Assembly: GCA_035472495.1 (NCBI GenBank)
Contig: DATIPD010000006.1
Coordinates: 37,312 to 101,311 of the forward strand
Reading direction: 5' to 3'
Source of the DNA: Pyrinomonadaceae bacterium
Lineage (GTDB): Bacteria > Acidobacteriota > Blastocatellia > Pyrinomonadales > Pyrinomonadaceae
Length of the DNA: 64,000 nucleotides
Position 1 is the stretch's first letter, and every line of letters begins with the position of its first letter. Positions 1-64,000 of the stretch are shown here, one piece after another. Below the pieces are notes generated by a model. That model was given only the letters and a program-made list of their open reading frames with translations. It was not told where the DNA came from and made no database searches. A program made the translations under genes and the position numbers.

Positions 1-50
1 ACCTCTCCCCGGGCGACACGATGCTTGATTCCCAAGTCCATCGAACCTCC

Positions 51-602
51 TTACTGAGTTTGGCTCGCTGCCTCAAGGCAAGCAGCAACTAGTTCTCCCG
101 GATCGGCGTTCTGCAAAACCCTTGCGCCTGTTTTTTTCGAAAACTTTCCGAGCAGGTAATCAACTTCATCCGCAACGCCTCCAGTTCCAGTGAGACATCC
201 GATGACCTTGCCCTCATCGTGCGCAATTGTGAATTCGTTGAGCGAACCCATCGCTCCGGCGATGAATAAGACGATTTCGCAGGAGCGGACGAGAACTACG
301 TTACGTCCTTTCAACCCGAAGCCGGTGTAAACAATTAGATCGCAGGCGTCGAGTGGCAGTTTGAATTGTTCGACGTGTTCGCGCTGATTGCTGGCCGGAG
401 AAATACCGACGTGCAATGCTCCGGCGTCATGTGCCGCTTTACCGACGACGTAAATGATTCCTGTCGTCGCCCCGGTTAAGAGCAGCAGCTTGCGTTCAGC
501 GATCGCCAAAGCCAACGCGTTTGCCTTGTCGGCGAGAGTCTCTTTGTTGATTGGTCCGGGTGAGTCGCCCGCCGAGCCCATGACTCCGACAGCGATGTTC
601 AT
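51..602 (-). CDS. TIGR00725/LOG-like (SLOG superfamily) Rossmann-fold protein
   Basis: 183-aa ORF. Glycine-rich N-terminus (GVMGSAGD), GATTGIIY and C-terminal GTGGVADE motifs typical of the lysine-decarboxylase-like/LOG fold. 4-nt overlap with the upstream membrane ORF. Confidence 0.6.
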   Translation of the reverse strand: MNIAVGVMGSAGDSPGPINKETLADKANALALAIAERKLLLLTGATTGIIYVVGKAAHDAGALHVGISPASNQREHVEQFKLPLDACDLIVYTGFGLKGRNVVLVRSCEIVLFIAGAMGSLNEFTIAHDEGKVIGCLTGTGGVADEVDYLLGKFSKKTGARVLQNADPGELVAACLEAASQTQ

Positions 603-1039
603 CTGCGCGTTCTAAACCACTGATTAGAATTCCTGGTGAAGAGTTGGTAAGTACCGAGTATTTGCAACACAGAGATGACAATGCCCAGCGTCCCCAAAAA
701 CTTATTGGTCTTGAGATCCTGTAGGTACGCCGGGAGGGCAGAAGGAAACAGAATCAGCGTTACCGGGATGGAAAGAATAAGTATCGCGACAATCACCAGG
801 ATCGTAATCCTGGCCCAGTTGCGGCCTGCCAGGACTTGCGTGACCCCGAAAAACAAAACCGCAAAGAATGCAATGACCACGATGCTGGCAACGATTAGCG
901 TGGTGCCTGAAGTTCTTTGCGTCAGGTTAACAATTCCCCTGACCACCCCCAGCCCCAACGAAGCGCTGAGGAATAGAGCTCCTCTGGTGACTTCTTTCGG
1001 GCGAGGGGCATTTGTTTGGGGATCAATTGTGGCTTCCAT
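599..1039 (-). CDS. small integral membrane protein, function unknown
   Basis: 146-aa ORF with about 4 hydrophobic helices. Its stop overlaps the start of the downstream LOG-like ORF. Confidence 0.45.
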   Translation of the reverse strand: MEATIDPQTNAPRPKEVTRGALFLSASLGLGVVRGIVNLTQRTSGTTLIVASIVVIAFFAVLFFGVTQVLAGRNWARITILVIVAILILSIPVTLILFPSALPAYLQDLKTNKFLGTLGIVISVLQILGTYQLFTRNSNQWFRTRR

Positions 1040-1061
1040 TTCGTAACTCCTTCAGCAAAGT

Positions 1062-2417
1062 TCAATCGCTCGGCGCAATGACACTGACGGCTTCGGTGAT
1101 TTGCTCGTTTTGTTCTTTGTCCCACCACTTCTGCGTAAAGAACCAGGTCAAACCCGGTAACAGGAAAAACGATCCGATCGCTATCGCGACAGTACGCGGC
1201 GAGAATTTAAAACGATCCAGTAGTTCGCCGGTGACATAATTTGAAATGGCCATCGTCAGTGTAAGCAATGCCAGCTCGGCAGCAAAGACGCGCCCGCGAA
1301 AGTTGTCTTCTACGCCGCGCTGCAACAATACCGTCGAGAAGACCCAAAGAATGCTGCCGCCTGTATGGGCTAACCCCAGGACTACGAGGGCGAGAACGAA
1401 GCTGGTGGCTGCGCCAAACGCGATGTAAAAGGCGCCGCCGATCAGGAAAGCAATTCCGATCGAGGCTTGCATGCGCTGCTTACCTTCGCCTGCGATTCGT
1501 CTGGCCACGATTGGACCAACGGCCGTCCCGATACCACGTGCCGCGAAGAGCACGCCTATTCCTGTTGCCGGGCTCTTGCCTACCGGAAAAATGTTTCCGC
1601 CGAAAACAGCCAGCAACGTCAAGATTCCGCCACCTAATCCCCACGCGGGCTTAACCAGTAGTAGCGCCAAGACGCGCGTTCGTCGCTTCACATAGCGCAC
1701 GCCGTCGATTGTTTCCCGAATTCCCAGGGCCCGGTTAATCGTAAGTTTTACTTTCTCGTTTCGCGGGCGTTTGGGCATATGCACGCTACTTATCAAAGCA
1801 GCCGAGACGAGGTAGGTAAGCGCGTCGAGAATGAATGCGACATCGGTCCCAAACCAACCTGTGATTACCCCACCGATTGCGGCGCCGAGCGTGAGCATGG
1901 CAGACCAGGTTACTGAGGAAAGCGCGTTTGCGGGAACCAGCTCGCGATCCGAAACAATCGAAGGGATCACCGCGGTTTTGGCCGGCTCGAAAAAAGTGGA
2001 AAAGGCCAGTTGGAAAACTGTCAAAACATAGATTAGCCACAACTGATTCGCACTCCGCACAAACAAGAAGCCAAGCACTACTGCGGCGCGTAACAGGTCG
2101 GAAACGATCATGATTGATCGTCGACTGAAGCGATCGGCGATCACGCCGGAAAGCGGACCAAAGACAAAGCTCGGCACAAAACGCGTTACCAGCAAGAGTC
2201 CGATGGCGCGCTTCGAATCAGTCAGATTCTGAATGATTGTGTAAAGGGCAATCGTGTTGAACCAGTCACCCATCTGGCTGACAACTTGTCCCAACCAGAT
2301 CTGGCGGAAGCTGCGATTATTTTTTAGCAGCTCAATGTATCCAGCCGAGCGCGTTGGTTCTAAAGGTTTGGCGACTGTTTCTGCCACTAGTTCACCGAAG
2401 TGGGTTGCGATCTGCAA
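1062..2417 (-). CDS. MFS transporter
   Basis: 451-aa ORF with about 12 predicted TM helices. MFS-type loop motifs (GVIADRFSRR) and EntS/MFS_3-like organisation. Confidence 0.8.
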   Translation of the reverse strand: MQIATHFGELVAETVAKPLEPTRSAGYIELLKNNRSFRQIWLGQVVSQMGDWFNTIALYTIIQNLTDSKRAIGLLLVTRFVPSFVFGPLSGVIADRFSRRSIMIVSDLLRAAVVLGFLFVRSANQLWLIYVLTVFQLAFSTFFEPAKTAVIPSIVSDRELVPANALSSVTWSAMLTLGAAIGGVITGWFGTDVAFILDALTYLVSAALISSVHMPKRPRNEKVKLTINRALGIRETIDGVRYVKRRTRVLALLLVKPAWGLGGGILTLLAVFGGNIFPVGKSPATGIGVLFAARGIGTAVGPIVARRIAGEGKQRMQASIGIAFLIGGAFYIAFGAATSFVLALVVLGLAHTGGSILWVFSTVLLQRGVEDNFRGRVFAAELALLTLTMAISNYVTGELLDRFKFSPRTVAIAIGSFFLLPGLTWFFTQKWWDKEQNEQITEAVSVIAPSD

Positions 2418-3005
2418 CCGCTACAAAACTTCTCTGATTGTCGGGTCGTGATAAAGATGAGGGTGCCCGCTGGCGCAAACGTTTGTCAACCAGCGTGAAC
2501 TTGTCCAAAACATGTCGATCTAAAATGCAGATTGACTGAAGTTTCAATCTGACCTGTCAGAATGATTTTGTTTTCATTGAAGTAGCGCACACCTTTGCGA
2601 CCATTGCATTCATTCTCGCGACAATGTGCGTCATTTCACTTCCAGGAAACGCGCGGCACGGCAATTGAAAAAGAGAATCGCGCGGTTTGGAAGCTCACGC
2701 TTCACGGGCTCTCCGCACGGAGCTCGGCGCCGCCAAAAATTTTCCGAGATCGAATGACAGAACGTGAATGACATTCGATTTTGAAAGGACTCTCACCCAG
2801 CCAGGCAGGCCACAGGGCTTGCCCGCTTGCCCCGAACTAAGCCGGAAGTAAAGCTGATTGCCCCAGCTTTGCTTCCGGCTCAGACTTTTCTGGAGTCTAA
2901 AATCGGTGGCGCGCGAGAAAAATTGGAAGTGAGGCCCGACTAGTTTTTTAGACCCAGCAGTAAGTTGAGCAGTGTGCGCGAGGGCCCACTCAACCGAACG
3001 AAAAT

Positions 3006-4958
3006 ATGGAACGGGACATCCACTTCAAACCGCAGCGGCTTTTTGTACTGGCTGGCTTAGGACTCATCGCCGCGCTGCTGACTTATCAGGCGTTTGCTTT
3101 GGCTCTGTTCAGCTTGCTGACATTGGCAATTGCGCAGGGGCTGTATATTTCCTGGCTGCGTATTAACGCCAAGAACGGTGAGATCGAAGAGATAAGCCGG
3201 ATTCATTTCGCCACTGCCGAGGCGTTGGCGACCGCGATCGATGCCAAAGATCAAACAACGCATTGTCATGTGCGACGCGTGCAAATCTATGCTGCTGGTT
3301 TGGGAGAGGTCATTGGACTCCCCAGCTCTGAGATAGCGGCCTTGAGAGCTGGCGCACTGCTTCATGACATTGGCAAGTTGGCGGTGCCTGCGCACATCAT
3401 CAACAAACCCGGCAGGCTGACTCAGGCTGAGTTCGAAAAAATCAAGATACATACTACGGTTGGCGCGCAAATTCTCAGTCGCGTCGAATTTCCTTATCCC
3501 GTCACTCCGATTGTCCGCCATCATCATGAGCAGTGGGACGGCATGGGTTACCCTGACGGCTTAAAGGGCGAACAGATTCCGATTACTGCCCGTATCATTT
3601 CAGTGGTCGACTGTTTTGACTCCGTCAGAGAAGATCGCCCTTTTCGCCGCGGCATGACACGAGATGAGGCGATCGCTCTTCTGTGGCGCGGCTCTGGAAA
3701 TCATTTCGACCCGAACATAGTCGATTTATTCATTGAACACTTACCAAAGTTCGAGGAACAAATTAGGGCCGCGAGTCTGCAGCAACAGTCGCCGGCAAAC
3801 GAAGACCACGAACCTCTGTCGCTTGCCGAGATGGATCTGGCTCAGACTCGAGAACGCGGCTCTTTCATGGCCTACGATCAAATCAAGAGCGCGCATCAAG
3901 AGGTCCATGCTCTTTACGAAATCGCGCGCACCTTCGGCTCGTCCCTCGACGTGCGCAATACCGTCGAGATTCTGGTTGATAAAGTTGGACACGTCGTTCC
4001 GTTTCAAACGTGCGTAGTTTATCTGTTTGACGATCGGAAAGGTTACGCGAGCCCCGCTCACGTTGCCGGACTGAACGCCCAAACATTGGCGACCAGGCAT
4101 GTAGCTCTGGGTGAGGGCGTGACCGGATTTGCGCTGGCAAATCGCTGCGCAGTTAATCAACTTCACCCCAGCCTCGATTTCCCCGGCCTGGATTGCGCCA
4201 CGGAATATCGCTCGATGGCGTCACTGCCTTTGTTCAAGGACGAAATCCTGCTCGGTGCTCTGTCGGTCTATTCAACAGAACTCAGTCAGTATTCAGACGA
4301 CCACATGCGTTTGCTCGAAACGGTCACCCGTCTGGCCTCAGATGCATTGTCCAATGCGGTCCAGCATGCGCAGGCTGAATCAAACGCCCTGACTGATCCG
4401 CTAACAGGATTACCAAATGCGCGTTACCTCGCGTTGCGCTTCGACGAAGAAGCTGCCCGAGCGCGCCGCAATTCGCGACCGTTCCAGGTAGTGATGCTTG
4501 ATCTGGACGACTTCAAGATAGTTAACGACACTTTCGGACACAAAGTGGGCGATAAGATGTTGCGCGAGATGGGCCGGATTATTCAGACACAGCTCCGTGA
4601 GTACGATTTTCTCGCGCGTTACGCGGGTGATGAATTCGTGGCTATCGTGCAGGAGCTGGTTGGCAATCAGGTGGAGGATCTGCGTCAGCGCATTGAGACT
4701 GCCGTATCGCAGTTTTCATTGCGCGTGCGCAAGGGTGATCGGGCTCGCGTCGGCATTAGCGTGGGCACGGCTACTTTCGATAGCGATGGCGATACTCTCG
4801 ATCAACTCTTGGTGGCTGCAGATCAGGCGATGTACCGCGCGAAGTCGGAGCACAAGATCGCGAAACTATCCCCCGGAGCCGGCAAGGCTGCTTCCTCGTT
4901 CGATGGCGACAAGCTGGTAGAAGTCGACCACGACAATCTCCTCGTCTCCGTCAATTAA
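3006..4958 (+). CDS. membrane-anchored HD-GYP / GAF / GGDEF composite c-di-GMP signalling protein
   Basis: 650 aa with two N-terminal TM helices. HD-GYP motifs (HDIGKLAVP, HHHEQWDGMGYPDGL), a GAF-like middle region, and a C-terminal GGDEF domain with an AGDEF variant and an RxxD I-site (REYD) 5 residues upstream. Confidence 0.85.
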   Translation: MERDIHFKPQRLFVLAGLGLIAALLTYQAFALALFSLLTLAIAQGLYISWLRINAKNGEIEEISRIHFATAEALATAIDAKDQTTHCHVRRVQIYAAGLGEVIGLPSSEIAALRAGALLHDIGKLAVPAHIINKPGRLTQAEFEKIKIHTTVGAQILSRVEFPYPVTPIVRHHHEQWDGMGYPDGLKGEQIPITARIISVVDCFDSVREDRPFRRGMTRDEAIALLWRGSGNHFDPNIVDLFIEHLPKFEEQIRAASLQQQSPANEDHEPLSLAEMDLAQTRERGSFMAYDQIKSAHQEVHALYEIARTFGSSLDVRNTVEILVDKVGHVVPFQTCVVYLFDDRKGYASPAHVAGLNAQTLATRHVALGEGVTGFALANRCAVNQLHPSLDFPGLDCATEYRSMASLPLFKDEILLGALSVYSTELSQYSDDHMRLLETVTRLASDALSNAVQHAQAESNALTDPLTGLPNARYLALRFDEEAARARRNSRPFQVVMLDLDDFKIVNDTFGHKVGDKMLREMGRIIQTQLREYDFLARYAGDEFVAIVQELVGNQVEDLRQRIETAVSQFSLRVRKGDRARVGISVGTATFDSDGDTLDQLLVAADQAMYRAKSEHKIAKLSPGAGKAASSFDGDKLVEVDHDNLLVSVN

Positions 4959-4984
4959 GTCTCTAAAGTATCGAATGTATGAAG

Positions 4985-5014
4985 GGTGCACCTCGGGGTG
5001 CGCCTTTTTGTTTT
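4985..5014 (+). terminator. Rho-independent terminator after the HD-GYP/GGDEF gene
   Basis: 8-bp GC-rich stem GGTGCACC/GGTGCGCC (one G:U), loop TCGG, followed by TTTTTGTTTT. Confidence 0.75.
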
Positions 5015-5157
5015 CGCGCGGCGCCGATTCACTATCTTGACATTCCTTTTCGCATCGCTTTCAATCGAGGATAGTGTTCTGCCTCCGCTGGTCGAAGCAG
5101 AGCAACGTTCTGCGGCTGAAAGCCTCCCGACGAAGCCAGCGTGTTTCAGGATTGAGC

Positions 5158-7212
5158 ATGCCATCTCCTACTAACCCCCAAACAAGTCCTGCAGTTCTCG
5201 TAATTCAGGAGGACACCGTCGAGAGAGAGCAACTTCTCAAGGCTTTCGCAAACGCCGGTTATCGTGCCTTCAGCGTCGCTGACTCTACCAGCGCCTTCCG
5301 TTTGCTGCAGAAGGAACCATGCGATCTAGTGGTGATCGATCTGGCGCTGCCCGGAGTCGATGGACTCGCACTTTGCAAACTCCTTCGCGCCCAGGAAGCG
5401 ACTAACAAACTTCCCGTAATCATCCTGTCGGAAAAAGACGTTGATCAGCAGAGGCTGGCTGCTTTTGAAGCTGGCGCGGATGACTGCATGCCGCGGGCTT
5501 CTTCGGCTGCTGAAGTTCTATCGCGATCCACATCACATTTGAGAGCGGCGCAAAGAGCGTGGGAGTTGATCGGCAGCAATCGCGAGTTGCGATTCCTGGC
5601 TGACCTCGGGCGTGGACTTTTGCGCACCCTGGAACCCGATCAGTTAGTGCGGCGGGTTGCCGGCGCCACCTACGAAGGAACGAGTGCCGCGATGTGCGCG
5701 GCCGTCGTCAACCCGGGTTTGAAGGGTGAGGCTGTGTGCGTCTTCGATCGCGAAGGAAGTGCCGAAGGCGCCGCGCTTCTGCGGCTCGATCGTTTAGAGA
5801 GTTGGTTGACGGCATCGTCATCATCGAGCGTTTCACCTTTGCTAATCAGCGACGCGTCGAAGTTCATGTTATGCGATGAGCACCATTCAGTGGAATACAC
5901 CTCGCCGCTTAACTTCGGCGGTCGGTCTCAGGGTGCGTTGGTCGTGGCGTTTGATAAACGAGAAGACTGTGACGATACAGTGCGACGTCTGGTGGATGCC
6001 GCGGCTCAACAGGCGGCTTTGGCCGTGCACATTTCCAATCTTTACCAGGCGGCGCGAGACGCTTCCGCAAATTTGACGATCGAAGTTGAGCGACGCACGG
6101 CGGAAGTGCGTGCTCAGGAGCGGTTCATTGAAGCAATTGTGGATAGTCTCCCGTTATCGCTTTACGCCATCGATCGGAAGTTCGAAATTGTTGCCTGGAA
6201 CCGCAACCGTGAACAGGGCGAACTGGGTATCCCGCGTGGATCGGTACTGGGAAAGAACATTTTTCGCGTCTTGACGCGGCAAAAACGCGAACTCCTGGAA
6301 GGCGAATTCAAACGGGTTTTCGAAAGCGGCGAGATCCAGCGTTTGGAACATGCCACAGCGTCGCCTAACGGAGAAGTGAAGCATTGGCTGATCAGTAAGA
6401 TCCCAATGTGGATTGACAAAAGCGGTGAGGTCTCGCACGTGATTGCGATCGGCGAAGACATCACCGCTCGCGTTGAAGCAAATCGAGCGGTGGCACGCGC
6501 AGAGAAGCTGGCGGCAATTGGCCGGTTGGCCGCCGGCGTAGTTCACGAAATCAACAATCCGCTGGCGACTATTTCAGCGTGCGCGGAGGCTCTGGAATCA
6601 CGAGTTAGTGGTGGTGAGTTTCAGCAATCGCCGGCCCTCGATGATCTACGCGAGTATCTTGGGTTGATCCGCAACGAAGCCTTTCGCTGTAAGACGATCA
6701 CCAACGGCCTGCTCGACTTCAGTCGCACGCGTGCTACTGAGCACAGCGCGGTGAATCTCGGGGACGTCATTGCTTCGGCTGCGCGTTTGTTGTCGCACCA
6801 GCAGCGTGCTGACGATGTCAAAATAGAAATTGAAACTGCCGCTAACATCCCCGCAGTGTCGGGCGATGCGGGGCAATTGCAACAGGCGGTGATCGCGCTG
6901 GCGACTAATGGGATCGACGCTATGCCCGATGGCGGCGTTTTGAAAATTGCCAGTCGCGTCGATGATCTCACCGTGTTGATTGAAGTGAGCGATACCGGCG
7001 TTGGCATCCCGCAGGCGAACATCACCAGAATCTTCGAGCCGTTCTTCACCACCAAAGAAATTGGGAAAGGCACGGGTCTTGGACTAGCAGTTTGTTATGG
7101 TATCTTAACGGAGCACGGCGGTAGCCTTGATGTGCAATCGACACCGGGAGCCGGCACAGTTTTTACTATCTCGCTTCCGGCAATTAGCAACGACGGAGAA
7201 CCGCAAATTTGA
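5158..7212 (+). CDS. hybrid sensor histidine kinase (REC-GAF/PAS-HisKA-HATPase)
   Basis: N-terminal receiver (DLVVIDLALPG), PAS-like region, H-box VHEINNPLA, and N/G boxes (DTGVGIP, GTGLGLAV). The ATG at 5158 is preferred over the track start at 5074. Confidence 0.85.
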   Translation: MPSPTNPQTSPAVLVIQEDTVEREQLLKAFANAGYRAFSVADSTSAFRLLQKEPCDLVVIDLALPGVDGLALCKLLRAQEATNKLPVIILSEKDVDQQRLAAFEAGADDCMPRASSAAEVLSRSTSHLRAAQRAWELIGSNRELRFLADLGRGLLRTLEPDQLVRRVAGATYEGTSAAMCAAVVNPGLKGEAVCVFDREGSAEGAALLRLDRLESWLTASSSSSVSPLLISDASKFMLCDEHHSVEYTSPLNFGGRSQGALVVAFDKREDCDDTVRRLVDAAAQQAALAVHISNLYQAARDASANLTIEVERRTAEVRAQERFIEAIVDSLPLSLYAIDRKFEIVAWNRNREQGELGIPRGSVLGKNIFRVLTRQKRELLEGEFKRVFESGEIQRLEHATASPNGEVKHWLISKIPMWIDKSGEVSHVIAIGEDITARVEANRAVARAEKLAAIGRLAAGVVHEINNPLATISACAEALESRVSGGEFQQSPALDDLREYLGLIRNEAFRCKTITNGLLDFSRTRATEHSAVNLGDVIASAARLLSHQQRADDVKIEIETAANIPAVSGDAGQLQQAVIALATNGIDAMPDGGVLKIASRVDDLTVLIEVSDTGVGIPQANITRIFEPFFTTKEIGKGTGLGLAVCYGILTEHGGSLDVQSTPGAGTVFTISLPAISNDGEPQI

Positions 7213-8636
7213 GCGAGCAAAAAGCAGCGCGAATTCTGATAGCCGAAGACGAAGCGAATCTTCGTCTCGTGTTGGAGAAAGAATTGGAGCGGCTTGGCTA
7301 TCGCGTGCAGGCAGCGCCGGACGGTGAGGCCGCACTCCGGAAATTGGAAGAGAGTAATGTGGATGTCTTGCTGTGCGACATCAACATGCCGCGCATCGAT
7401 GGCATGGAAGTTTTGCGGCGCGTCCACGAGCGTCCCAACCCTCCTGAAGTGATCATGCTTACCGGGCAGGCAACTGTGGAAACCGCAGTTGAGGCGATGA
7501 AGCTCGGCGCCTACGACTACTTAACCAAACCCTACAGCATTACTGAACTTGACGTGCGCGTGAAACAGGCGGCGGAGAAGCGCCGTCTGCGCGTAGATAA
7601 CCTGCGCCTCCGTGAACAACTTGCACGACAGTCGGGCTTGCCGGAAATTGTTTCGGTATCAGCGGCGATGCGAGAAGTGGTGCGGCTCATTGAACGTGTG
7701 GCGCCGTCGGAAGCGTCGGTATTGATAACCGGAGAATCGGGGACTGGCAAAGAACTGGTCGCCCACGCGATTCATCGCTTGTCGTCGCGTGCGGATGGTT
7801 CGTTCATCGATATTAACTGCGCTGCTTTTCAGGAGTCGCTACTGGAGTCGGAACTTTTTGGCTACGAGGCGGGAGCATTTTCGGGAGCCAAAGGTCGCAA
7901 ACTTGGACTGATTGAACTTGCAGACGGCGGTACGTTGTTCCTCGACGAAGTCACCGAACTGCCGGCGCAATTGCAGGCGAAGTTATTGCGTGCAATTGAA
8001 ACCAGAACGTTCTTCAGAGTTGGTGGCGTACGCAAGGTCGAAGTGAACGTGCGAATCGTCGCCGCTACGAATCGCAACCTCGAGTCAGTAGTTTCGAATG
8101 AATCCTTCCGCTCAGATTTGCTCTACCGCATTAACGGTTTTCAGATCGATCTGGCGCCACTGCGCGAACGACCTGAAGACATTGAGCCGTTGGCGCGTCA
8201 TCTTTTAGGCAGAGTTGGTGGCACGACGCCAACTGAATTAGATGAAACGGCATTGGCCGCGTTGCAAACTTACGCTTGGCCAGGAAACGTAAGACAACTA
8301 AAGAATTGTCTTGAGCGTGCGGTAATCCTTTCGAACAACGGGCGTATCACCGTTAGCGAATTGCCACCAGAAGTGGTGCGCCCAGTGATGCCGGCAGCCG
8401 CATTTTCTCCGGCGGCAAATCAGACGGGCGCCGAGGCGGGGGCAACTTCATCCGCGTTTGTTCCAGGCAGTGCGTCTTCACCGACGTCATTGCGCGATGT
8501 CGAACGACAACAGATTCTCTCGGCACTCGAACAAACCGGTTGGCATCGCGGCAAGACTGCCGAAATTCTCGGCATCTCACCTTCAACACTCTACCGCCGT
8601 CTCCGTGATTACGACCTCGAACGCAGGAACGGATAA
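7209..8636 (+). CDS. sigma-54-dependent response regulator (NtrC family)
   Basis: REC domain, AAA+ Walker A GESGTGKE, GAFSGA (GAFTGA-like) sigma54 contact loop, and a C-terminal Fis-type HTH. 4-nt overlap with the kinase gene. Confidence 0.9.
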   Translation: MSEQKAARILIAEDEANLRLVLEKELERLGYRVQAAPDGEAALRKLEESNVDVLLCDINMPRIDGMEVLRRVHERPNPPEVIMLTGQATVETAVEAMKLGAYDYLTKPYSITELDVRVKQAAEKRRLRVDNLRLREQLARQSGLPEIVSVSAAMREVVRLIERVAPSEASVLITGESGTGKELVAHAIHRLSSRADGSFIDINCAAFQESLLESELFGYEAGAFSGAKGRKLGLIELADGGTLFLDEVTELPAQLQAKLLRAIETRTFFRVGGVRKVEVNVRIVAATNRNLESVVSNESFRSDLLYRINGFQIDLAPLRERPEDIEPLARHLLGRVGGTTPTELDETALAALQTYAWPGNVRQLKNCLERAVILSNNGRITVSELPPEVVRPVMPAAAFSPAANQTGAEAGATSSAFVPGSASSPTSLRDVERQQILSALEQTGWHRGKTAEILGISPSTLYRRLRDYDLERRNG

Positions 8637-8703
8637 GAAAAAAGCCGCGGAGCGACGCGGATAAGCGCAGATCTGAACCTTAACTAATTAAAAGCAGTCA
8701 ATA

Positions 8704-8732
8704 AAAAGGCGGCCCCTCCGAGGCTGCCTTTT
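8704..8732. terminator. bidirectional intrinsic terminator between convergent genes
   Basis: 10-bp stem AAAGGCGGCC/GGCTGCCTTT with loop CCTCCGA. An A-run lies upstream and a T-run downstream, between the NtrC-like (+) and peptidase (-) gene ends. Confidence 0.6.
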
Positions 8733-8777
8733 CAGATTCGAGTATCCGCGAAATCCCCGGCTATTAATTACCTTTCC

Positions 8778-10496
8778 TCAATTTCCGGATAGCTGCTTCA
8801 CTGCGTTTCGTTGGTAAGGCGATGTTGGTAACCATGCCGGCATCGCTTCCGTGTTGGCAACGCGCAGACCAATCACCATCCCCACCTTCGCCAGTGTTTG
8901 TGGCCCAGTCCAGTTCCAGTCAGGTTTGATCGTGTCGCTGGGCGAGTGGTAATCCGTTTGCAACCACTTTTGTGCGCGCGGAATCCAGACCGAAACATCT
9001 CCTTCCGGTCCGCCAAGCAGCATCAACGCCGGCACGCCCTTCCGCACAAACGAATAATGATCGGAACGCGTGAAGGCTTTTTCCTCCGGCATCGGATCGG
9101 GCGTGACGATAGTTCCGGTAGCGGCGGCGACATCGTCAAATACTGCTCCCAAATCTGAAAACTCGGCGCCAAAACCCACGACGCGTTTTACCGGACCATA
9201 GATTTCCGTACCGATGCCATCGAAGTTGATATCGGCAGCGATTTTGTCCAGCGGCCAGGTTGGATGGGCCACGAAACTCTCAGCGCCGAGTAGTCCATAC
9301 TCTTCACCGGTAACGGCCAAGAAAATAATCGAACGTTTCGGACGTAACGCGGGTTTAGGGAAAGTTTTCTGCAAGGCCTCGGCGATTGCGGTGATCGTAC
9401 CGACGCCGAGCGCGTTATCTGCAGCGCCGGGAAAGATGCGCCCATCGCTTTCAATTCCGTAAGCGTCATAGTGAGCGGAAAAAACGACAGCTTCTTCTTT
9501 CAACTTCGGATCGGAACCCTCAAACACCCCGGCCACGTTGCTGCTGGTTGTTTCTTCGCGCTTGATTCGCAGCGCGACGTTTGCAGTCTTTCCTAAATCA
9601 CGCGAAACAACCGCGCCGGACTTCGCCTTCGTGAAAGTGTCCGCGTAAGTTTGCCCGGTGCCGGTAAAGATTTTTTCCATAGCCGCATCGCTAACAAGCA
9701 GAACGGGCGGCAATGTAAACGGCATCCCCGATGGAGCAGCCGCAAGGCTAACGCGGCGTCGGGAAAGATAATTAGCGATCATGGAATATGGTTGCGCAGC
9801 CGAACCCGCGTTCCCCACAATCATCGCCGCTGCGCCTTTACCGAAAATGTTCATGCCGCGCACCTGTGGACTGGTAGCCCGTTTCCAGGCAGTTGCATCA
9901 ACGCCGTCGGGTTGACCATTAATGAGCACCACCACCTTGCCCTTCAAATCGAGTCCGGCGAGGTCGTCGCGTTTAAGATCGGGTGACACGACGCCATACC
10001 CGACAAAGACAATGCCGCCGTTCGCGTTAGCTTGATCGTAATTGAATGGCGGTAAGATGACGTAGTCAGAGCCGTGCTTAAGCGAGGTGTCGCCAACAGT
10101 CACTGAAGTTTCCGCCGAAACCTGCGAGGCCTTGAACTTGATCGCTTGCAGGAAGGTGCCGTTTTCACCAGCCGGCTTCAGGCCAATCTTGGCAAATTGT
10201 TCGGCAATATACTGGGCTGCTCTATCCGCGCCTGGCTGTCCCGTGCCCCTGCCTTCAAACTGCGGAGAACTCAACGAAGCGGTCGTGTCGCGGATGGTTT
10301 CAAGTTTGATGCGACCGGCTGCTTTGGTTTCAGTGGGAGTTAGGGTCGCAGAACTTTTAGCTGGGACGGGCGCGGTCTTCGTGCCCTGTTGGGCGAACGC
10401 AGACGACGACAACAATGCTGTTGAAAGAAAAAGTGCGATTAGCGCAGATGAAACGCCGCGTGGCCGATCAGAATTACGGGAAAATGGATGCATCAA
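8778..10496 (-). CDS. secreted M28-family aminopeptidase with PA domain
   Basis: Signal peptide plus M28 metal-ligand motifs (HYDAYG, GAADNALG, GEEYGLLG, DYHSPSD). Confidence 0.8.
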   Translation of the reverse strand: MMHPFSRNSDRPRGVSSALIALFLSTALLSSSAFAQQGTKTAPVPAKSSATLTPTETKAAGRIKLETIRDTTASLSSPQFEGRGTGQPGADRAAQYIAEQFAKIGLKPAGENGTFLQAIKFKASQVSAETSVTVGDTSLKHGSDYVILPPFNYDQANANGGIVFVGYGVVSPDLKRDDLAGLDLKGKVVVLINGQPDGVDATAWKRATSPQVRGMNIFGKGAAAMIVGNAGSAAQPYSMIANYLSRRRVSLAAAPSGMPFTLPPVLLVSDAAMEKIFTGTGQTYADTFTKAKSGAVVSRDLGKTANVALRIKREETTSSNVAGVFEGSDPKLKEEAVVFSAHYDAYGIESDGRIFPGAADNALGVGTITAIAEALQKTFPKPALRPKRSIIFLAVTGEEYGLLGAESFVAHPTWPLDKIAADINFDGIGTEIYGPVKRVVGFGAEFSDLGAVFDDVAAATGTIVTPDPMPEEKAFTRSDHYSFVRKGVPALMLLGGPEGDVSVWIPRAQKWLQTDYHSPSDTIKPDWNWTGPQTLAKVGMVIGLRVANTEAMPAWLPTSPYQRNAVKQLSGN

Positions 10497-10660
10497 GTTG
10501 GCTCCTAAGTTGATTCGTCTAAACGTGGGAAGAGTATACGCTGCGAAGCGGAAGATGGTTTAACCGTGCAACAGAAGACTCAAGCAGTTTAGAGTTTAAT
10601 CTTTAGCTTGTCCGTACCTAACGACACAACCTGAAGGTTGAACCCCGAACTCTTTGACGA

Positions 10661-12364
10661 TTATTCCTGCTTGAGTTGTTTACGGTCGATTTTGCCGCGG
10701 TCGTTTTTCGGCAGCGACTCAACGAATTCGAACCAGCGTGGGTATTTGTAAGGCGCAAGGCGAGCTTTTACAAAATTCCTAAGATCCTCAGCCAATCCCT
10801 CGCCCTCGATGGCCCCACTATCGACACCACTCGAACTTTGGACTTTGGACATTGGACTTTGGACACTTTTTCGTAAGACAACGAAGGCCTTCGGCTTAAC
10901 CAGTCCGTCGCCGCCGTCATGTCCGATGACGGCGCACTCAAGTACAGCATCGTGTTGCAGCAAACAGTTTTCGATCTCCGCTGGCGCGACAAAAATTCCC
11001 GAGACCTTCAACATGTCGTCGGTGCGGCCGTGATACCAGTAGTAACCTTCTTCATCTACATGAAACTGATCTCCAGTGGTGCACCAATCGCCTGCGAAAG
11101 TCTCCTTCGATTTTTCCTGAGCATTCCAGTAACACAGCGCCGCTGAGTCGCCTTTGATTTTCAATGTGCCCATGTCGTTGACTGCAACCTGGTTTCCGTC
11201 AGCAGCAACGATGCGCGCTTCGTAGCCTTCAACAAGTCGACCGAGGCTTCCCGGTTTCACATCACCCGGCCGATTTGTAATGTAGATGTGAAACATTTCG
11301 GCGGAGCCAATGCCATCACAAATCTCCACCGCCAAACTTTTCTTCCAGCGTTCGTATAACTCGACCGGTAACGCTTCGCCGGCTGAATAACAAAAGCGCA
11401 GGCTTGACAAATCGCGAGCCGCAGCGTCTGGTGCATTCAGCATCGAATTGATCATGGTTGGCACCGTGGTAAGGATCGTCGGGCGATAACGCTCAATCAC
11501 TTCGAAAAGCTTTTCCGGCGTCGAGCGCTCGGAAAAGAGTGCGGTGGCTCCGCCGACCGCGAAAGGGAACAACAAATTCGTTCCAGTGGCATAGCCGAAG
11601 AAGAGCTTGGGAACCGAAACTGTCAAATCGTTTTCATTCACGCCCATGGTTCGCTTGGCGAATACTTCGGTGTTGAAAGGCAGATCATGTTGCAGATGGA
11701 CCGCGCCCTTCGGATGGCCGGTAGACCCGGACGTGAATAACCAGATCGCGATGTCGTCACGATGAGTGTCGGCGGGCGAGCATTCATCATCGGCGGAAAG
11801 AAGGGCACCGGCGAATGATTCCCAGATCAATGAGTCATTGGTGAAGGTTTTTGTCCTCTCCCTTTGGGAGGGGATTGAGGGCAGGGCCTGTCGTCGTCCA
11901 CTAAAACCCTCTCCCCGGCCCTCTCCCAGAGGGAAAGAGGGGTCCTTTTCACCAACGAACACGACAGCGGTTAAATAACGCGCCTCACTTGCTGCCTCAC
12001 TGAATGTGTTCAGCAGCGACTCGTGCACAACAGCCACCTTCGCACGCGTGTACTCGAGGTAGTACTTGTAATCTTCCGCGGGCAGCAGCGGGTTGACCAT
12101 CGTGATGACAGCCCCAATCCGTGCTGCGCCGAACCAGCTCCACACGAACTCCGGACAGTCTGGCAACACCAACAGAACGCGATCCTCGATCTCCACGCCA
12201 AGTTCGCGCAACGTGTTGCCGACGCGGTTAGACATTCGCGCCGTCTGGCCGTAGGTAAAAGTCTGATCTTGAAAGTAAAGGCAGGTTTTGTTTTCGCGCC
12301 CTTCCTCCAGGTTGTGGTAGAGGAAGTAGTCCGCCATGTTGAAGCGCTCTGGAAAGTCAGTCAC
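10661..12364 (-). CDS. benzoate/2-aminobenzoate-CoA ligase family (aryl-CoA ligase)
   Basis: AMP-binding motif TSGSTGHPKG, benzoate-CoA-ligase-like N-terminus, C-terminal PKNDRGKIDRK. Sits next to kynA/kynU. Carries two in-frame repeat-derived inserts. Confidence 0.8.
   Translation of the reverse strand: MTDFPERFNMADYFLYHNLEEGRENKTCLYFQDQTFTYGQTARMSNRVGNTLRELGVEIEDRVLLVLPDCPEFVWSWFGAARIGAVITMVNPLLPAEDYKYYLEYTRAKVAVVHESLLNTFSEAASEARYLTAVVFVGEKDPSFPLGEGRGEGFSGRRQALPSIPSQRERTKTFTNDSLIWESFAGALLSADDECSPADTHRDDIAIWLFTSGSTGHPKGAVHLQHDLPFNTEVFAKRTMGVNENDLTVSVPKLFFGYATGTNLLFPFAVGGATALFSERSTPEKLFEVIERYRPTILTTVPTMINSMLNAPDAAARDLSSLRFCYSAGEALPVELYERWKKSLAVEICDGIGSAEMFHIYITNRPGDVKPGSLGRLVEGYEARIVAADGNQVAVNDMGTLKIKGDSAALCYWNAQEKSKETFAGDWCTTGDQFHVDEEGYYWYHGRTDDMLKVSGIFVAPAEIENCLLQHDAVLECAVIGHDGGDGLVKPKAFVVLRKSVQSPMSKVQSSSGVDSGAIEGEGLAEDLRNFVKARLAPYKYPRWFEFVESLPKNDRGKIDRKQLKQE
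10835..10866. repeat. Fam-A (GTCCAAAG-type) half element inside the CoA-ligase CDS
   Basis: Tandem ACTTTGG/ACATTGG units, the same word family as the hairpins in the tRNA array. Translated in frame as ...SPMSKVQSS... Confidence 0.7.
11855..11942. repeat. Fam-B (CCCTCTCCC...GGGAGAGGG) element inside the CoA-ligase CDS
   Basis: About 88 nt, collinear with the copy at 19231-19316 and with the inverted copy at 58540-58616. Translated in frame as FPLGEGRGEGFSGRRQALPSIPSQRE. Confidence 0.75.
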
Positions 12365-12506
12365 TCGGAGTAAAGACTCCTCTTAGCTCAGTCGTAAAAT
12401 TCACTTCGATGGGCTATCGTTATTATCGTACTTCTTGAGCGACGTCGTCGATTTCGTAGCCTATCCGCCAATCACCGGCACGAATGACGACTAAGCGATC
12501 AGATTC

Positions 12507-12899
12507 CTAAGCGCCCTCAGCTGCCAGACGTTCTTCAATGAAGCGTGTCAAAAGCAACTCGTCAGCGACTTCCATAAAAACAAACAGCGCCGCAAAACCG
12601 ATCTCGTTGGCAAAATCAACTACCTCAGCCACGATAGTAATTGTTTCGTTGTTGGGCAAGGTAACCTGCAGGCGGACTGGCTCTTTGAGTTTTACGCGGC
12701 CACCACTCAGCACGAAGCATCCGTTAAGACTGAGGCTCGTGATCGTAGCTGCACGATTAGTACGATTGCGTTCCCAGCGAACCGGGAGATTCACTTTGAC
12801 GCGCGCCGCTTCTCGGCGGTCTTTGAATGATACAGTTTTGCTCTTGTCGTCCAGCTTCATGGCCGCCAGCTTCTCGAGGCAGTTTTTGAGGATCGTCAC
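12507..12899 (-). CDS. PilZ-domain protein (c-di-GMP receptor candidate)
   Basis: 130 aa with an RRxxxR-like motif (RREAARVKV) followed by D/NxSxxG-like SLSLNG. Confidence 0.6.
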   Translation of the reverse strand: MTILKNCLEKLAAMKLDDKSKTVSFKDRREAARVKVNLPVRWERNRTNRAATITSLSLNGCFVLSGGRVKLKEPVRLQVTLPNNETITIVAEVVDFANEIGFAALFVFMEVADELLLTRFIEERLAAEGA

Positions 12900-12940
12900 T
12901 CACACGAACGAAGTAACTTTGCCGCCGCGGTTCAGCCGAT

Positions 12941-13798
12941 TCACTCCCCCGCGAACGGGCAACCAGCTGCGCCGTGGTTGAAGTCAAGATAGGTTCGCGC
13001 TTCCCACAGCTCCGGAAAAAACTTTTTATCTAAGGTCGTGCGCAGGTAACCCACACCTTCTGATCCGCCGGTGCCCCGTTTTGTGCCGACCATGCGTTCC
13101 ACCATCTTGATGTGATGCGAGCGCCAAAGCGAAAAATACTCATCATGTTCGAGTAGGGCTTCGGTCAACTGAAACTCTTCGAAACGTGCTTCAAAATGCG
13201 TGAGGATTTCAACTATAGCCTGAGTGCGTTTTCCATAGGCCTTTAGTTGCTCGCGTTCCGCGGCTGAACTTTCAACGACTGGCGCATCGAGCCCGCGACG
13301 TCGGAGTGCTGCGTAGTAGGCATCGTTCAACGAGGGAGCGGAAAACCGTTTTTGCAACCGTTCATGGGCAAACTCATCTTGCTTAAACTCGCGCAACAAA
13401 CCTTCGTGCTTGAGACCGGAAACAAACTCGATCTCGCGAAACTGCATGGATTGAAATCCGCTAGCCGGATTTAGCTGATCCCGAAAGCCCAGGAAACTGA
13501 TGGGCGACATAGTTTCCAGAATGTGAATTTGATTGACGAGCAGTTTTTCGATTTCGACGACGCGGCGCAAAGTGCGTGACGCTTGTCTGAGCTGGTCGTT
13601 ATCAAGGAAGTCGACTGCCGCATCCAGCTCGTGAAGTATTTGTTTGAACCAGAGCTCGTAAGCCTGGTGGATGGTGATGAACAGCAGTTCGTCATGGTGC
13701 ACTGGATCGGAAAGACAGTCTTGCAACGCGATCAGATCGGCGACCCGCAGGTATTTGTTGTAAGAAAGCAGGGAGTTTTTGCCGTAATCGTTGGTCAT
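12941..13798 (-). CDS. kynA: tryptophan 2,3-dioxygenase
   Basis: 285 aa with typical TDO motifs: YNKYLRVADLIALQ..., HDELLFITIHQAYELWFKQILHELD, and a GTGGS C-terminal region. Confidence 0.9.
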   Translation of the reverse strand: MTNDYGKNSLLSYNKYLRVADLIALQDCLSDPVHHDELLFITIHQAYELWFKQILHELDAAVDFLDNDQLRQASRTLRRVVEIEKLLVNQIHILETMSPISFLGFRDQLNPASGFQSMQFREIEFVSGLKHEGLLREFKQDEFAHERLQKRFSAPSLNDAYYAALRRRGLDAPVVESSAAEREQLKAYGKRTQAIVEILTHFEARFEEFQLTEALLEHDEYFSLWRSHHIKMVERMVGTKRGTGGSEGVGYLRTTLDKKFFPELWEARTYLDFNHGAAGCPFAGE

Positions 13799-13804
13799 AA
13801 GCCT

Positions 13805-13875
13805 AAGGATAAAGGATGAGGCATGAAGGATGAGCAGAAGACGTTTTCATCCCTCCGCCTTCATCCTTCAGCCTT
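13805..13875. repeat. Fam-C (GGATGAAG-type) palindromic hairpin
   Basis: Arm AAGGATAAAGGATGAGGCATGAAGGATGAGC and inverted arm TCATCCCTCCGCCTTCATCCTTCAGCC, filling the kynA-kynU spacer. Confidence 0.7.
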
Positions 13876-13876
13876 T

Positions 13877-15064
13877 TCAGAATGCCGCCCCAGCGGTCTC
13901 ATGCACTGCGAAAGCGCGTGTGTCTCTGATCGTTTTCATTTCCTGGATCACGAGTTCCAGTTCTTCGTCGGTCGTGTAAAAGTGGGGCGAGATGCGTACG
14001 CCGGCGCCAGGGCGAAAGTCTACGATGAACTCGCGCCTGATCAACTCGCTGGTGATCGCAGCCGCGTCAGGATGTCCCACAGTGATGGTGCCGCCGCGAT
14101 TGCCTGCGTCCTTCGGACTTGTCACTTCGAAACCCGCGGCTTCGGCAAGTTCGATCAAACGCGTGGTCTGCCGCACGCTCTTGTCACGAATTCTTTCGAC
14201 GCCGATCTCATTGATTATTCGGTAACCCGACTGGGCGGCGTAGAGCGCGGGAATCGCGGGTGAACCGTGCAGAAAACGGGTGATGCCAGCGGCGTAACGC
14301 AACTCAGTCTCGAAGGCGAAAGGCGCGTCGTGCGCCATCCAGCCGGTAGTCTTTGGCTGCAGTTGTTGTTGCAGATCGGGCCGCACGTAAAGATAACCAG
14401 CACCGGGCCCGCCGCACAGCCACTTCACCGAGCCACCGGTCGCAAAATCGACATTCAGCTCGGTTACGTCAAAGGGAACAGTGCCCGCTGATTGATAAGC
14501 ATCGAGCACCACAATGGCGCCAACTTCGTGCGCGCGTTCCGTAATTGCTTTGGCGTTTTGCAAAAAGCCACTCTTGAAGAGAACGTGCGAAAAGGGAACC
14601 AGTAACGTCTCTTCATCAATCGCCGCGAGAAAGCGCTCGAGTGGAATCGTTATGCCGTCGTCTGAGGCAACGGTCTCGATTCTTAGCTTGCCATCGCGCG
14701 CATGCGCTTCGTAAACATACATGACCGACGGGAAGTTCAGTTCTGAATAAACGATTTTGTTTCGCTTGGGCGTCGGCTCGAAGCAGGAAAGAATCAGCGA
14801 CTGGCAGATGGAAACATTTTGGTGCATCACGACGCTGCCGGGCGGCGCCCCGATGATGCGGCCGACCTCGTCGCCGACGGTCACGGGCATGTTCCACCAG
14901 CCTTCCGCCCAGGCGCGCACACCGCGCGTGGCCCATGTTTCAGCGTAATCGTTAAGGCGTGAAAAAGTTTCCCGGGGCATCGCGCCAAGACTATGTGAAA
15001 TCAAGTAAACAGTCTTGTCCAGAATAGGAAACTCGCTACGCCACTTAAGAAGCTCGTCAGTCAA
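13877..15064 (-). CDS. kynU: kynureninase-like class-V PLP enzyme
   Basis: 395 aa with a class-V aminotransferase fold and a kynureninase-like SVKWLCGGPGAGYLYV segment. Lies immediately downstream of kynA. Confidence 0.65.
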   Translation of the reverse strand: MTDELLKWRSEFPILDKTVYLISHSLGAMPRETFSRLNDYAETWATRGVRAWAEGWWNMPVTVGDEVGRIIGAPPGSVVMHQNVSICQSLILSCFEPTPKRNKIVYSELNFPSVMYVYEAHARDGKLRIETVASDDGITIPLERFLAAIDEETLLVPFSHVLFKSGFLQNAKAITERAHEVGAIVVLDAYQSAGTVPFDVTELNVDFATGGSVKWLCGGPGAGYLYVRPDLQQQLQPKTTGWMAHDAPFAFETELRYAAGITRFLHGSPAIPALYAAQSGYRIINEIGVERIRDKSVRQTTRLIELAEAAGFEVTSPKDAGNRGGTITVGHPDAAAITSELIRREFIVDFRPGAGVRISPHFYTTDEELELVIQEMKTIRDTRAFAVHETAGAAF

Positions 15065-15302
15065 AAAGGTTTCTCCGCTCAGTTCCTAAGATTGCTTTAA
15101 TCTATCATACCAACTGACGATCTTTCTTGCTCATCAAAGCCATCCGCAGATTACGGAGAAGACGAAACAAAAGGCAGGAGACAAGGCGAAATATGTCTCC
15201 GTTAAACTCCGAGCGTTTCTGTGTAATCGGCGTAATCTGTGGATGCCTGTTACTACTAGTCAGTGGCTGAACATTGAGGCATGGTAAAGTTAGTCCCGCC
15301 AC

Positions 15303-16775
15303 ATGTGGAAATTTAAGAACCCAATTCGCCATTCGATTCCTGAAACGGCCTGGCCCTCATCAGCCGAAGCGTCGCAGTCGTTGCTTTATCAATCAATCAA
15401 TATTGGCAATTTGCGGGCAAGCAGCCGCACCTGGGTCCCGGCAATGGTGCCCTGGCGCGCCACTGAAGATGGGTTCGTTACGCAGGAGAATCTCGATTGG
15501 TATCGGCGGTTTGCCGCCGGGCACCCGGGAGTTCTGGTAGTCGAAGCGACGGGCGTTCGCGACATACCGAGTGGGCCGCTGTTGCGCATTGGACACGATC
15601 GGTTTGTTCCGGGTTTGAAAAAACTGGTGCAGGCAGTGCGCGAAGCCAGCGACGGCGAGACGAAACTCTTCATTCAAATCATTGACTTCCTCGCGGTGAA
15701 ACGCCGGCCGGAGCCGGAGAAGTTTTTCACGCGCTTCCTGCAAATAAGCGATCGCCAGCGCGACGCGCTCGCGAGTCTCACCAGCGATCCGACCTGGCGA
15801 GAGCGTGACGAAGTTGACATCAGAGAGTTCCTTACCAAGACAAATGACGAGACACTCGATCAAGTGCTAGATCAGCGCGAGTTGGAATCGCTGCGTTTCG
15901 GTTATCGCGAGCACGTGACTGATGTACACCTGCCGCACGTGCAGGAGTTGCCTCAAGTCTTGCCAAACATTTTTGCGGAAGCTGCAGGTCGCGCTCGCGC
16001 TGCGGGTTTCGACGGCGTCGAGTTGCACTACGCCCATGCCTACACGATGGCCGGTTTCCTCAGTGCGCTCAACAACCGTGAAGACGGCTACGGCGGATCG
16101 CGCGAGAACAGAATTCGCTTGCCGCTCGAAGTGTTTCAGTCAGTGCGATCGGTGGTGGGCGATGACTACGTTGTGGGTGTGCGGTTTCTGGCGGACGAAG
16201 TAATTGCCGGTGGAAGTCGCGTGGCTGATGCGAATTACTTCGGAGTTGAATTTGCGCGCGCGGGTTTCGATTTTCTCTCGCTTTCCAAAGGCGGAAAATT
16301 TGAAGACGCGCAGCAGCCAAAGATCGGTCAGGCAGTTTATCCCTACACCGGACAAAGCGGTTATGAATGCATGCCGACGGTGCTTTCGGATGCAACCGGG
16401 CCGTTTGGTCGTAGCGTTCCTCTGGTTTCGAAAATCAAACGAGCTGTAACTGAAGCCGGATTCACCACGCCAGTGGTCGCGACCGGAGGGATTACAACTT
16501 TCGAACAGGCCGAAGCGATCTTGCAGGAAAAACAGGCCGACATCGTGGGTCTAGCGCGTCAGGCACTCGCCGATCCGGATTGGTTCATCAAAGTGAAATT
16601 AGGCCGCGGCGCTGATGTGAGACGCTGCACTTACACGAACTATTGTGAAGCACTCGATCAGGCGCATCGCGCCGTTACCTGCAAGCTCTGGGACCGACTT
16701 GATTTGCAGGAGCCAGGAATTGCGACGGTGGATGAAGGACGACGACGATTGCTCGCACCGGAATGGCAGCGCTAG
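15303..16775 (+). CDS. Old-Yellow-Enzyme-family NADH:flavin oxidoreductase (candidate reductase half of anthraniloyl-CoA monooxygenase/reductase)
   Basis: 490 aa with an OYE TIM-barrel signature (VPAMVPW...EDG, VVEATGV, GFDGVELHYAHAY, ATGGI). The start is uncertain. Confidence 0.8.
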   Translation: MWKFKNPIRHSIPETAWPSSAEASQSLLYQSINIGNLRASSRTWVPAMVPWRATEDGFVTQENLDWYRRFAAGHPGVLVVEATGVRDIPSGPLLRIGHDRFVPGLKKLVQAVREASDGETKLFIQIIDFLAVKRRPEPEKFFTRFLQISDRQRDALASLTSDPTWRERDEVDIREFLTKTNDETLDQVLDQRELESLRFGYREHVTDVHLPHVQELPQVLPNIFAEAAGRARAAGFDGVELHYAHAYTMAGFLSALNNREDGYGGSRENRIRLPLEVFQSVRSVVGDDYVVGVRFLADEVIAGGSRVADANYFGVEFARAGFDFLSLSKGGKFEDAQQPKIGQAVYPYTGQSGYECMPTVLSDATGPFGRSVPLVSKIKRAVTEAGFTTPVVATGGITTFEQAEAILQEKQADIVGLARQALADPDWFIKVKLGRGADVRRCTYTNYCEALDQAHRAVTCKLWDRLDLQEPGIATVDEGRRRLLAPEWQR

Positions 16776-17899
16776 ACCTTCGCCGCCTCATACTCTGCCA
16801 TAAATGCCGGATCTCTCCGCCGCAGATCATCATCACTAACGCGCCCACTTCTGGTCATTAGCACATAAGCAAGCTGCAGCGGCGAGAGGTTCATGTAGTC
16901 TTTTGCATTTTCAAACCACAGCATGCTGTCGTACGCCGCAGACTGATACTCTGCAATCACTGGTTTGCGAGTTGTCTCGAATGCCGGCAGCGCGTCCGTG
17001 ACCGCTGAGTTCTTCTGGAAGCACTCAAAGAGCGCGATGGAATCTTCCAGCGCCAGCTTAGTTCCTGAGCCAATAGAAAAGTGCGCGGTGTGCAGTGCGT
17101 CACCGAGCATGACGGTCTGATCAAAAAACCAGTTGTCGTTTTTTACCAGCAGGAAGTTAATCCATTTCGAATTATTTGAGCGCAGTTGGTGGCCTTCGAG
17201 GTCTAGCGCAAAAACTTCTTCGAGATACCTGCGAGTATCCGCCTCATTCATCTCAGCAAAGCCGGCCGCCTCCCACGTGTTTTGATCGCATTCAATAATG
17301 AATGTGCTGGTGGTTTGGTTGAACTTGTAAGAGTGCGCGGCGAACACACCGGCAGCGCTTTCGCGGAAAGTCAGTGTCAGACCATGGAAGAGTTTGTTGG
17401 TCCCGAACCAGATGTAACGGTTCGGGCGAACATCAAGAGTTGGGTGAAAGTTGTCCGCATACTGTTTCCGGGCCGTGCTATTGACGCCGTCGGCGGCCAC
17501 AAATAGATCGCAGTCGACCCGCAACTGCTCAAGATCGTTTACTTCTGTTTTGAAAAGCAGCCGCGCGCCCAGTTCTTCGCAACGTCGCTGCAGTATCTTG
17601 AGCAACTGCAGGCGCGAGATGCCAGAAAAGCTGTTGCCACGAATAGAAATCTTGCTGTCACGATGAACTACATCGACGTTGTCCCACGCTGCGAATGATG
17701 AGGTGATCGCAGCGTGTGACTCTTCATCCGCCGCGCGCAGATTTGCCAGGGTCTTTCCCGAAAAGACCACGCCCCAACCGAACGTATCATCGGGGCCATT
17801 GCGCTCGTAGACTGTAATGTCATGCGCGGGGTTCGCCCGTCGCATGAGAATGGCGAAATACATTCCCGCCGGCCCGCCACCGATGATGTTGATCTTCAT
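16772..17899 (-). CDS. FAD-dependent aromatic monooxygenase (candidate monooxygenase half of anthraniloyl-CoA monooxygenase/reductase)
   Basis: 375 aa with the dinucleotide fold MKINIIGGGPAGMYFA, DTFGWGVVFS and a GDALHTAHFSIGSG motif. Convergent with the OYE gene, with a 4-nt overlap. Confidence 0.8.
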   Translation of the reverse strand: MKINIIGGGPAGMYFAILMRRANPAHDITVYERNGPDDTFGWGVVFSGKTLANLRAADEESHAAITSSFAAWDNVDVVHRDSKISIRGNSFSGISRLQLLKILQRRCEELGARLLFKTEVNDLEQLRVDCDLFVAADGVNSTARKQYADNFHPTLDVRPNRYIWFGTNKLFHGLTLTFRESAAGVFAAHSYKFNQTTSTFIIECDQNTWEAAGFAEMNEADTRRYLEEVFALDLEGHQLRSNNSKWINFLLVKNDNWFFDQTVMLGDALHTAHFSIGSGTKLALEDSIALFECFQKNSAVTDALPAFETTRKPVIAEYQSAAYDSMLWFENAKDYMNLSPLQLAYVLMTRSGRVSDDDLRRRDPAFMAEYEAAKV

Positions 17900-18031
17900 T
17901 TCTTACTTACGTGTCTTCGCCGGCCCCCTTCCTTTGCATCAGTTCAAATTGAATTCGTTGAGCACCGATTGAGGTGTTTGCTGACAATGGCTTCATGTAT
18001 CACCTTCTAAGATGACAACGGTGTGTTCAGG

Positions 18032-19228
18032 TCAGTCCTTCAGTAGTTGGTTGGCAATAATTAGTTTCTGTATCTCGGAAGTGCCTTCGTAGATTCTGAG
18101 GGCGCGGACGTCACGATAAAGTCGCTCAACGACACTGCCGCGGACGAGTCCTGCACCGCCGTGAATCTGCACTGCCTGATCGACAATGCGGCAGGCTGCT
18201 TCCGTCGCGAAGAGTTTTGCTTCGCTGGCCTCGCGCGTCACGCGCCCGTTGCCGGTGTCCCTCAAGTGCGCGGCACGGTAAACCAGCAGCCGAGCCGCAT
18301 CGAGTTCCGTGATCATGTCGGCAAGTTTTTCCTGGACCAGCTGATGTTCGGCAAGGAAGCGACCAAACTGTTTTCGGGTCACCGCGTGACGCACCGACTC
18401 GTCCAGCGCGCGGCGCGCCATGCCACAGGCCGCCGCGCCCACGCTTGCGCGGAAAGTGTCCATCGTCCGCATGGCCAGCACAAATCCATCGCCTTCAGCT
18501 CCAACCATGTTCTCCGCGGGCACGCGACAACTCTGAAACTCAATTTCGCCGATCGGGTGCGCGGCAATCATCGCCGTTCGCTCAAGCACATTGAAGCCCG
18601 GCATCTTTGCCCCAACGATAAACGCCGACAAAGCCGCGCGCCCGTTGGCATCAGTTCCGGTGCGCGCAAACACGGTGTAGAAATCTGCCACGCCGGCGTT
18701 AGAGATAAACCGCTTCCGGCCGTCGATTACGTAAGCATCGCCGTCTAACTTTGCCGTGGTTTTGATAGCAGCGACGTCAGAACCGGCGTCTGGTTCGGTC
18801 AGGGCAAACGCGGCGATTGCTTTGCCCTCAACCGCGCGCGCCAGCCAAAAATCGCGCACGTGTTCCGGGGCCGCCTGACTAATTGCATACGTTCCCAGAC
18901 CCTGCATAACGAACGCCAAGTCAGCGAGCGCAGAAGAGTAGGAAAGCGCTTCACGCACCAGACAAAGCGCGCGCACGTCCAGCTTTGAACCGGGCGAAGC
19001 AACGGCGTAGCGCAACGCATCGGCATTCGCGAGCGTCGTTACAAACTCGCGCAGTTGGGCTTCGACGTCGCGTTCCTCGGCTGCGCGTGACTCGATGTCG
19101 CTTTCGATCAGCGTTTGTAAATCGGCTGCCAGCTCGCGATGCTCGGCAGTGAAGAAGGGAAGTTGTTCTATAAACTTGTCCATAATCATAAAGACGAACG
19201 TTGGATCTCGTACCTCATTTGTTTTCAC
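18032..19228 (-). CDS. acyl-CoA dehydrogenase
   Basis: 398 aa with ACAD motifs ([10 protein letters not shown], the [10 protein letters not shown]-terminal signature). Confidence 0.9.
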
Positions 19229-19230
19229 TT

Positions 19231-19316
19231 TCCCGTCCCTTTGGGAAGGGGATTGAGGGGAAGGGTTTGGTGCGTGCTAAACCCTCTCCCCCACTCTCTC
19301 CCAGGGGGAGAGGGAG
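19231..19316. repeat. Fam-B (CCCTCTCCC...GGGAGAGGG) intergenic element
   Basis: CCCGTCCCTTTGGGAAGGGGATTGAGGGG...AAACCCTCTCCCCCACTCTCTCCCAGGGGGAGAGGG, between the ACAD start and the hydratase stop. Confidence 0.75.
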
Positions 19317-19322
19317 CAAGGT

Positions 19323-20117
19323 CTACTTGAATTTGGCGGCACGTTTAGCAACAAACGCCTCGTACGCTTCGCGATAATCGGAATGCTGCATACAGATCGC
19401 CTGGGCTTGTGCTTCGCATTCCAGCGCTGCCTCCAGGCCCATATCTGCTTCGCGGTCTAACATCTCTTTTGTTTTGGCGAGCGCAAAGCCCGGACCCTTT
19501 GCGAGTCGCTCGGCAAACTCTCGAGTGGTTGCCGCCAGTTGATCGCCAGGAACCACGCGGTTGTAAAGTCCGATTCGCTCAGCCTCTGCAGCAGAAATGA
19601 AGTCGCCGGTATAGAGCAACTCGGTTGCCTTGGCTAGCCCGACGGTGCGCGGCAACAGGTAGGCGGCGCCCATGTCCGCACCGGAAAGCCCAACTTTCAC
19701 AAAGAGAAAAGCAATCTTTGCCGTGTCAGACGCGATGCGAATGTCAGAGGCCAGCGCAATACAGGCACCGGCGCCGGCGGTCGTACCGTTAAGACTGGCG
19801 ATGACCGGCTTTCGCAAAGCGCGCATGTTCTGGATGAGCTCGCAAGTCATGCGTGTGAACTCAAGCAAACCTGACATGTCACACTTGAATAGTTCGCCGA
19901 TGATGTCGTGCACGTCGCCGCCAGAACAAAAAGCCCGTCCTGCTCCCGTCAGCACAACTACCCGCGCGCCGGCTTCCTCTCGCAACGCCGCAAACGTGTC
20001 GGTGAGTTCGCGATAAACTTCAAACGTTAAGGCGTTAAGCCGGTCGGGACGGTTGAGCGTGATGGTGACCACGCCGTCTTCGCTCTGTTCGTACAGAAAA
20101 CTTTTCGGTTTGTTCAT
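19323..20117 (-). CDS. enoyl-CoA hydratase/isomerase family protein
   Basis: 264 aa with the crotonase fold (VVVLTGAGRAFCSGGD, NGTTAGAGA). Confidence 0.9.
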   Translation of the reverse strand: MNKPKSFLYEQSEDGVVTITLNRPDRLNALTFEVYRELTDTFAALREEAGARVVVLTGAGRAFCSGGDVHDIIGELFKCDMSGLLEFTRMTCELIQNMRALRKPVIASLNGTTAGAGACIALASDIRIASDTAKIAFLFVKVGLSGADMGAAYLLPRTVGLAKATELLYTGDFISAAEAERIGLYNRVVPGDQLAATTREFAERLAKGPGFALAKTKEMLDREADMGLEAALECEAQAQAICMQHSDYREAYEAFVAKRAAKFK

Positions 20118-20127
20118 GCGCGAACGA

Positions 20128-20928
20128 CTAGTTGTTGCCTTCTTCGATTATTTTAACTTTAGGGAGCGCACCAGATTTCAAGATCAAAGCAATATCTTCC
20201 GCTGACTGCCTGGTGAAGCGTCCGGAGATCTCGCCCTGATCGTTTATTTGGCTTTTGATAAAGGCGACGGATTTGATCTCGCCGTTGTAGATCACCGCGA
20301 CATATTCACTAATGTGCGCGCCGGTCCAGGCGCCAAACTTTTCCGCTCCTTCTGGTCTTAACGAAAACGCGATGGTGTACTCGTCGGGATTGGAACCAGC
20401 AACGGCAGTGGCGTTGCGCAAGTCGCCGCTCGCAACAATTGCGGGAGCTTCAACAACTCCCCAACGCCGTTCTCTGGCGTCGGCCGGCGCGTGCTGTCGT
20501 TCAGTGTAGGGCAGTACTAGCCGATTCGGGAGAGGCTTGCCACCGAACGAAGCGAGTGCCGCTTCTTTCGAGTCATACAATTTGGCCGGCGCTGGACTTG
20601 GAGGACTTACCAGATGACTGATTTCCAGCTGTCCCTCAGAACTCAACAGGCTTTTCAAACGTTCGCGGTCTGAAACGTTGGGAAGGCTAACTAATATCCG
20701 CCCGTTCGGGAGCGGCTTCACGTCATAATTAGAAAGACCAAGCGCGCTCAAACGGCTATCCAGTGTTGTGACCGCGTGATTTGTTGCCGCCTCACGATCT
20801 GGAACTTCCTGGTCGATCTCCAGAGTGACGTGCCAATCAAACGGTTGATGACGGTGTAACAACGTGCAGGCCATAACCGGGACGGCCAGGAATACGAGCG
20901 CCGCATGAGTGAGCGGTCTGAGCTTCAT
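20128..20928 (-). CDS. secreted protein resembling the SecD periplasmic P1-head domain (no TM core)
   Basis: Signal/anchor helix, then LDSRLSALGLSNYDVKPLPNGRILVSLPNV and VAVIYNGEIKSVAFIKSQINDQGEISGRFTRQSAEDIALILKSGALP. Both mirror SecD P1 motifs. Confidence 0.5.
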   Translation of the reverse strand: MKLRPLTHAALVFLAVPVMACTLLHRHQPFDWHVTLEIDQEVPDREAATNHAVTTLDSRLSALGLSNYDVKPLPNGRILVSLPNVSDRERLKSLLSSEGQLEISHLVSPPSPAPAKLYDSKEAALASFGGKPLPNRLVLPYTERQHAPADARERRWGVVEAPAIVASGDLRNATAVAGSNPDEYTIAFSLRPEGAEKFGAWTGAHISEYVAVIYNGEIKSVAFIKSQINDQGEISGRFTRQSAEDIALILKSGALPKVKIIEEGNN

Positions 20929-21329
20929 CAGTCGAGTACAGCCACTGCTTCAATTTCCACTTGAGCGTTGTCGTCCACCAAAGCTTTCACTTCAACCAGC
21001 GCCATGGCGGGAAAGTGTTTTCCCATGTGCGCGCGATAACACTGGCCCACTTCATCGCGTCGGGACACGTAAGCCTGTTTGTTTGTCACATAGATAGTCA
21101 GGCGCGCAATCTGATCAGGACGACCGCCGGCGGCGGTTACCACGGTGACGACGTTAGCAAGCGTGCGATCGAATTGCGCGACAAAATCGTTACTGACAAC
21201 GATGCGGTTTTCATCCCACGCGATTTGGCCGGCTACGAAAAGCAGCTTGCCGCCTGGCTCAGCTAGCACGCCGTTGGAGTAACCGCGTGGTGCGCCCAGC
21301 GACTCCGGGTTGATTAGTTTGAAAGTCAT
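20928..21329 (-). CDS. RidA (YjgF/L-PSP) family enamine/imine deaminase
   Basis: 133 aa with a RidA-family pattern (GYSNGV, VAGQIAWD, PAMALVEV). Confidence 0.85.
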   Translation of the reverse strand: MTFKLINPESLGAPRGYSNGVLAEPGGKLLFVAGQIAWDENRIVVSNDFVAQFDRTLANVVTVVTAAGGRPDQIARLTIYVTNKQAYVSRRDEVGQCYRAHMGKHFPAMALVEVKALVDDNAQVEIEAVAVLD

Positions 21330-21361
21330 TTTGATTTGAGAAGTAGATTACTTCCGAAACC

Positions 21362-21532
21362 GCCAAGACGCCAAGAACGCCAAGAGATTATCCGCAGATT
21401 ACACCGATTATAGGAATTTCAAACAGCAAAGGAGCTAGCGGAAAACCAGGCCGCAAGAATACCGGCAAGATTAACTTTGCTGTCGATCTGAGTAATCTGC
21501 GAATAATCTCCTGGCGCTGATGGCGTCTTGGC
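21362..21532. repeat. Fam-J large inverted repeat (GCCAAGA/GCAGATTA words)
   Basis: Arm GCCAAGACGCCAAGAACGCCAAGAGATTATCCGCAGATTAC and inverted arm GTAATCTGCGAATAATCTCCTGGCGCTGATGGCGTCTTGGC, separated by about 90 nt. Confidence 0.65.
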
Positions 21533-21540
21533 AATTAGCA

Positions 21541-21574
21541 AAACAAAAAGGGCCGCCGTCAGCAACGGTGGCCC
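21541..21574 (-). terminator. Rho-independent terminator of the TlpA-like gene
   Basis: 10-bp stem GGGCCGCCGT/ACGGTGGCCC. On the minus strand it is followed by TTTTTGTTT. Confidence 0.7.
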
Positions 21575-21598
21575 TTTGAGTCAAGCTTGAGTCAAGAA

Positions 21599-22129
21599 TT
21601 AATCAAGCACCTGGTCGAGTCGAGAAGCGAGCTGGCCGGCCAGGTTGCCGTTCGGATCGAGCCCGCCAATTGCGTCGCCGGCGTTGCCATGTTTGTCGAT
21701 GATGATGAAGGAGGGCAGCTGGTCGACGCCAAGTTTTTTGGAAGTCGTACCATCCGGATCGCGAAGCACGGTCACCTTCAGACCATACTTAGTGGCGAAC
21801 GCCCGCAGCTGGTCGTCACTCGCAAAGTTCTTCGACTTCGCGTCTTCCGATTCAGTGCTCACCCAGTAGACGACAACGCCGCGGTCGCTGTATTCGTCGG
21901 CCAATTTCCGCACGCCTTGCAACTGGGTTTTCGACAGCGGCAGCCAGGAGGCGCCAAATGCCAGCACCACAACTTCGCCGCGCAGGCTGTCAGAAGTGAT
22001 GTGCTGACCGTCGATTGAGCGCAGGGAAAACTCGACCGGCACTCCGCCGCGGTTCTGGGCCAACGCCATCGAAGTGCCCAGCAAAACCAGTAGGAACATT
22101 GCCAATAGGGATTTGGAATTTCTCAGCAT
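21599..22129 (-). CDS. TlpA/redoxin-like thioredoxin-fold protein lacking the CxxC motif
   Basis: Signal peptide and redoxin fold. The position of the usual WCxPC motif reads ASWLPLS, with no cysteines. Confidence 0.65.
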   Translation of the reverse strand: MLRNSKSLLAMFLLVLLGTSMALAQNRGGVPVEFSLRSIDGQHITSDSLRGEVVVLAFGASWLPLSKTQLQGVRKLADEYSDRGVVVYWVSTESEDAKSKNFASDDQLRAFATKYGLKVTVLRDPDGTTSKKLGVDQLPSFIIIDKHGNAGDAIGGLDPNGNLAGQLASRLDQVLD

Positions 22130-22238
22130 TTACTCTCCTTTGCCCAGATTCAAAGAACCGGGCACTGCGTTAGATGAGTGGGGCAGTGTTTTAGTTGGTC
22201 ACAGTTGCGACCGTTTCGAGGCCACCCTCGACACGTTC

Positions 22239-22928
22239 TTACGCGCTCTGAAAAGGGGAATTCGGCGGTGAAACGCCGAAAACTTCCCGGTGCAAAGCGG
22301 CGTAATCATCCCACGTGTCCATGTCGCGTGCAATCAAATTCGTTTTCACTTCAACGCGACGGACCAGCGCCTGGTGCTGGTTGAAAAAAGCTTTCAGGCC
22401 GGTATTTGGATCGAGCTGAAGCAGCTCTTCGCGGAAGCTCAGATCGACTAGCACCGGATGCCCGCCGCGTTGGTTGCACGTTGGCTTCACTAATAGCGCG
22501 CCGTTTTTCCATTCGGCAATAACTTGACGGACCACGTCTCCCGGCACTGCAGCATGGTCAACCGGATTGATGACTACGACTTTGCTCACCGCTGAAAGTG
22601 CATCGACCCCGCAGGCAATCGACGCATTCATCTCGCTGTGAGGGTCAGGATTGACGGCGAACGTCAGATCAAGATTGCGCAGTCGTTCTTTCAGTTCGGC
22701 AGCTCGCTTGTCCTGCCCGATGACGATTACGAATTGCTCAACTCCGCCGGCGCGTAGATTGTCGATGCAAGTTTCGACGACTGTTTTTGAACCAAAGGGA
22801 AGGAGGGGCTTGAACGCACCCATGCGGGACGAACGACCGGCGGCAAGGATGATGGCGGCAACGCTAAAGTCTGGAGTCGTGAGTCTGGAGTCTGGAGTCC
22901 GCGGATTTGGCAAAGGACTTTCACTCAT
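22239..22928 (-). CDS. MobA/MocA-like molybdenum cofactor nucleotidyltransferase
   Basis: AAIILAAGRSSRMGAFKPLLPFG motif (NTP_transf_3). Lies downstream of the molybdenum hydroxylase genes. Confidence 0.75.
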   Translation of the reverse strand: MSESPLPNPRTPDSRLTTPDFSVAAIILAAGRSSRMGAFKPLLPFGSKTVVETCIDNLRAGGVEQFVIVIGQDKRAAELKERLRNLDLTFAVNPDPHSEMNASIACGVDALSAVSKVVVINPVDHAAVPGDVVRQVIAEWKNGALLVKPTCNQRGGHPVLVDLSFREELLQLDPNTGLKAFFNQHQALVRRVEVKTNLIARDMDTWDDYAALHREVFGVSPPNSPFQSA

Positions 22929-22967
22929 CTTGGAAACGCTTGAACTCCATACTGGAGACTCACGACG

Positions 22968-23957
22968 CTAGACTAGTTCTTGCAGTGCTTTGATCGTGTA
23001 CTGTCTGGCCATTTGCTTGCGCCAGTTCATCACGAAGTCAGTGTTGTCGAGCGGGCGGGCTTTGATGTAGGCGGCTTCGGCGGCGGCTTGAATGTGATCA
23101 GTATCGAACGGCTGACCGATCAATGCCTGGTTCGCCTCGATGATGTTGAGCGGCGAAGGCGCAATGCCGCCGAGGATGATTTTTGCATCAGCGACGACGC
23201 GGTCGCTTCCGGTTCCGACATCCTTGATCCATGCCGCCACGCCCAGCACGGGAAAATCAAAGGCGCCCCGGCGACGCAGTTTTTGATACGACGCACGCCA
23301 GCCGTTGAGCGCGGGCAGATGAATATCGACTAGCAACTCGTCGGGTCGCTTCTTCAGGTAGTCGATCCCGTCGTCGTTGTAGAAACCGGCGGCATCGATC
23401 ATGCGTTCACCCAGAGTGGACAGCAGACGAAACTTCGCGCCAATCGCCACCATCACGGGGACTAAATCAGACGATTGCACTGCCCAGCATTTCGAGCTGC
23501 CCGGTGCTACCCAACAAACATCGCCGTCTTTTTTCAAACAGAAGTTAATGCCTTTGCGCCATTCGTAGTTCTGATCGTAGTAGTTACAGCGCGTATCGAG
23601 CAGCAGATTGCCGCCGATAGTGCCCATGTTGCGGAGGATGGGCGTCGAGATTGTGCGCGCTGCTTGAGCGATGACCGGATAGTCGCGCAGGATGATTGGG
23701 TGTTCGACGATGTCGGTGAGCGTTACGGAAGCGCCGATCCGAATTCCCGATTTGCCATCGCCAGTTATCTGGTTCAACTCCGGAACGCGCATCACGGAAA
23801 TCACTGTGCGCGGCGTCTGCTGCCGGCGCTTCATGTTGGGATAGAGATCGGTTCCCCCGGCGACAAACTGTGCGGTCGGCCCAACGTCGCCGACAATCTT
23901 CACCGCTTCCGCGATGGTGCGCGGCACGCGGTATTCAAATTTGGGCAGACGCATCAT
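22968..23957 (-). CDS. molybdenum-hydroxylase FAD-binding subunit with four-Cys insertion (4-hydroxybenzoyl-CoA reductase beta-like)
   Basis: CoxM/XdhB-type FAD domain (AGGTDLYPNMK) plus the insertion C-x15-C-x7-C-x8-C (CNYYDQNYEWRKGINFCLKKDGDVCWVAPGSSKC). Confidence 0.85.
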   Translation of the reverse strand: MMRLPKFEYRVPRTIAEAVKIVGDVGPTAQFVAGGTDLYPNMKRRQQTPRTVISVMRVPELNQITGDGKSGIRIGASVTLTDIVEHPIILRDYPVIAQAARTISTPILRNMGTIGGNLLLDTRCNYYDQNYEWRKGINFCLKKDGDVCWVAPGSSKCWAVQSSDLVPVMVAIGAKFRLLSTLGERMIDAAGFYNDDGIDYLKKRPDELLVDIHLPALNGWRASYQKLRRRGAFDFPVLGVAAWIKDVGTGSDRVVADAKIILGGIAPSPLNIIEANQALIGQPFDTDHIQAAAEAAYIKARPLDNTDFVMNWRKQMARQYTIKALQELV

Positions 23958-23990
23958 AAAGATTTTGTTTGTTCAGGACACCGACACGCG

Positions 23991-24446
23991 CTAGAGCGTT
24001 TTGTAAACTCTGCTCAGCTCGCCAAAGAATTCGGTACGGCGCATTTCGAGATCACCTTTGTAAGACTCCATTTTCTCCAAACTAATTGCCCGCGCAAGGA
24101 TCAGATCAGTTTTGTAACAGAGGATGTTCTCTCCATATTCTCTTAGAAGCTTTCGACCTGTTTCGTCCCCCAGAAGAATCAGTTTTGGTTCAGCGCTCGA
24201 CAATTGGTTGAATCCATCAGTTAGTTCTTCTCTTAGTTGCTCAAGCTTGTTATTTGCGGTTTCTTTAGTTTCCGTCGGCCATGCACGCTCGGTCCAGTTG
24301 AAGGCATATGCCCAATGCCTGAGAGCAAGTTGATGAAAAGTGGCCACTTCTAGCGACACGAGCTCCAACATTTCTCGCTGTCGCTGAAGACGCTCCTTTT
24401 CTATCGTCTGACGGTGATTGGCTCGGGTTAAGAAATAAGTCGTCAC
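23991..24446 (-). CDS. hypothetical protein
   Basis: 151-aa ORF with a GTG start and a helical, coiled-coil-like sequence. A hydrophobic segment lies just upstream in frame, so the start is uncertain. Confidence 0.35.
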   Translation of the reverse strand: MTTYFLTRANHRQTIEKERLQRQREMLELVSLEVATFHQLALRHWAYAFNWTERAWPTETKETANNKLEQLREELTDGFNQLSSAEPKLILLGDETGRKLLREYGENILCYKTDLILARAISLEKMESYKGDLEMRRTEFFGELSRVYKTL

Positions 24447-24545
24447 GCCACTGATGATCGCCCCGAGGCCAATTTGACTGCCGTGTCCAATATTTCGAGT
24501 TTAGTCACCATGCATTATTCCAAGGTCAGCGCGAAAACTGATGAG

Positions 24546-24712
24546 TCACGAATGCACAGCGACGCAGACCCATATCTTTCCCGTCGCCACCTTCCGTAGG
24601 TGTCAATACACGTAGGGTTCCGCCAGTAAACTGACGGAACAGCGCCTGGTCCAAAACGTCCGTTGCGGCTTTTTTCTGTTTAGGCAATGCAGGTAATCAG
24701 GCATATTCCTGC
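24546..24712 (-). pseudogene. degenerate duplicate of the 3' end of the Mo-subunit gene
   Basis: By eye, about 75% identical to 26040-26210 (e.g. the shared TCTTTCCCGTCGCCACCTTC). Encodes ...LRVLTPTEGGDGKDM..., then loses frame through small indels. Confidence 0.7.
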
Positions 24713-24718
24713 GTTCAT

Positions 24719-25177
24719 TCAGGCTCTTTTCTTCTCGTCAATTTTCAACTCTGGATGTCGCGCGAGAAAGCCCCCACGCTTCATCTTATATCGGCCGGGT
24801 TTGAGCATGTCATCGTCTGTCCAGCCGCGCTTTAAACCTGCGGCGTAGTCCTTTTCCGTAACGACGAGTTCAATCTCTTGCGACTTGGGTTTGGATTTCT
24901 CACTTTTCTTGTTCTTCATATGCCTTTCTTTCTGCAGATGTCGGTGGCCGCGCAGAATTATCCGAATGACGTCGCCGATTCGTTCGGCAAAGACGACGAA
25001 CAACATTCGCCTTGTGGAGTATCCGATAATGAAAAAGCGCCGGTCATTAAATGCATATTTTGCGTCTTGGCCTTCCACGGCGGTCGGGTCGTAGAAGACC
25101 TCTGTCGCCTCGCCGAAACTGACGCGGTGTTTCTTGAAGTTCGCAGTAGCCTTTCTGTCGTCCCATTCAAATCGCAA
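24719..25177 (-). CDS. BrnT-family (DUF497) toxin with about 55-aa Lys-rich C-terminal extension
   Basis: MRFEWDDRKATANFKKHRVSFGEATEVFYDP...VIRII is typical of BrnT. The ORF continues well past the usual end of the domain. Confidence 0.7.
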   Translation of the reverse strand: MRFEWDDRKATANFKKHRVSFGEATEVFYDPTAVEGQDAKYAFNDRRFFIIGYSTRRMLFVVFAERIGDVIRIILRGHRHLQKERHMKNKKSEKSKPKSQEIELVVTEKDYAAGLKRGWTDDDMLKPGRYKMKRGGFLARHPELKIDEKKRA

Positions 25178-25337
25178 ACCTTACACCCTTCATGATCTCT
25201 TCCTCACGAATCCACGGCCACGCTCGGCATGTCCGTCTCAGGCGAACGTGGATCAATCGGCCTTACCATTTATCTGATAATGATCACCACCGTCATCGAG
25301 CCCTTTGTCCGCGTCTCTTTCGTCTAGCAGTGTCAAC

Positions 25338-25451
25338 TTAGCGACGAAACTGTTTTGCGTAGATACCACGCCCGATAAATTTGAGTTTGCTCAGGTCGTA
25401 CTCTGGTCGCATTTCGTCGTCGTCCTCTGCCACCAACCGTTTCTTTTTCAT
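25338..25451 (-). pseudogene. truncated/frameshifted antitoxin-like ORF
   Basis: 37 codons (MKKKRLVAEDDDEMRPEYDLSKLKFIGRGIYAKQFRR). The RPEYDxSKxK..G.Y motif resembles small TA antitoxins. The expected continuation (LLDERDADKG...) lies in another frame. Confidence 0.35.
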
Positions 25452-25453
25452 AG

Positions 25454-26020
25454 CTAAGCGTGAACGGCAATGCCGAAGAATTTGCTTCCAACCAAAGCTT
25501 TAATCTTGATCAGTGGCTGATCGGGATGATCCGGGTTTGGTACCAGGCGAAGATTGGTGCAGTCGACCAGCAGATCGACCGTCTCCAGCACCGTTTGTCC
25601 AATCAAAACTTCCGAACCAAGCACCAGCATCTCTTCCGTGGTGCGACGTCCCATAATGTTGATGCCGACCATTTCCGAGACGCCAACTTCTTCGCGCGAG
25701 TCATTGGCGTAAACAGCACGTGCCGTTCTCACAACTTCCAATCCTAAATGCTGAAGTACCTGAACCGGCAACACGGAGCGAATCGCCCCTGTATCAACTA
25801 GCGCCGTTGTCTCGTAATAACGAATCTGATCCGACGTGAGCAGTCCTCGCCGAACCAATGCTTCGTCGGCGCCGTTGACTAGCTTCACTTGAGCTCTGAC
25901 TTCACCCATGAGCGCGTACACCTCGCTAGCATGCTTCACAATTTCGGGAATGGTCCGAATTGTGCGGACATGGCTCACAGAGCGCAATGTCGAGACTTCT
26001 AATCGCGTTTTCTTTTCCAT
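25454..26020 (-). CDS. retropepsin-like (clan AA) aspartic protease
   Basis: ALVDTGA catalytic motif and an MGEVRAQVKLVN...ALVRRGLL N-terminal pattern. The start is M22 (26020) or M59 (25909) of the track ORF. Confidence 0.6.
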   Translation of the reverse strand: MEKKTRLEVSTLRSVSHVRTIRTIPEIVKHASEVYALMGEVRAQVKLVNGADEALVRRGLLTSDQIRYYETTALVDTGAIRSVLPVQVLQHLGLEVVRTARAVYANDSREEVGVSEMVGINIMGRRTTEEMLVLGSEVLIGQTVLETVDLLVDCTNLRLVPNPDHPDQPLIKIKALVGSKFFGIAVHA

Positions 26021-26039
26021 GCAAATTCTCTGGCAGTGA

Positions 26040-28493
26040 CTACGAATGCACGGCCACGCTGGGCATCTCTTTCCCGTCGCCACCTTCAGCTGGTGTCAAC
26101 ACCCGCAGCGGCTCCGGCCAGTCGACTGACGGCACCGCGCCGGGGCCAAAGCGTCCGTCGCGGCCTTTATCTTTTTCACGTAGCGCTTTCAAAACTTTCT
26201 CAGGTGTAATCGGCACTTCATCAATGCGCACACCGACGGCGTCGTAAACCGCATTAGCCACCGCCGGCGGCACCGGCAACAACGGGCCTTGTCCAACTTC
26301 CTTCGCACCGTAGGGCCCATTCGGATCCGGATCCTCGATCAAGTACGTCTTAACGTCGCACATTTCCATCGTGGTTGGGCTCTTATACTCAAGCATCGAC
26401 GGAAACTTGTGCACTACATTTCGGTTGGCGCGGTACGTCATTTCTTCCATCAGGACTTCGCCGAGACCCATGTACACGCTGCCCTCGACCTGTCCCATCA
26501 CCAGCATCGGATTGATCGACTTGCCGATGTCGTGCGCAATCCAGATTCGTTCGACGACGACGATCCCGGTATCACGATCGACGTCGACTTCCGCGATCGC
26601 TGCCGAGTAACTGTAAGCCGGCGACGGGCCCACGCCGGCGCCTTTGAATCTTCCCGGCGAACGCGGCGGTGAATAGGAACCAACCGTTCCGATCGTGCCA
26701 AACTTTGATTCCGCCAACACAACCGCTTCGGCAAAAGAAACGGCAACTTCCGGGTTTTCGACATCGAACGCGCGGCGTTCAGCAAGGCCTACATTTTCAA
26801 CGGGTACGCCCAGCTTTTCCGCGACTGCCAGCACCAGCAATTCGCGGGCACGCTCAGCGGCCTGGATCGCTGCGTTGCCGGTCATCAGTGTGACCCGACT
26901 GGAATAACTACCAAGGTCAACCGGCGTCAGATCTGTGTCTGCAGTGATCACGCGAATGTCGAACGGATCGATGCCGAGTACTTCGGCGACGATGTAAGCG
27001 AGAATCGAATCCGAACCCTGGCCGATGTCTGTCGAACCGCACATCACACAAACGCCACCCTGACGATCAAGTCGCAACTGAACGCCGGACTGCGGCATGT
27101 TGTTCCAGTAGATCGGCAGTCCCGCGCCGCAAATGTACGAGCTGCAGGCGATGCCGATGCCTTTGCCGTCAGGAAGTTTGCGATTGTTGAAGTCCCAACC
27201 CGAAAACTTACTCTTCCAATCAGAGCCCGCGACGATTTTGTCGAGGCACGCACCCAGACCCATGCTGCCAATGCGTAAATAATTCGCCGTCACGGTATTC
27301 GGTTTGACGAGGTTCGCCCGTCGCATGGCAGCCGGATCGAGTTTTAGTTCTTCCGCGATTTTGTCGAGTTGCACTTCCAGCGCGTAACGAGGCTGCGGCG
27401 TTCCGTGTCCACGCTTTGGCCCGCACGGCGGCTTGTTAGTGAACGCGCGCAGTCCCTGGAATTTGTAGCGAGGCACTTCGTACGTCACCGTTTGCAGCGC
27501 GCCCGTGTAGAAGGTGCTGGCAACGCCGTAACTTCCATAGGCGCCGCCATCGAGGAACGACTGAAAATGCATTCCGGTGATCGCGCCGTCTTTTGTGACG
27601 CCGGTTTTGATGTTCATCAACACCGGATGGCGTCCGCGGTGGCAGTAGAAAACTTCTTCGCGGGTGAGTGTCACCTTCACCGGGCGACCGGTAATCATCG
27701 AGAGTTTGCAAACGATAACTTCGTGATTGAACGGATCGCTCTTGCCGCCAAAGCCGCCACCGTTTGGCGTAGCAATCACGCGGATGTGGCTGGCGGGCAA
27801 CTGCAAAACTTTTGCGAGCGCGCGATGAACGTAATGAGGCGTTTGGGTGGAACTCCAGAGAGTGATCTTGCCGTCGGGATCAAAATTGCCGATGGCGGCG
27901 TGTTGCTCCATCGGCAAGTGAGTGTTGCCTTCGTAGAAAAAGATGTCTTCGCGAATTAGATCGGCGGCGGCGAAACCTTCCTCGATGTTCCCAAATTCCA
28001 GCGAGACTTTCTTGTGGATGTTGGCTTCGTCGCCGTACTCGTGAATCCGTGGTTCGTCAATGAGAATGGCTTCGTCAATTGACGAGATAGTTTGCAGCGG
28101 TTCGTATTCGACTTCGATCAGATTCATCGCGTCGAAAGCGACGTCTTCATCAACGGCTGCGACCGCCGCTACCGGATCACCAATGAACCGAACCTTGTCG
28201 GTGCAGAGTGCGTGTTCGTCCTGGCTGACCGGAAGAATTCCATAGGAGATGGGGAGATCTTTGCCGGTGATAATCGCAAAAACGCCCGGCAAAGCTGCTG
28301 CTTTGGAAACATCGATGTTTTTGATGAGCGCGTGGGGCAGGTGACTGCGCAAGATCTTGCAGGCGAGCATGCGCGGCAGCACGATGTCGTCGGCAAACCT
28401 GGTTTGCCCGGTACACTTCGCGCGCGCGTCAACCTTGCGGAAAGGTTTGCCGACTACGTTAAGCGGTTTCTTGTTGTTTCCGTTCGTGGTCAT
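26040..28493 (-). CDS. molybdopterin-binding large subunit of a xanthine-dehydrogenase-family hydroxylase/reductase (HcrA-like)
   Basis: 817 aa with aldehyde oxidase/XDH a/b-hammerhead and MoCo-binding domains (GGGFGGK, AHDIGKSINP, GAKEVGQGP). Confidence 0.9.
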   Translation of the reverse strand: MTTNGNNKKPLNVVGKPFRKVDARAKCTGQTRFADDIVLPRMLACKILRSHLPHALIKNIDVSKAAALPGVFAIITGKDLPISYGILPVSQDEHALCTDKVRFIGDPVAAVAAVDEDVAFDAMNLIEVEYEPLQTISSIDEAILIDEPRIHEYGDEANIHKKVSLEFGNIEEGFAAADLIREDIFFYEGNTHLPMEQHAAIGNFDPDGKITLWSSTQTPHYVHRALAKVLQLPASHIRVIATPNGGGFGGKSDPFNHEVIVCKLSMITGRPVKVTLTREEVFYCHRGRHPVLMNIKTGVTKDGAITGMHFQSFLDGGAYGSYGVASTFYTGALQTVTYEVPRYKFQGLRAFTNKPPCGPKRGHGTPQPRYALEVQLDKIAEELKLDPAAMRRANLVKPNTVTANYLRIGSMGLGACLDKIVAGSDWKSKFSGWDFNNRKLPDGKGIGIACSSYICGAGLPIYWNNMPQSGVQLRLDRQGGVCVMCGSTDIGQGSDSILAYIVAEVLGIDPFDIRVITADTDLTPVDLGSYSSRVTLMTGNAAIQAAERARELLVLAVAEKLGVPVENVGLAERRAFDVENPEVAVSFAEAVVLAESKFGTIGTVGSYSPPRSPGRFKGAGVGPSPAYSYSAAIAEVDVDRDTGIVVVERIWIAHDIGKSINPMLVMGQVEGSVYMGLGEVLMEEMTYRANRNVVHKFPSMLEYKSPTTMEMCDVKTYLIEDPDPNGPYGAKEVGQGPLLPVPPAVANAVYDAVGVRIDEVPITPEKVLKALREKDKGRDGRFGPGAVPSVDWPEPLRVLTPAEGGDGKEMPSVAVHS

Positions 28494-28502
28494 GAAAAAT
28501 AT

Positions 28503-28592
28503 TAGCCGCGGATTTACGCGGTCAAACGCGGATCTGAAAGCTGCTAGAAAAGATCTGCGGATTCGCGGAGATCCGCGTTAATCCGCGGCTGA
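28503..28592. repeat. Fam-J (CCGCGGAT/GCGGATCT) palindromic element
   Basis: Arms TAGCCGCGGATTTACGCGGTCAAACGCGGATCTG and AGATCTGCGGATTCGCGGAGATCCGCGTTAATCCGCGGCTGA, between the Fe-S and Mo subunit genes. Confidence 0.65.
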
Positions 28593-28593
28593 T

Positions 28594-29130
28594 TTACTCC
28601 AAACCGTAAACGCTCTCGCGCGGCAGTTCGATCTCCTCACCCCGCATGCGCGCGGCGGCGAGTTCGACGGCTTCGTATATTTTTATGTAGCCGGTGCAGC
28701 GACAAAGGTTTCCTGACAACGCTTCTTTGATTACTTCGCGCGAAGGATTTGGGTTCTTTTTCAGCAACTCCTCAGCGACCAGCAAAAACCCGGGCGAACA
28801 ATAACCACACTGCGCCGCGCCGGTGTCAGCAAATGTGTGCTGCAGTGGATGAAGCTCAGCGCCATTCGCCATTCCTTCGATCGTCTTTACTTCCTGTTCC
28901 GCCGCGTCGAGTCCCAGCATCAAACACGAAAGAATTGAGCGACCATTGACCAGCACTGCGCAGGTACCACACTCACCGAGTTCACAGCCGTGCTTGGTTC
29001 CGATCAAACCCAAATCTTCACGCAACACTTCGAGCAGAGTCTTATGCGGCGCGAAGGCTACCTCGGCGGCTTCGCCATTGAGCGTGAATTTGATGAGGGT
29101 CTTTTGTTTTTGCATTTCTTCCTGTGCCAT
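28594..29130 (-). CDS. [2Fe-2S]-binding small subunit of the molybdenum hydroxylase
   Basis: Two 2Fe-2S cysteine clusters (GCELGECGTCAV; CGYCSPGF...CRCTGY). Confidence 0.9.
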   Translation of the reverse strand: MAQEEMQKQKTLIKFTLNGEAAEVAFAPHKTLLEVLREDLGLIGTKHGCELGECGTCAVLVNGRSILSCLMLGLDAAEQEVKTIEGMANGAELHPLQHTFADTGAAQCGYCSPGFLLVAEELLKKNPNPSREVIKEALSGNLCRCTGYIKIYEAVELAAARMRGEEIELPRESVYGLE

Positions 29131-29138
29131 CCTAGCGA

Positions 29139-29447
29139 TTACGAAAGCCCCTCGCGAGTCTCTTGAAATTTCGCCAAGTCCCGGGCGCCATGAATGACTG
29201 CAAGCACTTCAAGTCGATTGTCACCGATCCGATAGATTAGTCGATAGTGTTGATACAACACTTCACGAACGTTCTCGTCATTCTTTTCGGGAGCAACGCG
29301 ACCCGCATTAGGGTATTTTGCTACTCCTTCCGCAGCCAGAATAAGTTGTTGCACGAAACCGCTGGCATACACGTCAGAGTCTCTAGCTATGTAGGCGTAC
29401 AATTCGCGAAGGTCTTCAACGGCGGGTTCGGTCCAGACTATCTTCAT
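29139..29447 (-). CDS. RelE/ParE-family type II toxin
   Basis: 102 aa with a ParE-like pattern (W...A..DL..I..YI, YRLIYRI...LEVLAVIHGARD). Confidence 0.8.
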   Translation of the reverse strand: MKIVWTEPAVEDLRELYAYIARDSDVYASGFVQQLILAAEGVAKYPNAGRVAPEKNDENVREVLYQHYRLIYRIGDNRLEVLAVIHGARDLAKFQETREGLS

Positions 29448-29623
29448 TCGCGTGCAAAGAGCTCTTTCACTTCGTCGTGGGGAACAGTGCGGCTCTCATC
29501 AGCGGCCTTAATACCTTCCTCAATCTTTCGCTTAACGTATAGCCGATACATGATGTCTTCCCAGGTTGCGTCCTCAGGAAGCCGGGAAATCAACTGTAGG
29601 GCTTCGTCTTTGGTGGTACTCAT
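29444..29623 (-). CDS. type II antitoxin partner of the ParE-like toxin (59 aa, below the ORF-track cutoff)
   Basis: Hand-translated as MSTTKDEALQLISRLPEDATWEDIMYRLYVKRKIEEGIKAADESRTVPHDEVKELFARE. Its TGA overlaps the toxin ATG (ATGA). Confidence 0.6.
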   Translation of the reverse strand: MSTTKDEALQLISRLPEDATWEDIMYRLYVKRKIEEGIKAADESRTVPHDEVKELFARE

Positions 29624-29678
29624 AAAGCGTATCTACTGCTCCAAAGTGACAAGAAAAATATAGCATAAACAACTCCGC

Positions 29679-30560
29679 TTACGCCTTTGCACTTCCCGCG
29701 TCCTTCTTGACCTTATTCAACATGATGTTGTCGATCAGACGCGTTTTGCCCACAAATGCCGCAACGGCAATTAACACCTGGCGGTCGTCGATCTTGTCTA
29801 ACTTCTCGAGCGTGTCGGCATCTACGAGACTAACGTAATCCAGCCGCACTCTCGGCTCAGTCTCAATCGTTGTACGGATGACATCGGCGAGCTTGGCGGC
29901 GTGACGCTCACCGCCCTTGTAAGTCTCTTTTGCTTTTTTTAACGCACGATGAATGATCGCGGCCGACTCTTTTTCTTCGTCATCGAGGTAAAGATTCCGC
30001 GAAGAAATTGCCAGCCCGGAATCTTCGCGAACTGTCGGCAAAACGACAATCTCGGTATCAAACGCGAGGTCGCGCACCATGCGTTTTATGATCAGGGCTT
30101 GCTGGGCGTCTTTCTGTCCGAAGAACGCGAAGTCGGGTCGGATCGCGTTGAGCAGGATTGCAACGATGGTGACGACTCCGCGAAAGTGTCCCGGCCGCGA
30201 CTCGCCCTCCAGCAACTTGGAAAGTCCGCCGACGTTTACGTAAGTGGAAAAATCTTTCGGGTAAATCTCTTCCGGGTTGGGTGCGAAAATGTAATCGACG
30301 TTGTAGTCGGTCAACAGGGCAGTGTCTTTAGTGAGATTGCGCGGATAGTGTTCGTAGTCTTCGCTTGGTCCAAATTGAGTTGGATTCACGAATACTGAAA
30401 CGACGACGACATCGCACATGCGGCGAGCTTCGCGCACCAGACTCAGGTGGCCCTCATGCAGCGCCCCCATTGTTGGCACCAGCCCAATTGTTTTGTCCTG
30501 CTCGCGGCGAATTTTGCGCGACACCGAAGTCATTCGCTGCCGCCGATTGATAATTTCCAT
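29679..30560 (-). CDS. panC: pantoate--beta-alanine ligase
   Basis: GLVPTMGALHEGHLSLV and GHFRGV motifs. Confidence 0.9.
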   Translation of the reverse strand: MEIINRRQRMTSVSRKIRREQDKTIGLVPTMGALHEGHLSLVREARRMCDVVVVSVFVNPTQFGPSEDYEHYPRNLTKDTALLTDYNVDYIFAPNPEEIYPKDFSTYVNVGGLSKLLEGESRPGHFRGVVTIVAILLNAIRPDFAFFGQKDAQQALIIKRMVRDLAFDTEIVVLPTVREDSGLAISSRNLYLDDEEKESAAIIHRALKKAKETYKGGERHAAKLADVIRTTIETEPRVRLDYVSLVDADTLEKLDKIDDRQVLIAVAAFVGKTRLIDNIMLNKVKKDAGSAKA

Positions 30561-30564
30561 GACT

Positions 30565-30713
30565 AGTGAATAGTGAAATGTGAAAAGTGAAGAGTTTACG
30601 CCGTTCCTCGGAAGCGTCGTTCGGAAACTCGTATTGGAAAGAGTGATTGGTGAGTTGCCAGCACGGAGTCGTTATCCATGAACTCTTCACTATTTACCAT
30701 TTACTTTTTACTG
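30565..30713. repeat. Fam-H (AGTGAA-type) inverted repeat
   Basis: Arm AGTGAATAGTGAAATGTGAAAAGTGAAGAGTT and inverted arm AACTCTTCACTATTTACCATTTACTTTTTACT, about 85 nt apart. The right arm covers the last codons and the stop of panB. Confidence 0.65.
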
Positions 30714-31576
30714 TTCTTCCCCATTTCAAGTTCTTCTGCGGCCTCCGCCGGTAGCGCATACGACTCATTTTCGGAAGGATAGCTACCATTGCGCACGTCC
30801 TCAGCATAACGGCTGACAGCATCCGTCATCACCTGATGCAGGTTAGCGTAAGGACGAACAAAGCGCGCGAGTTTGCCAAACGACAAACCAAGCATATCGT
30901 GTAACACCAGCACTTGAATGTCGCAGCCCGCCCCGGCGCCAATGCCAATCGTGGGAATGCTGATGCTCTCAGTTATCAAACTCGCAATTTCACGCGGCAC
31001 CACTTCCAACACAATCGCAAACGCGCCCGCATCCTCGAGCGCGCGCGCATCGTCTAACAACTGACGCGCGGCTGCCGCAGTCTTGCCCTGGACACGATAC
31101 GCGCCGAGTTTATTGATCGACTGTGGCGTCAAACCGATGTGGCCCATCACCGCAATTTCTTCGTCGACCAGTCGCTTCACCAGTTGCACGCGTTTGTGAC
31201 CGCCCTCGAGTTTGATCGCCTCAGCGCCGCCTTCTTTGACCAGGCGCAATGCGTTCCTAACCGCGTCGTCAGCCCCGGTGTGAAATGAACCGTATGGCAT
31301 GTCGGCAACCAGTAGTGCCCGCTGCACCGCGCGCCGCACCGCCTTCAAGTGAATCAGAATCTCTTCCAGCGTTACCGGCACAGTATTGCCGTAGCCAAGC
31401 ACGACGTTACCGAGGCTGTCGCCAACGAGGATGATGTCGATGCCCGCCTCGTCAACAATCCGCGCGCTAGGAAAGTCGTATGCCGTCAGGCAAACGAGCT
31501 TTTCTCCGCGTTGTTTGCTGGCTTTCAGTGACGGGGCGTTTACTTTTTCGGGACGTTCAGGTTTGAGATATGGCAT
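30701..31576 (-). CDS. panB: 3-methyl-2-oxobutanoate hydroxymethyltransferase
   Basis: LTAYD, VGDSLG and KLEGG motifs. Confidence 0.9.
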   Translation of the reverse strand: MPYLKPERPEKVNAPSLKASKQRGEKLVCLTAYDFPSARIVDEAGIDIILVGDSLGNVVLGYGNTVPVTLEEILIHLKAVRRAVQRALLVADMPYGSFHTGADDAVRNALRLVKEGGAEAIKLEGGHKRVQLVKRLVDEEIAVMGHIGLTPQSINKLGAYRVQGKTAAAARQLLDDARALEDAGAFAIVLEVVPREIASLITESISIPTIGIGAGAGCDIQVLVLHDMLGLSFGKLARFVRPYANLHQVMTDAVSRYAEDVRNGSYPSENESYALPAEAAEELEMGKNSKK

Positions 31577-31815
31577 AGCTAGCCCTCATTACACGGCCGT
31601 CTTGACCAGGTTGCGCCGCATTTGATCAGGGAAGTTTTCTGATGTCCAAGGGTGTTTGCAAGTGGGGGTCATTATAGGGCGACCCGTTCCGGGTAGCAAC
31701 CAGTTGGTCTGGAGTCACGGAAATGAGAAATTCCGACTATTCTCGCCTGGATCCGGAAGGTGCACACGAGACTCCGGTGCGGAAGGCGTTCAATCTGGGA
31801 TTGTGATGCGACAGT

Positions 31816-34059
31816 TCACTTGAGATTTTGCAGGAGAATAATTTCCTGCATGTTTGCACCCCGCGTGTACGCAAGGCCGCTACCGTCGAATGACCAACCG
31901 AGCTGATGAACTTGAACGTCTTCAAAGCCTTTGATTGGTTGTGGCCCCTTCTCGTCGAGTCGTTGTCGCCAAAGGCCCTGAATCGAATCTTTATAGATCA
32001 GCGCGGTACCGTCCGGCGTCCAGCGCATTTGCTTGGCAAGATTAGTCGGCGGTCTTTGCGGAAGCGGAAATACCTTCTCGGGTTCTCCGCCGGTGAAGGG
32101 AATGATCGCTATGTGAAGTGGAACCGAGTGGGAAGATTCCAGGTAAGCGATTTGTTTTCCATCGGGCGAGACTTGGGGCCCGGTCGAGAAATTTAGTGTG
32201 AGTTGAGTTGAGTGCTCACCGTCAATCGACATACGCCAGAGCGTAGAGGTCCCTAATCGATCAGAAACGTAAAGAATCCACTTACTGTCCGGCGAAACGG
32301 AAGGTTGAGAATTGTTGCCGTTGTTCTGAGTTAACTGTTTAGGCGCGCTCCCGTCCCTGTTCGCTCGCCAGATTTCAAACCGACCTGAACGATTGGACTG
32401 AAATACTATGTAGCGATTATCGCGGGTAACGTTGATTTGACGATCGATAGAGTCTGAATTACCGCTGGTGAGTTGCCGGCGATTACTCCCATCGCTGTTC
32501 ATCTCCCAGATGGCGATGGCATCTCCCACGTATGCCGAATAGAGGAGATGTCCTTCGGGGGTCCAGGTAAGTCCGTCAACCCCTTCATATCTGGGAGCGA
32601 TGCCCTGTAGCACAAGGCGCGTTCGCTGGGGGTCGCCGTCAGGCGCCTGCCAAATCTCGGATTCCATGTGGCCCTGCAAGACTGCCAGTATGCCGTTAGA
32701 CGATAGGCTCAAAGTGTCGATCAGATACTGATTTAGGTCGTTGGTAATTTTCCGCGGCTCGCCGGCCGGGTAAGGTACGAACCATATCTCGCTTCTTCTG
32801 GCAGTCTGGCTGTTTCGCGCTGTCAAGAGCAGGCCGCTGCCATCTGCCTGCCATGCCAGATTGCCCACGGCGCCCCAATCTTGACCACTGATTTTCCTGA
32901 TGTCGCCATCAGCCACGGCGACCGCAAGTATTTCACTGCGCCGATCGTTTGCTTTGTTGGCTGCGACAGCGATGGAAAGTCCGTCGGGTGACCATGATAG
33001 ACCGCTGCTTGAAAAAGTTTCGGGCCGTTTTCGCGTGACGAGTGTGCGCTCGTTCTTGCCGTCTCTGCTATCGGCGATGATGATTGATGTCTCTTCGCCG
33101 TCGCGCCGAAGAAAGGCAAGCTGCTTTCCATCCGGAGAGAAAGTGACCGCACTGTCTACGTGCGACAGCAACTCGCTCATTATTCCGCCCACAATCGGCA
33201 TGCGCACCAGTTTGGTTGCAGAATCGGCAAACAGACCCTCGGTGAGATAGACGCTTTGGCCGTCAGGCGAAAACGTTAGTCCGTTATAGCTACGATCAGA
33301 CTGCTCGGCGATCAACACGCTGCTGTTGCTTTCGATCTGCCCTAACCATAATGACTCTTTGTCACCGATGCGCTGCCGGTAAACGACTGATTTGCCATCA
33401 GGCGAAATCGCCACTCGAAAAGGCACGCCGCCCTGCGTGGCAAATCGGCTGATGGCGACTCTGGCCCACGGGAGCGGCGCCGCTGATGTGTGATTGAGGG
33501 TCCTTGTCCAAACGCTTAAGCCTGCGATTGCCAGCACCGCGGAGCAGGTAATAAGCAGGATCAGCAGCGGCGAATTCAGTCGCTCTACTGCCCTGGCGAT
33601 CTGTGCAGCGAACGACACGAGCGGTGACTCAGTCTCTTCCTGTTCCACGGTGACTCGCGCGAAAGTTTCACGCTCGACTGTCAAACTCTCATCAAACTGG
33701 TGAACATCTGCCGTGAATCGGTAACCGCGTCCTGAGACTGTGGTGATGTAACGAGGATGGCTGGCTCGTTCGCCGAGCGCACGCCTAATCGTTGACATGT
33801 TCACTGTCAGGTTCGACTCTTCAACGATTTGATCCGGCCACACGAGTGCGAATAGCTCGTCTTTGGTCAGCAACCGGCCACGGTTGCGAATCAACACCAG
33901 CAGCATCTCAAACGCTTTTCCGTGCAGCGGGATTACCTTGCCATAGCGTACGAGTCTGCGGTCGTCAGGTTCAAGCTGGAAGTCGTCGAACTCGTAAGTC
34001 AGATGCGTTTGGACCGTCATTATCGACCTGCGGATTATTTCGGAAAATTCCTGGCCCAA
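31816..34059 (-). CDS. CadC/OmpR-type winged-helix regulator fused to a TM helix and TolB-like beta-propeller repeats
   Basis: N-terminal wHTH (LTKDELFALVWPDQIVEESNLTVNMSTIRRAL), one TM helix, then repeated FSPDG/SPDGK propeller blades. Confidence 0.75.
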   Translation of the reverse strand: MGQEFSEIIRRSIMTVQTHLTYEFDDFQLEPDDRRLVRYGKVIPLHGKAFEMLLVLIRNRGRLLTKDELFALVWPDQIVEESNLTVNMSTIRRALGERASHPRYITTVSGRGYRFTADVHQFDESLTVERETFARVTVEQEETESPLVSFAAQIARAVERLNSPLLILLITCSAVLAIAGLSVWTRTLNHTSAAPLPWARVAISRFATQGGVPFRVAISPDGKSVVYRQRIGDKESLWLGQIESNSSVLIAEQSDRSYNGLTFSPDGQSVYLTEGLFADSATKLVRMPIVGGIMSELLSHVDSAVTFSPDGKQLAFLRRDGEETSIIIADSRDGKNERTLVTRKRPETFSSSGLSWSPDGLSIAVAANKANDRRSEILAVAVADGDIRKISGQDWGAVGNLAWQADGSGLLLTARNSQTARRSEIWFVPYPAGEPRKITNDLNQYLIDTLSLSSNGILAVLQGHMESEIWQAPDGDPQRTRLVLQGIAPRYEGVDGLTWTPEGHLLYSAYVGDAIAIWEMNSDGSNRRQLTSGNSDSIDRQINVTRDNRYIVFQSNRSGRFEIWRANRDGSAPKQLTQNNGNNSQPSVSPDSKWILYVSDRLGTSTLWRMSIDGEHSTQLTLNFSTGPQVSPDGKQIAYLESSHSVPLHIAIIPFTGGEPEKVFPLPQRPPTNLAKQMRWTPDGTALIYKDSIQGLWRQRLDEKGPQPIKGFEDVQVHQLGWSFDGSGLAYTRGANMQEIILLQNLK

Positions 34060-34198
34060 TTAAAGATTTTCGGAGTGCTCTGGGCAGAAACTCTCGGCCA
34101 TTCAGGACCGCAAAATCTCCAGGCACAAGGTTTTTGGGGGATGTGACCTGGATTTTAACCCAGGCAGGAAAGAGGCCCCAAGACTTTTCGGGTTAGCC

Positions 34199-34456
34199 GT
34201 GAGACGCAAGAAAAAAACAACAATCACCTTCGAGTCGCGCGAGCGAACGACTATTCGGCACGGTGTCTTACCAGCGACTGCCTGGTGCGAATGGTGTCGA
34301 GCCGACGTTTTGCCGCTCTCGCCCAACGAAGCGGCGGCGCTTGCAGGGAGCGATATGCGCGCCATCCTTCGCGGCATTGAAGTAGGCCGCATTCATTTGA
34401 TTGAAGGCGACGAAAAAGGATTGCGGGTCTGCAGCCAGTCGATTCTTCGAAAGTAG
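34199..34456 (+). CDS. small hypothetical protein (CxxC plus HTH-like segment)
   Basis: 85-aa ORF with WCEWC and a helix-rich LSPNEAAALAGSDMRAILRGIEVGRIHL segment. Lies directly upstream of the beta-helix gene. Confidence 0.35.
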   Translation: MRRKKKTTITFESRERTTIRHGVLPATAWCEWCRADVLPLSPNEAAALAGSDMRAILRGIEVGRIHLIEGDEKGLRVCSQSILRK

Positions 34457-34480
34457 ACGCAAGCATTAAGAGAGGTTGTC

Positions 34481-37369
34481 ATGAAATTCAGAACGAACCG
34501 CATAGGAAAGCTGATCATCCTTTTCGCGCTGTCGATAGCGTGGCTAATACTGCCGCACGAAGTCCGTCGCGCAATCCAGCCAACCGCGCTCGCCGCTGCC
34601 ACAACCTTTACGGTGAACGTTACCGGTGACGGCCAGGATGCGAACCCAGGCGACGGGATTTGTCAGACTAACGTTGCCGGCAATTGTTCGCTGCGCGCCG
34701 CGATTGGAGAGGCAAATGCCAATTCAGGCAAGGACACGATCAACTTCAATATTCCCGGCGCGGGCGTACACACCATCAGTCCGAATACTCCGCTGCCTGC
34801 AATTACTCAGGGCGTGATCATCGACGGTTACAGCCAGCCGGGTGCGAGTCCAAACACTCTTCCCAGTAGTGACAACGCGGTGCTGCTGATTGAGTTGAGC
34901 GGAGCCAATATTGCGCCCGACCCCAACGGAGGGGAGAACGGACTAGAAATACTTGACGGCAACGGAACAACGATTCAGGGACTGGTGGTGAACAGCTTTG
35001 TCACCGTTGGAATTGGCGTGGAATCCGGCGCTGGACGCTCAAGCGAAACCACGATCCAGGGTAACTTCATTGGTACCGATCCTACCGGCAACCTCGCGCG
35101 GCCAAACCGCGTGGACGGAGTTTTTCTGAGTGGGAGCCTTGGCGTACAAAGCAACAACAGGGTTGGCGGCAGCACGCCCGCGGCGCGCAACGTCATATCT
35201 GGAAACGGAGACGGCCAGGCGCCACTTCTTCCGGCTGACGGCATTTTCATTGAAGGCGGTGGCCCCACTTTTGTTGAGAACAATTTCGTTGGCCTCAACG
35301 CGGCCGGGACTGCGGCCCTGCCCAACGAGGGTGATGGAGTACATGCTACTTTCTCAATCGGTGCAATCATTGGTGGCAGCGTCGCGGCGCGCAATATTAT
35401 TTCCGGCAACGGCGGTAACGGCATTTTCTTCGGCGGAGGAAACGAAGGCCACAACTTGGTGCAACAGAATTTTATCGGCACGAATCCTGACGGCACAGCG
35501 GCAATTCCTAACGCTCGGGCCGGTGTTCAGCTTAACGGCTTAACCGATGTTATCGGCAGCCCAAACGCCGGCAATCTGATCTCAGGAAACGGCGAACACG
35601 GGGTCTTTATAGATGGGGGCGAAAGCAATCAGGTTCAGGGTAACTATATCGGCACTGATTTAACCGGCACCACACCGCTGGGCAACACACTGTCCGGCGT
35701 GTCCTTAGCCGACTCCGCGAACGGCAATACGATTGGAGGCGCGATTGGTCTTGGAAATACTATTGCATTCAACGGCGATCGCGGAGTCAACGTTACCGGC
35801 GCTGACACTATCAGCAATGCCATTCTTACGAATTCGATGTTTTCAAACGGCAACCTCGGAATTGATTTGGGCGGCGCCGGGGTGACGCAGAATGATCCCG
35901 CCGACGGCGACGCAGGTCCCAACAATCTGCAGAATTTTCCAGTGCTGAATTCCGCTATCACGAGCAGCGCGACCACAATTGTAAATGGCAGCATAGACGG
36001 CACGCCCAACACCGCTATCACGGTTCAATTCTTCACCAACGCGACCTGCGACCCGTCCGGAAACGGCGAAGGTCAAACGTTTGTCGGCTCTATAAACAAA
36101 ATGACGGGCGCTGACGGGCACTTCATGTTTTCAAGCACGATGATGACAAACGTCGCTGCCGGACAGTTCATCACAACCACCGCGACCGATTCCGGCAACA
36201 ACACTTCAGAGTTTTCTCAATGTGTTCAGGTCACCGGCTCGTCTTCGAGCAAGCTTCAACTCGGCCAATCCTTCTACAGCGTTTTTGAGGATTGCACGGC
36301 CTTGACGATCACCGTCGCGCGCACGGGCGATACTGCCAACGCCGCGTCGGTTGATTACGCGAGTCAACCAGGAACAGCCAGTGATCATTCTGACTTCAAT
36401 ACGGCGGTCGGCACGCTCAACTTCGCTCCAGGCGAGACTGCAAAATCTTTCGATGTGCTAATCACCGAAGACTCTTTCGTCGAACCAACCGAGTCGTTCA
36501 CTGTTGCGCTCTCCAATTCTTCTGGCGCCACCCTTGGATCACCGGCGACTGCGACCGTACAGATCTTCGATGACTCGCCCGAATCCTCCGGCAATCCGAT
36601 CGACGCAGCCGACGATTTTGTCTGCCAGCACTATCACGACTTTCTAAACCGCGAAGATGATTCAGCTGGTCTCGACTTCTGGGCCAATCAGATCGAGGCG
36701 TGCGGCAACGATGTGCAGTGTCGCGAGGCGAAGCGAGTTAGTGTCAGCGCGGCGTTCTTCCTGTCGATTGAGTTTCAGGAGACAGGCGGTTTTGCTATTC
36801 GCGTTCAGCGCGCGGCTTTCGGAAAGAAGTCTGACGATGCTACAAAGCGACTTAATTACCTGGAGTTCATCCACGACGCACGTTTTGTTGGTGATGGTGT
36901 GGTGGTTGGCCAGCCGGGCTTCGCTGCGCACCTCGAAGCGAACAAGCAGGCCTACATCAATCAGATCGTTGCGTCGGCGGCTTTCACGTCGGGTTATCCG
37001 ACAACGATGACGGCTGCTCAATATGTCGATGCATTATTTTCTTCGGCCGCAGTGACACCGACGGCATCCGATCGTCAGGCCGCAATCAATGCATTCGCTG
37101 GTGGCGGAACGGCGGGTCGTGGAGCTGCGCTGCGGTCTGTTTCCGATTCAAATTCACTGCGTACCGCCGAGTTCAGCCCCTCGTTTGTGCTGATGCAATA
37201 CTTCGGTTACCTCCGCCGCAACCCGACTGACGCGCCGGACAACAACGACAACGGCTACCAGTTTTGGCTCACAAAGCTCAACAACTTCAACGGCGATTTT
37301 CAGAAGGCGGAGATGGTAAAGGCTTTTATCCTGTCTGGGGAATATCGCTCGCGGTTTGGTACGCCGTAA
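34481..37369 (+). CDS. large secreted parallel beta-helix protein with Calx-beta-like and DUF4214 domains
   Basis: 962 aa with a signal peptide and many N(V/I)ISGNG / G..I.GN.IG coils. Also a Calx-beta-like FAPGETAKSFDVLITEDSFVEPTESF segment and a C-terminal DFLNREDDSAGLDFWANQI (DUF4214). Confidence 0.7.
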   Translation: MKFRTNRIGKLIILFALSIAWLILPHEVRRAIQPTALAAATTFTVNVTGDGQDANPGDGICQTNVAGNCSLRAAIGEANANSGKDTINFNIPGAGVHTISPNTPLPAITQGVIIDGYSQPGASPNTLPSSDNAVLLIELSGANIAPDPNGGENGLEILDGNGTTIQGLVVNSFVTVGIGVESGAGRSSETTIQGNFIGTDPTGNLARPNRVDGVFLSGSLGVQSNNRVGGSTPAARNVISGNGDGQAPLLPADGIFIEGGGPTFVENNFVGLNAAGTAALPNEGDGVHATFSIGAIIGGSVAARNIISGNGGNGIFFGGGNEGHNLVQQNFIGTNPDGTAAIPNARAGVQLNGLTDVIGSPNAGNLISGNGEHGVFIDGGESNQVQGNYIGTDLTGTTPLGNTLSGVSLADSANGNTIGGAIGLGNTIAFNGDRGVNVTGADTISNAILTNSMFSNGNLGIDLGGAGVTQNDPADGDAGPNNLQNFPVLNSAITSSATTIVNGSIDGTPNTAITVQFFTNATCDPSGNGEGQTFVGSINKMTGADGHFMFSSTMMTNVAAGQFITTTATDSGNNTSEFSQCVQVTGSSSSKLQLGQSFYSVFEDCTALTITVARTGDTANAASVDYASQPGTASDHSDFNTAVGTLNFAPGETAKSFDVLITEDSFVEPTESFTVALSNSSGATLGSPATATVQIFDDSPESSGNPIDAADDFVCQHYHDFLNREDDSAGLDFWANQIEACGNDVQCREAKRVSVSAAFFLSIEFQETGGFAIRVQRAAFGKKSDDATKRLNYLEFIHDARFVGDGVVVGQPGFAAHLEANKQAYINQIVASAAFTSGYPTTMTAAQYVDALFSSAAVTPTASDRQAAINAFAGGGTAGRGAALRSVSDSNSLRTAEFSPSFVLMQYFGYLRRNPTDAPDNNDNGYQFWLTKLNNFNGDFQKAEMVKAFILSGEYRSRFGTP

Positions 37370-37392
37370 TCGCCATGCAGAGAGACGTACGC

Positions 37393-37899
37393 TTAACAGT
37401 CTGCCGGCAGCCAGAGTCTCACTTCGGATTTATCGGTGGATTCATGAAGTAACTCGATAATCGTTCGACGAAGGACGGGGTGCTGTGAGCGTGGGCAGAG
37501 TTCAGCAAGTGGCACGAGCACAAAGCGACGGTTATGAAACCGTGGATGAGGCAAGGTGAGAAGCTCGCTGGCCCTGATTTGCTGGCCGTAGAGAAGCAGA
37601 TCGAGGTCGATTGTCCGCGGACCATTCGGTGAATCTCGAGTGCGCCCCAACGAGTTTTCCACGCGTAGCAGGCGCCTCATCATTTCCTCAGCTCCGCAGG
37701 ATTCATCGATCCTTAACTCTGCAACCATGTTAAGAAACAGTGGCTGTGGGGGAAACGTTTCCACCGGCTCAGTTTCATAGATTTGCGATAGTCGACTAAC
37801 TTTGAGTCCAGCGTCGAGCATGCCACTGACGCCGAGCAGAAGATTACCCGCGCGGTCGCCGAGGTTAGAGCCGAGGCTGATGTAAGCAAAGGCTGGCAT
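37393..37899 (-). CDS. folK: 2-amino-4-hydroxy-6-hydroxymethyldihydropteridine diphosphokinase
   Basis: AYISLGSNLGDR and IDLDLL motifs. The start is moved to M8 (37899) because the first 7 track codons fall in a Fam-G repeat arm. Confidence 0.85.
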   Translation of the reverse strand: MPAFAYISLGSNLGDRAGNLLLGVSGMLDAGLKVSRLSQIYETEPVETFPPQPLFLNMVAELRIDESCGAEEMMRRLLRVENSLGRTRDSPNGPRTIDLDLLLYGQQIRASELLTLPHPRFHNRRFVLVPLAELCPRSQHPVLRRTIIELLHESTDKSEVRLWLPADC

Positions 37900-37907
37900 C
37901 GAGTAAG

Positions 37908-38036
37908 CAGTAATCAGCAATCAGAAATCAGCAGTCAGCGATCAGCAATCAGCAAGAATACGTTCGCGGCCGGAGAAATATCCATTCTATACTGAGACAT
38001 CCTCCAACTGATTGCTGATTGCTGATTGCTGACTGC
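37908..38036. repeat. Fam-G (AATCAGC-type) inverted repeat
   Basis: Arm of tandem (A/G)ATCAGC units and inverted arm CTGATTGCTGATTGCTGATTGCTGACTGC, in the divergent folK/membrane-gene spacer. Confidence 0.7.
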
Positions 38037-38041
38037 CACCA

Positions 38042-39736
38042 ATGTCACAACTCTTAACTCTTCTCTGGCTTAAGTGGGCGCTCTTTCGGAATTCACTCCG
38101 CAGTTCGAAAGCGATAGTCAATCGAATCGCATCGCTCCTTGGCATAGTCGTGGCGCTGGTCCTGGCGTTGTCGATCGCTTTTGGCTTAGGCATCGGGGCT
38201 TACGCCCTGACGTCGCCTGAGGTTGGTTTTCAAAAAGCGTTTGAAGCTCAACGCGCGCACGGCGAGGCAAGTATGCCGTCGGCCGAATTCATATTTTTTT
38301 CGATCTTCGCTCTGGTGTACCTCATCTGGTCGACCGTACCGCTTAGCATCGGCAGCAATCGCACTTTTGATCCGGGAAATCTGCTGCTTTACCCGATCAG
38401 TCTGCGAAAGCTTTTCGCGATCGACTTCATCAGTGAGGTTGCCGGTCTGCAGGCAATATTCGCAATACCGGCAATAATTTTTGTTGGGATAGGCGCCGGG
38501 CTGGGGAGTGGTCACCTCGTTGCCGGGATACTGCTTTCGCTGACGGCAGTATTTTTTGGGATTGCGCTTTCGAAATGGATCTCGACTTCAGTCGGATCGC
38601 TCTTGCGCAGAAAAAGAACGCGCGGAGAAACGTTACTGGCGTTAGTCGGCGCCGTGGCTGGTTTGGGTGGCGCGTTGTTTGGTCAGATCGCGCCCGTGAT
38701 TTTTCGCCACGCGGAAACAATTACTTATCTTCGCTGGACTCCGCCAGGCGCGATTGCCTATGCGCTCGCCTTTGGATTGAAAGGGAATTGGTTTGGCTAC
38801 GCGCTCGCCCTGTTGGCCATGGTCGCGTACTCGTTCCTTTTAGTTTTCGTTACCTACCGGCTGGCGCAACGCGCCCTGACCGGAAGCGGTCGAAAGCGTC
38901 GCGAACCGGCAAAGACAGCGCCGCAAACAAACGAAAGCTACACTGGGTGGGAACTCCCCCTCCTTTCACCGGCGCTGTCTGCCGTCGTTGAAAAAGAGTT
39001 GCGTTACCTGATGCGCAACGCGCAAATCAGAATGATGACAATGACGCCCTTGATTCTCATCGTGGTGCGATTCATGAACCGGCGACGATTTGGTAGTGCT
39101 GGCCCAGCGGCCCATGGCTTCGGGCATGGATTTTTTCACTACGGTGAAGGATTGATGGTGACGACCGGACTGCTTTACGTTTTTCTGATTCTTTCAGGTC
39201 TTTTCTGCAATCAGTTCGCCTTCGAAAAAGGCGGGATGCGAGCGTTGGTTCTTTCTCCGGTTTCCCGTAAGACTTTTCTACTGGGAAAGAACATCGCCAT
39301 CTCGATCGTCGCGCTAATCTTTGGCGCGGGACTGCTGATTATCAATGAACTGGTCTTTCGTGACCTGACCCCGAACGCTTTGTTGTTTGCCGTTCTCAGT
39401 TTTTTTACCTTCCTGTCGTTGATGTTAGTCATGGGGAATTCTTTTTCGTTGCGCTTTCCCAAGCGCTTGAAATTCGGCAAGCGACTTAACCTCAGCGGCG
39501 TAGTCGGCTTGCTCTTGATACCCGCGCTTATTGTGCTGGCGTTGCCACCTTTGGCCGCAACCGCAGCTGGTTACGTCGCGCAGAGTTTGCTGGTTGAGTA
39601 TGCTACACTCGGTGTTCTAGCGGCTCTGACGTTTGGACTTTACTTGTTGCTGGTTGGCCATCAAGGGGAGACGTTGCAACGACGCGAGTTGGAAATTCTT
39701 GAAGCGGTCAACGACCCGGGTAACAACAGCGATTGA
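38042..39736 (+). CDS. polytopic membrane protein (putative ABC-exporter-like permease family)
   Basis: 564 aa with at least 10 hydrophobic helices. No ATPase partner is present in the window. Confidence 0.55.
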   Translation: MSQLLTLLWLKWALFRNSLRSSKAIVNRIASLLGIVVALVLALSIAFGLGIGAYALTSPEVGFQKAFEAQRAHGEASMPSAEFIFFSIFALVYLIWSTVPLSIGSNRTFDPGNLLLYPISLRKLFAIDFISEVAGLQAIFAIPAIIFVGIGAGLGSGHLVAGILLSLTAVFFGIALSKWISTSVGSLLRRKRTRGETLLALVGAVAGLGGALFGQIAPVIFRHAETITYLRWTPPGAIAYALAFGLKGNWFGYALALLAMVAYSFLLVFVTYRLAQRALTGSGRKRREPAKTAPQTNESYTGWELPLLSPALSAVVEKELRYLMRNAQIRMMTMTPLILIVVRFMNRRRFGSAGPAAHGFGHGFFHYGEGLMVTTGLLYVFLILSGLFCNQFAFEKGGMRALVLSPVSRKTFLLGKNIAISIVALIFGAGLLIINELVFRDLTPNALLFAVLSFFTFLSLMLVMGNSFSLRFPKRLKFGKRLNLSGVVGLLLIPALIVLALPPLAATAAGYVAQSLLVEYATLGVLAALTFGLYLLLVGHQGETLQRRELEILEAVNDPGNNSD

Positions 39737-39828
39737 CGGACGGGCAGTAGTTTTGAAAACGTAATTTTCAATTCCAGTGATGTTCCCTTGCAGGACATCC
39801 GGACGGGTGGAGAACTTGGATATCAAAG

Positions 39829-39847
39829 TTGAGATCTGAGATCTCAA
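39829..39847. repeat. Fam-I near-palindrome TTGAGATCTGAGATCTCAA
   Basis: Same GAGATCT word as the 46.7-kb repeat tract. Lies 26 nt upstream of the AlbA_2-domain gene. Confidence 0.5.
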
Positions 39848-39872
39848 AAACAGCGACCCCGTCAATACACAA

Positions 39873-41180
39873 ATGGCTCGCAGAAGATTTCGCAGCAACC
39901 AGCGGCACGAACCCTCCACCGAGCGTTCTTTCCAGGAGTACTACCTCTCCACGCCCGCCCCGCAAACTTCCAGAACAGAACTTCTCCGACTAATCCGTGG
40001 GGGCGAAGATACGTTCCTCGAACTCAAAGTAAAACTCTCGAACCCCGAGAAGATCGCGCAGGAAATTGTGGCCCTCGCGAACACTGGTGGCGGTGTCATC
40101 GTGTTTGGTGTCAACGACCAACTGCGAATCGAGGGCGTCGATAATCCGGAAAGCGTGCAGGAAGAGTTGGTGCGCATTTGTCGCGAAGATATCGAACCTC
40201 CGCTCGTTCCGTTTATCGATCGCATTGCGTTTGACAGCGGACGTCGCGTAGTCGCGCTTGATATTGAAGGACGACGACGGCCATACCGCACCAGCGACGG
40301 CCGCTTTTTCCTGCGGCTCGGTTCAGAAAAGCGTGAAGCGACGCGCGAAGAACTCTCGAGTTTGATCGATGAATCGCAACCGCTCGGCTTGGAAAACTTT
40401 CCGGTTAGCGACGCGACGATGGCCGACATCGACGAAGGAAATCTGTGGAGTTTTCTGCGCGAATTTGAAGGCGACGTTTTCGAGAAACCTGGTACCAAAG
40501 GCTACCCAACAGCAGAGGTGCTCGAGCGAGATCTGTTACTGGCGACGGAACGCGCCGGCGAGTTAGTGCCAACAGTTGCGGGTCTGTTGCTGTTTGGGCG
40601 CAACGAACGAGTTAAAGAGTTATTGCCACGCGCCGCAGTAACCGCCACGAGGTTTGCCGGCGATACAAACCAGTCGCCAGTCGTTGAACGAATCAGTATC
40701 GAAGGAAATCTGCACACGCTTTACGAGAGCACGCTTCGTTTCATCAAACGCTACTGCGATCTTTGGGAGACCCGGCCGAAGGGTGCGCCCGCGACTGAGA
40801 CGGAAAATAGTCCCGTGGCCGCGCGCTCAAATTATCAGGGCGGCGCAGTCTGCGAGGCCATTGCTAATTTGTTGGTTCATCGTGATCTGGCTCTGCGCGA
40901 GCAAACGTCACGAGTCAACGTGTTTGACCACTCGATTGAGTTCGTCAACCCACGACGCACTTCCGGCTTTGCTCCTATAGCACAAAAGGCGATTCGCTAT
41001 GGCGTGCCGCAGCGTCTCAATCCGCAGACGGCCGGAATCTTTTCCAATCCGGCGTATGGATTGAAATTGCCGCATGGCGGCCTGCCCATGCTGCTGCGCT
41101 CGAGCCGCATTTTTTCTAATCGACGATCGGAGCTGAATGCGATCAACGATGAGTTTCGGCTGCGATTGCATGGGAGCTGA
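39873..41180 (+). CDS. AlbA_2 (Schlafen-like) / HATPase_c_4-type putative DNA-binding regulator
   Basis: GEDTFLELKVKLSNPEKIAQEIVALANTGGGVIVFGV is typical of the AlbA_2 divergent AAA domain. The C-terminal region is ATPase-like. Confidence 0.6.
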   Translation: MARRRFRSNQRHEPSTERSFQEYYLSTPAPQTSRTELLRLIRGGEDTFLELKVKLSNPEKIAQEIVALANTGGGVIVFGVNDQLRIEGVDNPESVQEELVRICREDIEPPLVPFIDRIAFDSGRRVVALDIEGRRRPYRTSDGRFFLRLGSEKREATREELSSLIDESQPLGLENFPVSDATMADIDEGNLWSFLREFEGDVFEKPGTKGYPTAEVLERDLLLATERAGELVPTVAGLLLFGRNERVKELLPRAAVTATRFAGDTNQSPVVERISIEGNLHTLYESTLRFIKRYCDLWETRPKGAPATETENSPVAARSNYQGGAVCEAIANLLVHRDLALREQTSRVNVFDHSIEFVNPRRTSGFAPIAQKAIRYGVPQRLNPQTAGIFSNPAYGLKLPHGGLPMLLRSSRIFSNRRSELNAINDEFRLRLHGS

Positions 41181-41188
41181 TCAGGCGG

Positions 41189-41294
41189 CACGAGCAGGAG
41201 CAGAGGCAGGAATGCGGAAAGCAGATCCGGCATTCTGCTCCAGTGCCTGTAGTTCTCTGAGCAAACAGTTGTAATCTTTGCCTGCTCCTGCCCC
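41189..41294. repeat. Fam-D (CAGGAGCAG-type) inverted repeat
   Basis: GCAGGAGCAG at 41194-41203 pairs with CTGCTCCTGC at 41282-41291, in low-complexity arms. Confidence 0.55.
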
Positions 41295-41298
41295 TTTC

Positions 41299-42480
41299 TT
41301 ACGCGCTCCGTCCTGCTGCGTGCCCCGACGCCCAGGCCCATTGAAAGTTGTAGCCGCCGAGTTGGCCGGTGACGTCAACGACTTCACCAATGAAATACAA
41401 GCCGGGAACTTTTTTGACTTCCATTGTTTGCGAACTTAGCTCGTCAGTAGAAACCCCTCCGGCAGTGACTTCCGCTTTCCTGTAGCCTTCCGTTCCAACC
41501 GGCAACACTTCCCAGTGATTTAGTTTGCGCGCGATGTCAGTGAGCTGACGCGGCGTGTAACGCTTCAACGGCTGAGATGGAAAATGCAGCGCACACCAGG
41601 CGGCGGCAAAGCGACGCGGTAGAAACTGGCTGAGGAAGTTCGCCAAACTCAGTTCCTTATTTTCCTGCTCGCGCAGCAGCTCGTCCGCAGCGACTTCCGG
41701 GAGTAGATTTACGACGATGCTCCGGCCCGGCCCCCAGTAAGAAGAAATCTGCAGAATCGCTGGTCCACTCAACCCGCGATGCGTCACCAGAATGTTTTCG
41801 CGAAACTGTGCGCCCCGACAGCTAACGGAAGCGTCAACGGAGACACCACTCAAAGGCGTCAGTGCTCGCAGTTCCTCCCGCGAAAGAGTGAAGGGAACCA
41901 GTGCCGGCCACGGCTCGCGAATCTCGATGCCGAACTGGCGGGCCAGGCGGTAACCGAAGTCCGTCGCGCCTAGTGGCGGGATCGACAAGCCACCAGTTGC
42001 TACCACAACTGTTTCCGACACAATGCTGCCGCTATTGGTTTTGATTTCGAAGCCGCCTTCGTTCGGGTTGCTTTTGTTGACGCTCTGAACGGTGGAACCA
42101 CAACGAATTTCTACGCCGGTTTCACTCGCTTCCTCTAGCAGCAACGTGATTATTTGTTGCGCGCTGCCATCGCAGAAGAGTTGGCCCAGCTTCTTTTCGT
42201 GGAAGGCGATTCGGTGTTTCTCGACCAGGGAAATGAAATCTGCAGGTGTGTAGCGAGCAAGTGCAGATTTGCAAAAGTGTGGATTGGCGGAGATGAAATT
42301 GTCGGCGCCGGTATTGAGGTTGGTGAAATTGCAGCGGCCACCGCCGGAGATTGCGATCTTTTTGCCGATGGTCGAGTTGTGTTCAAGCACGACCACCCGG
42401 CGTCCGCGTCTCCCGGCTTCGATAGCGCATAACAGACCCGCCGCGCCACCGCCGATTATTACTACGTCTTTCTCGTCCAC
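41299..42480 (-). CDS. HI0933/BaiN-family NAD(P)/FAD-dependent oxidoreductase
   Basis: VVIIGGGAAGL, GGGRCNFTN and a C-terminal GGYNFQWAWASG signature. Confidence 0.8.
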   Translation of the reverse strand: MDEKDVVIIGGGAAGLLCAIEAGRRGRRVVVLEHNSTIGKKIAISGGGRCNFTNLNTGADNFISANPHFCKSALARYTPADFISLVEKHRIAFHEKKLGQLFCDGSAQQIITLLLEEASETGVEIRCGSTVQSVNKSNPNEGGFEIKTNSGSIVSETVVVATGGLSIPPLGATDFGYRLARQFGIEIREPWPALVPFTLSREELRALTPLSGVSVDASVSCRGAQFRENILVTHRGLSGPAILQISSYWGPGRSIVVNLLPEVAADELLREQENKELSLANFLSQFLPRRFAAAWCALHFPSQPLKRYTPRQLTDIARKLNHWEVLPVGTEGYRKAEVTAGGVSTDELSSQTMEVKKVPGLYFIGEVVDVTGQLGGYNFQWAWASGHAAGRSA

Positions 42481-42500
42481 AGGCGAAGCGTAACAGAAAT

Positions 42501-42610
42501 ACAGGAGGCAGGAGCAGGGTCAGGAGGACCGTCGTTTCAAAAAGGTGAAGGGCAGCGAAACGACGCCGTTCGCTGCCCTCACATTTTCTAACTGCCCCTG
42601 CTGCTGCCCC
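42501..42610. repeat. Fam-D (CAGGAGGCAGGAGCAG) inverted repeat enclosing a terminator-like hairpin
   Basis: Arms ACAGGAGGCAGGAGCAGGGTCAGGAGG and CTGCCCCTGCTGCTGCCCC. Confidence 0.55.
42537..42580 (-). terminator. candidate intrinsic terminator of the VWA gene
   Basis: 10-bp stem GGGCAGCGAA/TTCGCTGCCC. On the minus strand a T-run (CCTTTTT) follows after 5 nt. Confidence 0.5.
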
Positions 42611-43854
42611 TACTTTGCTCCCGCCGGCTTAGGCGAGTTGTAAAACTGCCGCGCCTGAATCACATACTCTTTATCATCCACGGTGCCGTCACCATCGATG
42701 TCGACACTGACCTTGATCTTATGTTGTTTCCCATCGTGAACGTCGCCCGGGTTGAACGCCAAACTGTACTGACTCCGCAGCAGTGCGTTAATTGAACCTA
42801 AAACTTTTGGCAGCTCTCCAGGGAAAGTTACCGGGTAATAAGCGCCGCCGGTTTCCTGCGCAAAAGTTTTGAGTGTGTTCTTCGCTTGCAGGAAAGTCAT
42901 GCGACCCGGCATGCCGGTCAAATCATCGGTGGCTGGGAGCTGGCCTTCATACTTTTTGTAGAACAATTCAGCAGTGCCGATTATGTAAATTGGAATGCCC
43001 GCGTTTTGCGTTATCTTGCGTGCATCGCCGTAGTTGATCTTGCTGAAGGTGTCTATCCCGGAGGCGACGAGGATTATGGCGCGCCGGCGACCCTGGACAC
43101 TCACCAGTCCTGAGTAATCAGATTTTTCTGTTTTGGAATCGTCCAGCACTACAGAATCACCACGTCCACCGACGAGTGTGAACTTAAGCGCGTCGAATAG
43201 ATTTGTCTCGCGGAAGGCCGGGTAGTTTCGCAACAACAAATTGACTACTGCACCGATGCGTCCCGGATCGTTTGTAAAGTCGGTGAGCGTAGTCGGTCGA
43301 ATGTCGAAGGCTACGACTGAAACATAATCATCGGGTGGTTTCACAAACTGAGTAAGAAACATCGCCACCGGCCGGATCACTTCGTAAGTCCCGGGATCGT
43401 AGCCGCCCGCTCCGTAAGCGCCGAATATTTCTGACCACTTGCTGTATTCCACAACCATGGCCACGGTGATGGGCGCCTCGGGAGTTGAAAAGTTGGTTAT
43501 GTTTTGCGGCGCGCCATCAGCGAAGATCTGAAAGTTACCCTTTTTCAGACCGGTAATTATCTGGCCGCTCTTCTTGTTGTAGACCACCGCATCCACGTTC
43601 ACGATTTGCGTGCTAACGGTGATCTTCTCCGAATCCTGAGCCTTGTTGATTACATCATCCGGCACTGGTTCTTCCGGAGTCTGACCAGGTTGGGCTGGAT
43701 CGCCGGGGCGCTTGTTCTTCTTCTCCGTGGCTGGTGGTGGCACGCGTCGCGATTGGCCCAACGTGAAGTCGAGGCCAAAACTGATCAGTAGACCAAAAAC
43801 GATAGCGAGCGGAAAAACTGCGCGCGCCAACTTGGAGAGTTTCATGGAAATCAC
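42610..43854 (-). CDS. VWA-domain protein (VWFA-related acidobacterial-type)
   Basis: 414 aa with an N-terminal anchor, a VWA fold, and FAQETGGAYYPVTF and SQYSLAFNP motifs. Confidence 0.7.
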   Translation of the reverse strand: MISMKLSKLARAVFPLAIVFGLLISFGLDFTLGQSRRVPPPATEKKNKRPGDPAQPGQTPEEPVPDDVINKAQDSEKITVSTQIVNVDAVVYNKKSGQIITGLKKGNFQIFADGAPQNITNFSTPEAPITVAMVVEYSKWSEIFGAYGAGGYDPGTYEVIRPVAMFLTQFVKPPDDYVSVVAFDIRPTTLTDFTNDPGRIGAVVNLLLRNYPAFRETNLFDALKFTLVGGRGDSVVLDDSKTEKSDYSGLVSVQGRRRAIILVASGIDTFSKINYGDARKITQNAGIPIYIIGTAELFYKKYEGQLPATDDLTGMPGRMTFLQAKNTLKTFAQETGGAYYPVTFPGELPKVLGSINALLRSQYSLAFNPGDVHDGKQHKIKVSVDIDGDGTVDDKEYVIQARQFYNSPKPAGAK

Positions 43855-43985
43855 CTGTTTGAGAGAACGTTAAAACGGAGGAAGGAGTCTACTTCCGGTC
43901 CGCCCTTCAACTGCTAAACGGGCTGCTTTTGTGTGATGCTGAAAGCAAAACCCGAGTTTGCCCAGTTTCACTTTGCCCAGTTTCA

Positions 43986-44810
43986 TTAGGGGCGCGGCCC
44001 GCCAGCTTCGGCCTCAATAACAACATCATACGTTCCCGTGTTGTCTGTCAGATTGCCCTCATTTACTCCCAAAAACAGCACACCATCGCGTTGCGCGACA
44101 AAATCCCGGCGGGTGCCAATCAACAGAAAATCGTCATTGTCGTCGCCTATGACGGCGATTAGCGCCCCGGTCGCTTCGTTACGCATGAGTTTTTCGCTGT
44201 CAGCCGATCCGGTCATGCCAGATGGCGTGGAGAACCTGCCACCACCGAGCGAAACCCGTCCGGTAGCACTAATGCGGAGGCGTTGTCCCTGGCGAACGAC
44301 CAGTCCGGTGTTCGTCCAGCCGTTTGGCGCACATAATTCACCGCGTACTGCGGGCGCCGAACATTGCTTCGCATTGACGCCGACTTTGATAGTGAAAAAT
44401 GTTGGCGAAGTGCTGGGTGCAGACTGCGGGTTTGGATTCGTGCGGGGCGGAACCCGGTTCGTGTCGGCCGGCGGCTGATTGGAACGAGGGGGTTGATACG
44501 TCGGCTGCGTGTTTGAAATTGGAGGGTTGTCGTTTGCCAGGCTAGCCGCTGCTGCAGTTGTCGCCGAATCAAACTCGATCGACTCGACGTCCTCGACATA
44601 AACGATAGTCCGACTGCGGCGACCCTGCGCGCCGGAACCGACGAGCACTGTAAACTGCTGGTCCCTAAAACCAATTACCTGCCCACGAATCACATTGCCG
44701 TCCTTCAAGCGGATCGTGTCGGCAAACGTAGGGGCAAACAGAGCAAGCATCAAGGCGACGGTGCTCAGGGGGCGTAGACTTTTCTTCATAGGATTCTCCC
44801 AGGCCATCAA
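43986..44810 (-). CDS. secreted protein with C-terminal PA-IL/LecA-like beta-sandwich
   Basis: Signal peptide and a Pro-rich linker. The C-terminal segment GALIAVIGDD...GVLFLGVNEGNLTDNTGTYDVVIE resembles LecA-type lectins. Confidence 0.45.
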   Translation of the reverse strand: MMAWENPMKKSLRPLSTVALMLALFAPTFADTIRLKDGNVIRGQVIGFRDQQFTVLVGSGAQGRRSRTIVYVEDVESIEFDSATTAAAASLANDNPPISNTQPTYQPPRSNQPPADTNRVPPRTNPNPQSAPSTSPTFFTIKVGVNAKQCSAPAVRGELCAPNGWTNTGLVVRQGQRLRISATGRVSLGGGRFSTPSGMTGSADSEKLMRNEATGALIAVIGDDNDDFLLIGTRRDFVAQRDGVLFLGVNEGNLTDNTGTYDVVIEAEAGGPRP

Positions 44811-44969
44811 TTCATGCTGAGTTTTGCAAGAGTCGAATGCTTTTGCAAGCGGGAGAGGCTAACGGTAATCCATCGGATGCCCTTCTATCTGAAAAGGTTG
44901 TGGCCGTAGCCTTGTCGGCGCTTGGAGCTACTTGTAAACTCGCCAGAAAAACGATTGTGAGTCGCGGAC

Positions 44970-45374
44970 ATGCTACCGATCAAAGGTCTTTATGAAATCG
45001 CCATTCGCGTGAAAAACTTGTCTCGGGCGGAAGCGTTTTATCGGAATGTTCTGGGACTTGAAGTGGGCCTTCGTGACGAACGCAGAAACTGGCTTTTCCT
45101 TTACGCGGGAGGCACTTCCGGAATGGTCGTCCTGCAGGAAGATGATGGCGATTGGCCCAAACAGCATTTCGCATTCACCGTTGCCGATTCGGATATCAAG
45201 CAGGCTGCTGCCGACTTACAAGAAAAAGGAGTCAACGTTTCAGAGTCGGTCTTTCACGATTGGATGAATTCCGTCTCGGTTTACTTTAACGACCCTGATG
45301 GTCACAATCTTGAGCTAATCGCGCTGTGCGAAACCAAACCAAATGAGGGTGCTGCTCGCGATGCTGAAACTTAA
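44970..45374 (+). CDS. VOC (glyoxalase/bleomycin-resistance) family protein
   Basis: 134 aa with a VOC beta-alpha-beta-beta-beta pattern (YEIAIRVKNL..A..FY..VLGL, HFAF, DPDGHNLEL). Confidence 0.75.
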   Translation: MLPIKGLYEIAIRVKNLSRAEAFYRNVLGLEVGLRDERRNWLFLYAGGTSGMVVLQEDDGDWPKQHFAFTVADSDIKQAAADLQEKGVNVSESVFHDWMNSVSVYFNDPDGHNLELIALCETKPNEGAARDAET

Positions 45375-45801
45375 GCTCCTAACGTTTCCCATTTTGTTCC
45401 TCGCACTTAGCGCAGTGGCTGTTGGACAAACGACGCTTCGCGCTACCACGCCCGGCAAGAGTGTGACGGGTCATTACACGATGCGTCGGGAAGAATTTCG
45501 TAACCGGATCTTTGTGCAGCAGCTTCCCGGAGGGAAAATCAAGTTTGACCTACTCGCATTGTGGGTGAGTGCGAACAATCCCGAGAATATTCATAACGGA
45601 ACCGCCCAGGGAATCGTTGATTTAAGAGACGGCGTGGCGGTTTATGAAAACAGCAGCTGCAAGCTGACGCTGAAGTTCACCTCAGGCAAGATTCGAATTG
45701 TGCAAAGTGACGAAATAGGTGATTGCGAATTCGGCTTCAACGTCACAGCAAGTGGCTCCTACCGGAAGATTAGCAGCAGGAAACCCAGGTTTGACTTTTG
45801 A
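45343..45801 (+). CDS. hypothetical secreted protein
   Basis: 152-aa ORF with a signal-like N-terminus (LKLKLLTFPILFLALSAVAVG). An alternative start lies at 45361. Confidence 0.4.
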   Translation: MRVLLAMLKLKLLTFPILFLALSAVAVGQTTLRATTPGKSVTGHYTMRREEFRNRIFVQQLPGGKIKFDLLALWVSANNPENIHNGTAQGIVDLRDGVAVYENSSCKLTLKFTSGKIRIVQSDEIGDCEFGFNVTASGSYRKISSRKPRFDF

Positions 45802-46155
45802 AAAACGCGGAATCTGGTCCGTCTAAACTGAAAATATGTTGGCCAGTTGCGATCCGGCGAAACGCAAGTTATTATGTCGCCAACTAGATGGTTGGTGAAT
45901 CCTTCCATCCAAGTGGTTGCTGGGGTGAGGACAGTGACCACAACTAGAATAGGCGCGACGGCCCAAAAACCGTTGCGCCTTTTCGCTTTTCTGGATTTGC
46001 GCGATCGCGGGCCGGAGCCGAGCGGCCGCGGGCAATGTGATTCGTGGATCTGGAGGACCATTCGTAGTTTCTTAACTCGCGCAAAGCGAGGGCAACCAGA
46101 AACACGCTTCGCACAATCGAAGCTGCTGGGTCGCGAACTTTTTTCCAGAAAGGCC

Positions 46156-46184
46156 TTGACAGGTTCGCTGGTCTACTTTATACA
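46156..46184 (+). promoter_or_regulatory. sigma70-like promoter candidate
   Basis: TTGACA (46156-46161), 17-nt spacer, TATACA (46179-46184). Lies in ORF-poor DNA upstream of the tRNA array. Confidence 0.3.
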
Positions 46185-46458
46185 AGACAGGCTGCGCGCT
46201 GACAGTAACTGCGCACCGTGAGGACAAAACTTCAATGTTGACGAACTGGACAAATATTAAACACACCGCGAGACGGCAGAGATCCGCCGCCATGCGTGGC
46301 GTGTGTTTAAAAGTCGGTCTGGGCTTGTCACCTGTCAATAGTATTTACGGCAAACTCGGAGAACCGACGCGGTTCATAGATAGCCGTCAAATCAAGTACT
46401 AGTTAGCGGGAGCGGACTCCCGCTCCCAAATCTCAAAGAAAAATCGCGAGAATAGTAG

Positions 46459-46507
46459 GAGCGGGCAGCTTCCCTGGGAGGCCTAAAGCCCGCTCTTATT
46501 GTTTTTT
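46459..46507 (+). terminator. intrinsic-terminator-like hairpin
   Basis: Outer stem GAGCGGGC/GCCCGCTC around an inner CTTCC/GGAGG helix, followed by TTATTGTTTTTT. Confidence 0.5.
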
Positions 46508-46675
46508 GACAATCGAAATATCTTTTGCGAGAGATGAAGGCAGGGAGCCTTCGCCGGATGACGACGCTGTTGCGTTGCGAGCGTGTCGAGCGTCGCCATC
46601 CTCAGGAGAAGTGTGCCTCGAAGTGTGTTCGCGGAACGTTTCTCTCTGCCTTCATCTATTTTTTAGCACAACGAG

Positions 46676-46816
46676 ATCGGAAATCTGAAATCGCAAGTTT
46701 TGAGTTCGAGTTTTGAGATCGAGTATTGAGATTCTGATGCTTGTGATCTGAGATTGGAGATCTGAGGTTGAAATTTGAGATCTGAGATACCTGAGATCTG
46801 AGATCTGAGATCTGAA
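46676..46816. repeat. Fam-I tract of GAGATCT(G) words (tandem and inverted)
   Basis: Includes ...GATCTGAGATTGGAGATCTGAGG... and CTGAGATCTGAGATCTGAGATCTGAAG, ending 10 nt before the first tRNA. Confidence 0.65.
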
Positions 46817-46825
46817 GTTTCACTC

Positions 46826-46911
46826 GCATGCGTGGCCGAGCAGCAAAAGCACCTGACTGTAAATCAGGCGTCATCACGACTTCGTAGGTGCGAGTCCTAC
46901 CGCATGCGCCA
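46826..46911 (+). tRNA. tRNA-Tyr (GTA), long variable arm
   Basis: Acceptor GCATGCG/CGCATGC, anticodon arm CCTGA-CTGTAAA-TCAGG, T arm GTAGG-TGCGAGT-CCTAC (atypical G55), G73 and CCA encoded. The D stem is weak. Confidence 0.75.
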
Positions 46912-46917
46912 ACGGTA

Positions 46918-46993
46918 GTCCAAAGTTCAACGTCGAAAGTCCAAAGTCCGTTTGGGTTACAAGACTTTGGACTTTGGACTCGAGACATTGGAC
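46918..46993. repeat. Fam-A (GTCCAAAG) palindromic hairpin
   Basis: Arm GTCCAAAGTTCAACGTCGAAAGTCCAAAGTC and inverted arm GACTTTGGACTTTGGACTCGAGACATTGGAC, between tRNA-Tyr and tRNA-Trp. Confidence 0.8.
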
Positions 46994-47001
46994 TGGCTTT
47001 G

Positions 47002-47076
47002 AGGGATGTAGGCTAACTGGCAAACCGTCGGTCTCCAAAATCGACTTTCTCGGTTCAAATCCGGGCGTCCCTGCCA
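47002..47076 (+). tRNA. tRNA-Trp (CCA)
   Basis: Acceptor AGGGATG/CGTCCCT (one G:U), anticodon arm TCGGT-CTCCAAA-ATCGA, T arm CTCGG-TTCAAAT-CCGGG, G73 and CCA. One D-stem mismatch. Confidence 0.7.
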
Positions 47077-47089
47077 AATAAACTTTCCT

Positions 47090-47178
47090 GGAAGGCCCGA
47101 CAGTAGAGTGCGTCAAGCAGTCCCGAAAACTGCGGCGGCCAAAAGCCGTGTACGGTTCGACTCCGTAGCCTTCCGCCA
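47090..47178 (+). tRNA. tRNA-Ser (CGA), long variable arm, C33
   Basis: Acceptor GGAAGGC/GCCTTCC, anticodon arm GCAGT-CCCGAAA-ACTGC, long variable arm, T-loop TTCGACT, G73 and CCA. The D arm is atypical. Confidence 0.6.
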
Positions 47179-47181
47179 TTT

Positions 47182-47267
47182 GGAGATGTCGCCTAACTGG
47201 TAAGGCAGCGCCCCGCTAAGGCGCCGGGAGCAATCCTGTGAGCGTTCGAATCGCTCCGTCTCCGCCA
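47182..47267 (+). tRNA. tRNA-Ser (GCT), long variable arm, C33
   Basis: Acceptor GGAGATG/CGTCTCC, D stem GCCT/AGGC, anticodon arm GCGCC-CCGCTAA-GGCGC, T arm GAGCG-TTCGAAT-CGCTC, G73 and CCA. Confidence 0.7.
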
Positions 47268-47271
47268 AAAC

Positions 47272-47347
47272 GGGGTTGTAGCTCAACGTATAGAGCGCCG
47301 GTCTGCGAAGCCGGAGGCTGATGGTTAGAATCCATCCAATCCCACCA
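47272..47347 (+). tRNA. tRNA-Arg (GCG)
   Basis: Acceptor GGGGTTG/CAATCCC, D stem GCTC/GAGC, anticodon arm CCGGT-CTGCGAA-GCCGG, T arm GATGG-TTAGAAT-CCATC (A56), A73 and CCA. Confidence 0.7.
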
Positions 47348-47352
47348 CTTCT

Positions 47353-47426
47353 TCCGAGTTCGTCCAATGGCAGGACGGGTGACTTTGAATCACTAAATCG
47401 GAGTTCGAATCTCTGACTCGGAACCA
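47353..47426 (+). tRNA. tRNA-Gln (TTG)
   Basis: U1:A72 acceptor TCCGAGT/ACTCGGA, D stem GTCC/GGAC, anticodon arm GGTGA-CTTTGAA-TCACT, T arm CGGAG-TTCGAAT-CTCTG, A73 and CCA. Confidence 0.8.
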
Positions 47427-47430
47427 ATAC

Positions 47431-47546
47431 GATTGCGGATTGCAGAATGCTGGTGGATCTTCAATCCAGCTGACGACTGGTTGCTGCCCGACTATTCAAC
47501 AAGAATCGAGTCGACTGAAACAAAATCCGCATCAGCAATCACCAAT
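47431..47546. repeat. Fam-E (GATTGCGG-type) imperfect inverted repeat
   Basis: Left arm GATTGCGGATTGCAGAATGC..., right arm ...AAAATCCGCATCAGCAATCACCAATC. Confidence 0.55.
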
Positions 47547-47620
47547 CCTAAATCGCCAGCTAGAAGAGCGATCGCTTTCTAAGCGGTAGGTCAACAGTTC
47601 GAATCTGTTTAGGGTCTCCA
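47545..47620 (+). pseudogene. degenerate tRNA-Arg (TCT)-like unit
   Basis: 76 nt with good anticodon arm ATCGC-TTTCTAA-GCGGT, T arm AACAG-TTCGAAT-CTGTT and a terminal TCCA. The acceptor and D stems do not pair in the canonical register. Confidence 0.3.
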
Positions 47621-47625
47621 TCTAT

Positions 47626-47703
47626 GGCCACGTAGCCCAATCGGCATGAGGCGCCAGTCTTAGAAACTGGTCAGTGAGAGTTCGAATCTCTCCGTGGCTA
47701 CCA
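47626..47703 (+). tRNA. tRNA with Leu anticodon TAG on a short-variable-arm scaffold
   Basis: Acceptor GGCCACG/CGTGGCT, anticodon arm CCAGT-CTTAGAA-ACTGG, 5-nt variable loop, T arm GAGAG-TTCGAAT-CTCTC, A73 and CCA. Confidence 0.6.
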
Positions 47704-47707
47704 CCAT

Positions 47708-47784
47708 GCTCGCGTGATGCAATCGGCAGACATCGGAGTTTCAAAAACTCTGTTTTCTCCGTTCGAATCGGAGCGCGAGTACCA
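47708..47784 (+). tRNA. tRNA with Leu anticodon CAA on a short-variable-arm scaffold
   Basis: Acceptor GCTCGCG/CGCGAGT, anticodon arm GGAGT-TTCAAAA-ACTCT, 5-nt variable loop, T arm CTCCG-TTCGAAT-CGGAG, A73 and CCA. Confidence 0.6.
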
Positions 47785-47789
47785 ACTGC

Positions 47790-47869
47790 GGCGCGGTACG
47801 CAAATCAAGGCAAAGCGGTCTGACTTAAAATCAGATGTTATGAGAGTTCAATTCTCTCCCGCGCCACCA
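47790..47869 (+). tRNA. tRNA with Leu anticodon TAA on a short-variable-arm scaffold
   Basis: Acceptor GGCGCGG/CCGCGCC, anticodon arm TCTGA-CTTAAAA-TCAGA, 6-nt variable loop, T arm GAGAG-TTCAATT-CTCTC, A73 and CCA. Confidence 0.6.
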
Positions 47870-47875
47870 GGCTCT

Positions 47876-47952
47876 GGCGATGAATGCGAAATGGAAAGCA
47901 GGCTGATTTTCAATCAGTTGATTTGCGGGTTCGAGTCCCGTCATCGCTGCCA
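47876..47952 (+). tRNA. tRNA-Glu (TTC)
   Basis: Acceptor GGCGATG/CATCGCT, anticodon arm GCTGA-TTTTCAA-TCAGT, T arm GCGGG-TTCGAGT-CCCGT, G73 and CCA. Confidence 0.75.
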
Positions 47953-47967
47953 GTAAGCTGGCCGGGC

Positions 47968-47994
47968 GCCCGTGGTCTGGCCGAGCGGTTCTAT
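47968..47994 (+). other. orphan tRNA 5' fragment (acceptor plus class-II-type D arm)
   Basis: GTGGTCTGGCCGAGCGGTTCTA resembles the 5' third of a Ser/Leu-type tRNA. It abuts tRNA-His with no anticodon or T arm. Confidence 0.4.
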
Positions 47995-48070
47995 GTTGGC
48001 CGTGGCCGAGTGGCTGAGGCGCGTGACTGTGACTCACGCTACGAGAGTTCGATTCTCTCCGGTCAACCCA
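47995..48070 (+). tRNA. tRNA-His (GTG) with encoded G-1
   Basis: G-1 opposite C73, acceptor TTGGCCG/CGGTCAA, anticodon arm CGTGA-CTGTGAC-TCACG, T arm GAGAG-TTCGATT-CTCTC, CCA. Confidence 0.75.
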
Positions 48071-48076
48071 ATACCT

Positions 48077-48154
48077 TAGTTTCGAGTTTCAAGTTCCAGG
48101 TTTCAAGGCACAAAGTTTCTGCACTTTGAACCTCCAACTTGGAACTCGAAACTA
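48077..48154. repeat. Fam-K palindromic hairpin (GTTTCGAG/CAAGTTCC words)
   Basis: Arm TAGTTTCGAGTTTCAAGTTCCAGGTTTCAAGGC and inverted arm GCACTTTGAACCTCCAACTTGGAACTCGAAACTA. Confidence 0.7.
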
Positions 48155-48159
48155 TTCCT

Positions 48160-48234
48160 GGAACTGTGGCCGAGAGGTGAGGCACTTGGTTGTCAACCAA
48201 GCCGATGACGGTTCGAGTCCGTTCAGTTCCGCCA
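48160..48234 (+). tRNA. tRNA-Asp (GTC)
   Basis: Acceptor GGAACTG/CAGTTCC, anticodon arm CTTGG-TTGTCAA-CCAAG, T arm GACGG-TTCGAGT-CCGTT, G73 and CCA. Confidence 0.8.
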
Positions 48235-48244
48235 TCTGTCTGGA

Positions 48245-48301
48245 GAGACATTCCTGTCTGTCCGCCGTTTTTTGCGGGACAGGCAAGAATGCCTGTCCTA
48301 C
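48245..48301. repeat. Fam-F (GACAGGAATG/CCTGTCCTAC) hairpin
   Basis: CATTCCTGTCTGTCCGC pairs with GCGGGACAGGCAAGAATG. A second copy lies at 51052-51112. Confidence 0.7.
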
Positions 48302-48304
48302 CTC

Positions 48305-48380
48305 GCTTCCGTAACTTAACTGGCAAAGTGTTGGTCTCTTAAACCAGAAGATGTCGGTTCGACGCCGACCGGAAGCACCA
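48305..48380 (+). tRNA. tRNA-Lys (CTT)
   Basis: Acceptor GCTTCCG/CGGAAGC, D stem ACTT/AAGT, anticodon arm TTGGT-CTCTTAA-ACCAG, T arm GTCGG-TTCGACG-CCGAC, A73 and CCA. Confidence 0.85.
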
Positions 48381-48387
48381 AATTTTT

Positions 48388-48460
48388 TGCGGAGAGAATG
48401 GGTATTCAAGTAGGTCTCATAAACCTTCCTTCGTCAGTTCAACTCTGGCCTCCGCAACCA
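48388..48460 (+). tRNA. tRNA with CAT anticodon (elongator Met or Ile2-type), atypical D arm
   Basis: U1:A72 acceptor TGCGGAG/CTCCGCA, anticodon loop CTCATAA on a 4-bp stem, T arm GTCAG-TTCAACT-CTGGC, A73 and CCA. The D arm is non-canonical. Confidence 0.5.
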
Positions 48461-48527
48461 ATCTCGTAGCGCTGAATCCCCTCCAACGACAACGCAAATT
48501 ATCAGTTTGCGTTACAGAACGTTTTAT

Positions 48528-48604
48528 TCAAGCGACCGATGTGGGCTGTCGGTGTCCGCCTGTTAAGCGGAACGTCGTGGGTTCGAGTCCCACCGCTTGA
48601 GCCA
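48528..48604 (+). tRNA. tRNA-Asn (GTT)
   Basis: Acceptor TCAAGCG/CGCTTGA, anticodon arm TCCGC-CTGTTAA-GCGGA, T arm GTGGG-TTCGAGT-CCCAC, G73 and CCA. Two extra nt lie between the D and anticodon arms. Confidence 0.65.
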
Positions 48605-48619
48605 AAACTCCTTGTTCTT

Positions 48620-48697
48620 GCTCGCGTACCGGTCTCCGCTTCTAACGGAGTAGCCGTAACTGGAAAGATGCGGGTTCAACTCCTGCCGCGAGCACCA
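48620..48697 (+). tRNA. aberrant tRNA-Arg (TCT)-like gene with D-arm-like sequence after the anticodon arm
   Basis: Acceptor GCTCGCG/CGCGAGC, A73 and CCA, anticodon arm CTCCG-CTTCTAA-CGGAG, T arm GCGGG-TTCAACT-CCTGC. No D arm is in the normal place; TAGCCGTAACTGGAAAG sits in the variable position. Confidence 0.35.
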
Positions 48698-48701
48698 CTT
48701 T

Positions 48702-48794
48702 CTTGGCGTAGCACAAATGGCAGTGCGGCAGGCTTATACCCTGTGAGCTCCAGATTAGAGCGCGATCCAGGTTCGAATCCTGGCGCCAAGACCA
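48702..48794 (+). tRNA. tRNA with TAT anticodon (AUA reader) on a long-variable-arm scaffold
   Basis: Acceptor CTTGGCG/CGCCAAG, D stem GCAC/GTGC, anticodon arm GCAGG-CTTATAC-CCTGT, 22-nt variable arm, T arm CCAGG-TTCGAAT-CCTGG, A73 and CCA. Confidence 0.55.
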
Positions 48795-48798
48795 CAAC

Positions 48799-48877
48799 CG
48801 ATTTCGGATTGACGATTGCAGATTGCGGATTGAGGCAACTGATTAATCGGAGATCCGCGATCGCCAATTCCCAATCG
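48799..48877. repeat. Fam-E (GATTGCGG-type) palindromic hairpin
   Basis: Arm GATTTCGGATTGACGATTGCAGATTGCGGATTG and inverted arm AATCGGAGATCCGCGATCGCCAATTCCCAATCG. Confidence 0.7.
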
Positions 48878-48882
48878 TTTCG

Positions 48883-48957
48883 GCTCCTATGGCGTAACTG
48901 GCAACGTAGCGGACTTTTAATCCGCGGTTCAGAGTTCGAGTCTCTGTGGGAGCACCA
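48883..48957 (+). tRNA. tRNA-Lys (TTT)
   Basis: Acceptor GCTCCTA/TGGGAGC, anticodon arm GCGGA-CTTTTAA-TCCGC, T arm CAGAG-TTCGAGT-CTCTG, A73 and CCA. Confidence 0.85.
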
Positions 48958-49059
48958 ATTGATTGCGGCTTTCGGAATGCGGATTTCGGATTTGAAAACA
49001 AGCGAAAACTATTAAGTCTTCAACTTCGCAATCCGAGTCCCAGCAATCCGCAATCGAAA
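48958..49059. repeat. Fam-E palindromic hairpin
   Basis: Arm AATTGATTGCGGCTTTCGGAATGCGGATTTCGGATTT and inverted arm CTTCGCAATCCGAGTCCCAGCAATCCGCAATCGAAA. Confidence 0.7.
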
Positions 49060-49060
49060 C

Positions 49061-49133
49061 GGCCGCGTGATGTAACGCAACATGCTCGCCCGATTAGCGA
49101 GTCTTCCGGGTTCAAATCCTGGCGCGGCTACCA
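49061..49133 (+). tRNA. tRNA-Ile (GAT), C33
   Basis: Acceptor GGCCGCG/CGCGGCT, D stem ATGT/ACAT with a 6-nt loop, anticodon arm CTCGC-CCGATTA-GCGAG, T arm CCGGG-TTCAAAT-CCTGG, A73 and CCA. Confidence 0.6.
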
Positions 49134-49184
49134 ACAATTCGAATTCCCCAACTTTTCAACTATTCTTAAGAAAGGAGAAAGCAA

Positions 49185-50363
49185 ATGCCTTACGAAAAGC
49201 TACCTATCGGTGGCGCCCGCAACGAGATTCTCTCGTGGGCCAACCACGACTTCAGCATCGAGGAACAGTCGATGTTGCGCAACGTTTCGCGATTGCCTTG
49301 TCTGTTCAAACATGTGGCGCTGATGCCTGATGCACACTTGGGCAAAGGCAGCATGGTTGGTTCAGTCATCGCTACGAAACAAGCGGTGATTCCGGCAACG
49401 GTCGGCGTCGACATCGGCTGCGGCATGATGGCGGTGAAGACACCGTTCAAGAGCGGCATCCTCGACGGAAAGTTGAAGGAGCTGCGCCTCGCGATCGAAG
49501 AAACAATTCCGGTCGGCTTCAACGCGTACAAAGAATCGGTTGACGAGTCTTCGTACTGGGACGGCTGGAAGGAATTTGGTGAACTGCATCAGGGCGTGCA
49601 AAGTCGGAAAGTGAAAGCGATGACGCAGCTGGGCACGCTTGGTGGCGGCAATCATTTCATCGAAGTTTGTCTGGACACAGAAAACTTCGTTTGGTTGATG
49701 CTCCACTCAGGTTCACGCAATATCGGCAAGGAGTTGGCAGAACGTCACATCTCGACAGCCAAGGGCTTGTGGCAACTGAATGAACTGCCTTCACCCGATC
49801 TTGCTTACTTCGTGCAGGGCACGCCGGAATTTGCGGCGTACTGGAAAGACTTGAAGTGGGCCCAGGGTTACGCGATGAAGAATCGCGAAATCATGATGAC
49901 GCGACTGTTACAGGTCTTCAACAAGTTGTTCAATCATCGTCAGCCCTTCAAGCCGGAACTTCAGGTTAACTGCCATCACAATTACGTTGCGCTCGAGGAG
50001 CATTACGGCGAGAAAGTTTTCGTCACCCGCAAGGGCGCAATCAATGCGGACAAAGACGCATTCGGCATTATTCCCGGCTCGATGGGCGCGAAATCGTTCA
50101 TCGTGCAAGGCCGCGGACTGGCGGAGAGTTTTAATTCCTGCTCTCACGGCGCTGGTCGCAAGATGTCGCGCGGTGCAGCCAAGCGAACTTTTAATAAGGA
50201 CGACCTGGCTCGACAAACTGCGGGCGTCGAATGTCGCAAAGACGTAGGCGTGCTGGATGAAATTCCTGGCGCTTACAAAGACATCAAAGCGGTGATGCGC
50301 AACCAGAGCGATCTGGTAAAGATCATTGCCGAGATCAAACAAGTGGTGTGTGTGAAAGGCTAG
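49185..50363 (+). CDS. rtcB: RNA-splicing/repair ligase RtcB
   Basis: 392 aa with RtcB motifs GVDIGCGM, GGGNHFIE, HSGSRNIG, NCHHNY, PGSMG and SCSHGAGR. RBS AAAGGAGAAA lies upstream. Confidence 0.92.
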   Translation: MPYEKLPIGGARNEILSWANHDFSIEEQSMLRNVSRLPCLFKHVALMPDAHLGKGSMVGSVIATKQAVIPATVGVDIGCGMMAVKTPFKSGILDGKLKELRLAIEETIPVGFNAYKESVDESSYWDGWKEFGELHQGVQSRKVKAMTQLGTLGGGNHFIEVCLDTENFVWLMLHSGSRNIGKELAERHISTAKGLWQLNELPSPDLAYFVQGTPEFAAYWKDLKWAQGYAMKNREIMMTRLLQVFNKLFNHRQPFKPELQVNCHHNYVALEEHYGEKVFVTRKGAINADKDAFGIIPGSMGAKSFIVQGRGLAESFNSCSHGAGRKMSRGAAKRTFNKDDLARQTAGVECRKDVGVLDEIPGAYKDIKAVMRNQSDLVKIIAEIKQVVCVKG

Positions 50364-50430
50364 TCCAAAGTCCAACGTCCAAAGTCAGGAATCGTCAAAC
50401 AGACTTTGGACATTGGACTCGAGACTTTGG
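50363..50430. repeat. Fam-A palindromic hairpin
   Basis: Arm GTCCAAAGTCCAACGTCCAAAGTC and inverted arm GACTTTGGACATTGGACTCGAGACTTTGG. Starts at the rtcB stop codon. Confidence 0.8.
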
Positions 50431-50441
50431 GGTCTGTCTTC

Positions 50442-50515
50442 CGGGGTGTGGTGTAACGTGAGCATCCGAGTCCTGGGAACTCGTGGCGACAGTTCAATTC
50501 TGTCCTCCCCGACCA
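50442..50515 (+). tRNA. tRNA-Pro (TGG), C33
   Basis: C1:G72 acceptor CGGGGTG/CTCCCCG (one mismatch), anticodon arm CGAGT-CCTGGGA-ACTCG, T arm GACAG-TTCAATT-CTGTC, A73 and CCA. Confidence 0.65.
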
Positions 50516-50521
50516 AATCCA

Positions 50522-50579
50522 GTCCAAAGTCCAACGTCCAAAGTCAGGATCATCAAACAGATATTGGACCTTGGACTTT
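50522..50579. repeat. Fam-A palindromic hairpin
   Basis: Arm GTCCAAAGTCCAACGTCCAAAGTC and a shorter inverted arm ATATTGGACCTTGGACTTT. Confidence 0.75.
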
Positions 50580-50585
50580 CCTCCC

Positions 50586-50662
50586 GCATCGTTGGTCCAG
50601 AGGGTTCAAGACACGGCGTTGCCAACGCTGAGACACCGGTTCGAATCCGGTACGATGCTCCA
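50586..50662 (+). tRNA. tRNA-Gly (GCC)
   Basis: Acceptor GCATCGT/ACGATGC, anticodon arm CGGCG-TTGCCAA-CGCTG, T arm ACCGG-TTCGAAT-CCGGT, U73 and CCA. Confidence 0.85.
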
Positions 50663-50672
50663 ATCAATCCTC

Positions 50673-50749
50673 GTCCAAAGTCCAACGTCCAAGGTCCAAA
50701 GCCAAGAATCGATGAACAGACTTTGGACCTTGGACGTTGGACATCGGAC
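50673..50749. repeat. Fam-A palindromic hairpin
   Basis: Arm GTCCAAAGTCCAACGTCCAAGGTCCAAAGCC and inverted arm GACTTTGGACCTTGGACGTTGGACATCGGAC. Confidence 0.8.
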
Positions 50750-50755
50750 TAAGAC

Positions 50756-50832
50756 GCTTCCGTAGCTCAATTTGGAAGAGCGCGACGCTTCGAACGTCGA
50801 GGTTGTGGGTTCAAGTCCCGCCGGGAGCCCCA
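50756..50832 (+). tRNA. tRNA-Arg (TCG)
   Basis: Acceptor GCTTCCG/CGGGAGC, D stem GCTC/GAGC, anticodon arm CGACG-CTTCGAA-CGTCG, T arm GTGGG-TTCAAGT-CCCGC, C73 and CCA. Confidence 0.85.
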
Positions 50833-50836
50833 ATCC

Positions 50837-50970
50837 ATTGGCGATTTCCGATTGCCAATTGCCGATTTTCCTCACTTCAAACTTGCGTGTCCCAAAAGAA
50901 CAGCCTCACTGTTCAAACCAAAAAGAACATACACGCTAATCGGCAATTGCCAATCGGCAATCGACAATTT
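50837..50970. repeat. Fam-E (GATTGCCAATTGCCG) inverted repeat with about 65-nt loop
   Basis: Arm ATTGGCGATTTCCGATTGCCAATTGCCGATTTT and inverted arm CTAATCGGCAATTGCCAATCGGCAATCGACAATTT. Confidence 0.7.
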
Positions 50971-50973
50971 CCT

Positions 50974-51048
50974 GCGGGAGTGATGTAGCTGGCAACATGC
51001 AAGTCTTCCAAACTTGCTTCGAGAGTTCGAATCTCTCCTTCCGCTCCA
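50974..51048 (+). tRNA. tRNA-Gly (TCC)
   Basis: Acceptor GCGGGAG/CTTCCGC, anticodon arm CAAGT-CTTCCAA-ACTTG, T arm GAGAG-TTCGAAT-CTCTC, U73 and CCA. Confidence 0.85.
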
Positions 51049-51051
51049 AAT

Positions 51052-51112
51052 GTAGGACAAGCATTCCTGCCTGTCCTCTCTAACCAAAGAAGGACAGGAA
51101 TGTCTGTCCTAC
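51052..51112. repeat. Fam-F hairpin
   Basis: GTAGGACAAGCATTCCTGCCTGTCCT ... AGGACAGGAATGTCTGTCCTAC. Confidence 0.7.
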
Positions 51113-51115
51113 CTC

Positions 51116-51191
51116 GCGCGCGTCGCCAAGCGGCTAAGGCGCTGGATTGCAAATCCAGTATTCGTGAGTTCGAGTCTCACCGCGCGCTCCA
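51116..51191 (+). tRNA. tRNA-Cys (GCA)
   Basis: Acceptor GCGCGCG/CGCGCGC, anticodon arm CTGGA-TTGCAAA-TCCAG, T arm GTGAG-TTCGAGT-CTCAC, U73 and CCA. Confidence 0.85.
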
Positions 51192-51198
51192 CACTCCA

Positions 51199-51275
51199 GT
51201 CCAAAGTCCAAGGTCCAAAGTCCAAGGTCAAGAACCGCAAGACAGACTTTGGACGTTGGACGTTGGACCTTGGAC
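51199..51275. repeat. Fam-A palindromic hairpin
   Basis: Arm GTCCAAAGTCCAAGGTCCAAAGTCCAAGGTC and inverted arm GACTTTGGACGTTGGACGTTGGACCTTGGAC. Confidence 0.8.
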
Positions 51276-51299
51276 TACTCTACGAAGGGAGGTGCCGTG

Positions 51300-51878
51300 A
51301 TGGCACTTGATGGCAGAGTTCTGCTGCTAAATCAAACCTACGAGCCGCTCGGCACCGTCAGTGTGGCCCGAGCAATAGTAATGACTTTCAAGAACAGCGT
51401 CTTCGTCGAGGAATGGGACGGCGATCGCGTTCTTCATTCGGCCCGGGAGGAATTCCCGGTGCCTTCAGTAATTCGCCGACGCACTTACATCAACGTGCGG
51501 CGCCGGCGTGAACAGTCAGGGATGAAGCGACTCCGCATCTACATGCGTGACAAGTTTCGTTGTCAGTATTGCGGCGACAAGAAGACCCTGGCTGAACTAA
51601 CGCTCGATCACATTCTGCCGCGTTCGCGTGGCGGCGATAACTCGCCGCTCAACGTAGTGACAGCATGCACCGCGTGCAACAACCGCAAGTCTAACCGGAC
51701 ACCGGCGGAGGCACGCATGCCTTTGCTGACGTCGCAGTCGGCGTTGCGGGTAAAGCTCGAACGCGTTGTGCTTTGTCACTACGCCGAGGCGCGCGCTGAG
51801 TGGCGCAAGTACCTGTTCATGGACGTGCATGACGATCGCGACGTGATGGACAGGGTGGAGCGCGAAAGACGCGCGTAA
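51300..51878 (+). CDS. HNH endonuclease
   Basis: 192 aa from the ATG at 51300, with RBS GAAGGGAGG upstream. HNH motif CQYCG...LTLDHILPRSRGGDNSPLNVVTACTACNNRKSNRTP. The track start at 51249 lies inside a repeat. Confidence 0.8.
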   Translation: MALDGRVLLLNQTYEPLGTVSVARAIVMTFKNSVFVEEWDGDRVLHSAREEFPVPSVIRRRTYINVRRRREQSGMKRLRIYMRDKFRCQYCGDKKTLAELTLDHILPRSRGGDNSPLNVVTACTACNNRKSNRTPAEARMPLLTSQSALRVKLERVVLCHYAEARAEWRKYLFMDVHDDRDVMDRVERERRA

Positions 51879-51882
51879 ATTC

Positions 51883-51988
51883 ATTGCCGATTGCTGAGCG
51901 GATTGCCGATTGCCAATTGCCGGTTTCCGATTGCCTTCAATCGAACAGGCTTTTTCAAATCGGCATTTTGTACCGGGAATCGGCAATG
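51883..51988. repeat. Fam-E inverted repeat
   Basis: Arm ATTGCCGATTGCTGAGCGGATTGCCGATTGCCAATTGCCGG... and inverted arm AAATCGGCATTTTGTACCGGGAATCGGCAATG. Confidence 0.65.
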
Positions 51989-51993
51989 CGTTC

Positions 51994-52065
51994 GGTCGGA
52001 TAGCTGAGAAGGATTAGCGTGGGTCTGAAAAACCCGAGAGGTTGGTTCGATTCCAACTCCGACCG
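51994..52065 (+). tRNA. tRNA-Phe (GAA), no encoded CCA
   Basis: Acceptor GGTCGGA/TCCGACC, anticodon arm TGGGT-CTGAAAA-ACCCG, T arm GTTGG-TTCGATT-CCAAC, G73, followed by CCG. Confidence 0.75.
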
Positions 52066-52072
52066 CCGAACC

Positions 52073-52150
52073 GAAGGATGAAGGATGAAGGATGAAGGCT
52101 GAAATGAAGTGTTTTGTTTCATCCTTCATCCTTCCGCCCTCATCCTTGAT
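52073..52150. repeat. Fam-C (GGATGAAG) palindromic hairpin
   Basis: Arm GAAGGATGAAGGATGAAGGATGAAGGCTGAAATGAAG and inverted arm TTTCATCCTTCATCCTTCCGCCCTCATCCTTGAT. Confidence 0.8.
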
Positions 52151-52155
52151 TTCCC

Positions 52156-52231
52156 GCCCGAGTAGCTCAATTGATGGAGCGCTGGTCCTACAAACCAGAG
52201 GTTGAAGGTTTAAGTCCTTCCTTGGGCACCA
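52156..52231 (+). tRNA. tRNA-Val (TAC), C33
   Basis: Acceptor GCCCGAG/CTTGGGC, D stem GCTC/GAGC, anticodon arm CTGGT-CCTACAA-ACCAG, T arm GAAGG-TTTAAGT-CCTTC (T56), A73 and CCA. Confidence 0.7.
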
Positions 52232-52235
52232 AATG

Positions 52236-52304
52236 ACAGGAGGCAGGCGGCAAAGCAGGAGGCAGTAGGTTTTGCCTGTCCCTGCACCTGCCTCCTGCTC
52301 CTGA
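52236..52304. repeat. Fam-D (CAGGAGGCAG) palindromic hairpin
   Basis: GACAGGAGGCAGGCGGCAAAGCAGGAGGCAGTAGG ... CCTGTCCCTGCACCTGCCTCCTGCTCCTG. Confidence 0.7.
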
Positions 52305-52309
52305 TCTTC

Positions 52310-52392
52310 CGGGGCGTGACTCATCTCAGCAGAACGTGGACTGCCTGGGAGCGTGGAGTTAGGAGAGGCGCGCCAGCCTCACGCCCCGACCA
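52310..52392 (+). ncRNA. tRNA-sized structured element ending in A-CCA (not a canonical cloverleaf)
   Basis: 10-bp terminal helix CGGGGCGTGA/TCACGCCCCG followed by ACCA. Internal hairpins TCTCAGCAG-AACGTGGA-CTGCCTGGGA and GAGGC-GCGCCA-GCCTC. Occupies a tRNA slot between two hairpin repeats. Confidence 0.3.
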
Positions 52393-52397
52393 GTACT

Positions 52398-52478
52398 GAA
52401 GGATGAGGGATGAAGGATGAGGGATGAACCTCCAATTCCCGTACCTTCATCCCTCCGCCCTCATCCTTCATCCCTCAT
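52398..52478. repeat. Fam-C palindromic hairpin
   Basis: GAAGGATGAGGGATGAAGGATGAGGGATGAA ... TTCATCCCTCCGCCCTCATCCTTCATCCCTCAT. Confidence 0.8.
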
Positions 52479-52482
52479 TTCT

Positions 52483-52557
52483 GGGGCTATGATCTAACGG
52501 CCATGATGCCTGCCTTGCAAGCAGGACGTAGAGGTTCGACTCCTCTTAGCTCCACCA
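52483..52557 (+). tRNA. tRNA-Ala (TGC)
   Basis: Acceptor GGGGCTA/TAGCTCC with the G3:U70 identity pair, anticodon arm CCTGC-CTTGCAA-GCAGG, T arm AGAGG-TTCGACT-CCTCT, A73 and CCA. Confidence 0.85.
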
Positions 52558-52568
52558 AAATACAGAAA

Positions 52569-52656
52569 GCAGCAGGCAGGAGCAGTAGGCAGCAGTTGAG
52601 AGTCACGGTCTAGAACCAGGAACTCCCCTGCCGACTGCCGCTGCCTCCTGCTCCTG
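52569..52656. repeat. Fam-D palindromic hairpin
   Basis: GCAGCAGGCAGGAGCAGTAGGCAGCAG ... CTGCCGACTGCCGCTGCCTCCTGCTCCTG. Confidence 0.7.
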
Positions 52657-52663
52657 ACTTTTC

Positions 52664-52743
52664 GGCGATGTAGCTCAACTGGATAACAGAGCACCGGTCT
52701 TGTAAACCGAACGATAAGGGTTCGACTCCCTTCATCGCCTCCA
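52664..52743 (+). tRNA. tRNA-Thr (TGT)
   Basis: Acceptor GGCGATG/CATCGCC, D stem GCTC/GAGC with a 12-nt loop, anticodon loop CTTGTAA (first stem pair C-A mismatch), T arm AAGGG-TTCGACT-CCCTT, U73 and CCA. Confidence 0.75.
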
Positions 52744-52787
52744 CAACCGGACCTGAAGACACGGAGACGGGAGACACGTAGACGAGC

Positions 52788-53237
52788 ATGCAGCAAAAGA
52801 TATTTCGGTTGTCGTTCGACGGGCGAAGAATGCAAATCGTAAATTCATGTTCATTCGGTTTGTCAGCGGCGAAATTGATCAGGCTTCTCGTTTCGGCGGG
52901 TCTTTTCCAGGCTGCCTCCGAACTCAGGTGGCGCGACGGCCTACCTGACTACGAATTCGACGCGCTCATCGGACTGAGAGATTGGTTCAACGCTAATCTC
53001 GAATCGCCCTTTGACCACCTGCCGCGAGCGAAATGCTATGACCGAGCAATTTGCTGGTTTAAGCCTGCGGCTCGCGAACACTTGGTTCGAGCGAGAGAAC
53101 TAGTCACAATTCTTGAAAGAAACGATGTCTTGATTTGGACAATCAGATCCCGAAGGGTTGGCTACATTTATTACGAAGACGAAACACAGGTTTTGGCAGA
53201 ACCATTTAGTGATGTCAGACCAATTTGCAGGAGGTAA
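52788..53237 (+). CDS. hypothetical protein
   Basis: 149-aa ORF directly after the last tRNA. I recognise no motif. Closely followed by the DIP1984-family ORF. Confidence 0.4.
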   Translation: MQQKIFRLSFDGRRMQIVNSCSFGLSAAKLIRLLVSAGLFQAASELRWRDGLPDYEFDALIGLRDWFNANLESPFDHLPRAKCYDRAICWFKPAAREHLVRARELVTILERNDVLIWTIRSRRVGYIYYEDETQVLAEPFSDVRPICRR

Positions 53238-53242
53238 TAGAA

Positions 53243-53698
53243 ATGAAACTAGCAGAAGCTCTAATTCTACGAGCTGATTGTCAGAAGCGTTTTGCGCAAG
53301 TAAAAGCTAGGCTGCTGCTTAACGCGCGCGTCCAGGAAGGCGACCAGCCGGCAGAAGATCCGCAGAAGTTGATTACCGAAACGGAACGCCTGGCCGATGA
53401 GCTGGTTGATTTGATCAAGCGTATCAATCGCACCAACTCTGCAACAGTCGTTGACGTTGGCAAAACAATTTCTGACGTGCTTGCTGACCGTGACGTGCTC
53501 GGCTTGCGTCGTAGCGCGTACAACGAACTGGCGCAGAACGCGTCGATTGCCTACGCGCGAGTGACGCGAACGGAAATCAAATACGTTTCGACGGTGAAGG
53601 TAGTTGAGATTCAGAAGCGGGCGGATGAGCTGGCGAAGAACTATCGCGAGCTCGACGCGCAAATTCAGGAGCTCAACTGGAAGACTGAACTGCTCTAA
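53243..53698 (+). CDS. DIP1984-family (septicolysin-like) protein
   Basis: MKLAEALILRADCQKR..., INRTN and ...ELNW..EL match the DIP1984 family pattern as I recall it. RBS AGGAGG lies upstream of the ATG at 53243. Confidence 0.6.
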   Translation: MKLAEALILRADCQKRFAQVKARLLLNARVQEGDQPAEDPQKLITETERLADELVDLIKRINRTNSATVVDVGKTISDVLADRDVLGLRRSAYNELAQNASIAYARVTRTEIKYVSTVKVVEIQKRADELAKNYRELDAQIQELNWKTELL

Positions 53699-53950
53699 AC
53701 GTTCAGCGCTTGATTTAATGCAGTCGGTAGCCTGATGAACAAAAGCGAGCACAACCCGCCAACTGGGCAAGTTGGAAAAGCGCGAAAGCGCTCCACTGGT
53801 GATGTGCAGGGGCGTACATCAGCGGGTTCGATCCCCGCCGTACAACTCATGCCCAGCAAAGTGACAAGCGCAATGAGCAAAGTAAAAGTAACTACCGCGT
53901 GCTGATTTGTTTGTTTGGTGAGGGTGGGTAAGGGGAACTGCATTGCATTA

Positions 53951-54022
53951 CCAAATCCAAAGTTCAGGCCAACGTCCGAAGTTGAAAATAAGCAAACAGA
54001 CTTTGGACCCTGGACGTTGGAC
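53951..54022. repeat. Fam-A palindromic hairpin (last copy, outside the array)
   Basis: CCAAATCCAAAGTTCAGGCCAACGTCCGAAG ... GACTTTGGACCCTGGACGTTGGAC, 12 nt upstream of the AAA+ gene start. Confidence 0.7.
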
Positions 54023-54033
54023 TGAGTTTAGTT

Positions 54034-55305
54034 ATGGGCAAAGAAGATTTCATCAAGGATGCGCACTACAAACCGAACGAATACATCGCGTATTACGTTG
54101 GTCGGGAATTGTCGCGGCGACATCCGGAAAAAGCAGTTCTCGAAGGCGAAACCGGGTACTTCGACCTGGAGGCATTCGTGCGCGCCGAGAAATGCGCTGT
54201 CGTTAGCGAAGCCTCAGTCTTCAACCAAATCAAAACAGACTGGACCACGCCAGAAAAAGAGCTGCGAACCAGGATCCCAAACTCGTGGCTGAACGTTCTC
54301 TGGAAGGGCCAACTTCTTGACGTCATCTTTCTTACGTTCTCCGAAGGTTGCTACCCCACCCGTCATCATTGGATCGTTGCGGACAGCGCTGAAGTCGCCG
54401 CATCGTTTTTCACAGCGGTTTGTGAATGGTCGGCAGAGGTGCGCGGTGAAGTGCTCGTCTATGAACACGGCTTTTGGAACAAGAGCGAGGAACTTTTCAA
54501 GACGATCAAGAGTGCAACCTTTGACACTCTAATCCTGCCTGATCGTCTGAAACAGGAAATCCGGAACGACTTTGTGCAGTTTCTCGCGTCACGCGAAGTT
54601 TATGAACGCTACGGTATTCCCTGGAAACGTGGCGTTCTTCTTATTGGTCCGCCAGGAAACGGCAAGACTCACACAGTTAAAGCACTGGTGAACCAACTCG
54701 CCCAACCATGCCTTTATGTTCGCGGGTTCAAGTCGGAATATTCGACCGATCAAGAAAACATCAAGGAGGTTTTCGAACGGGCGCGCATGACAACTCCATG
54801 CATCGTGGTCCTGGAAGATCTCGACTCAATGATTGACGAAAACAGCCGCGCGTTCTTTCTAAACGAGCTCGACGGTTTTGAAACCAACAAAGGAATCGTC
54901 GTGCTCGCGACCACAAACCACCCGGAGCGTCTCGATCCGGCTATTCTTGATCGCCCCAGCCGTTTCGATCGCAAGTACTACTTCCAGCTGCCGGGAAACA
55001 ACGAACGGACTGCGTATGTCGCGCACTGGAACGAAAAGCTAAACGCGGAACTGCAACTCTCAGCGCACACCATCGAGCATGTTGTCGGAGTGACTGAGGG
55101 TTTCTCCTTCGCTTATCTGAAGGAACTGTTTTTGTCTTCGATGATGCGCTGGACCTCGACTGATCGCGTCGAATCCATGGATGAAATTGTCCGCGCACAA
55201 GTGCAGCAGCTGCGCGGCCAGATGACCAACGAGAGACGCGACGAGTCGCAGTCAGGGAAACCGAGCGGTAAGGCGGCAAAGGTGCTGCGGTTCTTGAAGC
55301 GCTAG
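54034..55305 (+). CDS. Bcs1-like AAA+ ATPase with uncharacterised N-terminal domain
   Basis: Walker A GPPGNGKTH, Walker B IVVLEDLD, SRH ATTNHPERLDPAILDRPSRFDRKYYF. The pre-ATPase segment ILPDRLKQEIRNDFVQFL...YGIPWKRGVLL resembles Bcs1. Confidence 0.8.
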   Translation: MGKEDFIKDAHYKPNEYIAYYVGRELSRRHPEKAVLEGETGYFDLEAFVRAEKCAVVSEASVFNQIKTDWTTPEKELRTRIPNSWLNVLWKGQLLDVIFLTFSEGCYPTRHHWIVADSAEVAASFFTAVCEWSAEVRGEVLVYEHGFWNKSEELFKTIKSATFDTLILPDRLKQEIRNDFVQFLASREVYERYGIPWKRGVLLIGPPGNGKTHTVKALVNQLAQPCLYVRGFKSEYSTDQENIKEVFERARMTTPCIVVLEDLDSMIDENSRAFFLNELDGFETNKGIVVLATTNHPERLDPAILDRPSRFDRKYYFQLPGNNERTAYVAHWNEKLNAELQLSAHTIEHVVGVTEGFSFAYLKELFLSSMMRWTSTDRVESMDEIVRAQVQQLRGQMTNERRDESQSGKPSGKAAKVLRFLKR

Positions 55306-55359
55306 ACCCAGCTGTACCGAATCGCATCATCGATAACCCTGCTACTGAATCGCTTCGAG

Positions 55360-55400
55360 AAAAGGCCAGTGAATGTAGTCAACGCAAAGTGGCCTTTTTT
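55360..55400 (+). terminator. candidate terminator after the AAA+ gene
   Basis: Stem AAAAGGCCA/TGGCCTTTT with a large (21-nt) loop, followed by a T-run. Confidence 0.4.
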
Positions 55401-55478
55401 CATTACTCGATGATCTCCAACCTCTTCCGGCACAATCATTGCTCAGTCTCAAGGAAATCGGGATTGAGGAGAACGAAC

Positions 55479-55745
55479 ATGGGAGTTTTTAAGAGGCTGG
55501 TTAATCCAAACGCGGAGGACAGCAGGGCAGAAGACCGTACCGACGTCAGCGAAAGAGGAGCAGCCAATGGCAGAGCAGTAGTTGACAGTGCTGATACGTA
55601 CGCAGTCAAATCCCCTGACGAAATTTCCAGAATAAGCCAGCGTTATCAAGATCCTTATGAGTATATGAGGAACTTCTTACGCGAAGTCCGACAAGTGAAG
55701 GACGCGGATAAATTTCAAGCGCGTCCGCAGTTAAGGTTTCGTTAA
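55479..55745 (+). CDS. small hypothetical protein
   Basis: 88 aa from the internal ATG, with RBS GAGGAG 8 nt upstream. The sequence is charged and low-complexity. Confidence 0.35.
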   Translation: MGVFKRLVNPNAEDSRAEDRTDVSERGAANGRAVVDSADTYAVKSPDEISRISQRYQDPYEYMRNFLREVRQVKDADKFQARPQLRFR

Positions 55746-55760
55746 AGAGAGCAAATAACT

Positions 55761-56609
55761 ATGCGATGGGCGGACCAGCGTGAAAGCGACAATGTTGAGG
55801 ATCGGCGTGGCATATCGACAGGCAGAGTCGCTGTAGGTGGCGGCCTCGGAACGCTTGTCATCGTAATCATTGCGTTGCTCCTTGGCGCTGATCCGCGCCA
55901 GCTGCTGCAGCAAGCACCCAACACTCCGGGTACTGACGTTCGCTCCGAACGCACGGTCAACCCTGAGCAGGACCAGCTCAAAAAATTTGTCTCGGTGGTG
56001 CTGGCCAAGTCGGAAGACACCTGGCAGGAAGTTTTTCGCAAAAACGGAAAGCAGTACCGTGAGCCGACGTTAGTTCTTTTTACGGATCAGGTGCAGTCGG
56101 CTTGTGGAATGAGTGGAGCGGCGGTTGGCCCGTTCTATTGTCCGGGCGACGAAAAGGTCTACATCGATCTTGCCTTTTATGAAGAGCTCCGCCGGCGTTT
56201 CAACGCGCCGGGAGATTTTGCGCAAGCCTACGTCATCGCGCACGAAGTGGGCCATCACGTCCAGAAGCTTTTGGGGATTTCCGATCGCGTCGAAGCATTG
56301 GAACGCAGGTCCAGCGAAGCAGAGGCTAATCGACTTTCAGTGCGGCTGGAGCTACAGGCAGATTTTTTTGCGGGCATCTTTGCCCGCTACGTGAAGGACC
56401 AGGGTCTGCTCGAACCCGGCGACATTGAAGAAGCGTTGCAAGCGGCGAGCGCGGTTGGCGACGACAATATTCAGCGCCAGTCGACAGGATATGTCGTGCC
56501 CGACTCCTTTACTCACGGCACGTCGGAACAGCGACTACGCTGGTTTCGCAAAGGCTACGAGACCGGTGACATGAGACAAGGCGATACTTTTAACGCAAGT
56601 GATCTCTGA
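55761..56609 (+). CDS. YpfJ-family neutral zinc metallopeptidase
   Basis: MRWADQRESDNVEDRRG N-terminus, one TM helix, and the HEVGHHVQ zinc motif. Confidence 0.85.
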   Translation: MRWADQRESDNVEDRRGISTGRVAVGGGLGTLVIVIIALLLGADPRQLLQQAPNTPGTDVRSERTVNPEQDQLKKFVSVVLAKSEDTWQEVFRKNGKQYREPTLVLFTDQVQSACGMSGAAVGPFYCPGDEKVYIDLAFYEELRRRFNAPGDFAQAYVIAHEVGHHVQKLLGISDRVEALERRSSEAEANRLSVRLELQADFFAGIFARYVKDQGLLEPGDIEEALQAASAVGDDNIQRQSTGYVVPDSFTHGTSEQRLRWFRKGYETGDMRQGDTFNASDL

Positions 56610-56833
56610 CGAACTTTCACTTATTTAGGCCACACTGCGCCACCCGTCGATAAACATCTTAATTTAGTATCTCTCGAAATCCTTCCGTTCCATTCACTCG
56701 GACTCTTCTGTCCCTCTCTAATCAACTTGAGCCCGCCGAGGGCTTTCGTGCAACCGTTATGCAAAATTTATTTACTTGTCATAAGAATGAAATGTTTGAA
56801 GGCAATTCTTGACGTAACGAAAGGAAGGATTTC

Positions 56834-57250
56834 ATGCAGAGTCAATCGTCAGCAGTTGCAGATGTGAAGAAGAGCGATAAACAGGCAATTCGACGGTTGG
56901 TCGACACCTGGCTGGAAGCAAGCAAGAAAGGCGACGTCGCATCTTTAAATAGCCTGATGGCCGACGACGTTATCTTTATCACGCCGGGCAGGGAACCCTT
57001 TGGCAAAGAGGAGTTCAGCTCAAATAGCGAGCAGATGAAGAACATCACGATGGAAACGGACATCGATATCAAGGAAATAGAAGTCGCCGGCGCCTGGGCC
57101 TGGATGCGCAGTTTTCTGAAGCTCACCATGACGCCGGCTGCTGGAAATCCGACGAAACTGTCAGGTCACATTCTTACCGTCCTGCGGAAGAATCCTGATG
57201 GAAGGTGGGTCATTGCGCGCGACGCAAATTTTGTAACGCCGGAGAAGTAA
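56834..57250 (+). CDS. SnoaL-like / DUF4440 (SgcJ/EcaC-type) NTF2-fold protein
   Basis: 138 aa with a pattern typical of DUF4440 (IRRLVDTWLEASKKGDVASLNSLMADDVIFITPG...). Confidence 0.7.
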   Translation: MQSQSSAVADVKKSDKQAIRRLVDTWLEASKKGDVASLNSLMADDVIFITPGREPFGKEEFSSNSEQMKNITMETDIDIKEIEVAGAWAWMRSFLKLTMTPAAGNPTKLSGHILTVLRKNPDGRWVIARDANFVTPEK

Positions 57251-57307
57251 TCATGATCGGGCAGGAGCGTTCTCATTCGTTATTTTCATTGAGGTTAGGA
57301 GGAAGTC

Positions 57308-58510
57308 ATGAAACGATTTATTAATTTGAAAAGTCTGGGGGGCGCGTTGTCACTAGTGCTCACGCTGGTGTTCGCCTTCGGGGCGTGCAATCGGCGCGGC
57401 AATTCGAGTTTCAAACTGGCATCAACGTCAGACCCGGGCGTCAACAATGCTCCAATCACCAACGGAGCTCCGGGAAATTCAACTGGGCCGTTCGTGTCCT
57501 ATGCGGATGTTGTAAGTCGGGTCTCGCCGGCAGTAATCACCATTCACTCAGAAATGCGGGTGCGCGCGCCGCAACAGTTTCCGTTTATGGATGACCCAAT
57601 GTTCCGGCAGTTCTTTGGAGATCGCGCGCCCCAACAGATGCCGGAACAACGTCGCAGCGGTCTTGGATCTGGCGTCATCATCAGCGCGGACGGTTACATA
57701 CTAACGAACCATCACGTAATCGACGGCGCCGAACAGATCAAAGTTGACTTGAACGACAATCGCACGCTTGACGCCAAAGTAGTCGGCTCGGATCCGCCAA
57801 GCGACCTGGCAGTCTTGAAGATCGATGCCACGAATCTACCGGTGCTAACGCTCGGCGACTCGGACAAAGTGCGCGTCGGTGATGTTGTGCTGGCGATTGG
57901 AAATCCGCTGGGCATTGGTCAAACCGTGACCATGGGAATCATTAGTGCGAAAGGCCGCCAAACGCGCTTAAGCAGCGGCAGCTTCGAAGACTTCCTACAA
58001 ACTGACGCGCCGATCAACCAGGGTAATTCCGGCGGCGCATTAGTGAGCACCAACAGCGAACTGATCGGTATCAACTCACAAATTCTTTCGCCGTCGGGAG
58101 GCAGTATCGGCATCGGCTTCGCGATTCCCTCGAACATGGCGCGCACCATTACCGAGACTCTCGTTAAAACCGGAAAAGTGCATCGGGGCCAGCTGGGAAT
58201 TACGGTCGTCAAACTTAACACCGAACCCGCAAAGCAACTTGGTATCGATGAAACCAAAGGCGTCGGTGTGGCCCAGGTACAACCTGGCAGCGCCGCTGAG
58301 CGCGCTGGCTTGAAAAAGGGCGACGTCATCACCAATTTCAACGGGACGGAAGTTACCGACCCGAACGCATTCCGCAACCTCGTGGCGAGTACCGCGCCTG
58401 ATACAGACGTAACACTCACGGTTATTCGAGACGGTCGTGAACAGCAGGTGCGTGCGAGGCTTGGTGAGTTTACTCCGCAAGTTGATCGCGAGGTGGAAGG
58501 ACAACGATAA
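57308..58510 (+). CDS. HtrA/DegP-family serine endopeptidase with one PDZ domain
   Basis: Catalytic-triad context (TNHHV, DLAVLKI, GNSGGAL) and a C-terminal PDZ domain. Confidence 0.9.
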   Translation: MKRFINLKSLGGALSLVLTLVFAFGACNRRGNSSFKLASTSDPGVNNAPITNGAPGNSTGPFVSYADVVSRVSPAVITIHSEMRVRAPQQFPFMDDPMFRQFFGDRAPQQMPEQRRSGLGSGVIISADGYILTNHHVIDGAEQIKVDLNDNRTLDAKVVGSDPPSDLAVLKIDATNLPVLTLGDSDKVRVGDVVLAIGNPLGIGQTVTMGIISAKGRQTRLSSGSFEDFLQTDAPINQGNSGGALVSTNSELIGINSQILSPSGGSIGIGFAIPSNMARTITETLVKTGKVHRGQLGITVVKLNTEPAKQLGIDETKGVGVAQVQPGSAAERAGLKKGDVITNFNGTEVTDPNAFRNLVASTAPDTDVTLTVIRDGREQQVRARLGEFTPQVDREVEGQR

Positions 58511-58539
58511 GTATCGCCCGGATCGCCTTCGTCAAATTT

Positions 58540-58616
58540 CCCTCTCCGCCTGGGAGAGGGTGGGGAGGGTTTAGCGGACTAGACCCTCTCCTTTTGTTCC
58601 TCCCATGGCGAGGGAT
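58540..58616. repeat. Fam-B element in inverted orientation
   Basis: CCCTCTCCGCCTGGGAGAGGGTGGGGAGGGTTTAGCGG...CCCTCTCC...CCCATGGCGAGGG. Its reverse complement is collinear with the 11855 and 19231 copies. Confidence 0.7.
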
Positions 58617-58789
58617 AGATTGCGCGAAAGCTGAGCCACCTTTCTCGCATACCACACGACTTTCTTGCATCACAGCGCAACTCTTTCGCATCTCACCCGT
58701 TTACACTGCTGGTCAAAAATTCCGAGCACCGGCATCCGATAATTCGGAACGTCATTAGTCATTCACCTCAAACTGGAACGGAGAAGAAC

Positions 58790-59563
58790 ATGTCAACTGC
58801 CACGTTGAAGTTCGCAACTATCGCTGCGCTGTTAGCGGTTACTTTCACGGTTACCTCGAAAGCGCAACAGGCCCAATGGTCGTGGCCGGAGAAACCGCAG
58901 AATCTGCAGGTGCTCAATAAAGACTGGCCCGGGTCCCGTTTGCGGCCGGTGATGACCGGCTTTACCAGGGCGCTCGGCGTGCGTTGCAGTTACTGCCACG
59001 TCGGGAAAGAGGGCCAACCTCTCACTACCTATGATTTTGTTTCAGATGAAAATCCCAACAAGAATCGCGCTCGTGAGATGTTGCGGATGCTGGGCGACAT
59101 CAACGTTCATTTAAAGAAACTCGAACCCAGTGGCGACCAGCGAGTAAACATGTGGTGCAACACGTGTCATCGGGGGCGGCCCAGACCGATGACACTCGAG
59201 GAAGAATTAGGAGAGCAGTATCGTTTGAAGGGAATCGATACCGCGCTGCTTCATTACCAGGATTTGAAAAAGAATTACGCTGAGAAAGGTGCTTACGATT
59301 TCTCAGAACAGTCGTTGAATAATTTTGGTTATCTGGTGTTGGAAAAGAAGGACACGCCAGCAGCGTTGCGAGTATTCACTATGAACGCGCAGGCGTTTCC
59401 CAAGTCAGCGAACGTATGGGACAGCCTGGCGGATGCTTACCTGAGGGCCGGTGACCTGAAGTCAGCAAAACGCTACTACGAAAGATCGCTGAAGCTTGAC
59501 CCGAAAAGCGAGAGCGCCCAGGAGAATCTAAAGAAGATTGCGGAACTAACGAAAAAGAAATGA
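58790..59563 (+). CDS. secreted c-type cytochrome (two CxxCH, reaction-centre cytochrome-c-like) fused to TPR repeats
   Basis: Signal peptide, CSYCH and CNTCH haem motifs in an NLQVL...LGVRCSYCH...AREMLRM...CNTCHRGRPRP context, and a C-terminal TPR-like region. Confidence 0.65.
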   Translation: MSTATLKFATIAALLAVTFTVTSKAQQAQWSWPEKPQNLQVLNKDWPGSRLRPVMTGFTRALGVRCSYCHVGKEGQPLTTYDFVSDENPNKNRAREMLRMLGDINVHLKKLEPSGDQRVNMWCNTCHRGRPRPMTLEEELGEQYRLKGIDTALLHYQDLKKNYAEKGAYDFSEQSLNNFGYLVLEKKDTPAALRVFTMNAQAFPKSANVWDSLADAYLRAGDLKSAKRYYERSLKLDPKSESAQENLKKIAELTKKK

Positions 59564-59984
59564 TCGCTTCGAACGGTGTTGCCGGGGAGCGCCACCGCTG
59601 CTGGTGCGCGCTCCACGCGGTCCGGTCCTTCCTTACCAATTTCCAGCACAACAAACGGTCCCGGTTCGTAGGCTACTTTTCCTGGAGGGGTTGGCCCGGA
59701 TGAAGCTTCGTCCGGAACACTTCTTCGTGGAGCTGGCGCGCCTTATTGGGCTTCCGAATCATGGCCGCGGCTGGCCCCCAAACTTGATTTGAAATAAATG
59801 AGTCTTTCGAGGCGAACGTCTTACCAGACTGCGTTAATCCTGCTGTTATCTAACTTCTGTTAGGCTGAAATCAAGCTGGAAAATCGACATTTGGCCGTTG
59901 CTGCGGCTCGAGCACCGAAACGCAGAGCATTGGGTGGTCTTTTGGTTAAGTTCAGATTAACCAGGAGAACCACCCCTATGTTAA

Positions 59985-61562
59985 GTGACAAGAAGAGCAA
60001 TGAAACGCAACATGATTTCGGTAGGAGTAACTATCAATAGGACCAGGTCTTTGTCTTTAGCCAGTCGCTCGGGATCAGGGATGGAAGCTGCAACGAATTT
60101 GAATCGCTGGCGACAGCAGTTAGTTGGGTTCGGGCTTAGTCTCGTATTGGGCCTTGCCGTTGTCTTTAACGATCGACACTGCGCGTACGCTCAACAGCCG
60201 GTGGCGTCACCCCAGGCGACGCCTTTTGCCGGTCCGAGTCCCGCAGTGGCTGTCCCTTCGCCGGTAACACCGGCTCCTACGGCTGCACCACCCTCGCTTC
60301 CGTTATCTATGCAAAGCGCTTCCGCTTCGGGGCTGTTAACCCTGGATGAAGCCTTACGACTTGCTAACGCAGCGTCATCAGGTTTTCAGCAGGCCGCGCT
60401 CAACGAACAAATAGCGAGCGAAGATATCAAGCAAGCACGCGCCGCCTTTCTGCCGCGCGTTTCTGCTCCGCTTAGTTACCTATACACATCTCCTGCGATG
60501 GGCTTGCCGCCGGGCACGCCACGAGCCCCGAGCTTTATCGCTAACAACGCCATCAGCGAGTACCAGGCCTATTTAGAGGTTGCTGGTGATCTCGATATCG
60601 CCGGACGTTTGCGCGCAACGCTCGCGAAGAATCAGGCCCTTTTGGAAGCAGCACATGCCGGCACCGAGGTCGCGAAGCGTGCTTTGAGACTTGCTGTGGT
60701 CGACGCTTACTACGGCCTGGCTCTGGCAACTGCGCAGCGCGAAGCCGCCGAAAAGAACCTGGTCGCGGCCGAGGAGTTTGAACGAATCACCGCATTGCTC
60801 TTTAACGGCGGCGAAGTAGCGGAAGTAGATCTGACTCGGGCACAACTGCAATCGATCGGGCGGCGCGACGAATTGGAGCGAGCTAAAGCAAGTGAAGCAG
60901 TTGCTGCTGGGTCTTTGCGCGTCCTGGTAGGTTATGAATTTACACAACCGATTAATACGACGGAACTGGCCCAGGGAGTGCCCGCTCTTTCGGCGTTCCA
61001 ACAGTTCCGGGCAGACACGATTTCCCAGCGGCCTGAGTTCACGCAATTTGAAGCTCAGCTGCGCGCGGCAAAGCAGGACATAAAAATCGCGCGCGCCGAT
61101 CGGTTGCCGCAACTGGCTTACTCGATTCTCGGCGGCTTCGATACAGACTCTTTGCGGCCAGCGCCACTCAGGGAACATACCGGAGTATCTGGTGCGATTA
61201 GTTTGACCATCCCGATATTCGATTGGGGTGCGAGCAGGAGTAAAGAACGTCAGGCGCGGTTGCGGGCCCAGGTTGCGGAGAACGAACAGAAAATTGCGCT
61301 GCGCGGTTTCACTCAGGAGTTTTACGCCGCGCAGGCACAAGTGGCTTCAGCCGCCGAGCGCATTCGTTTGGCGAATACCGGTATTACAAAAGCTGAAAGC
61401 AATCTGAGCGCGTCCATCGCGCGTTATCGCGCGGGCGAGGCCCAGATCATTGAAGTGACCGATGCAATGACGACCCTCGCTGCGCAAAGATTCGCGCTTT
61501 TCCAGGCGGTCTTCGACTATCAAACGGCCCTCGCGCGCCTGCGGCAGGCATCAGGGCGATGA
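59985..61562 (+). CDS. TolC-family outer-membrane efflux protein
   Basis: 525-aa ORF with an OEP repeat structure. The true start is probably internal (M at 60000 or 60081, before the signal-like segment). Confidence 0.8.
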   Translation: MTRRAMKRNMISVGVTINRTRSLSLASRSGSGMEAATNLNRWRQQLVGFGLSLVLGLAVVFNDRHCAYAQQPVASPQATPFAGPSPAVAVPSPVTPAPTAAPPSLPLSMQSASASGLLTLDEALRLANAASSGFQQAALNEQIASEDIKQARAAFLPRVSAPLSYLYTSPAMGLPPGTPRAPSFIANNAISEYQAYLEVAGDLDIAGRLRATLAKNQALLEAAHAGTEVAKRALRLAVVDAYYGLALATAQREAAEKNLVAAEEFERITALLFNGGEVAEVDLTRAQLQSIGRRDELERAKASEAVAAGSLRVLVGYEFTQPINTTELAQGVPALSAFQQFRADTISQRPEFTQFEAQLRAAKQDIKIARADRLPQLAYSILGGFDTDSLRPAPLREHTGVSGAISLTIPIFDWGASRSKERQARLRAQVAENEQKIALRGFTQEFYAAQAQVASAAERIRLANTGITKAESNLSASIARYRAGEAQIIEVTDAMTTLAAQRFALFQAVFDYQTALARLRQASGR

Positions 61563-61582
61563 AACAAAACCGATGAACGATC

Positions 61583-62989
61583 ATGAGTGACCTGGACAAA
61601 ACAAACCACACGCAGGATCCGCCGGAGAACGAAGCGGAGCAAAAAGTCTGGCTAGCGGTGCGATCGGAACGACTGGCCCGTGAGCGACGGCGCAATCTAA
61701 TACTCGTCGTCGCTTCAGTGGCGTTGGTCGCTTTGGTTTTGCTGGTGCTGGTGATTTGGTTGTGGCGCCGTAGTGCGACGACCACTGAGCAAGCCGCTGA
61801 AGTAGTGGTTAGCGTGAAGGTGGCAAAGGCCGAGAAAGAAACAATTTCCGCTCCGGTTTCGGCGCTAGGCACGATTTTCCCCCGTGACAAAGCAACGGTC
61901 GCAGCGAAGATCGGGGCGCAGATCAAGTCGATGGCGCTCTTGAAAAACAAGCTGGTCAGGGCGGGCGAGGTGATCGCCGTGCTCGAATCGCGCGACCTGG
62001 TGGCCCAACGCAACGAAGCCATAGCAGCGCTAAATCAGGAGCGAGCAAGCGAGCGCAGCGTGGCCACCGGTACGATTCCGCAAACAAACGCGCAGGACCA
62101 AAAGGCCTTGCGCGACGCGCAAGCCAAAGTGAACACCGCACGCGCTACCTTTGAACGCCGACAAGTGCTCTTCAATCAAGGCGGCATTTCCAAAAAAGAT
62201 CTGGAAAGTTCACAACTGGAGCTGACGACCGCCGAAACGGAATTGCGTCTGGCCGAGCAGACGGTGTCGCTACGGACAAAGTTTATTAATCCAAACGATC
62301 GTGCGCTGGCGCAAGCACGAGTTCAAGCGGCCCAGCAGCGGGTGGCCACGCTTGACGCGCAGCTGGGTTACGCCACCATCCGGGCGCCCATCACGGGCAT
62401 CGTTACGGATCAATTTCAGTACGAGGGTGAATTTGCCGCAGCCGGCGGCCAACTGGTCAGTATCGCCGATGTTAGCCAGGTGATCGTTAAGGCCCCGTTC
62501 GCCGACAACGTTACAGCGCAACTGAAGGTAGGCGACGTCGCTAAAGTTTTACCGACAGATACGACCTCTGAAGAGATGACGGGACAGGTATCGCTGATAA
62601 GCCGATCCAGCGATCCCCTTAATCGCACTGTGGAAGTGTGGGTCACGCTCGCCAATGGAGCTGGCAAACTGCGCGTCAATGGCGCGGCCCAGGTTACTGC
62701 GGAAACTCTGACGAAGGAGGACGCGATCGTAGTGCCGTTGGCCGCGGTCACGCTGGATGCGAGCAACGCCGCCGAAGGAACCGTGATGGTAGTCGACGCA
62801 ACAAATGTCGCTCGCGAGACCAAGGTGGTTATCGGGATTCGCACCCAGGACAAAGTTGAAATAACCGAGGGCCTCAAAGGTGGAGAAACCGTTGTGATTG
62901 AAGGGAACTATTCTTTGCCTGACGGCACCAGGATCGCAGTGAGTGAAGACAAGAACGACAACGAAGAAAAGAAAGCTGATGAAAAGTAA
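61583..62989 (+). CDS. RND efflux periplasmic adaptor (HlyD/MFP family)
   Basis: N-terminal TM helix, coiled-coil hairpin, lipoyl and beta-barrel motifs (IRAPITGIV). Confidence 0.85.
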   Translation: MSDLDKTNHTQDPPENEAEQKVWLAVRSERLARERRRNLILVVASVALVALVLLVLVIWLWRRSATTTEQAAEVVVSVKVAKAEKETISAPVSALGTIFPRDKATVAAKIGAQIKSMALLKNKLVRAGEVIAVLESRDLVAQRNEAIAALNQERASERSVATGTIPQTNAQDQKALRDAQAKVNTARATFERRQVLFNQGGISKKDLESSQLELTTAETELRLAEQTVSLRTKFINPNDRALAQARVQAAQQRVATLDAQLGYATIRAPITGIVTDQFQYEGEFAAAGGQLVSIADVSQVIVKAPFADNVTAQLKVGDVAKVLPTDTTSEEMTGQVSLISRSSDPLNRTVEVWVTLANGAGKLRVNGAAQVTAETLTKEDAIVVPLAAVTLDASNAAEGTVMVVDATNVARETKVVIGIRTQDKVEITEGLKGGETVVIEGNYSLPDGTRIAVSEDKNDNEEKKADEK

Positions 62990-63030
62990 ACGTGACCAGT
63001 AGTGCACGCGGTCCGAGGATGAACTGACCA

Positions 63031-64000
63031 TTGAATCTCGCTCGCTTCATTTCACAACAATCGCGCGCGGTAGTTGTCTTAATCCTGCTTCTCTCAGTCG
63101 CCGGGTTATACGCAGCCTGGCAGCTTCCGACGGCCATCTTTCCGCAAACTGACTTTCCCCGGATTGTTATCATCGTAGACGATGGCGTGGTGCCGGCGCC
63201 GCAGATGCTCGCGTCTGTTACCCGGCCGCTGGAAGAAGCGATGAACGGTATCCCCGGAATCGTGCGCATCAAGTCGACGACCTCTCGTGGCGCCTGCGAA
63301 GTCAACTTGTTTTTCGATTGGCGTGTGGACGTGATGCAGTCGATGCAGCTGGTCCAGGCGCGGCTGTCTCAGCTTTCCTCAACGCTCCCTTCAACCGCAG
63401 CCATTCGGAATGTAGACCGGCTGACTTTTGCAGTTTTCCCAGTCGCCGGTTTCAGTTTAGTTTCGGATACGCGCGATCCGGCATCCCTGCGTGACATTGG
63501 AAATTACACGATCAAACCCCGGCTGGCCCGGCTCGCCGGCGTTGCCGATGTAGCGGTTGCCGGCGGCAAGAACCGCGAATATCACGTAACGATCGATCCC
63601 GAGCGCCTGAACGCGCATGGAGTTTCAGTGCAACAGGTTGCAGACGCAGTGCGCAATTCGAATGTGGTTGAATCGCCGGGCTTGATTGAAGAGAACCATC
63701 AGCTCGAACTCACCCTGGTAAGTGGACAAGCGACCGCGCCAGACCAGTTGAATTCCATTGTCGTGGCGGTTGTGAACAATGCGCCCGTTAAAATCGCTGA
63801 AGTGGCCACGGTCGGCTCCGGTGTCGAACCGGAATACACAATCGTCACCGCCGACGGTCATCCGGCAGTACTGCTGAACATCAGACGTCAACCCGATGCA
63901 AACACGGTAACTGTAGATGACGAAGTGAAAGCTGAGTTGGCAGCCATCGCTCCACTGCTTCCCAGGGACGTAAAGATTGCTCCTTTCTACGATCAGTCAT
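63031..64000 (+). CDS. RND efflux permease (AcrB/CzcA family), 5' partial, runs off the window
   Basis: Open frame from the TTG at 63031 (absent from the ORF track). LNLARFISQQSRAVVVLILLLSVAGLYAAWQLPTAIFPQTDFPRIVIIVD... is a typical RND N-terminus. An in-frame TGA lies at 63025. Confidence 0.85.
   Translation, partial: MNLARFISQQSRAVVVLILLLSVAGLYAAWQLPTAIFPQTDFPRIVIIVDDGVVPAPQMLASVTRPLEEAMNGIPGIVRIKSTTSRGACEVNLFFDWRVDVMQSMQLVQARLSQLSSTLPSTAAIRNVDRLTFAVFPVAGFSLVSDTRDPASLRDIGNYTIKPRLARLAGVADVAVAGGKNREYHVTIDPERLNAHGVSVQQVADAVRNSNVVESPGLIEENHQLELTLVSGQATAPDQLNSIVVAVVNNAPVKIAEVATVGSGVEPEYTIVTADGHPAVLLNIRRQPDANTVTVDDEVKAELAAIAPLLPRDVKIAPFYDQS

Follow-up and report, generated by a model that had tools for sequence, protein, structure and literature searches.

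Short-loop tRNA-Leu genes and a long-armed TAT tRNA gene of a Pyrinomonadaceae tRNA array belong to conserved phage-associated families

The tRNA array and its setting

The DNA analyzed here, a stretch of 64,000 nucleotides (the window), belongs to the chromosome of a soil Pyrinomonadaceae bacterium (Acidobacteriota) and originates from a soil metagenome. It carries a tRNA array of a kind also seen in phages, in which genes for the RNA ligase RtcB and for an HNH endonuclease are embedded among the tRNA genes:

46826..52743, forward strand: array of 27 co-oriented tRNA genes for 20 amino acids (ARAGORN; Rfam tRNA; Pfam)
49061..49133, forward strand: tRNA-Ile(GAT) of the array, used as comparison gene (ARAGORN, cloverleaf)
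49185..50363, forward strand: RtcB RNA ligase gene inside the array (Pfam PF01139, E = 7e-122)
51249..51878, forward strand: HNH endonuclease gene inside the array (Pfam HNH_5 and HNH)

Long tRNA arrays comprise at least 20 co-oriented tRNA genes for about all amino acids together with an embedded HNH gene, and with its 27 genes for 20 amino acids the present array has this composition. The same organization is found in the L-arrays (Santamaria-Gomez et al. 2021, PMC8421152) and in mycobacterial array units (PMC12803027), which also share an association with RtcB and tRNAs that are structurally unlike the housekeeping ones. RtcB is linked to L-arrays (PMC8421152), and HNH is conserved in the mycobacterial units (PMC12803027). 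In the L-array survey of 2021, Acidobacteria were among the phyla with only small accretive arrays (PMC8421152), unlike what is seen here. The array also differs from these systems in that RtcB lies inside it and in that the RtcB-HNH-tRNA unit is kept across many Pyrinomonadaceae genomes. RtcB is 64-92% identical among the array-carrying Pyrinomonadaceae loci, HNH occurs together with RtcB in most related loci, and these two are the sole proteins of the window that accompany the array there. Positional counterparts of the Leu and TAT genes described below were found in over 20 related loci as well as in phages belonging to three other phyla, and several hundred related phage and array genes were traced from this locus. 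Family comparisons were made on the window and 41 related loci.

CTG makes up 31% of the Leu codons of the host, but the array contains no Leu gene with anticodon CAG or GAG; therefore, further tRNA genes are implied elsewhere. No class II Leu gene was found in the Pyrinomonadaceae flanks examined. A scan for promoter and terminator consensus sequences gave nothing above the shuffled expectation. In a single RNA run, the Leu and TAT genes described below were without a match, and the only matches were to Asp, Asn and Glu genes, on contigs with differing flanks.

tRNA genes with Leu anticodons and without a long variable arm

Bacterial tRNAs are usually held to have fixed shape classes, with a long variable arm in those for Leu, Ser and Tyr and a short variable loop in the rest. 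Three neighboring genes of the array bear Leu anticodons and are short:

47626..47703, forward strand: type I tRNA-Leu(TAG), 78 nt, anticodon at 47661-47663 (ARAGORN; Rfam, 59.0 bits)
47708..47784, forward strand: type I tRNA-Leu(CAA), 77 nt (ARAGORN, cloverleaf)
47790..47869, forward strand: type I tRNA-Leu(TAA), 80 nt (ARAGORN; Rfam, 57.1 bits)

The first-pass annotation had reported variable loops of 5-6 nt for these genes and A73 for them as well as for the TAT gene of the array, and both statements agree with the sequence: the loops are TCAGT (5 nt), GTTTT (5 nt) and TGTTAT (6 nt), respectively, and A73 is directly followed by an encoded CCA in all four genes. The first base pair is G1.U72 in Leu(TAG) and Leu(CAA) and G1-C72 in Leu(TAA), and Leu(TAG) has a 3-bp D stem with a 12-nt D loop. 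The long variable arm of canonical class II tRNALeu, of more than 10 nt and consisting of a stem with a 3-5-nt loop, is absent from all three. Instead, as in type I tRNALeu, a Leu anticodon is combined with a 3' ACCA end and with a variable loop that does not fall below 5 nt; this minimum is taken from the work on Streptomyces coelicolor, where type I tRNALeu is charged and a loop of at least 5 nt is needed (PMC6614811). The assumption that tRNA-Leu of bacteria is class II thus describes the usual case, but 'always' would be too strong, as type I forms occur in S. coelicolor (PMC6614811) and in a mycobacterial cluster (PMC6582537).

Both known examples, S. coelicolor tRNALeu(CAA) (Fan et al. 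2019, PMC6614811) and mycobacterial tRNALeu(TAG) (Behra et al. 2019, PMC6582537), have a Leu anticodon, a 5-nt loop, A73 and 3' ACCA, as seen here, and the loop ACAGC of S. coelicolor corresponds to ACAGT or TCAGT in the arrays studied here. In mycobacteria, the short-loop tRNALeu(TAG) resides in tRNA gene clusters and tRNAIle(TAT) is found only in such clusters (PMC6582537). In contrast to these cases, not one but all Leu genes of the present array are type I (three here and up to four in sister arrays), and the array belongs to Acidobacteriota. In Streptomyces, charging needs the LSD feature of LeuRS.

It could be argued that such genes, and the TAT gene with them, are artefacts of tRNA finders or chance cloverleaves in a degenerate region. 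Some neighboring genes are indeed decayed, and Leu(CAA), the most divergent of the three Leu genes, gave no match to the Rfam tRNA model, also when a 111-nt stretch was searched, and for this reason it is the weakest of the four genes. However, the other three score 57-59 bits against an Rfam tRNA threshold of 29, and compensatory changes are seen in their counterparts, which come from over 20 related loci and from phages of three further phyla. These scores and changes refute an artefact for three of the four genes, and for the whole set it is hardly credible. Counterparts of Leu(TAG) exist in 17 related loci and show compensatory changes in the acceptor stem, and a full-length comparison of the gene with annotated tRNA-Leu genes of phages gave about 80% identity; Leu(CAA) has close counterparts in three related loci (L002, L005 and L010).

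All 39 Leu-anticodon genes in the comparison set are short (74-80 nt), and in a joint consensus fold of the short Leu family compensatory changes were found at 19 of 21 pairs. A Leu-type D arm has a 3-bp stem and a 10-12-nt loop with A14 and G18G19; of the 39 short genes, 36 have the 3-bp D stem and 34 a D loop of 11-12 nt. This resembles the long tRNA-Leu of phages, which has a 3-bp D stem in 48 of 50 genes, and the D loop AAT(T/C)GG(T/C)AGA is common to short and long Leu genes. One family of short scaffolds bears the anticodons TAG, TAA, CAA, GAG and AAG, and thereby covers both Leu codon boxes. When a classifier with 21 classes was trained on short Leu(TAG) genes only, 40 of 48 short genes with the remaining anticodons (TAA, CAA, GAG and AAG) were assigned to a Leu class. 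A naive-Bayes isotype classifier using all positions, with a leave-one-out accuracy of 83% on ordinary isotypes, placed only 8 of 70 short Leu genes with the long Leu genes, both the short Leu and the long TAT genes falling into its most heterogeneous classes. Short Leu genes are also present in phages: Gordonia phage Sixama carries three of 76, 74 and 75 nt that are annotated as tRNA-Leu, and others are found in phage LpeD.

A TAT tRNA gene with an extra arm

The fourth gene shows the opposite deviation and carries an additional hairpin in the variable region:

48702..48794, forward strand: tRNA gene with anticodon TAT (48735-48737), 93 nt (ARAGORN, tRNA-Ile(tat); Rfam, 56.8 bits)
48745..48766, forward strand: extra (variable) arm of this tRNA, 22 nt (covarying stem; direct sequence reading)

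The stem of the arm is formed by GCTC (48747-48750) and GAGC (48758-48761), which enclose the 7-nt loop CAGATTA (48751-48757) and are followed by the 3' linker GCGAT. Sequence and minimum-free-energy fold bear out the 22-nt arm, its stem and loop and the TAT anticodon as first annotated, and the fold reproduces the five-helix structure. The gene has C1-G72, U8, A73, a 4-bp D stem with an 8-nt loop containing GG and a 7/5 branch (7-bp acceptor stem, 5-bp T stem). The anticodon loop is 7 nt long with a purine at position 37, as in the Leu genes, and reads CTTATAC or CTTATAA in TAT genes, so that UAU, A37 and A73 of bacterial tRNAIle(UAU) are all present.

Within the comparison set, all nine TAT genes are long (88-96 nt). 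The long TAT family shows compensatory changes at 21/23 pairs, including 7-66 and 49-65, with an invariant U8 and with A73 in nearly all members. The stem of the extra arm covaries as well: 32 distinct paired stems were observed, and on average 3.76 of 4 stem positions are paired, compared to 2.38 +/- 0.09 with shuffled partners. The arm is a plain stem of 3-5 bp, with a 7-nt loop in 65 of 81 long TAT genes. In a search without constraints on the variable region, the loop followed the consensus (C/U)AGAU(U/A/G)(A/G), or YAGAUDR, in which GAU is always present. An initial idea that the loop always represents an Ile codon (AUU, AUA or AUC, never AUG) was dropped because this unbiased scan returned UAGAUGA and UAGAUGG loops. 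Pairing of the loop within the tRNA, with either its T loop or its anticodon loop, was also rejected, as no consistent covariation was seen in an alignment judged by eye.

The first-pass annotation had placed the TAT anticodon on a class II scaffold and had considered recombination between scaffold and anticodon, with misassigned identity, as one possibility. The family data support neither part. The D arm of the TAT genes is of class I type (4 bp with 7-8 nt) in 9/9 and matches that of Ile(GAT) in the arrays, and the 7-nt arm loop differs from the arm loops of Leu, Ser and Tyr tRNAs, which are mostly 4-5 nt (mostly 4 in long Leu genes). The scaffold of the TAT gene is neither that of Leu nor that of Ser or Tyr tRNAs. 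In the short Leu genes, the D arm is still of Leu type, and a single scaffold carries five Leu anticodons. What the data support is the other possibility, structurally non-canonical Leu and Ile tRNAs, since both forms are conserved, covarying families. Ser and Tyr tRNA genes of the comparison set retain their long arms.

TAT and Ile(GAT) genes have further similarities. C1-G72 together with A73 is found in 8 of 9 array TAT genes and in 11 of 14 Ile(GAT) genes. A segment of Ile(GAT) comprising the anticodon loop, the 3' stem and the T arm is 78% identical, in register, to the extra-arm loop, the 3' part and the T arm of the TAT gene (repeat D19). The anticodon loop of the array tRNA-Ile(GAT), CCGATTA, is itself atypical (C33, U37).

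The long TAT gene is present in more than 190 viral contigs and in phages of Lactobacillus, Synechococcus and Sinorhizobium. ARAGORN confirmed it in 71 of the 80 loci returned by a first viral scan, and 118 of 120 matches were long in a second scan with the variable region left free. It occurs in phages LpeD, 3-521, Phosso, S-SRM01 and S-SKS1; in 3-521 (91 nt) and Phosso (93 nt) it is labelled tRNA-Ile, in GenBank as a software call only, while it lacks an annotation in LpeD, S-SRM01 and S-SKS1. A separate viral subfamily has a GACT/AGTC D stem with a TGGT tetraloop, the branch still being 7/5. Both tRNA types, the short Leu and the long TAT, are associated with phages and widely distributed.

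RtcB, a 3'-phosphate/5'-OH RNA ligase, serves tRNA splicing in archaea and animals. Its gene inside the array makes it conceivable that the insertion of 15-20 nt in the TAT gene is intron-like and is cut out, with the halves joined by the neighboring RtcB to give a class I tRNAIle(UAU); without the hairpin, the variable loop would be normal in size. An RtcB relative was, however, linked to only 1 of 220 viral long-TAT loci (fetched flanks), and an RtcB-dependent intron was rejected on this ground. With its simple stem of 3-5 bp and its 7-nt loop, the hairpin lacks a bulge-helix-bulge motif, and we know of no bacterial tRNA-splicing endonuclease. Splicing of the arm is very improbable.

Charging, decoding and the role of the array

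The reading we prefer, with a probability of roughly two in three, is that the four genes represent two conserved phage-associated lineages within the array, a type I tRNALeu and an extra-armed, AUA-reading tRNAIle, and that no anticodon swap has taken place. The short genes would be tRNA-Leu genes in which the long arm has been lost, while A73 and the D arm of Leu type persist and the variable loop has not shrunk below 5 nt. In the TAT gene, a core of class I type with 7/5 branch and A73 would have acquired a short hairpin with a conserved GAU-containing loop. From the observed structures, their conservation, covariation and distribution, and the class I or class II architecture of the cores, we infer amino-acid identities, use in translation and the purpose of the array. 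Leu is the most likely identity of the three short genes and Ile (AUA) that of the TAT gene.

Bacterial LeuRS reads neither the anticodon nor, necessarily, the long arm. The short tRNAs are most likely charged by LeuRS. ScoLeuRS and SazLeuRS charge type I tRNALeu, but the LeuRS of E. coli and of S. purpurogeneiscleroticus do not (PMC6614811), and because of these failures charging by the LeuRS of the host is not assured. Arm-less tRNALeu was already known from Streptomyces and mycobacterial arrays; its occurrence in Acidobacteriota, and in phages of several phyla, makes it of interest how ordinary LeuRS enzymes cope with it.

The TAT tRNA would most likely carry Ile and read AUA without lysidine, that is, without TilS. 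Such a presumed lysidine-free AUA decoder with UAU, A37 and A73 is known in Mycoplasma mobile (PMC3575796), and the tRNAIle(UAU) of Lactobacillus plantarum and L. casei shares these features (Tomikawa 2018, Uesugi 2022, cited in PMC9976931). Unlike these tRNAs, the TAT gene encodes an additional, conserved hairpin, which has 3-5 bp and the loop YAGAUDR. The Mycoplasma and lactobacillal tRNAs depend on a specialized IleRS with Arg at the wobble-contact site, and E. coli IleRS disfavors UAU about 360-fold compared to LAU (PMC3575796). A description of a long-armed tRNAIle(UAU) was not found in the accessible literature searched. The tRNAIle(UAU) of M. mobile, L. plantarum and L. casei are, as far as is known, ordinary class I tRNAs.

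It is tempting to ask whether the class II shape leads to charging of the long-armed UAU tRNA by LeuRS or SerRS, so that AUA is read as Leu or Ser. There are precedents: the nematode nev-tRNAIle(UAU) is class II-shaped like the TAT tRNA, and Leu is the only amino acid with which it is charged (Hamashima et al. 2012, PMC3333845), and UAU is the commonest anticodon of the 8/4 allo-tRNAs, which are present in Acidobacteria (PMC5389517, PMC7609411). The allo-tRNA(UAU) of Acidobacteria also resembles the TAT tRNA in its long variable arm and its association with mobile or defence-type loci (Mukai et al. 2017, PMC5389517), and the TAT gene has A73 besides the extra arm. However, the branch of allo-tRNAs is 8/4 or 9/3, their D stem is long as in tRNASec and bears a tetraloop, and their discriminator is G73 or U73 (PMC5389517). 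The TAT gene has a covarying 7/5 branch, U8, A73 and a D arm of standard form that contains GG; it differs in branch, D stem and discriminator base and is therefore not an allo-tRNA. The nev-tRNAs are eukaryotic and derived from tRNALeu with Leu determinants, whereas the bacterial and phage TAT genes have a class I core and a non-Leu arm; neither a Leu-type D arm nor a Leu-type variable arm was found, and they are not Leu-derived nev-type tRNAs. With all positions used, Leu, Ser or Tyr was the best class for only 9/76 long TAT genes (long Leu for 4/76); the genes were scattered over Arg, Lys, Val and CAT and never placed specifically with Ile. A core-only classifier, informative for Leu only, did not have Leu, Ser or Tyr among the leading classes, and a nearest-neighbor test with anticodon and variable region masked, too noisy to assign a scaffold, did not favor class II neighbors; neither of these two tests singled out Ile. 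The arm, of 3-5 bp with a 7-nt loop, and the class I D arm are unlike those of Ser, Tyr or Leu tRNAs. Moreover, the long TAT gene is often the sole tRNA gene in the fetched stretch of a phage contig, which is hard to reconcile with mistranslation of the phage's own AUA codons. Taken together, mischarging is improbable.

The array tRNAs might instead mainly divert tRNA-cleaving toxins and defence nucleases, as decoys or sponges, or be decaying relics. Their shapes would then be tolerated, or favored by selection on interactions with nucleases rather than on decoding. For the Anabaena L-array, a role as a sponge has been proposed (PMC8421152), and such arrays are regarded as putative anti-defence units (PMC12803027). 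The embedded repair ligase RtcB would fit, as would the missing Rfam match of Leu(CAA). Many Ala, Val, Pro, Ser and Ile genes of the array have C33 in the anticodon loop, and two tRNA-like stretches are decayed; part of the array may for these reasons be decaying or unused in translation. On the other hand, aminoacylation identity marks are kept across isotypes (G3.U70 in 11/11 Ala genes; G-1 with C73 in His; C1-G72 in Pro; U73 in Cys, Gly and Thr), and a 3'-terminal CCA is encoded in most array genes. The compensatory changes in the helices and the 7-nt anticodon loops with purine 37 in the Leu and TAT genes also argue against it, as does the retention of both tRNA types in lytic phages. Decoding is the usual explanation for the tRNAs of lytic phages. 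As the main function, a decoy or relic is unlikely. The array may rather provide a back-up or nuclease-resistant tRNA set, by analogy with proposals for other tRNA arrays.

A further-reaching reading, which we consider unlikely, combines both deviations: the extra arm of the UAU tRNA would be a functional copy of the anticodon loop of tRNAIle(GAU) and a handle for IleRS, and the arm-less tRNALeu would escape nucleases that target class II tRNAs. It compares the extra-arm loop YAGAUDR with the anticodon loop CUGAUAA of real tRNAIle(GAU). The arm would then offer ordinary IleRS, or another Ile-specific factor, a handle on a UAU tRNA that is otherwise rejected about 360-fold. If so, phages and arrays would supply TilS-independent AUA decoding in almost any host, and arm copy and arm-less tRNALeu together would be an undescribed layer of phage tRNA engineering.

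In phage-type tRNA sets there are thus two systematic exceptions to the fixed shape classes, with Leu tRNAs losing the arm and an AUA-reading tRNA gaining one. Given the typical disfavor of IleRS for UAU, the conserved extra-arm loop offers a concrete and testable hypothesis of how this anticodon could be made usable across hosts. Both features bear on the idea that tRNA-cleaving defences of the host shape the tRNAs of phages and arrays. HNH genes, which accompany the Pyrinomonadaceae arrays, also adjoin the long TAT genes in phages LpeD, 3-521 and Phosso.

Two tRNA architectures in one RtcB-HNH-tRNA unit

All 20 amino acids are represented among the 27 tRNA genes of the window array (ARAGORN), and genes for an RtcB RNA ligase and an HNH endonuclease lie within it.

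Features of the tRNA array (window positions)
46826-52743, + strand: array of 27 tRNA genes (ARAGORN)
47626-47703, + strand: Leu(tag), variable loop TCAGT, Rfam tRNA model 59.0 bits
47708-47784, + strand: Leu(caa), variable loop GTTTT
47790-47869, + strand: Leu(taa), variable loop TGTTAT, Rfam tRNA model 57.1 bits
48702-48794, + strand: UAU-anticodon tRNA gene with an extra arm (TAT gene), 22-nt variable region at 48745-48766, Rfam tRNA model 56.8 bits
49185-50363: RtcB RNA ligase gene, within the array
51249-51878: HNH endonuclease gene, within the array

ARAGORN and direct reading of the sequence confirmed the first-pass annotation of the three Leu genes and the TAT gene with regard to coordinates, variable regions and A73, which is followed by an encoded CCA in all four. 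The variable region of the TAT gene forms a GCTC/GAGC stem closed by the loop CAGATTA, and a thermodynamic fold of the whole gene recovered five helices. Leu(caa) gave no match to the general Rfam tRNA model, even in a 111-nt search, and is therefore the weakest of the four genes. In the window and 41 loci, the genes with Leu anticodons (TAG, CAA, TAA, GAG, AAG) are 74-80 nt long (39/39) and the TAT genes 88-96 nt (9/9); Ser and Tyr genes are still long. Consensus folds revealed compensatory changes at 19 of 21 pairs for the short Leu genes (n = 38, including phage genes) and at 21 of 23 pairs for the long TAT genes (n = 40). The conserved lengths and compensatory changes indicate that both are selected RNA structures and not artefacts, and artefactual calling is excluded for three of the four genes. 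One RtcB-HNH-tRNA unit contains two conserved non-canonical tRNA architectures. The same type of array surrounds RtcB and HNH in more than 20 related Pyrinomonadaceae loci, where the genomic context differs, flanking genes being common with the window only in L003 and L004. The closest RtcB relatives (up to 92% identity) are found in metagenome-assembled genomes of Pyrinomonadaceae/Blastocatellia (Acidobacteriota). The array is flanked by ordinary bacterial genes (two-component sensor, diguanylate cyclase, molybdopterin oxidoreductase, HtrA-type protease, efflux components), and a soil metagenome run contains the exact window sequence.

Occurrence in phages

A BLAST search with the window TAT gene retrieved an unannotated 92-nt tRNA(TAT) of Lactobacillus phage LpeD (Herelleviridae), which has the arm GCTC-CAGATTA-GAGT and neighbours an HNH gene and three short Leu genes. 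Viral contigs were scanned with a pattern of fixed loop sequence, and at least 120 stretches matched; among the matches listed, ARAGORN called an 88-96-nt tRNA(TAT) in 71 of 80 viral loci, and in several loci it was the only tRNA of the fetched stretch. Because this pattern fixed the loop, the stem was tested separately: among the matches listed, the arm flanks (32 distinct stems) pair at 3.76 of 4 positions, compared with 2.38 +/- 0.09 for shuffled partners. A second scan used only a D-arm variant, the anticodon loop and GGTTC as anchors, with 5-34 nt left free. Here, 118 of 120 matches had a long variable region. The loop in this unbiased set is (C/U)AGAU(U/A/G)(A/G), and AGAU was present in 65 of 66 distinct long variable regions. 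Among cultured phages, the gene occurs for example in Lactobacillus phage 3-521 (91 nt, annotated tRNA-Ile), Sinorhizobium jumbo phage Phosso (93 nt, annotated tRNA-Ile(tat)), Levilactobacillus phage ENFP1 and, unannotated, in Synechococcus phages S-SRM01 and S-SKS1. The long-armed UAU tRNA is widespread among phages. We found no description of its structure in the searchable literature, where absence is no proof of novelty.

A subfamily of the long TAT genes (e.g., viral loci L084, L090, L099, L104, L113, L115 and S-SRM01, L306 1501-1588) has a GACT/AGTC D stem with a TGGT tetraloop and anticodon stems reaching 7 bp; cyanophage records leave these genes unannotated. Its D and anticodon stems resemble those of allo-tRNAs and tRNASec, from which it differs by its 7/5 acceptor/T branch. 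Two genes of ~93 nt in related loci (L006 9282-9374 and L040 5441-5534), with long variable regions, 6-nt anticodon loops and no ARAGORN assignment, may be degenerate long TAT relatives.

Streptomyces, Gordonia and Vibrio phages carry annotated tRNA-Leu genes with ~80% identity to the window Leu(tag) over the full length. The annotated array of Gordonia phage Sixama includes Leu(tag) (76 nt), Leu(taa) (74 nt), Leu(caa) (75 nt), Ser (85 nt) and Tyr (88 nt), with HNH genes interspersed. In the fetched viral loci, 33 short and 50 long Leu genes were counted, often together in one array. Short-loop tRNA-Leu is already known from the literature: type I tRNALeu(CAA) of S. coelicolor is leucylated, requires a loop of at least 5 nt, depends on the LSD of its LeuRS and is not charged by E. 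coli LeuRS (PMC6614811). A short variable loop is also on record for tRNALeu(TAG) of a mycobacterial cluster (PMC6582537).

Predicted identities of the short Leu and long TAT genes

The short Leu genes retain the Leu-specific D arm. Their D stem has 3 bp in 36 of 39 genes, as in 48 of 50 class II Leu genes of phage contigs, their D loop measures 11-12 nt in 34 of 39, and the D-loop sequence AAT(T/C)GG(T/C)AGA is common to short and long Leu genes. A home-made, position-specific and cross-validated naive-Bayes isotype classifier was run with all positions or with core and loop positions only. With all positions, only 8 of 70 short Leu genes grouped with long Leu; position 9, the D-stem sequence and the T loop separate short from long Leu. 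When trained on short Leu(TAG) only, the core/loop version placed 40 of 48 short TAA, CAA, GAG and AAG genes in a Leu class (of 21 classes). One scaffold family bearing anticodons of both Leu codon boxes is expected if LeuRS defines the tRNAs, and is not expected if random class I tRNAs had acquired anticodon mutations. Further array isotypes retain canonical identity elements (Ala G3.U70 in 11/11; His G-1 with C73; Pro C1-G72; Gln and Asn U1-A72; Cys, Gly and Thr U73), which argues that standard synthetases shape the tRNA set. Since bacterial LeuRS depends on A73 and the D/T core and not on the anticodon or arm (PMC6614811), the short genes are predicted to be charged with leucine.

The scaffold of the TAT gene is of neither Leu, Ser nor Tyr type. 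Array TAT genes have a class I D arm (4-bp stem in 9/9, loop of 7-8 nt), and a 4-bp D stem is present in 13 of 14 array Ile(GAT) genes; the unusual C1-G72 pair, together with A73, is found in 8 of 9 and 11 of 14, respectively. The extra arm of long TAT genes has 3-5 bp and a 7-nt loop (65/81 genes), and the arms of Ser, Tyr and long Leu have loops of mostly 4-5 nt. The classifier spread the long TAT genes over Arg, Lys, Val and CAT without singling out Ile, and in only 9 of 76 did Leu, Ser or Tyr score best. Acidobacterial allo-tRNAs combine an 8/4 or 9/3 branch and a tRNASec-like D arm with G73 or U73 as discriminator (PMC5389517). An 8/4 or 9/3 allo-tRNA is excluded by the 7/5 acceptor/T branch of the long TAT genes, with covariation at pairs 7-66 and 49-65 and an invariant U8. 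A mis-assigned identity of the nev-tRNA or allo-tRNA type is disfavoured by the core architecture of the genes; the first-pass annotation had offered recombination of scaffold and anticodon, with possible mis-assignment, as one of two readings. The TAT insertion is also unlikely to be an RtcB-dependent intron, as just 1 of 220 viral loci with long TAT genes had an RtcB relative in its fetched flanks. The TAT gene is instead predicted to encode an Ile tRNA for AUA that would bypass lysidine, because of A35, U36, A37 and A73, its kinship with the array Ile genes, its frequent occurrence as sole tRNA found in a phage stretch and its software annotation as tRNA-Ile.

The extra-arm loop, CAGAUAA or CAGAUUA, resembles the anticodon loop CUGAUAA of tRNAIle(GAU). 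Aligned in register, the window TAT gene (arm loop, 3' part and T arm) and its neighbour Ile(GAT) (anticodon loop, 3' stem and T arm) show 78% identity, which hints that the extra arm originated as a second anticodon arm. UAU is disfavoured by typical IleRS, ~360-fold in E. coli (PMC3575796). Given this penalty, it is an attractive hypothesis that the extra arm might compensate as an Ile-specific handle, with uncertain geometry.

Role and surroundings of the array

CTG accounts for 31% of host Leu codons, but no CAG or GAG gene to match it is present in the array; the ATA share of host Ile codons is only 9.8%. Therefore, we infer that the array does not serve as the main tRNA set. Such a secondary status fits the back-up or anti-nuclease function suggested for long tRNA arrays (PMC8421152, PMC12803027). 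Less probably, the array tRNAs are purely non-translational decoys, which the many aberrant neighbouring tRNAs would fit. A single RNA run contained nothing over the Leu or TAT genes.

U33 of the anticodon loop is near-universal in tRNAs. In the arrays of the window and of the related loci L002-L041, C33 replaces it in Ala (7/11), Val (10/13), Pro (9/21), Ser(cga) (3/3) and Ile(gat) (7/14). Phage tRNAs reportedly include nuclease-resistant anticodon-loop variants, and by analogy the C33 genes could possibly resist anticodon nucleases.

C33 examples in the window
47090-47178: Ser(cga)
49061-49133: Ile(gat)

At ~47546-47621, a decayed tRNA-Arg(TCT)-like gene without an ARAGORN call (Rfam 28.9 bits, just below threshold) corresponds in position to the Arg(CCT) preceding Leu(TAG) in L002, L005 and L010. 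It retains the T arm, anticodon arm and most of the acceptor stem, and its D loop lacks GG. A tRNA-like element at 48619-48697 has a good acceptor stem, T arm and CCA end, with a TCT anticodon-type hairpin at the place of the D arm followed by a D-arm-like stretch, TAGCCGTAACTGGAAAG; this element is rearranged or decayed.

The inter-tRNA spacers contain long imperfect hairpins of short tandem units, e.g., GTCCAAA/GTCCAAC, GGATGAA/GGGATGAA and GATTGCC.

Spacer hairpins (window positions)
46903-47008
48077-48154
48238-48310
50356-50434
50509-50596
50665-50761
50837-50968
51199-51277
52063-52150
52390-52486

Three of them were folded, with z-scores of -5.4 to -8.9, and weak Rfam miRNA matches correspond to these hairpins. 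Several have 3-4x the locus depth in the source metagenome and matches on other contigs, which identifies the spacer hairpins as dispersed repeats of the host genome.

Directly 3' of the array lie genes for a DUF6847 protein (53225-53698) and an AAA ATPase (54034-55305), which are not conserved beside the arrays of related loci. In L013, L014, L016, L018-L020, L022, L024, L026, L027 and L041, an opposite-strand tRNA-Pro(GGG) precedes the array, or RtcB alone, by ~2 kb and may be a conserved neighbour or integration landmark; L014 and L019 have RtcB and HNH without the array, and the window has no such upstream tRNA-Pro(GGG). A Schlafen/AlbA_2-domain ORF (39873-41180, + strand) is positioned ~6 kb upstream of the array and has an 80% identical counterpart in L004. 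tRNAs are cleavage targets of Schlafen nucleases. Human SLFN11 prefers class II tRNAs (PMC13462974). Directly upstream of the first tRNA gene (Tyr, 46826), about eight tandem TGAGATC heptamers (46735-46819) recall the promoter-regulating direct repeats of the Anabaena L-array (PMC8421152).

Follow-up and report, generated by a model that had tools for sequence, protein, structure and literature searches.

Does an RNA ligase gene that sits inside a long tRNA array lie there by accident, or do the ligase and the tRNAs belong to a single functional unit? We addressed this question for a 64,000-nt stretch of DNA from a Pyrinomonadaceae bacterium (GCA_035472495.1, contig DATIPD010000006.1, positions 37,312–101,311 of the forward strand), hereafter called the window. 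ARAGORN, Rfam and Pfam revealed 28 tRNA genes on the (+) strand within 5.9 kb (46826–52743) that enclose rtcB and an HNH endonuclease gene; all features of the unit described below lie on the same strand. Part 1 of the array (46826–49133; n = 18 by ARAGORN, with Rfam) contains Tyr, Trp, Ser (two genes), Arg, Gln, Leu (three genes), Glu, His, Asp, Lys, Met, Asn, Ile-UAU, Lys and Ile-GAU. It is followed by rtcB and by part 2 (50442–51191; ARAGORN, Rfam) with Pro(UGG), Gly(GCC), Arg(UCG), Gly(UCC) and Cys(GCA), whose tRNAs are set apart by heptamer-repeat hairpins. The HNH gene comes next, and part 3 (51994–52743; ARAGORN, Rfam), with Phe(GAA), Val(UAC), Ala(UGC) and Thr(UGU), has long, hairpin-forming spacers. 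Judging from sequence comparisons, we consider it probable that the locus is an acidobacterial L-array in which rtcB and the HNH gene are embedded in one stress-inducible transcription unit that supplies and repairs tRNAs.

The rtcB gene (49185–50363) encodes 392 aa, and its product matched the Pfam family RtcB (PF01139) with 408 bits against a cut-off of 27 (residues 31–392, profile positions 2–426). Alignment to Pyrococcus horikoshii RtcB revealed that all metal/catalytic positions are kept, namely D49, H51, D76, C79, N156, H157, H174 and H265 (in the same order, D65, H67, D95, C98, N202, H203, H234 and H329 in P. horikoshii), and that H321 is equivalent to the GMP-accepting H404. Compared with its relatives, the gene displayed a dN/dS of 0.05–0.07 at dS ~1, i.e., strong purifying selection. 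The sequence-only reading had taken rtcB to be complete, and the uninterrupted ORF, the Pfam match and the intact catalytic positions bear this out. Members of the RtcB family join 3′-phosphate or 2′,3′-cyclic-phosphate ends to 5′-OH ends in a GTP- and Mn-dependent manner, and the product is accordingly a predicted RNA 3′-phosphate/2′,3′-cyclic-phosphate to 5′-OH ligase. An exact look-up of the protein returned a single 4.8-kb contig, identical in sequence, which offers no wider genomic context.

Just as that reading had placed it, co-directionally and within ~50–80 nt of its neighbors, rtcB is preceded by tRNA-Ile(GAU) (49061–49133; ARAGORN; Rfam, 44.7 bits) at a distance of 51 nt and followed by tRNA-Pro(UGG) (50442–50515; ARAGORN, Rfam) at a distance of 78 nt. 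The two gaps have different properties. The upstream spacer (49134–49184) is unstructured (MFE −3.2 kcal/mol, z ~0), in contrast to z values of −4 to −10 for the remaining long spacers; it hosts the ribosome-binding site TTAAGAAAGGAGAAAGCAA followed by the ATG, and the motif TTAGAAAGGAG 5′ of rtcB is kept in all relatives examined. The downstream gap (50364–50441) forms a stable hairpin that begins at the rtcB stop codon, with TCCAAAG heptamer arms and no T-tract (MFE −29.6 kcal/mol, z −4.5 to −5.5). A hairpin 3′ of rtcB is present in most relatives, and its sequence is non-homologous between genomes.

The array had also been described as a full tRNA set, which proved correct at the level of amino acids, all 20 of which are covered, but not at that of codons. 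Every array tRNA has an encoded CCA end. Codons UCU, UCC and UCA (together 2.5% of those used by 21 window genes) are left unread, no initiator-like tRNA is included and some members look degenerate. Specifically, the Met call (48388–48460) has no Rfam match at an E-value of 0.01 or better and the Asn call (48528–48604) is matched only in part and fails to reach the gathering score, and both of these tRNAs look degenerate; a truncated tRNA remnant lies at 47558–47609. The total comprises 27 tRNAs found by ARAGORN and one found by Rfam only, an atypical tRNA-Arg(UCU) (48620–48694; 36.8 bits), and the proposal that the array cannot read AGA and AGG was rejected on account of the latter. The order of anticodons has no repeating unit, i.e., the array is non-periodic. 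Because UCU, UCC and UCA are unread and an initiator is lacking, the organism must have tRNAs beyond those of the array, and the array tRNAs would be redundant with a housekeeping set. Solo canonical tRNAs, e.g., Pro(GGG) and Ser(UGA), stand beside the arrays of relatives, and at locus L006 Ser(UGA) occurs both in the array and solo, with differing sequences.

Two kinds of array tRNA have a non-canonical architecture. The Leu tRNAs in arrays are 74–80 nt long (39 of 39) and do not have the long variable arm, with solo Leu tRNAs measuring 85–87 nt, while the array Ile(UAU) tRNA has a long extra arm. Short Leu and long-arm Ile(UAU) tRNAs were found on viral contigs as well. These odd architectures are common to arrays of Acidobacteria, cyanobacteria and viruses and may reflect a shared origin as well as selective pressure from anticodon nucleases.

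The HNH endonuclease gene (51297–51878, ~192 aa; Pfam HNH_5 and HNH) starts with GTG 51297 or ATG 51300, 3′ of GGGAGGTG. Its product is 37% identical over 146 aa to Anabaena All8564 (E-value 1e-25), with homology that extends past the HNH motif, and its dN/dS ranged from 0.07 to 0.11 at dS ~1. Of 41 related loci, 30 have an HNH homologue 3′ of rtcB. An ORF of 149 aa (52788–53237) that borders the unit on its 3′ side has tblastn homologues in the same relative position at L008 (63% identity), where it is located between the last tRNA and rsr, and at L013 (53%). It had no match in Pfam, NCBIfam or PADLOC and is a possible member of the unit. The AAA ATPase encoded further downstream (54034–55305) was considered as IetA and rejected, as it scored 84 bits in PADLOC and 70 bits in NCBIfam against a cut-off of 510 and had no IetS partner.

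The usual genomic context of rtcB had been reported as absent, which is true of the window, but rsr and Y RNA are present in sister genomes. A Pfam search of ~50 window ORFs revealed no RtcA, RtcR or archease, and the only sigma-54 activator in the window is an NtrC-type response regulator located 40 kb away (7209–8636). Likewise, tblastn with the Rsr of L021 found no Rsr in the window, no YrlA reached the Rfam gathering score there, and a model built for the clade did not detect one either. The only match of that model, at 48654–48727 (24 bits, model positions 34–106), is partial, spans a T-arm and the next D-arm and is a tandem-tRNA false positive, of the kind that Chen et al. warn of (PMC4201824). 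In sister genomes, rsr and YrlA follow straight after the last array tRNA: rsr, encoding TROVE plus vWA_Ro60 domains, is present at 10 sister loci (L005, L008, L011, L014, L016, L021, L024, L027, L029 and L041), and YrlA adjoins it (4 loci above the Rfam gathering score, 11 by the clade model). We read the missing rsr and YrlA as a loss or relocation specific to the genome of the window.

Failure of the association to recur in related genomes had been named beforehand as grounds for abandoning it; it recurs across Pyrinomonadaceae, where same-strand arrays of 6–34 tRNAs were found at ~27 of ~36 rtcB loci with ≥65% identity. In comparison, none of ~40 rtcB loci from other phyla (≤58% identity) had more than 2 tRNAs within 21 kb. 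The association of rtcB with tRNA arrays is, then, beyond chance. The tRNAs and rtcB are always on the same strand, with gaps of 31–162 nt, and the junction Lys(CUU) / rtcB / Pro(UGG) is kept in the closest relatives (~10 genomes), with synonymous substitutions close to saturated. The size of the array varies from 0 to 34 tRNAs among relatives that keep rtcB and HNH, with tRNAs absent at L015, L020, L031 and L033. The 10.5-kb contig of L012 contains a closely related rtcB (86% identity) but neither tRNAs nor the leader nor HNH. Judging from these five loci, rtcB does not strictly need the array, which is dispensable in relatives.

The chromosomal setting depends on the group of relatives. In the 65–77% identity group, represented by at least 12 species-level genomes, the unit occupies one conserved chromosomal site, bounded by tRNA-Pro(GGG) and an AIR-synthase-like gene on one side and by CysRS on the other, whereas the flanks differ within the 84–92% identity group. 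Horizontal spread would fit these differing flanks and the variable presence and size of arrays among close relatives; the conserved site, the lack of a G+C anomaly and the lack of any close viral or plasmid copy speak against it. Among possible vectors, a phage was rejected, with no viral RtcB above 57% identity, and so was a plasmid, the best match being Nostoc pn1 (61%), which has no tRNAs within 12 kb. The rtcB loci of Microcoleus (63–64% identity) have no tRNAs either.

Upstream of the array, we found two conserved non-coding elements. The first (46403–46511; direct reading, alignment A2) is nearly invariant across 6 genomes and contains two GGAGCGG-type hairpins (46403–46427 and 46459–46497, the second followed by a T-run) and a TTGACA box (46506–46511), and 8 of 9 upstream regions share the motif TTTGACAAT. 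This region may act as a promoter; a sigma-70 consensus scan called no promoter there or at the leader, and a promoter at the TTGACA box could not be defined by hand either. The second element is a structured leader RNA of ~158 nt (46514–46671; alignment and fold A3, model R2). It ends in a terminator-like 16-bp stem with U6 behind it and also contains a pair of internal stems and a direct repeat of GAAGTGTG. Read literally, the terminal stem would stop transcription before the array, such that expression of the unit calls for read-through or a second promoter.

Model R2 detected a single leader per locus, which in every case marks the 5′ border of the unit (window, L002–L011, L013 and L017). 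Leader and rtcB are separated by 0 tRNAs at L013, where the leader runs directly into rtcB and tRNAs are absent, by 2 at L009 and L010, 3 at L002, 6–7 at L007 and L004, 11–18 at L003, L005, L006, L008 and L011, and 18 in the window. The leader is nearly invariant across loci where rtcB and HNH have dS ~1 and, because it is so conserved, covariation support for its fold is thin (compensatory changes in 4 of 40 pairs only). Rfam returned no credible family for the leader at E-values up to 10, and no T-box motif was seen in it by eye. A small protein was considered and rejected, as the ATG-initiated frame is broken by indels of −2, +1, +40 and +42 nt between genomes, which are not multiples of 3 and argue against a coding role. 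This 160-nt conserved structured leader is a new feature of this locus type. Between the leader and the first tRNA lies a stretch of simple GAGATCT-type heptamer repeats (46672–46825) that is not conserved between loci.

Within the array, a sigma-70 consensus and terminator scan found promoters and intrinsic terminators no more often than expected from shuffled sequence, and the spacer hairpins were ruled out as terminators for want of T-tracts. The absence of internal promoter or terminator signals, the open ribosome-binding-site spacer and the conserved leader lend indirect support to co-expression of rtcB and the tRNAs. The reading we prefer, that of one inducible unit for tRNA supply and repair, would work as follows. 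Transcription may start near the conserved TTGACA box and pass a leader with a very strong terminator-like hairpin, which probably works as a conditional attenuator or else as a small RNA that allows read-through, to yield a transcript in the order tRNAs, rtcB, tRNAs, HNH and more tRNAs. Excision of the tRNAs by tRNA processing enzymes would free an rtcB mRNA whose ribosome-binding site lies open at the 5′ end and whose 3′ end is protected by a hairpin. Upon damage to translation by ribotoxins, anticodon nucleases or antibiotics, the extra tRNAs could serve as replacements or decoys while RtcB reseals tRNAs cut to 2′,3′-cyclic-phosphate and 5′-OH ends, both by analogy with Anabaena and Salmonella. 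In sister genomes, rsr (Ro60) and YrlA at the end of the unit would add RNA quality control.

A bolder version of this scheme, which we put forward tentatively and regard as doubtful in its full extent, holds that the tRNA array, RtcB, HNH, Ro60 and YrlA form a single, largely vertically inherited RNA-damage-response operon, that a translation- or tRNA-damage signal governs this operon through conditional termination at the leader (46514–46671), and that the non-canonical tRNAs (Leu without the extra arm, and Ile-UAU with a conserved-loop extra arm) evade or decoy anticodon nucleases. If this were true, the leader would be the functional counterpart of RtcR in enterobacteria and of TrcR in cyanobacteria.

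The same observations have to be weighed under other explanations. It is unlikely, in our judgment, that the unit is mainly selfish or mobile cargo, i.e., a counter-defense cassette of tRNAs, RtcB and a homing endonuclease directed against anticodon nucleases, derived from a phage or mobile element and spread by HNH homing with little host integration. Such an origin would fit the presence of rtcB within tRNA arrays on viral contigs with similar junctions (Asp / rtcB / Pro(UGG) at L164, and Lys(CUU) / rtcB / Glu at L111, L114 and L147), the 701 phage records that encode RtcB relatives, the HNH genes in putative anti-defense array units of mycobacteria (PMC12803027) and the inteins with their own HNH that interrupt rtcB in several relatives, as well as the variable chromosomal flanks of the closest relatives and the greatly differing tRNA content of the genomes. 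However, the closest viral RtcB is only 57% identical, the Pfam scan of window ORFs found no integrase, phage or conjugation genes, no G+C anomaly was found in the window, and the site is shared by at least 12 species-level genomes of the 65–77% group. Furthermore, the strong purifying selection on rtcB and HNH and the high conservation of the leader indicate a function at the level of the host.

We find it quite improbable that the adjacency has no functional meaning, with tRNA arrays acting as permissive landing sites for HNH- or recombination-driven insertions and rtcB transcribed on its own for general RNA repair. The loci that have rtcB and HNH but no tRNAs (L013, L015, L020, L031 and L033) or rtcB alone (L012) would be expected under this explanation, as would the phage phiCbK, whose rtcB lies outside its tRNA cluster, and the lack of linkage between rtcB and tRNAs in Anabaena, Nostoc and Microcoleus relatives (PMC8421152). 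It does not readily account for a junction kept in ~10 genomes despite near-saturated synonymous sites, for the constant strand and short gaps of rtcB without promoter- or terminator-like signals, or for a leader that directly abuts rtcB in the tRNA-less L013; moreover, the Anabaena rtcB and array are under one repressor though unlinked (PMC10272220). Coverage of all 20 amino acids and CCA ends on all tRNAs could, finally, suggest that the array is the main housekeeping tRNA set, with rtcB a passenger in an essential operon. We hold this to be extremely improbable given the unread UCU, UCC and UCA codons, the missing initiator-like tRNA, the non-canonical arm architecture of Leu and Ile(UAU), the degenerate members, the range of 0–34 array tRNAs in close relatives and the solo canonical Pro(GGG) and Ser(UGA) tRNAs beside their arrays.

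The locus extends the design of an accessory tRNA operon plus RtcB to a new phylum. Dozens of soil Acidobacteria have kept the two together under purifying selection, which makes a stronger case for tRNA supply and tRNA repair as one functional module. In addition, sister genomes physically join the tRNA L-array with Ro60/Y-RNA/RtcB repair, which the literature we found treats separately, and the strongly conserved leader RNA is a candidate regulator of the whole unit.

The combination of spare tRNAs with a tRNA-mending enzyme has already been described for cyanobacteria and phages, and the locus is a new instance of it. The locus matches the L-arrays of cyanobacteria, and several cyanobacteria are reported to carry rtcB next to or within such a long tRNA operon (PMC8421152, PMC10272220). 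As defined there, L-arrays are far longer than arrays that arise by accretion, their tRNAs are supernumerary to a housekeeping set, their distribution is patchy with signs of horizontal spread, and they are silent in normal growth and induced by translational stress (PMC8421152). In Anabaena, translation inhibitors co-induce the trn operon, rtcB and all8564, TrcR represses them (PMC8421152, PMC10272220), and rtcB is under the same repressor even though it is unlinked to the array (PMC10272220). Like the unit of the window, L-arrays are long, same-strand, non-periodic tRNA operons with a few degenerate members and, frequently but not obligatorily, a linked All8564-type HNH gene; they add accessory tRNAs, as this unit probably does. 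Leu tRNAs of the Anabaena trn operon are 75–78 nt long, compared with 74–80 nt in the arrays here, and both lack the long variable arm; the gene order Tyr, Ser(GCU), Arg, Gln and then Leu genes is partly shared. A survey listed Acidobacteriota among the phyla without L-arrays (PMC8421152), and ours is the first L-array-type tRNA array noted in Acidobacteria. There are also clear differences: the unit of the window is chromosomal, whereas the trn operon of Anabaena/Nostoc sp. PCC 7120 is on plasmid delta (NC_003273), many spacers of the window's array are long heptamer-repeat hairpins rather than 3–10 nt, and the sister genomes of the window add rsr and YrlA. The TrcR system, which acts with operator repeats, is described as restricted to cyanobacteria (PMC8421152, PMC10272220); we saw no sign of it here, and the conserved structured leader stands in place of the TrcR operator repeats.

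Other known systems share single aspects of the locus. Phage tRNA sets are "supplemented" by RtcB, and a survey of jumbo phages reported clusters with RtcB, Rnl ligases or TROVE proteins (PMC7824862). Viral contigs resemble the window in having rtcB directly between tRNAs, but the viral loci searched have no leader, and the window represents an ordinary chromosome without phage genes. The array units of mycobacteria contain 26–27 clustered tRNAs for 19–20 amino acids that are redundant with the chromosomal set, and these units are located on plasmids, giant linear plasmids or phages, unlike that of the window (PMC5966550, PMC12803027). They share with the window one conserved embedded HNH gene and, with this locus type, insertion at different genomic locations. 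They are regarded as putative anti-defense systems (PMC12803027), RtcB is not mentioned for them (PMC5966550, PMC12803027) and their associated non-coding RNA is GOLLD, according to a reference cited in PMC9569102, unlike the leader here. The E. coli rtcBA operon encodes the same RtcB catalytic residues, while in the window rtcB lies among tRNAs without rtcA, RtcR or a sigma-54 context. The rsr-yrlBA-rtcBA RNA repair operon of Salmonella Typhimurium, which is under RtcR (cited in PMC4201824, PMC8421152 and PMC10272220), ties RtcB to RNA damage, and specifically to tRNA damage, as would this locus type, and has rsr and YrlA in the rtcB unit as do the sister genomes of the window. The Salmonella operon has no tRNA array and its sigma-54 activator senses damaged tRNA, whereas the window, without rsr, YrlA, rtcA or RtcR, has rtcB inside the array itself.

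The position that the sequence-only reading had given for rtcB, intact and 50–80 nt from flanking tRNAs, was borne out. The gene (49185–50363, + strand) encodes a protein of 392 aa that the Pfam RtcB profile covers over its full length (408 bits), and in alignment it keeps every catalytic residue of Pyrococcus horikoshii RtcB, including the GMP-accepting His (H321). Gaps of 51 nt and 78 nt separate the gene from the neighboring tRNAs. The array contains one more protein gene, assigned by Pfam to the HNH endonucleases (51297/51300–51878), between tRNA-Cys and tRNA-Phe. Pfam scans also upheld the reported absence of RtcA, RtcR and archease, none of which was found among the ~50 ORFs across the 64-kb window; its sole sigma-54 activator (7209–8636) is an NtrC-type response regulator adjoining a histidine kinase. 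Beyond the array, the window has even G+C and is ordinary chromosome. A Schlafen AlbA_2 domain protein (39873–41180), weakly similar in PADLOC to pAgo-associated proteins, is encoded in the upstream flank that the window has in common with the acidobacterial relative L005. Just 3′ of the array (52788–55305) lie an ORF of 149 aa and unknown function, found at the same relative position in L008 and L013, a gene for a DIP1984/DUF6847 protein, and one for an AAA ATPase weakly similar to the IetA defence ATPase, whose partner protease is absent. Other parts of the window code for a BrnT-family ribonuclease toxin and for a RidA/L-PSP protein (24719–25177 and 20928–21329); an L-PSP family gene also appears in the regulon table of the Anabaena repressor TrcR, probably by coincidence.

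Recurrence was scanned in one genome per GTDB species, which gave 80 rtcB loci together with up to 10 kb of flanking sequence. The nearest loci (65–92% RtcB identity) all belonged to Acidobacteriota, mainly Pyrinomonadaceae. The sequence-only reading had staked its case on recurrence in related genomes, and in 10 of the 12 loci at 84–92% identity rtcB was indeed embedded in a same-strand array, with a tRNA 31–162 nt upstream and 59–295 nt downstream and Lys(CUU)/rtcB/Pro(UGG) as the usual junction; the relative L011 reached 34 tRNAs. At 65–77% identity the array mostly lay just upstream of rtcB, and ~40 loci from other phyla at ≤58% identity had 0–2 tRNAs per 21 kb. Because the association is frequent at 65–92% identity and near absent at ≤58%, it is real and specific to a Pyrinomonadaceae-centred clade; the location of rtcB in the array is thus correctly observed and non-random.

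The strongest argument for a single unit is a structured non-coding leader of ~158 nt at its 5′ edge (46514–46671), preceded by a TTGACA box (46506–46511) and, further upstream, by conserved hairpins (46403–46497). From the TTGACA box on, the leader hardly varies among genomes in which the synonymous sites of rtcB are near saturation (dS 0.85–1.1). Its fold has a terminal stem of 16 bp, with U6 after it, around two internal stems in which a few changes are compensatory and hairpin insertions are tolerated. Rfam gave no match for it, and a coding role was excluded because indels between genomes break the reading frame. A covariance model found exactly one copy per locus in 13 related genomes, and each copy sits at the 5′ edge of its tRNA/rtcB unit; the number of tRNAs between leader and rtcB ranges from 0 (in the relative L013, whose leader passes into the ribosome-binding site of rtcB) through 2, 3, 6 or 7 to 11–18 in the rest (18 in the window). 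The leader is a candidate attenuator or, alternatively, a candidate separate small RNA with read-through.

Spacers within the array are of two sorts, either 3–13 nt long or very stable hairpins of 67–251 nt (z −4 to −10) composed of tandem heptamers and their complements (TCCAAAG, GGATGAA, GATTGCG, GCAGGAG and others). Within the window, the heptamer hairpins occur only in the array (46912–47001, 48071–48304, 48795–49060, 50364–51296 and 51879–52663), and 9 of the 11 long inverted repeats of the whole window fall in the 6-kb array. Heptamer units reappear at non-homologous positions in other genomes, with L011 having mostly short spacers; we take them to be reminiscent of cyanobacterial heptamer STRR repeats. 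The 51-nt spacer ahead of rtcB departs most clearly from this pattern, being unstructured (z ~0) and bearing AAAGGAG; the motif TTAGAAAGGAG upstream of the rtcB ATG is conserved among relatives. Most related genomes have a hairpin after the rtcB stop codon, unrelated in sequence from genome to genome. Neither sigma-70-like promoters nor intrinsic terminators exceeded shuffled expectation within the array. The tRNAs, rtcB and the HNH gene probably form one unit.

ARAGORN called 27 tRNA genes in the window, all on the (+) strand (46826–52743), 22 of which reached the gathering score in a whole-window Rfam pass; a local pass scored the tRNA-Ile(GAU) flanking rtcB at 44.7 bits. Rfam alone added a 28th, an atypical full-length Arg(UCU) (48620–48694, 36.8 bits), and a truncated tRNA remnant sits in the Gln–Leu gap (47558–47609). 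Every array tRNA gene encodes its CCA end. Even with every U34 tRNA reading a whole four-codon box, UCU, UCC and UCA would stay unread by the array; they account for 2.5% of the codons of 21 window genes and also occur in rtcB and the HNH gene. The only CAU call (Met, 48388–48460) is not initiator-like, since its G1–C72 end is paired. Rfam did not match it at E ≤0.01 and matched Asn(GUU) (48528–48604) only partially, short of the gathering score; both genes may therefore be degenerate. AGA and AGG would be read only if the atypical Arg(UCU) is functional. Relatives retaining rtcB and the HNH gene carry 0 to 34 array tRNAs, and in L006 the Ser(UGA) gene of the array differs from a second, solo Ser(UGA) gene. 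The window array appears to be an accessory rather than a primary tRNA set.

Some of these tRNAs have unusual shapes. Bacterial tRNA-Leu normally has a long variable arm, and solo Leu tRNAs in the same loci measure 85–87 nt. Array Leu tRNAs lack this arm in all 39 acidobacterial cases (74–80 nt, all loci), including three in the window (47626–47869), in all four of the Anabaena trn operon (L086, 1554–2090; 75–78 nt), and in 11 of 16 from viral arrays (likewise 74–80 nt). Conversely, a tRNA with a UAU anticodon (putatively Ile; 48702–48794) bears a long extra arm, as do its counterparts in the acidobacterial loci L005, L006, L007, L008, L011, L014, L016 and L030 and in the viral contigs L088 and L090. 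The stem of this arm covaries between genomes, and its 7-nt loop (YAGAUNA) is conserved between Acidobacteria and viral contigs.

ORF clustering placed the HNH gene 3′ of rtcB in 30 of 41 related loci, including loci without tRNAs. In some RtcB homologues, an intein with its own HNH_3 domain is inserted directly ahead of the catalytic Cys79 (L029, 8678–10945; also L030, L031, L033, L039 and L041); the window protein matches the exteins of the corresponding NCBIfam model, RtcB_rel_intein2. The Ro60/TROVE protein Rsr recurs in 11 related loci. YrlA, a Y RNA with a tRNA-like domain, exceeds the Rfam gathering score in four loci, immediately 3′ of the last tRNA, and a clade-specific model found full-length copies in 11. 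By the criteria of Chen et al. for YrlA candidates (PMC4201824), the sister matches are acceptable because they overlap no tRNA call and most adjoin rsr. The nearest relatives of the window (L005, L008 and L011) are ordered array, rtcB, array, HNH, array, rsr, YrlA; the 65–77% group runs from tRNA-Pro(GGG) on the opposite strand through an AIR-synthase-like gene, array, YrlA, rsr, rtcB and HNH to CysRS. Array ends with rsr and one or two YrlA lie at 15066–16649 in L005, 11048–13266 in L008, 6603–8738 in L011, 13556–15552 in L014, 7871–9751 in L021, 2538–4623 in L024 and 7212–9122 in L027. Since these sit beside rtcB, a long tRNA array is physically joined to a Ro60/Y-RNA/RtcB repair system, a combination of which we found no description in the literature searched. 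Neither rsr nor YrlA occurs in the window, where the array stops after Thr(UGU). The missing rsr/Y-RNA context noted earlier therefore stands for the window but is not a basic feature; as sister genomes have both, it reflects loss or relocation in this lineage.

Both rtcB (dN/dS 0.05–0.07) and the HNH gene (0.07–0.11) are under purifying selection. The upstream flank of the window is shared only with L004 and L005, the unit having other contexts in other close relatives. In the 65–77% group (L014–L042), it occupies one conserved chromosomal site, from tRNA-Pro(GGG)/AIR-synthase-like gene to CysRS, where array tRNAs vary from 0 to 28, rtcB and HNH are constant, and a SAM methyltransferase and three ORF families without known function also recur. 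In viral contigs (IMG/VR), rtcB is often embedded in tRNA arrays (L164, 7645–12170; L111, L114 and L147, around 9806–11260; L096; L117 and L121), with junctions like the acidobacterial one: Asp/rtcB/Pro(UGG) in L164 and Lys(CUU)/rtcB/Glu in L111, L114 and L147. The viral proteins with array-embedded genes are only 47–50% identical to the acidobacterial protein, and we found no viral RtcB closer than 57% to that of the window. The unit looks like an old acquisition, by now largely vertical and still rearranging.

The best-supported functional reading, as in the sequence-only account, is that one unit would serve both tRNA supply and tRNA healing; it draws on comparative anatomy and on experiments in cyanobacteria and enterobacteria. 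The pairing of a tRNA operon with RtcB is already published for other lineages, and the leader RNA, the Ro60/Y-RNA link in sister genomes and the unusual tRNA shapes most merit attention. Santamaria-Gomez et al. (PMC8421152) described L-arrays as long, horizontally spread tRNA operons adding supernumerary tRNAs, and named an HNH homing endonuclease (all8564), rtcB and dpsA as protein genes in their context. In Anabaena, rtcB and all8564 are induced along with the trn operon by translation inhibitors, and those authors speculated that RtcB mends toxin-cut tRNAs, with the tRNAs of the operon enlarging or buffering the pool (PMC8421152). TrcR is the shared repressor, rtcB rising 77-fold and all8564 17-fold in a trcR deletion mutant (PMC10272220). 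Acidobacteria were listed among the phyla without L-arrays (PMC8421152), and we found no report of tRNA arrays in Acidobacteria in the literature searched. Over 146 aa, the window HNH protein shares 37% identity with All8564 (E 1e-25), a similarity reaching beyond the HNH motif; both arrays have Leu tRNAs without the long variable arm, and their gene order is partly common. On these three grounds, we file the window locus as a relative of the L-arrays.
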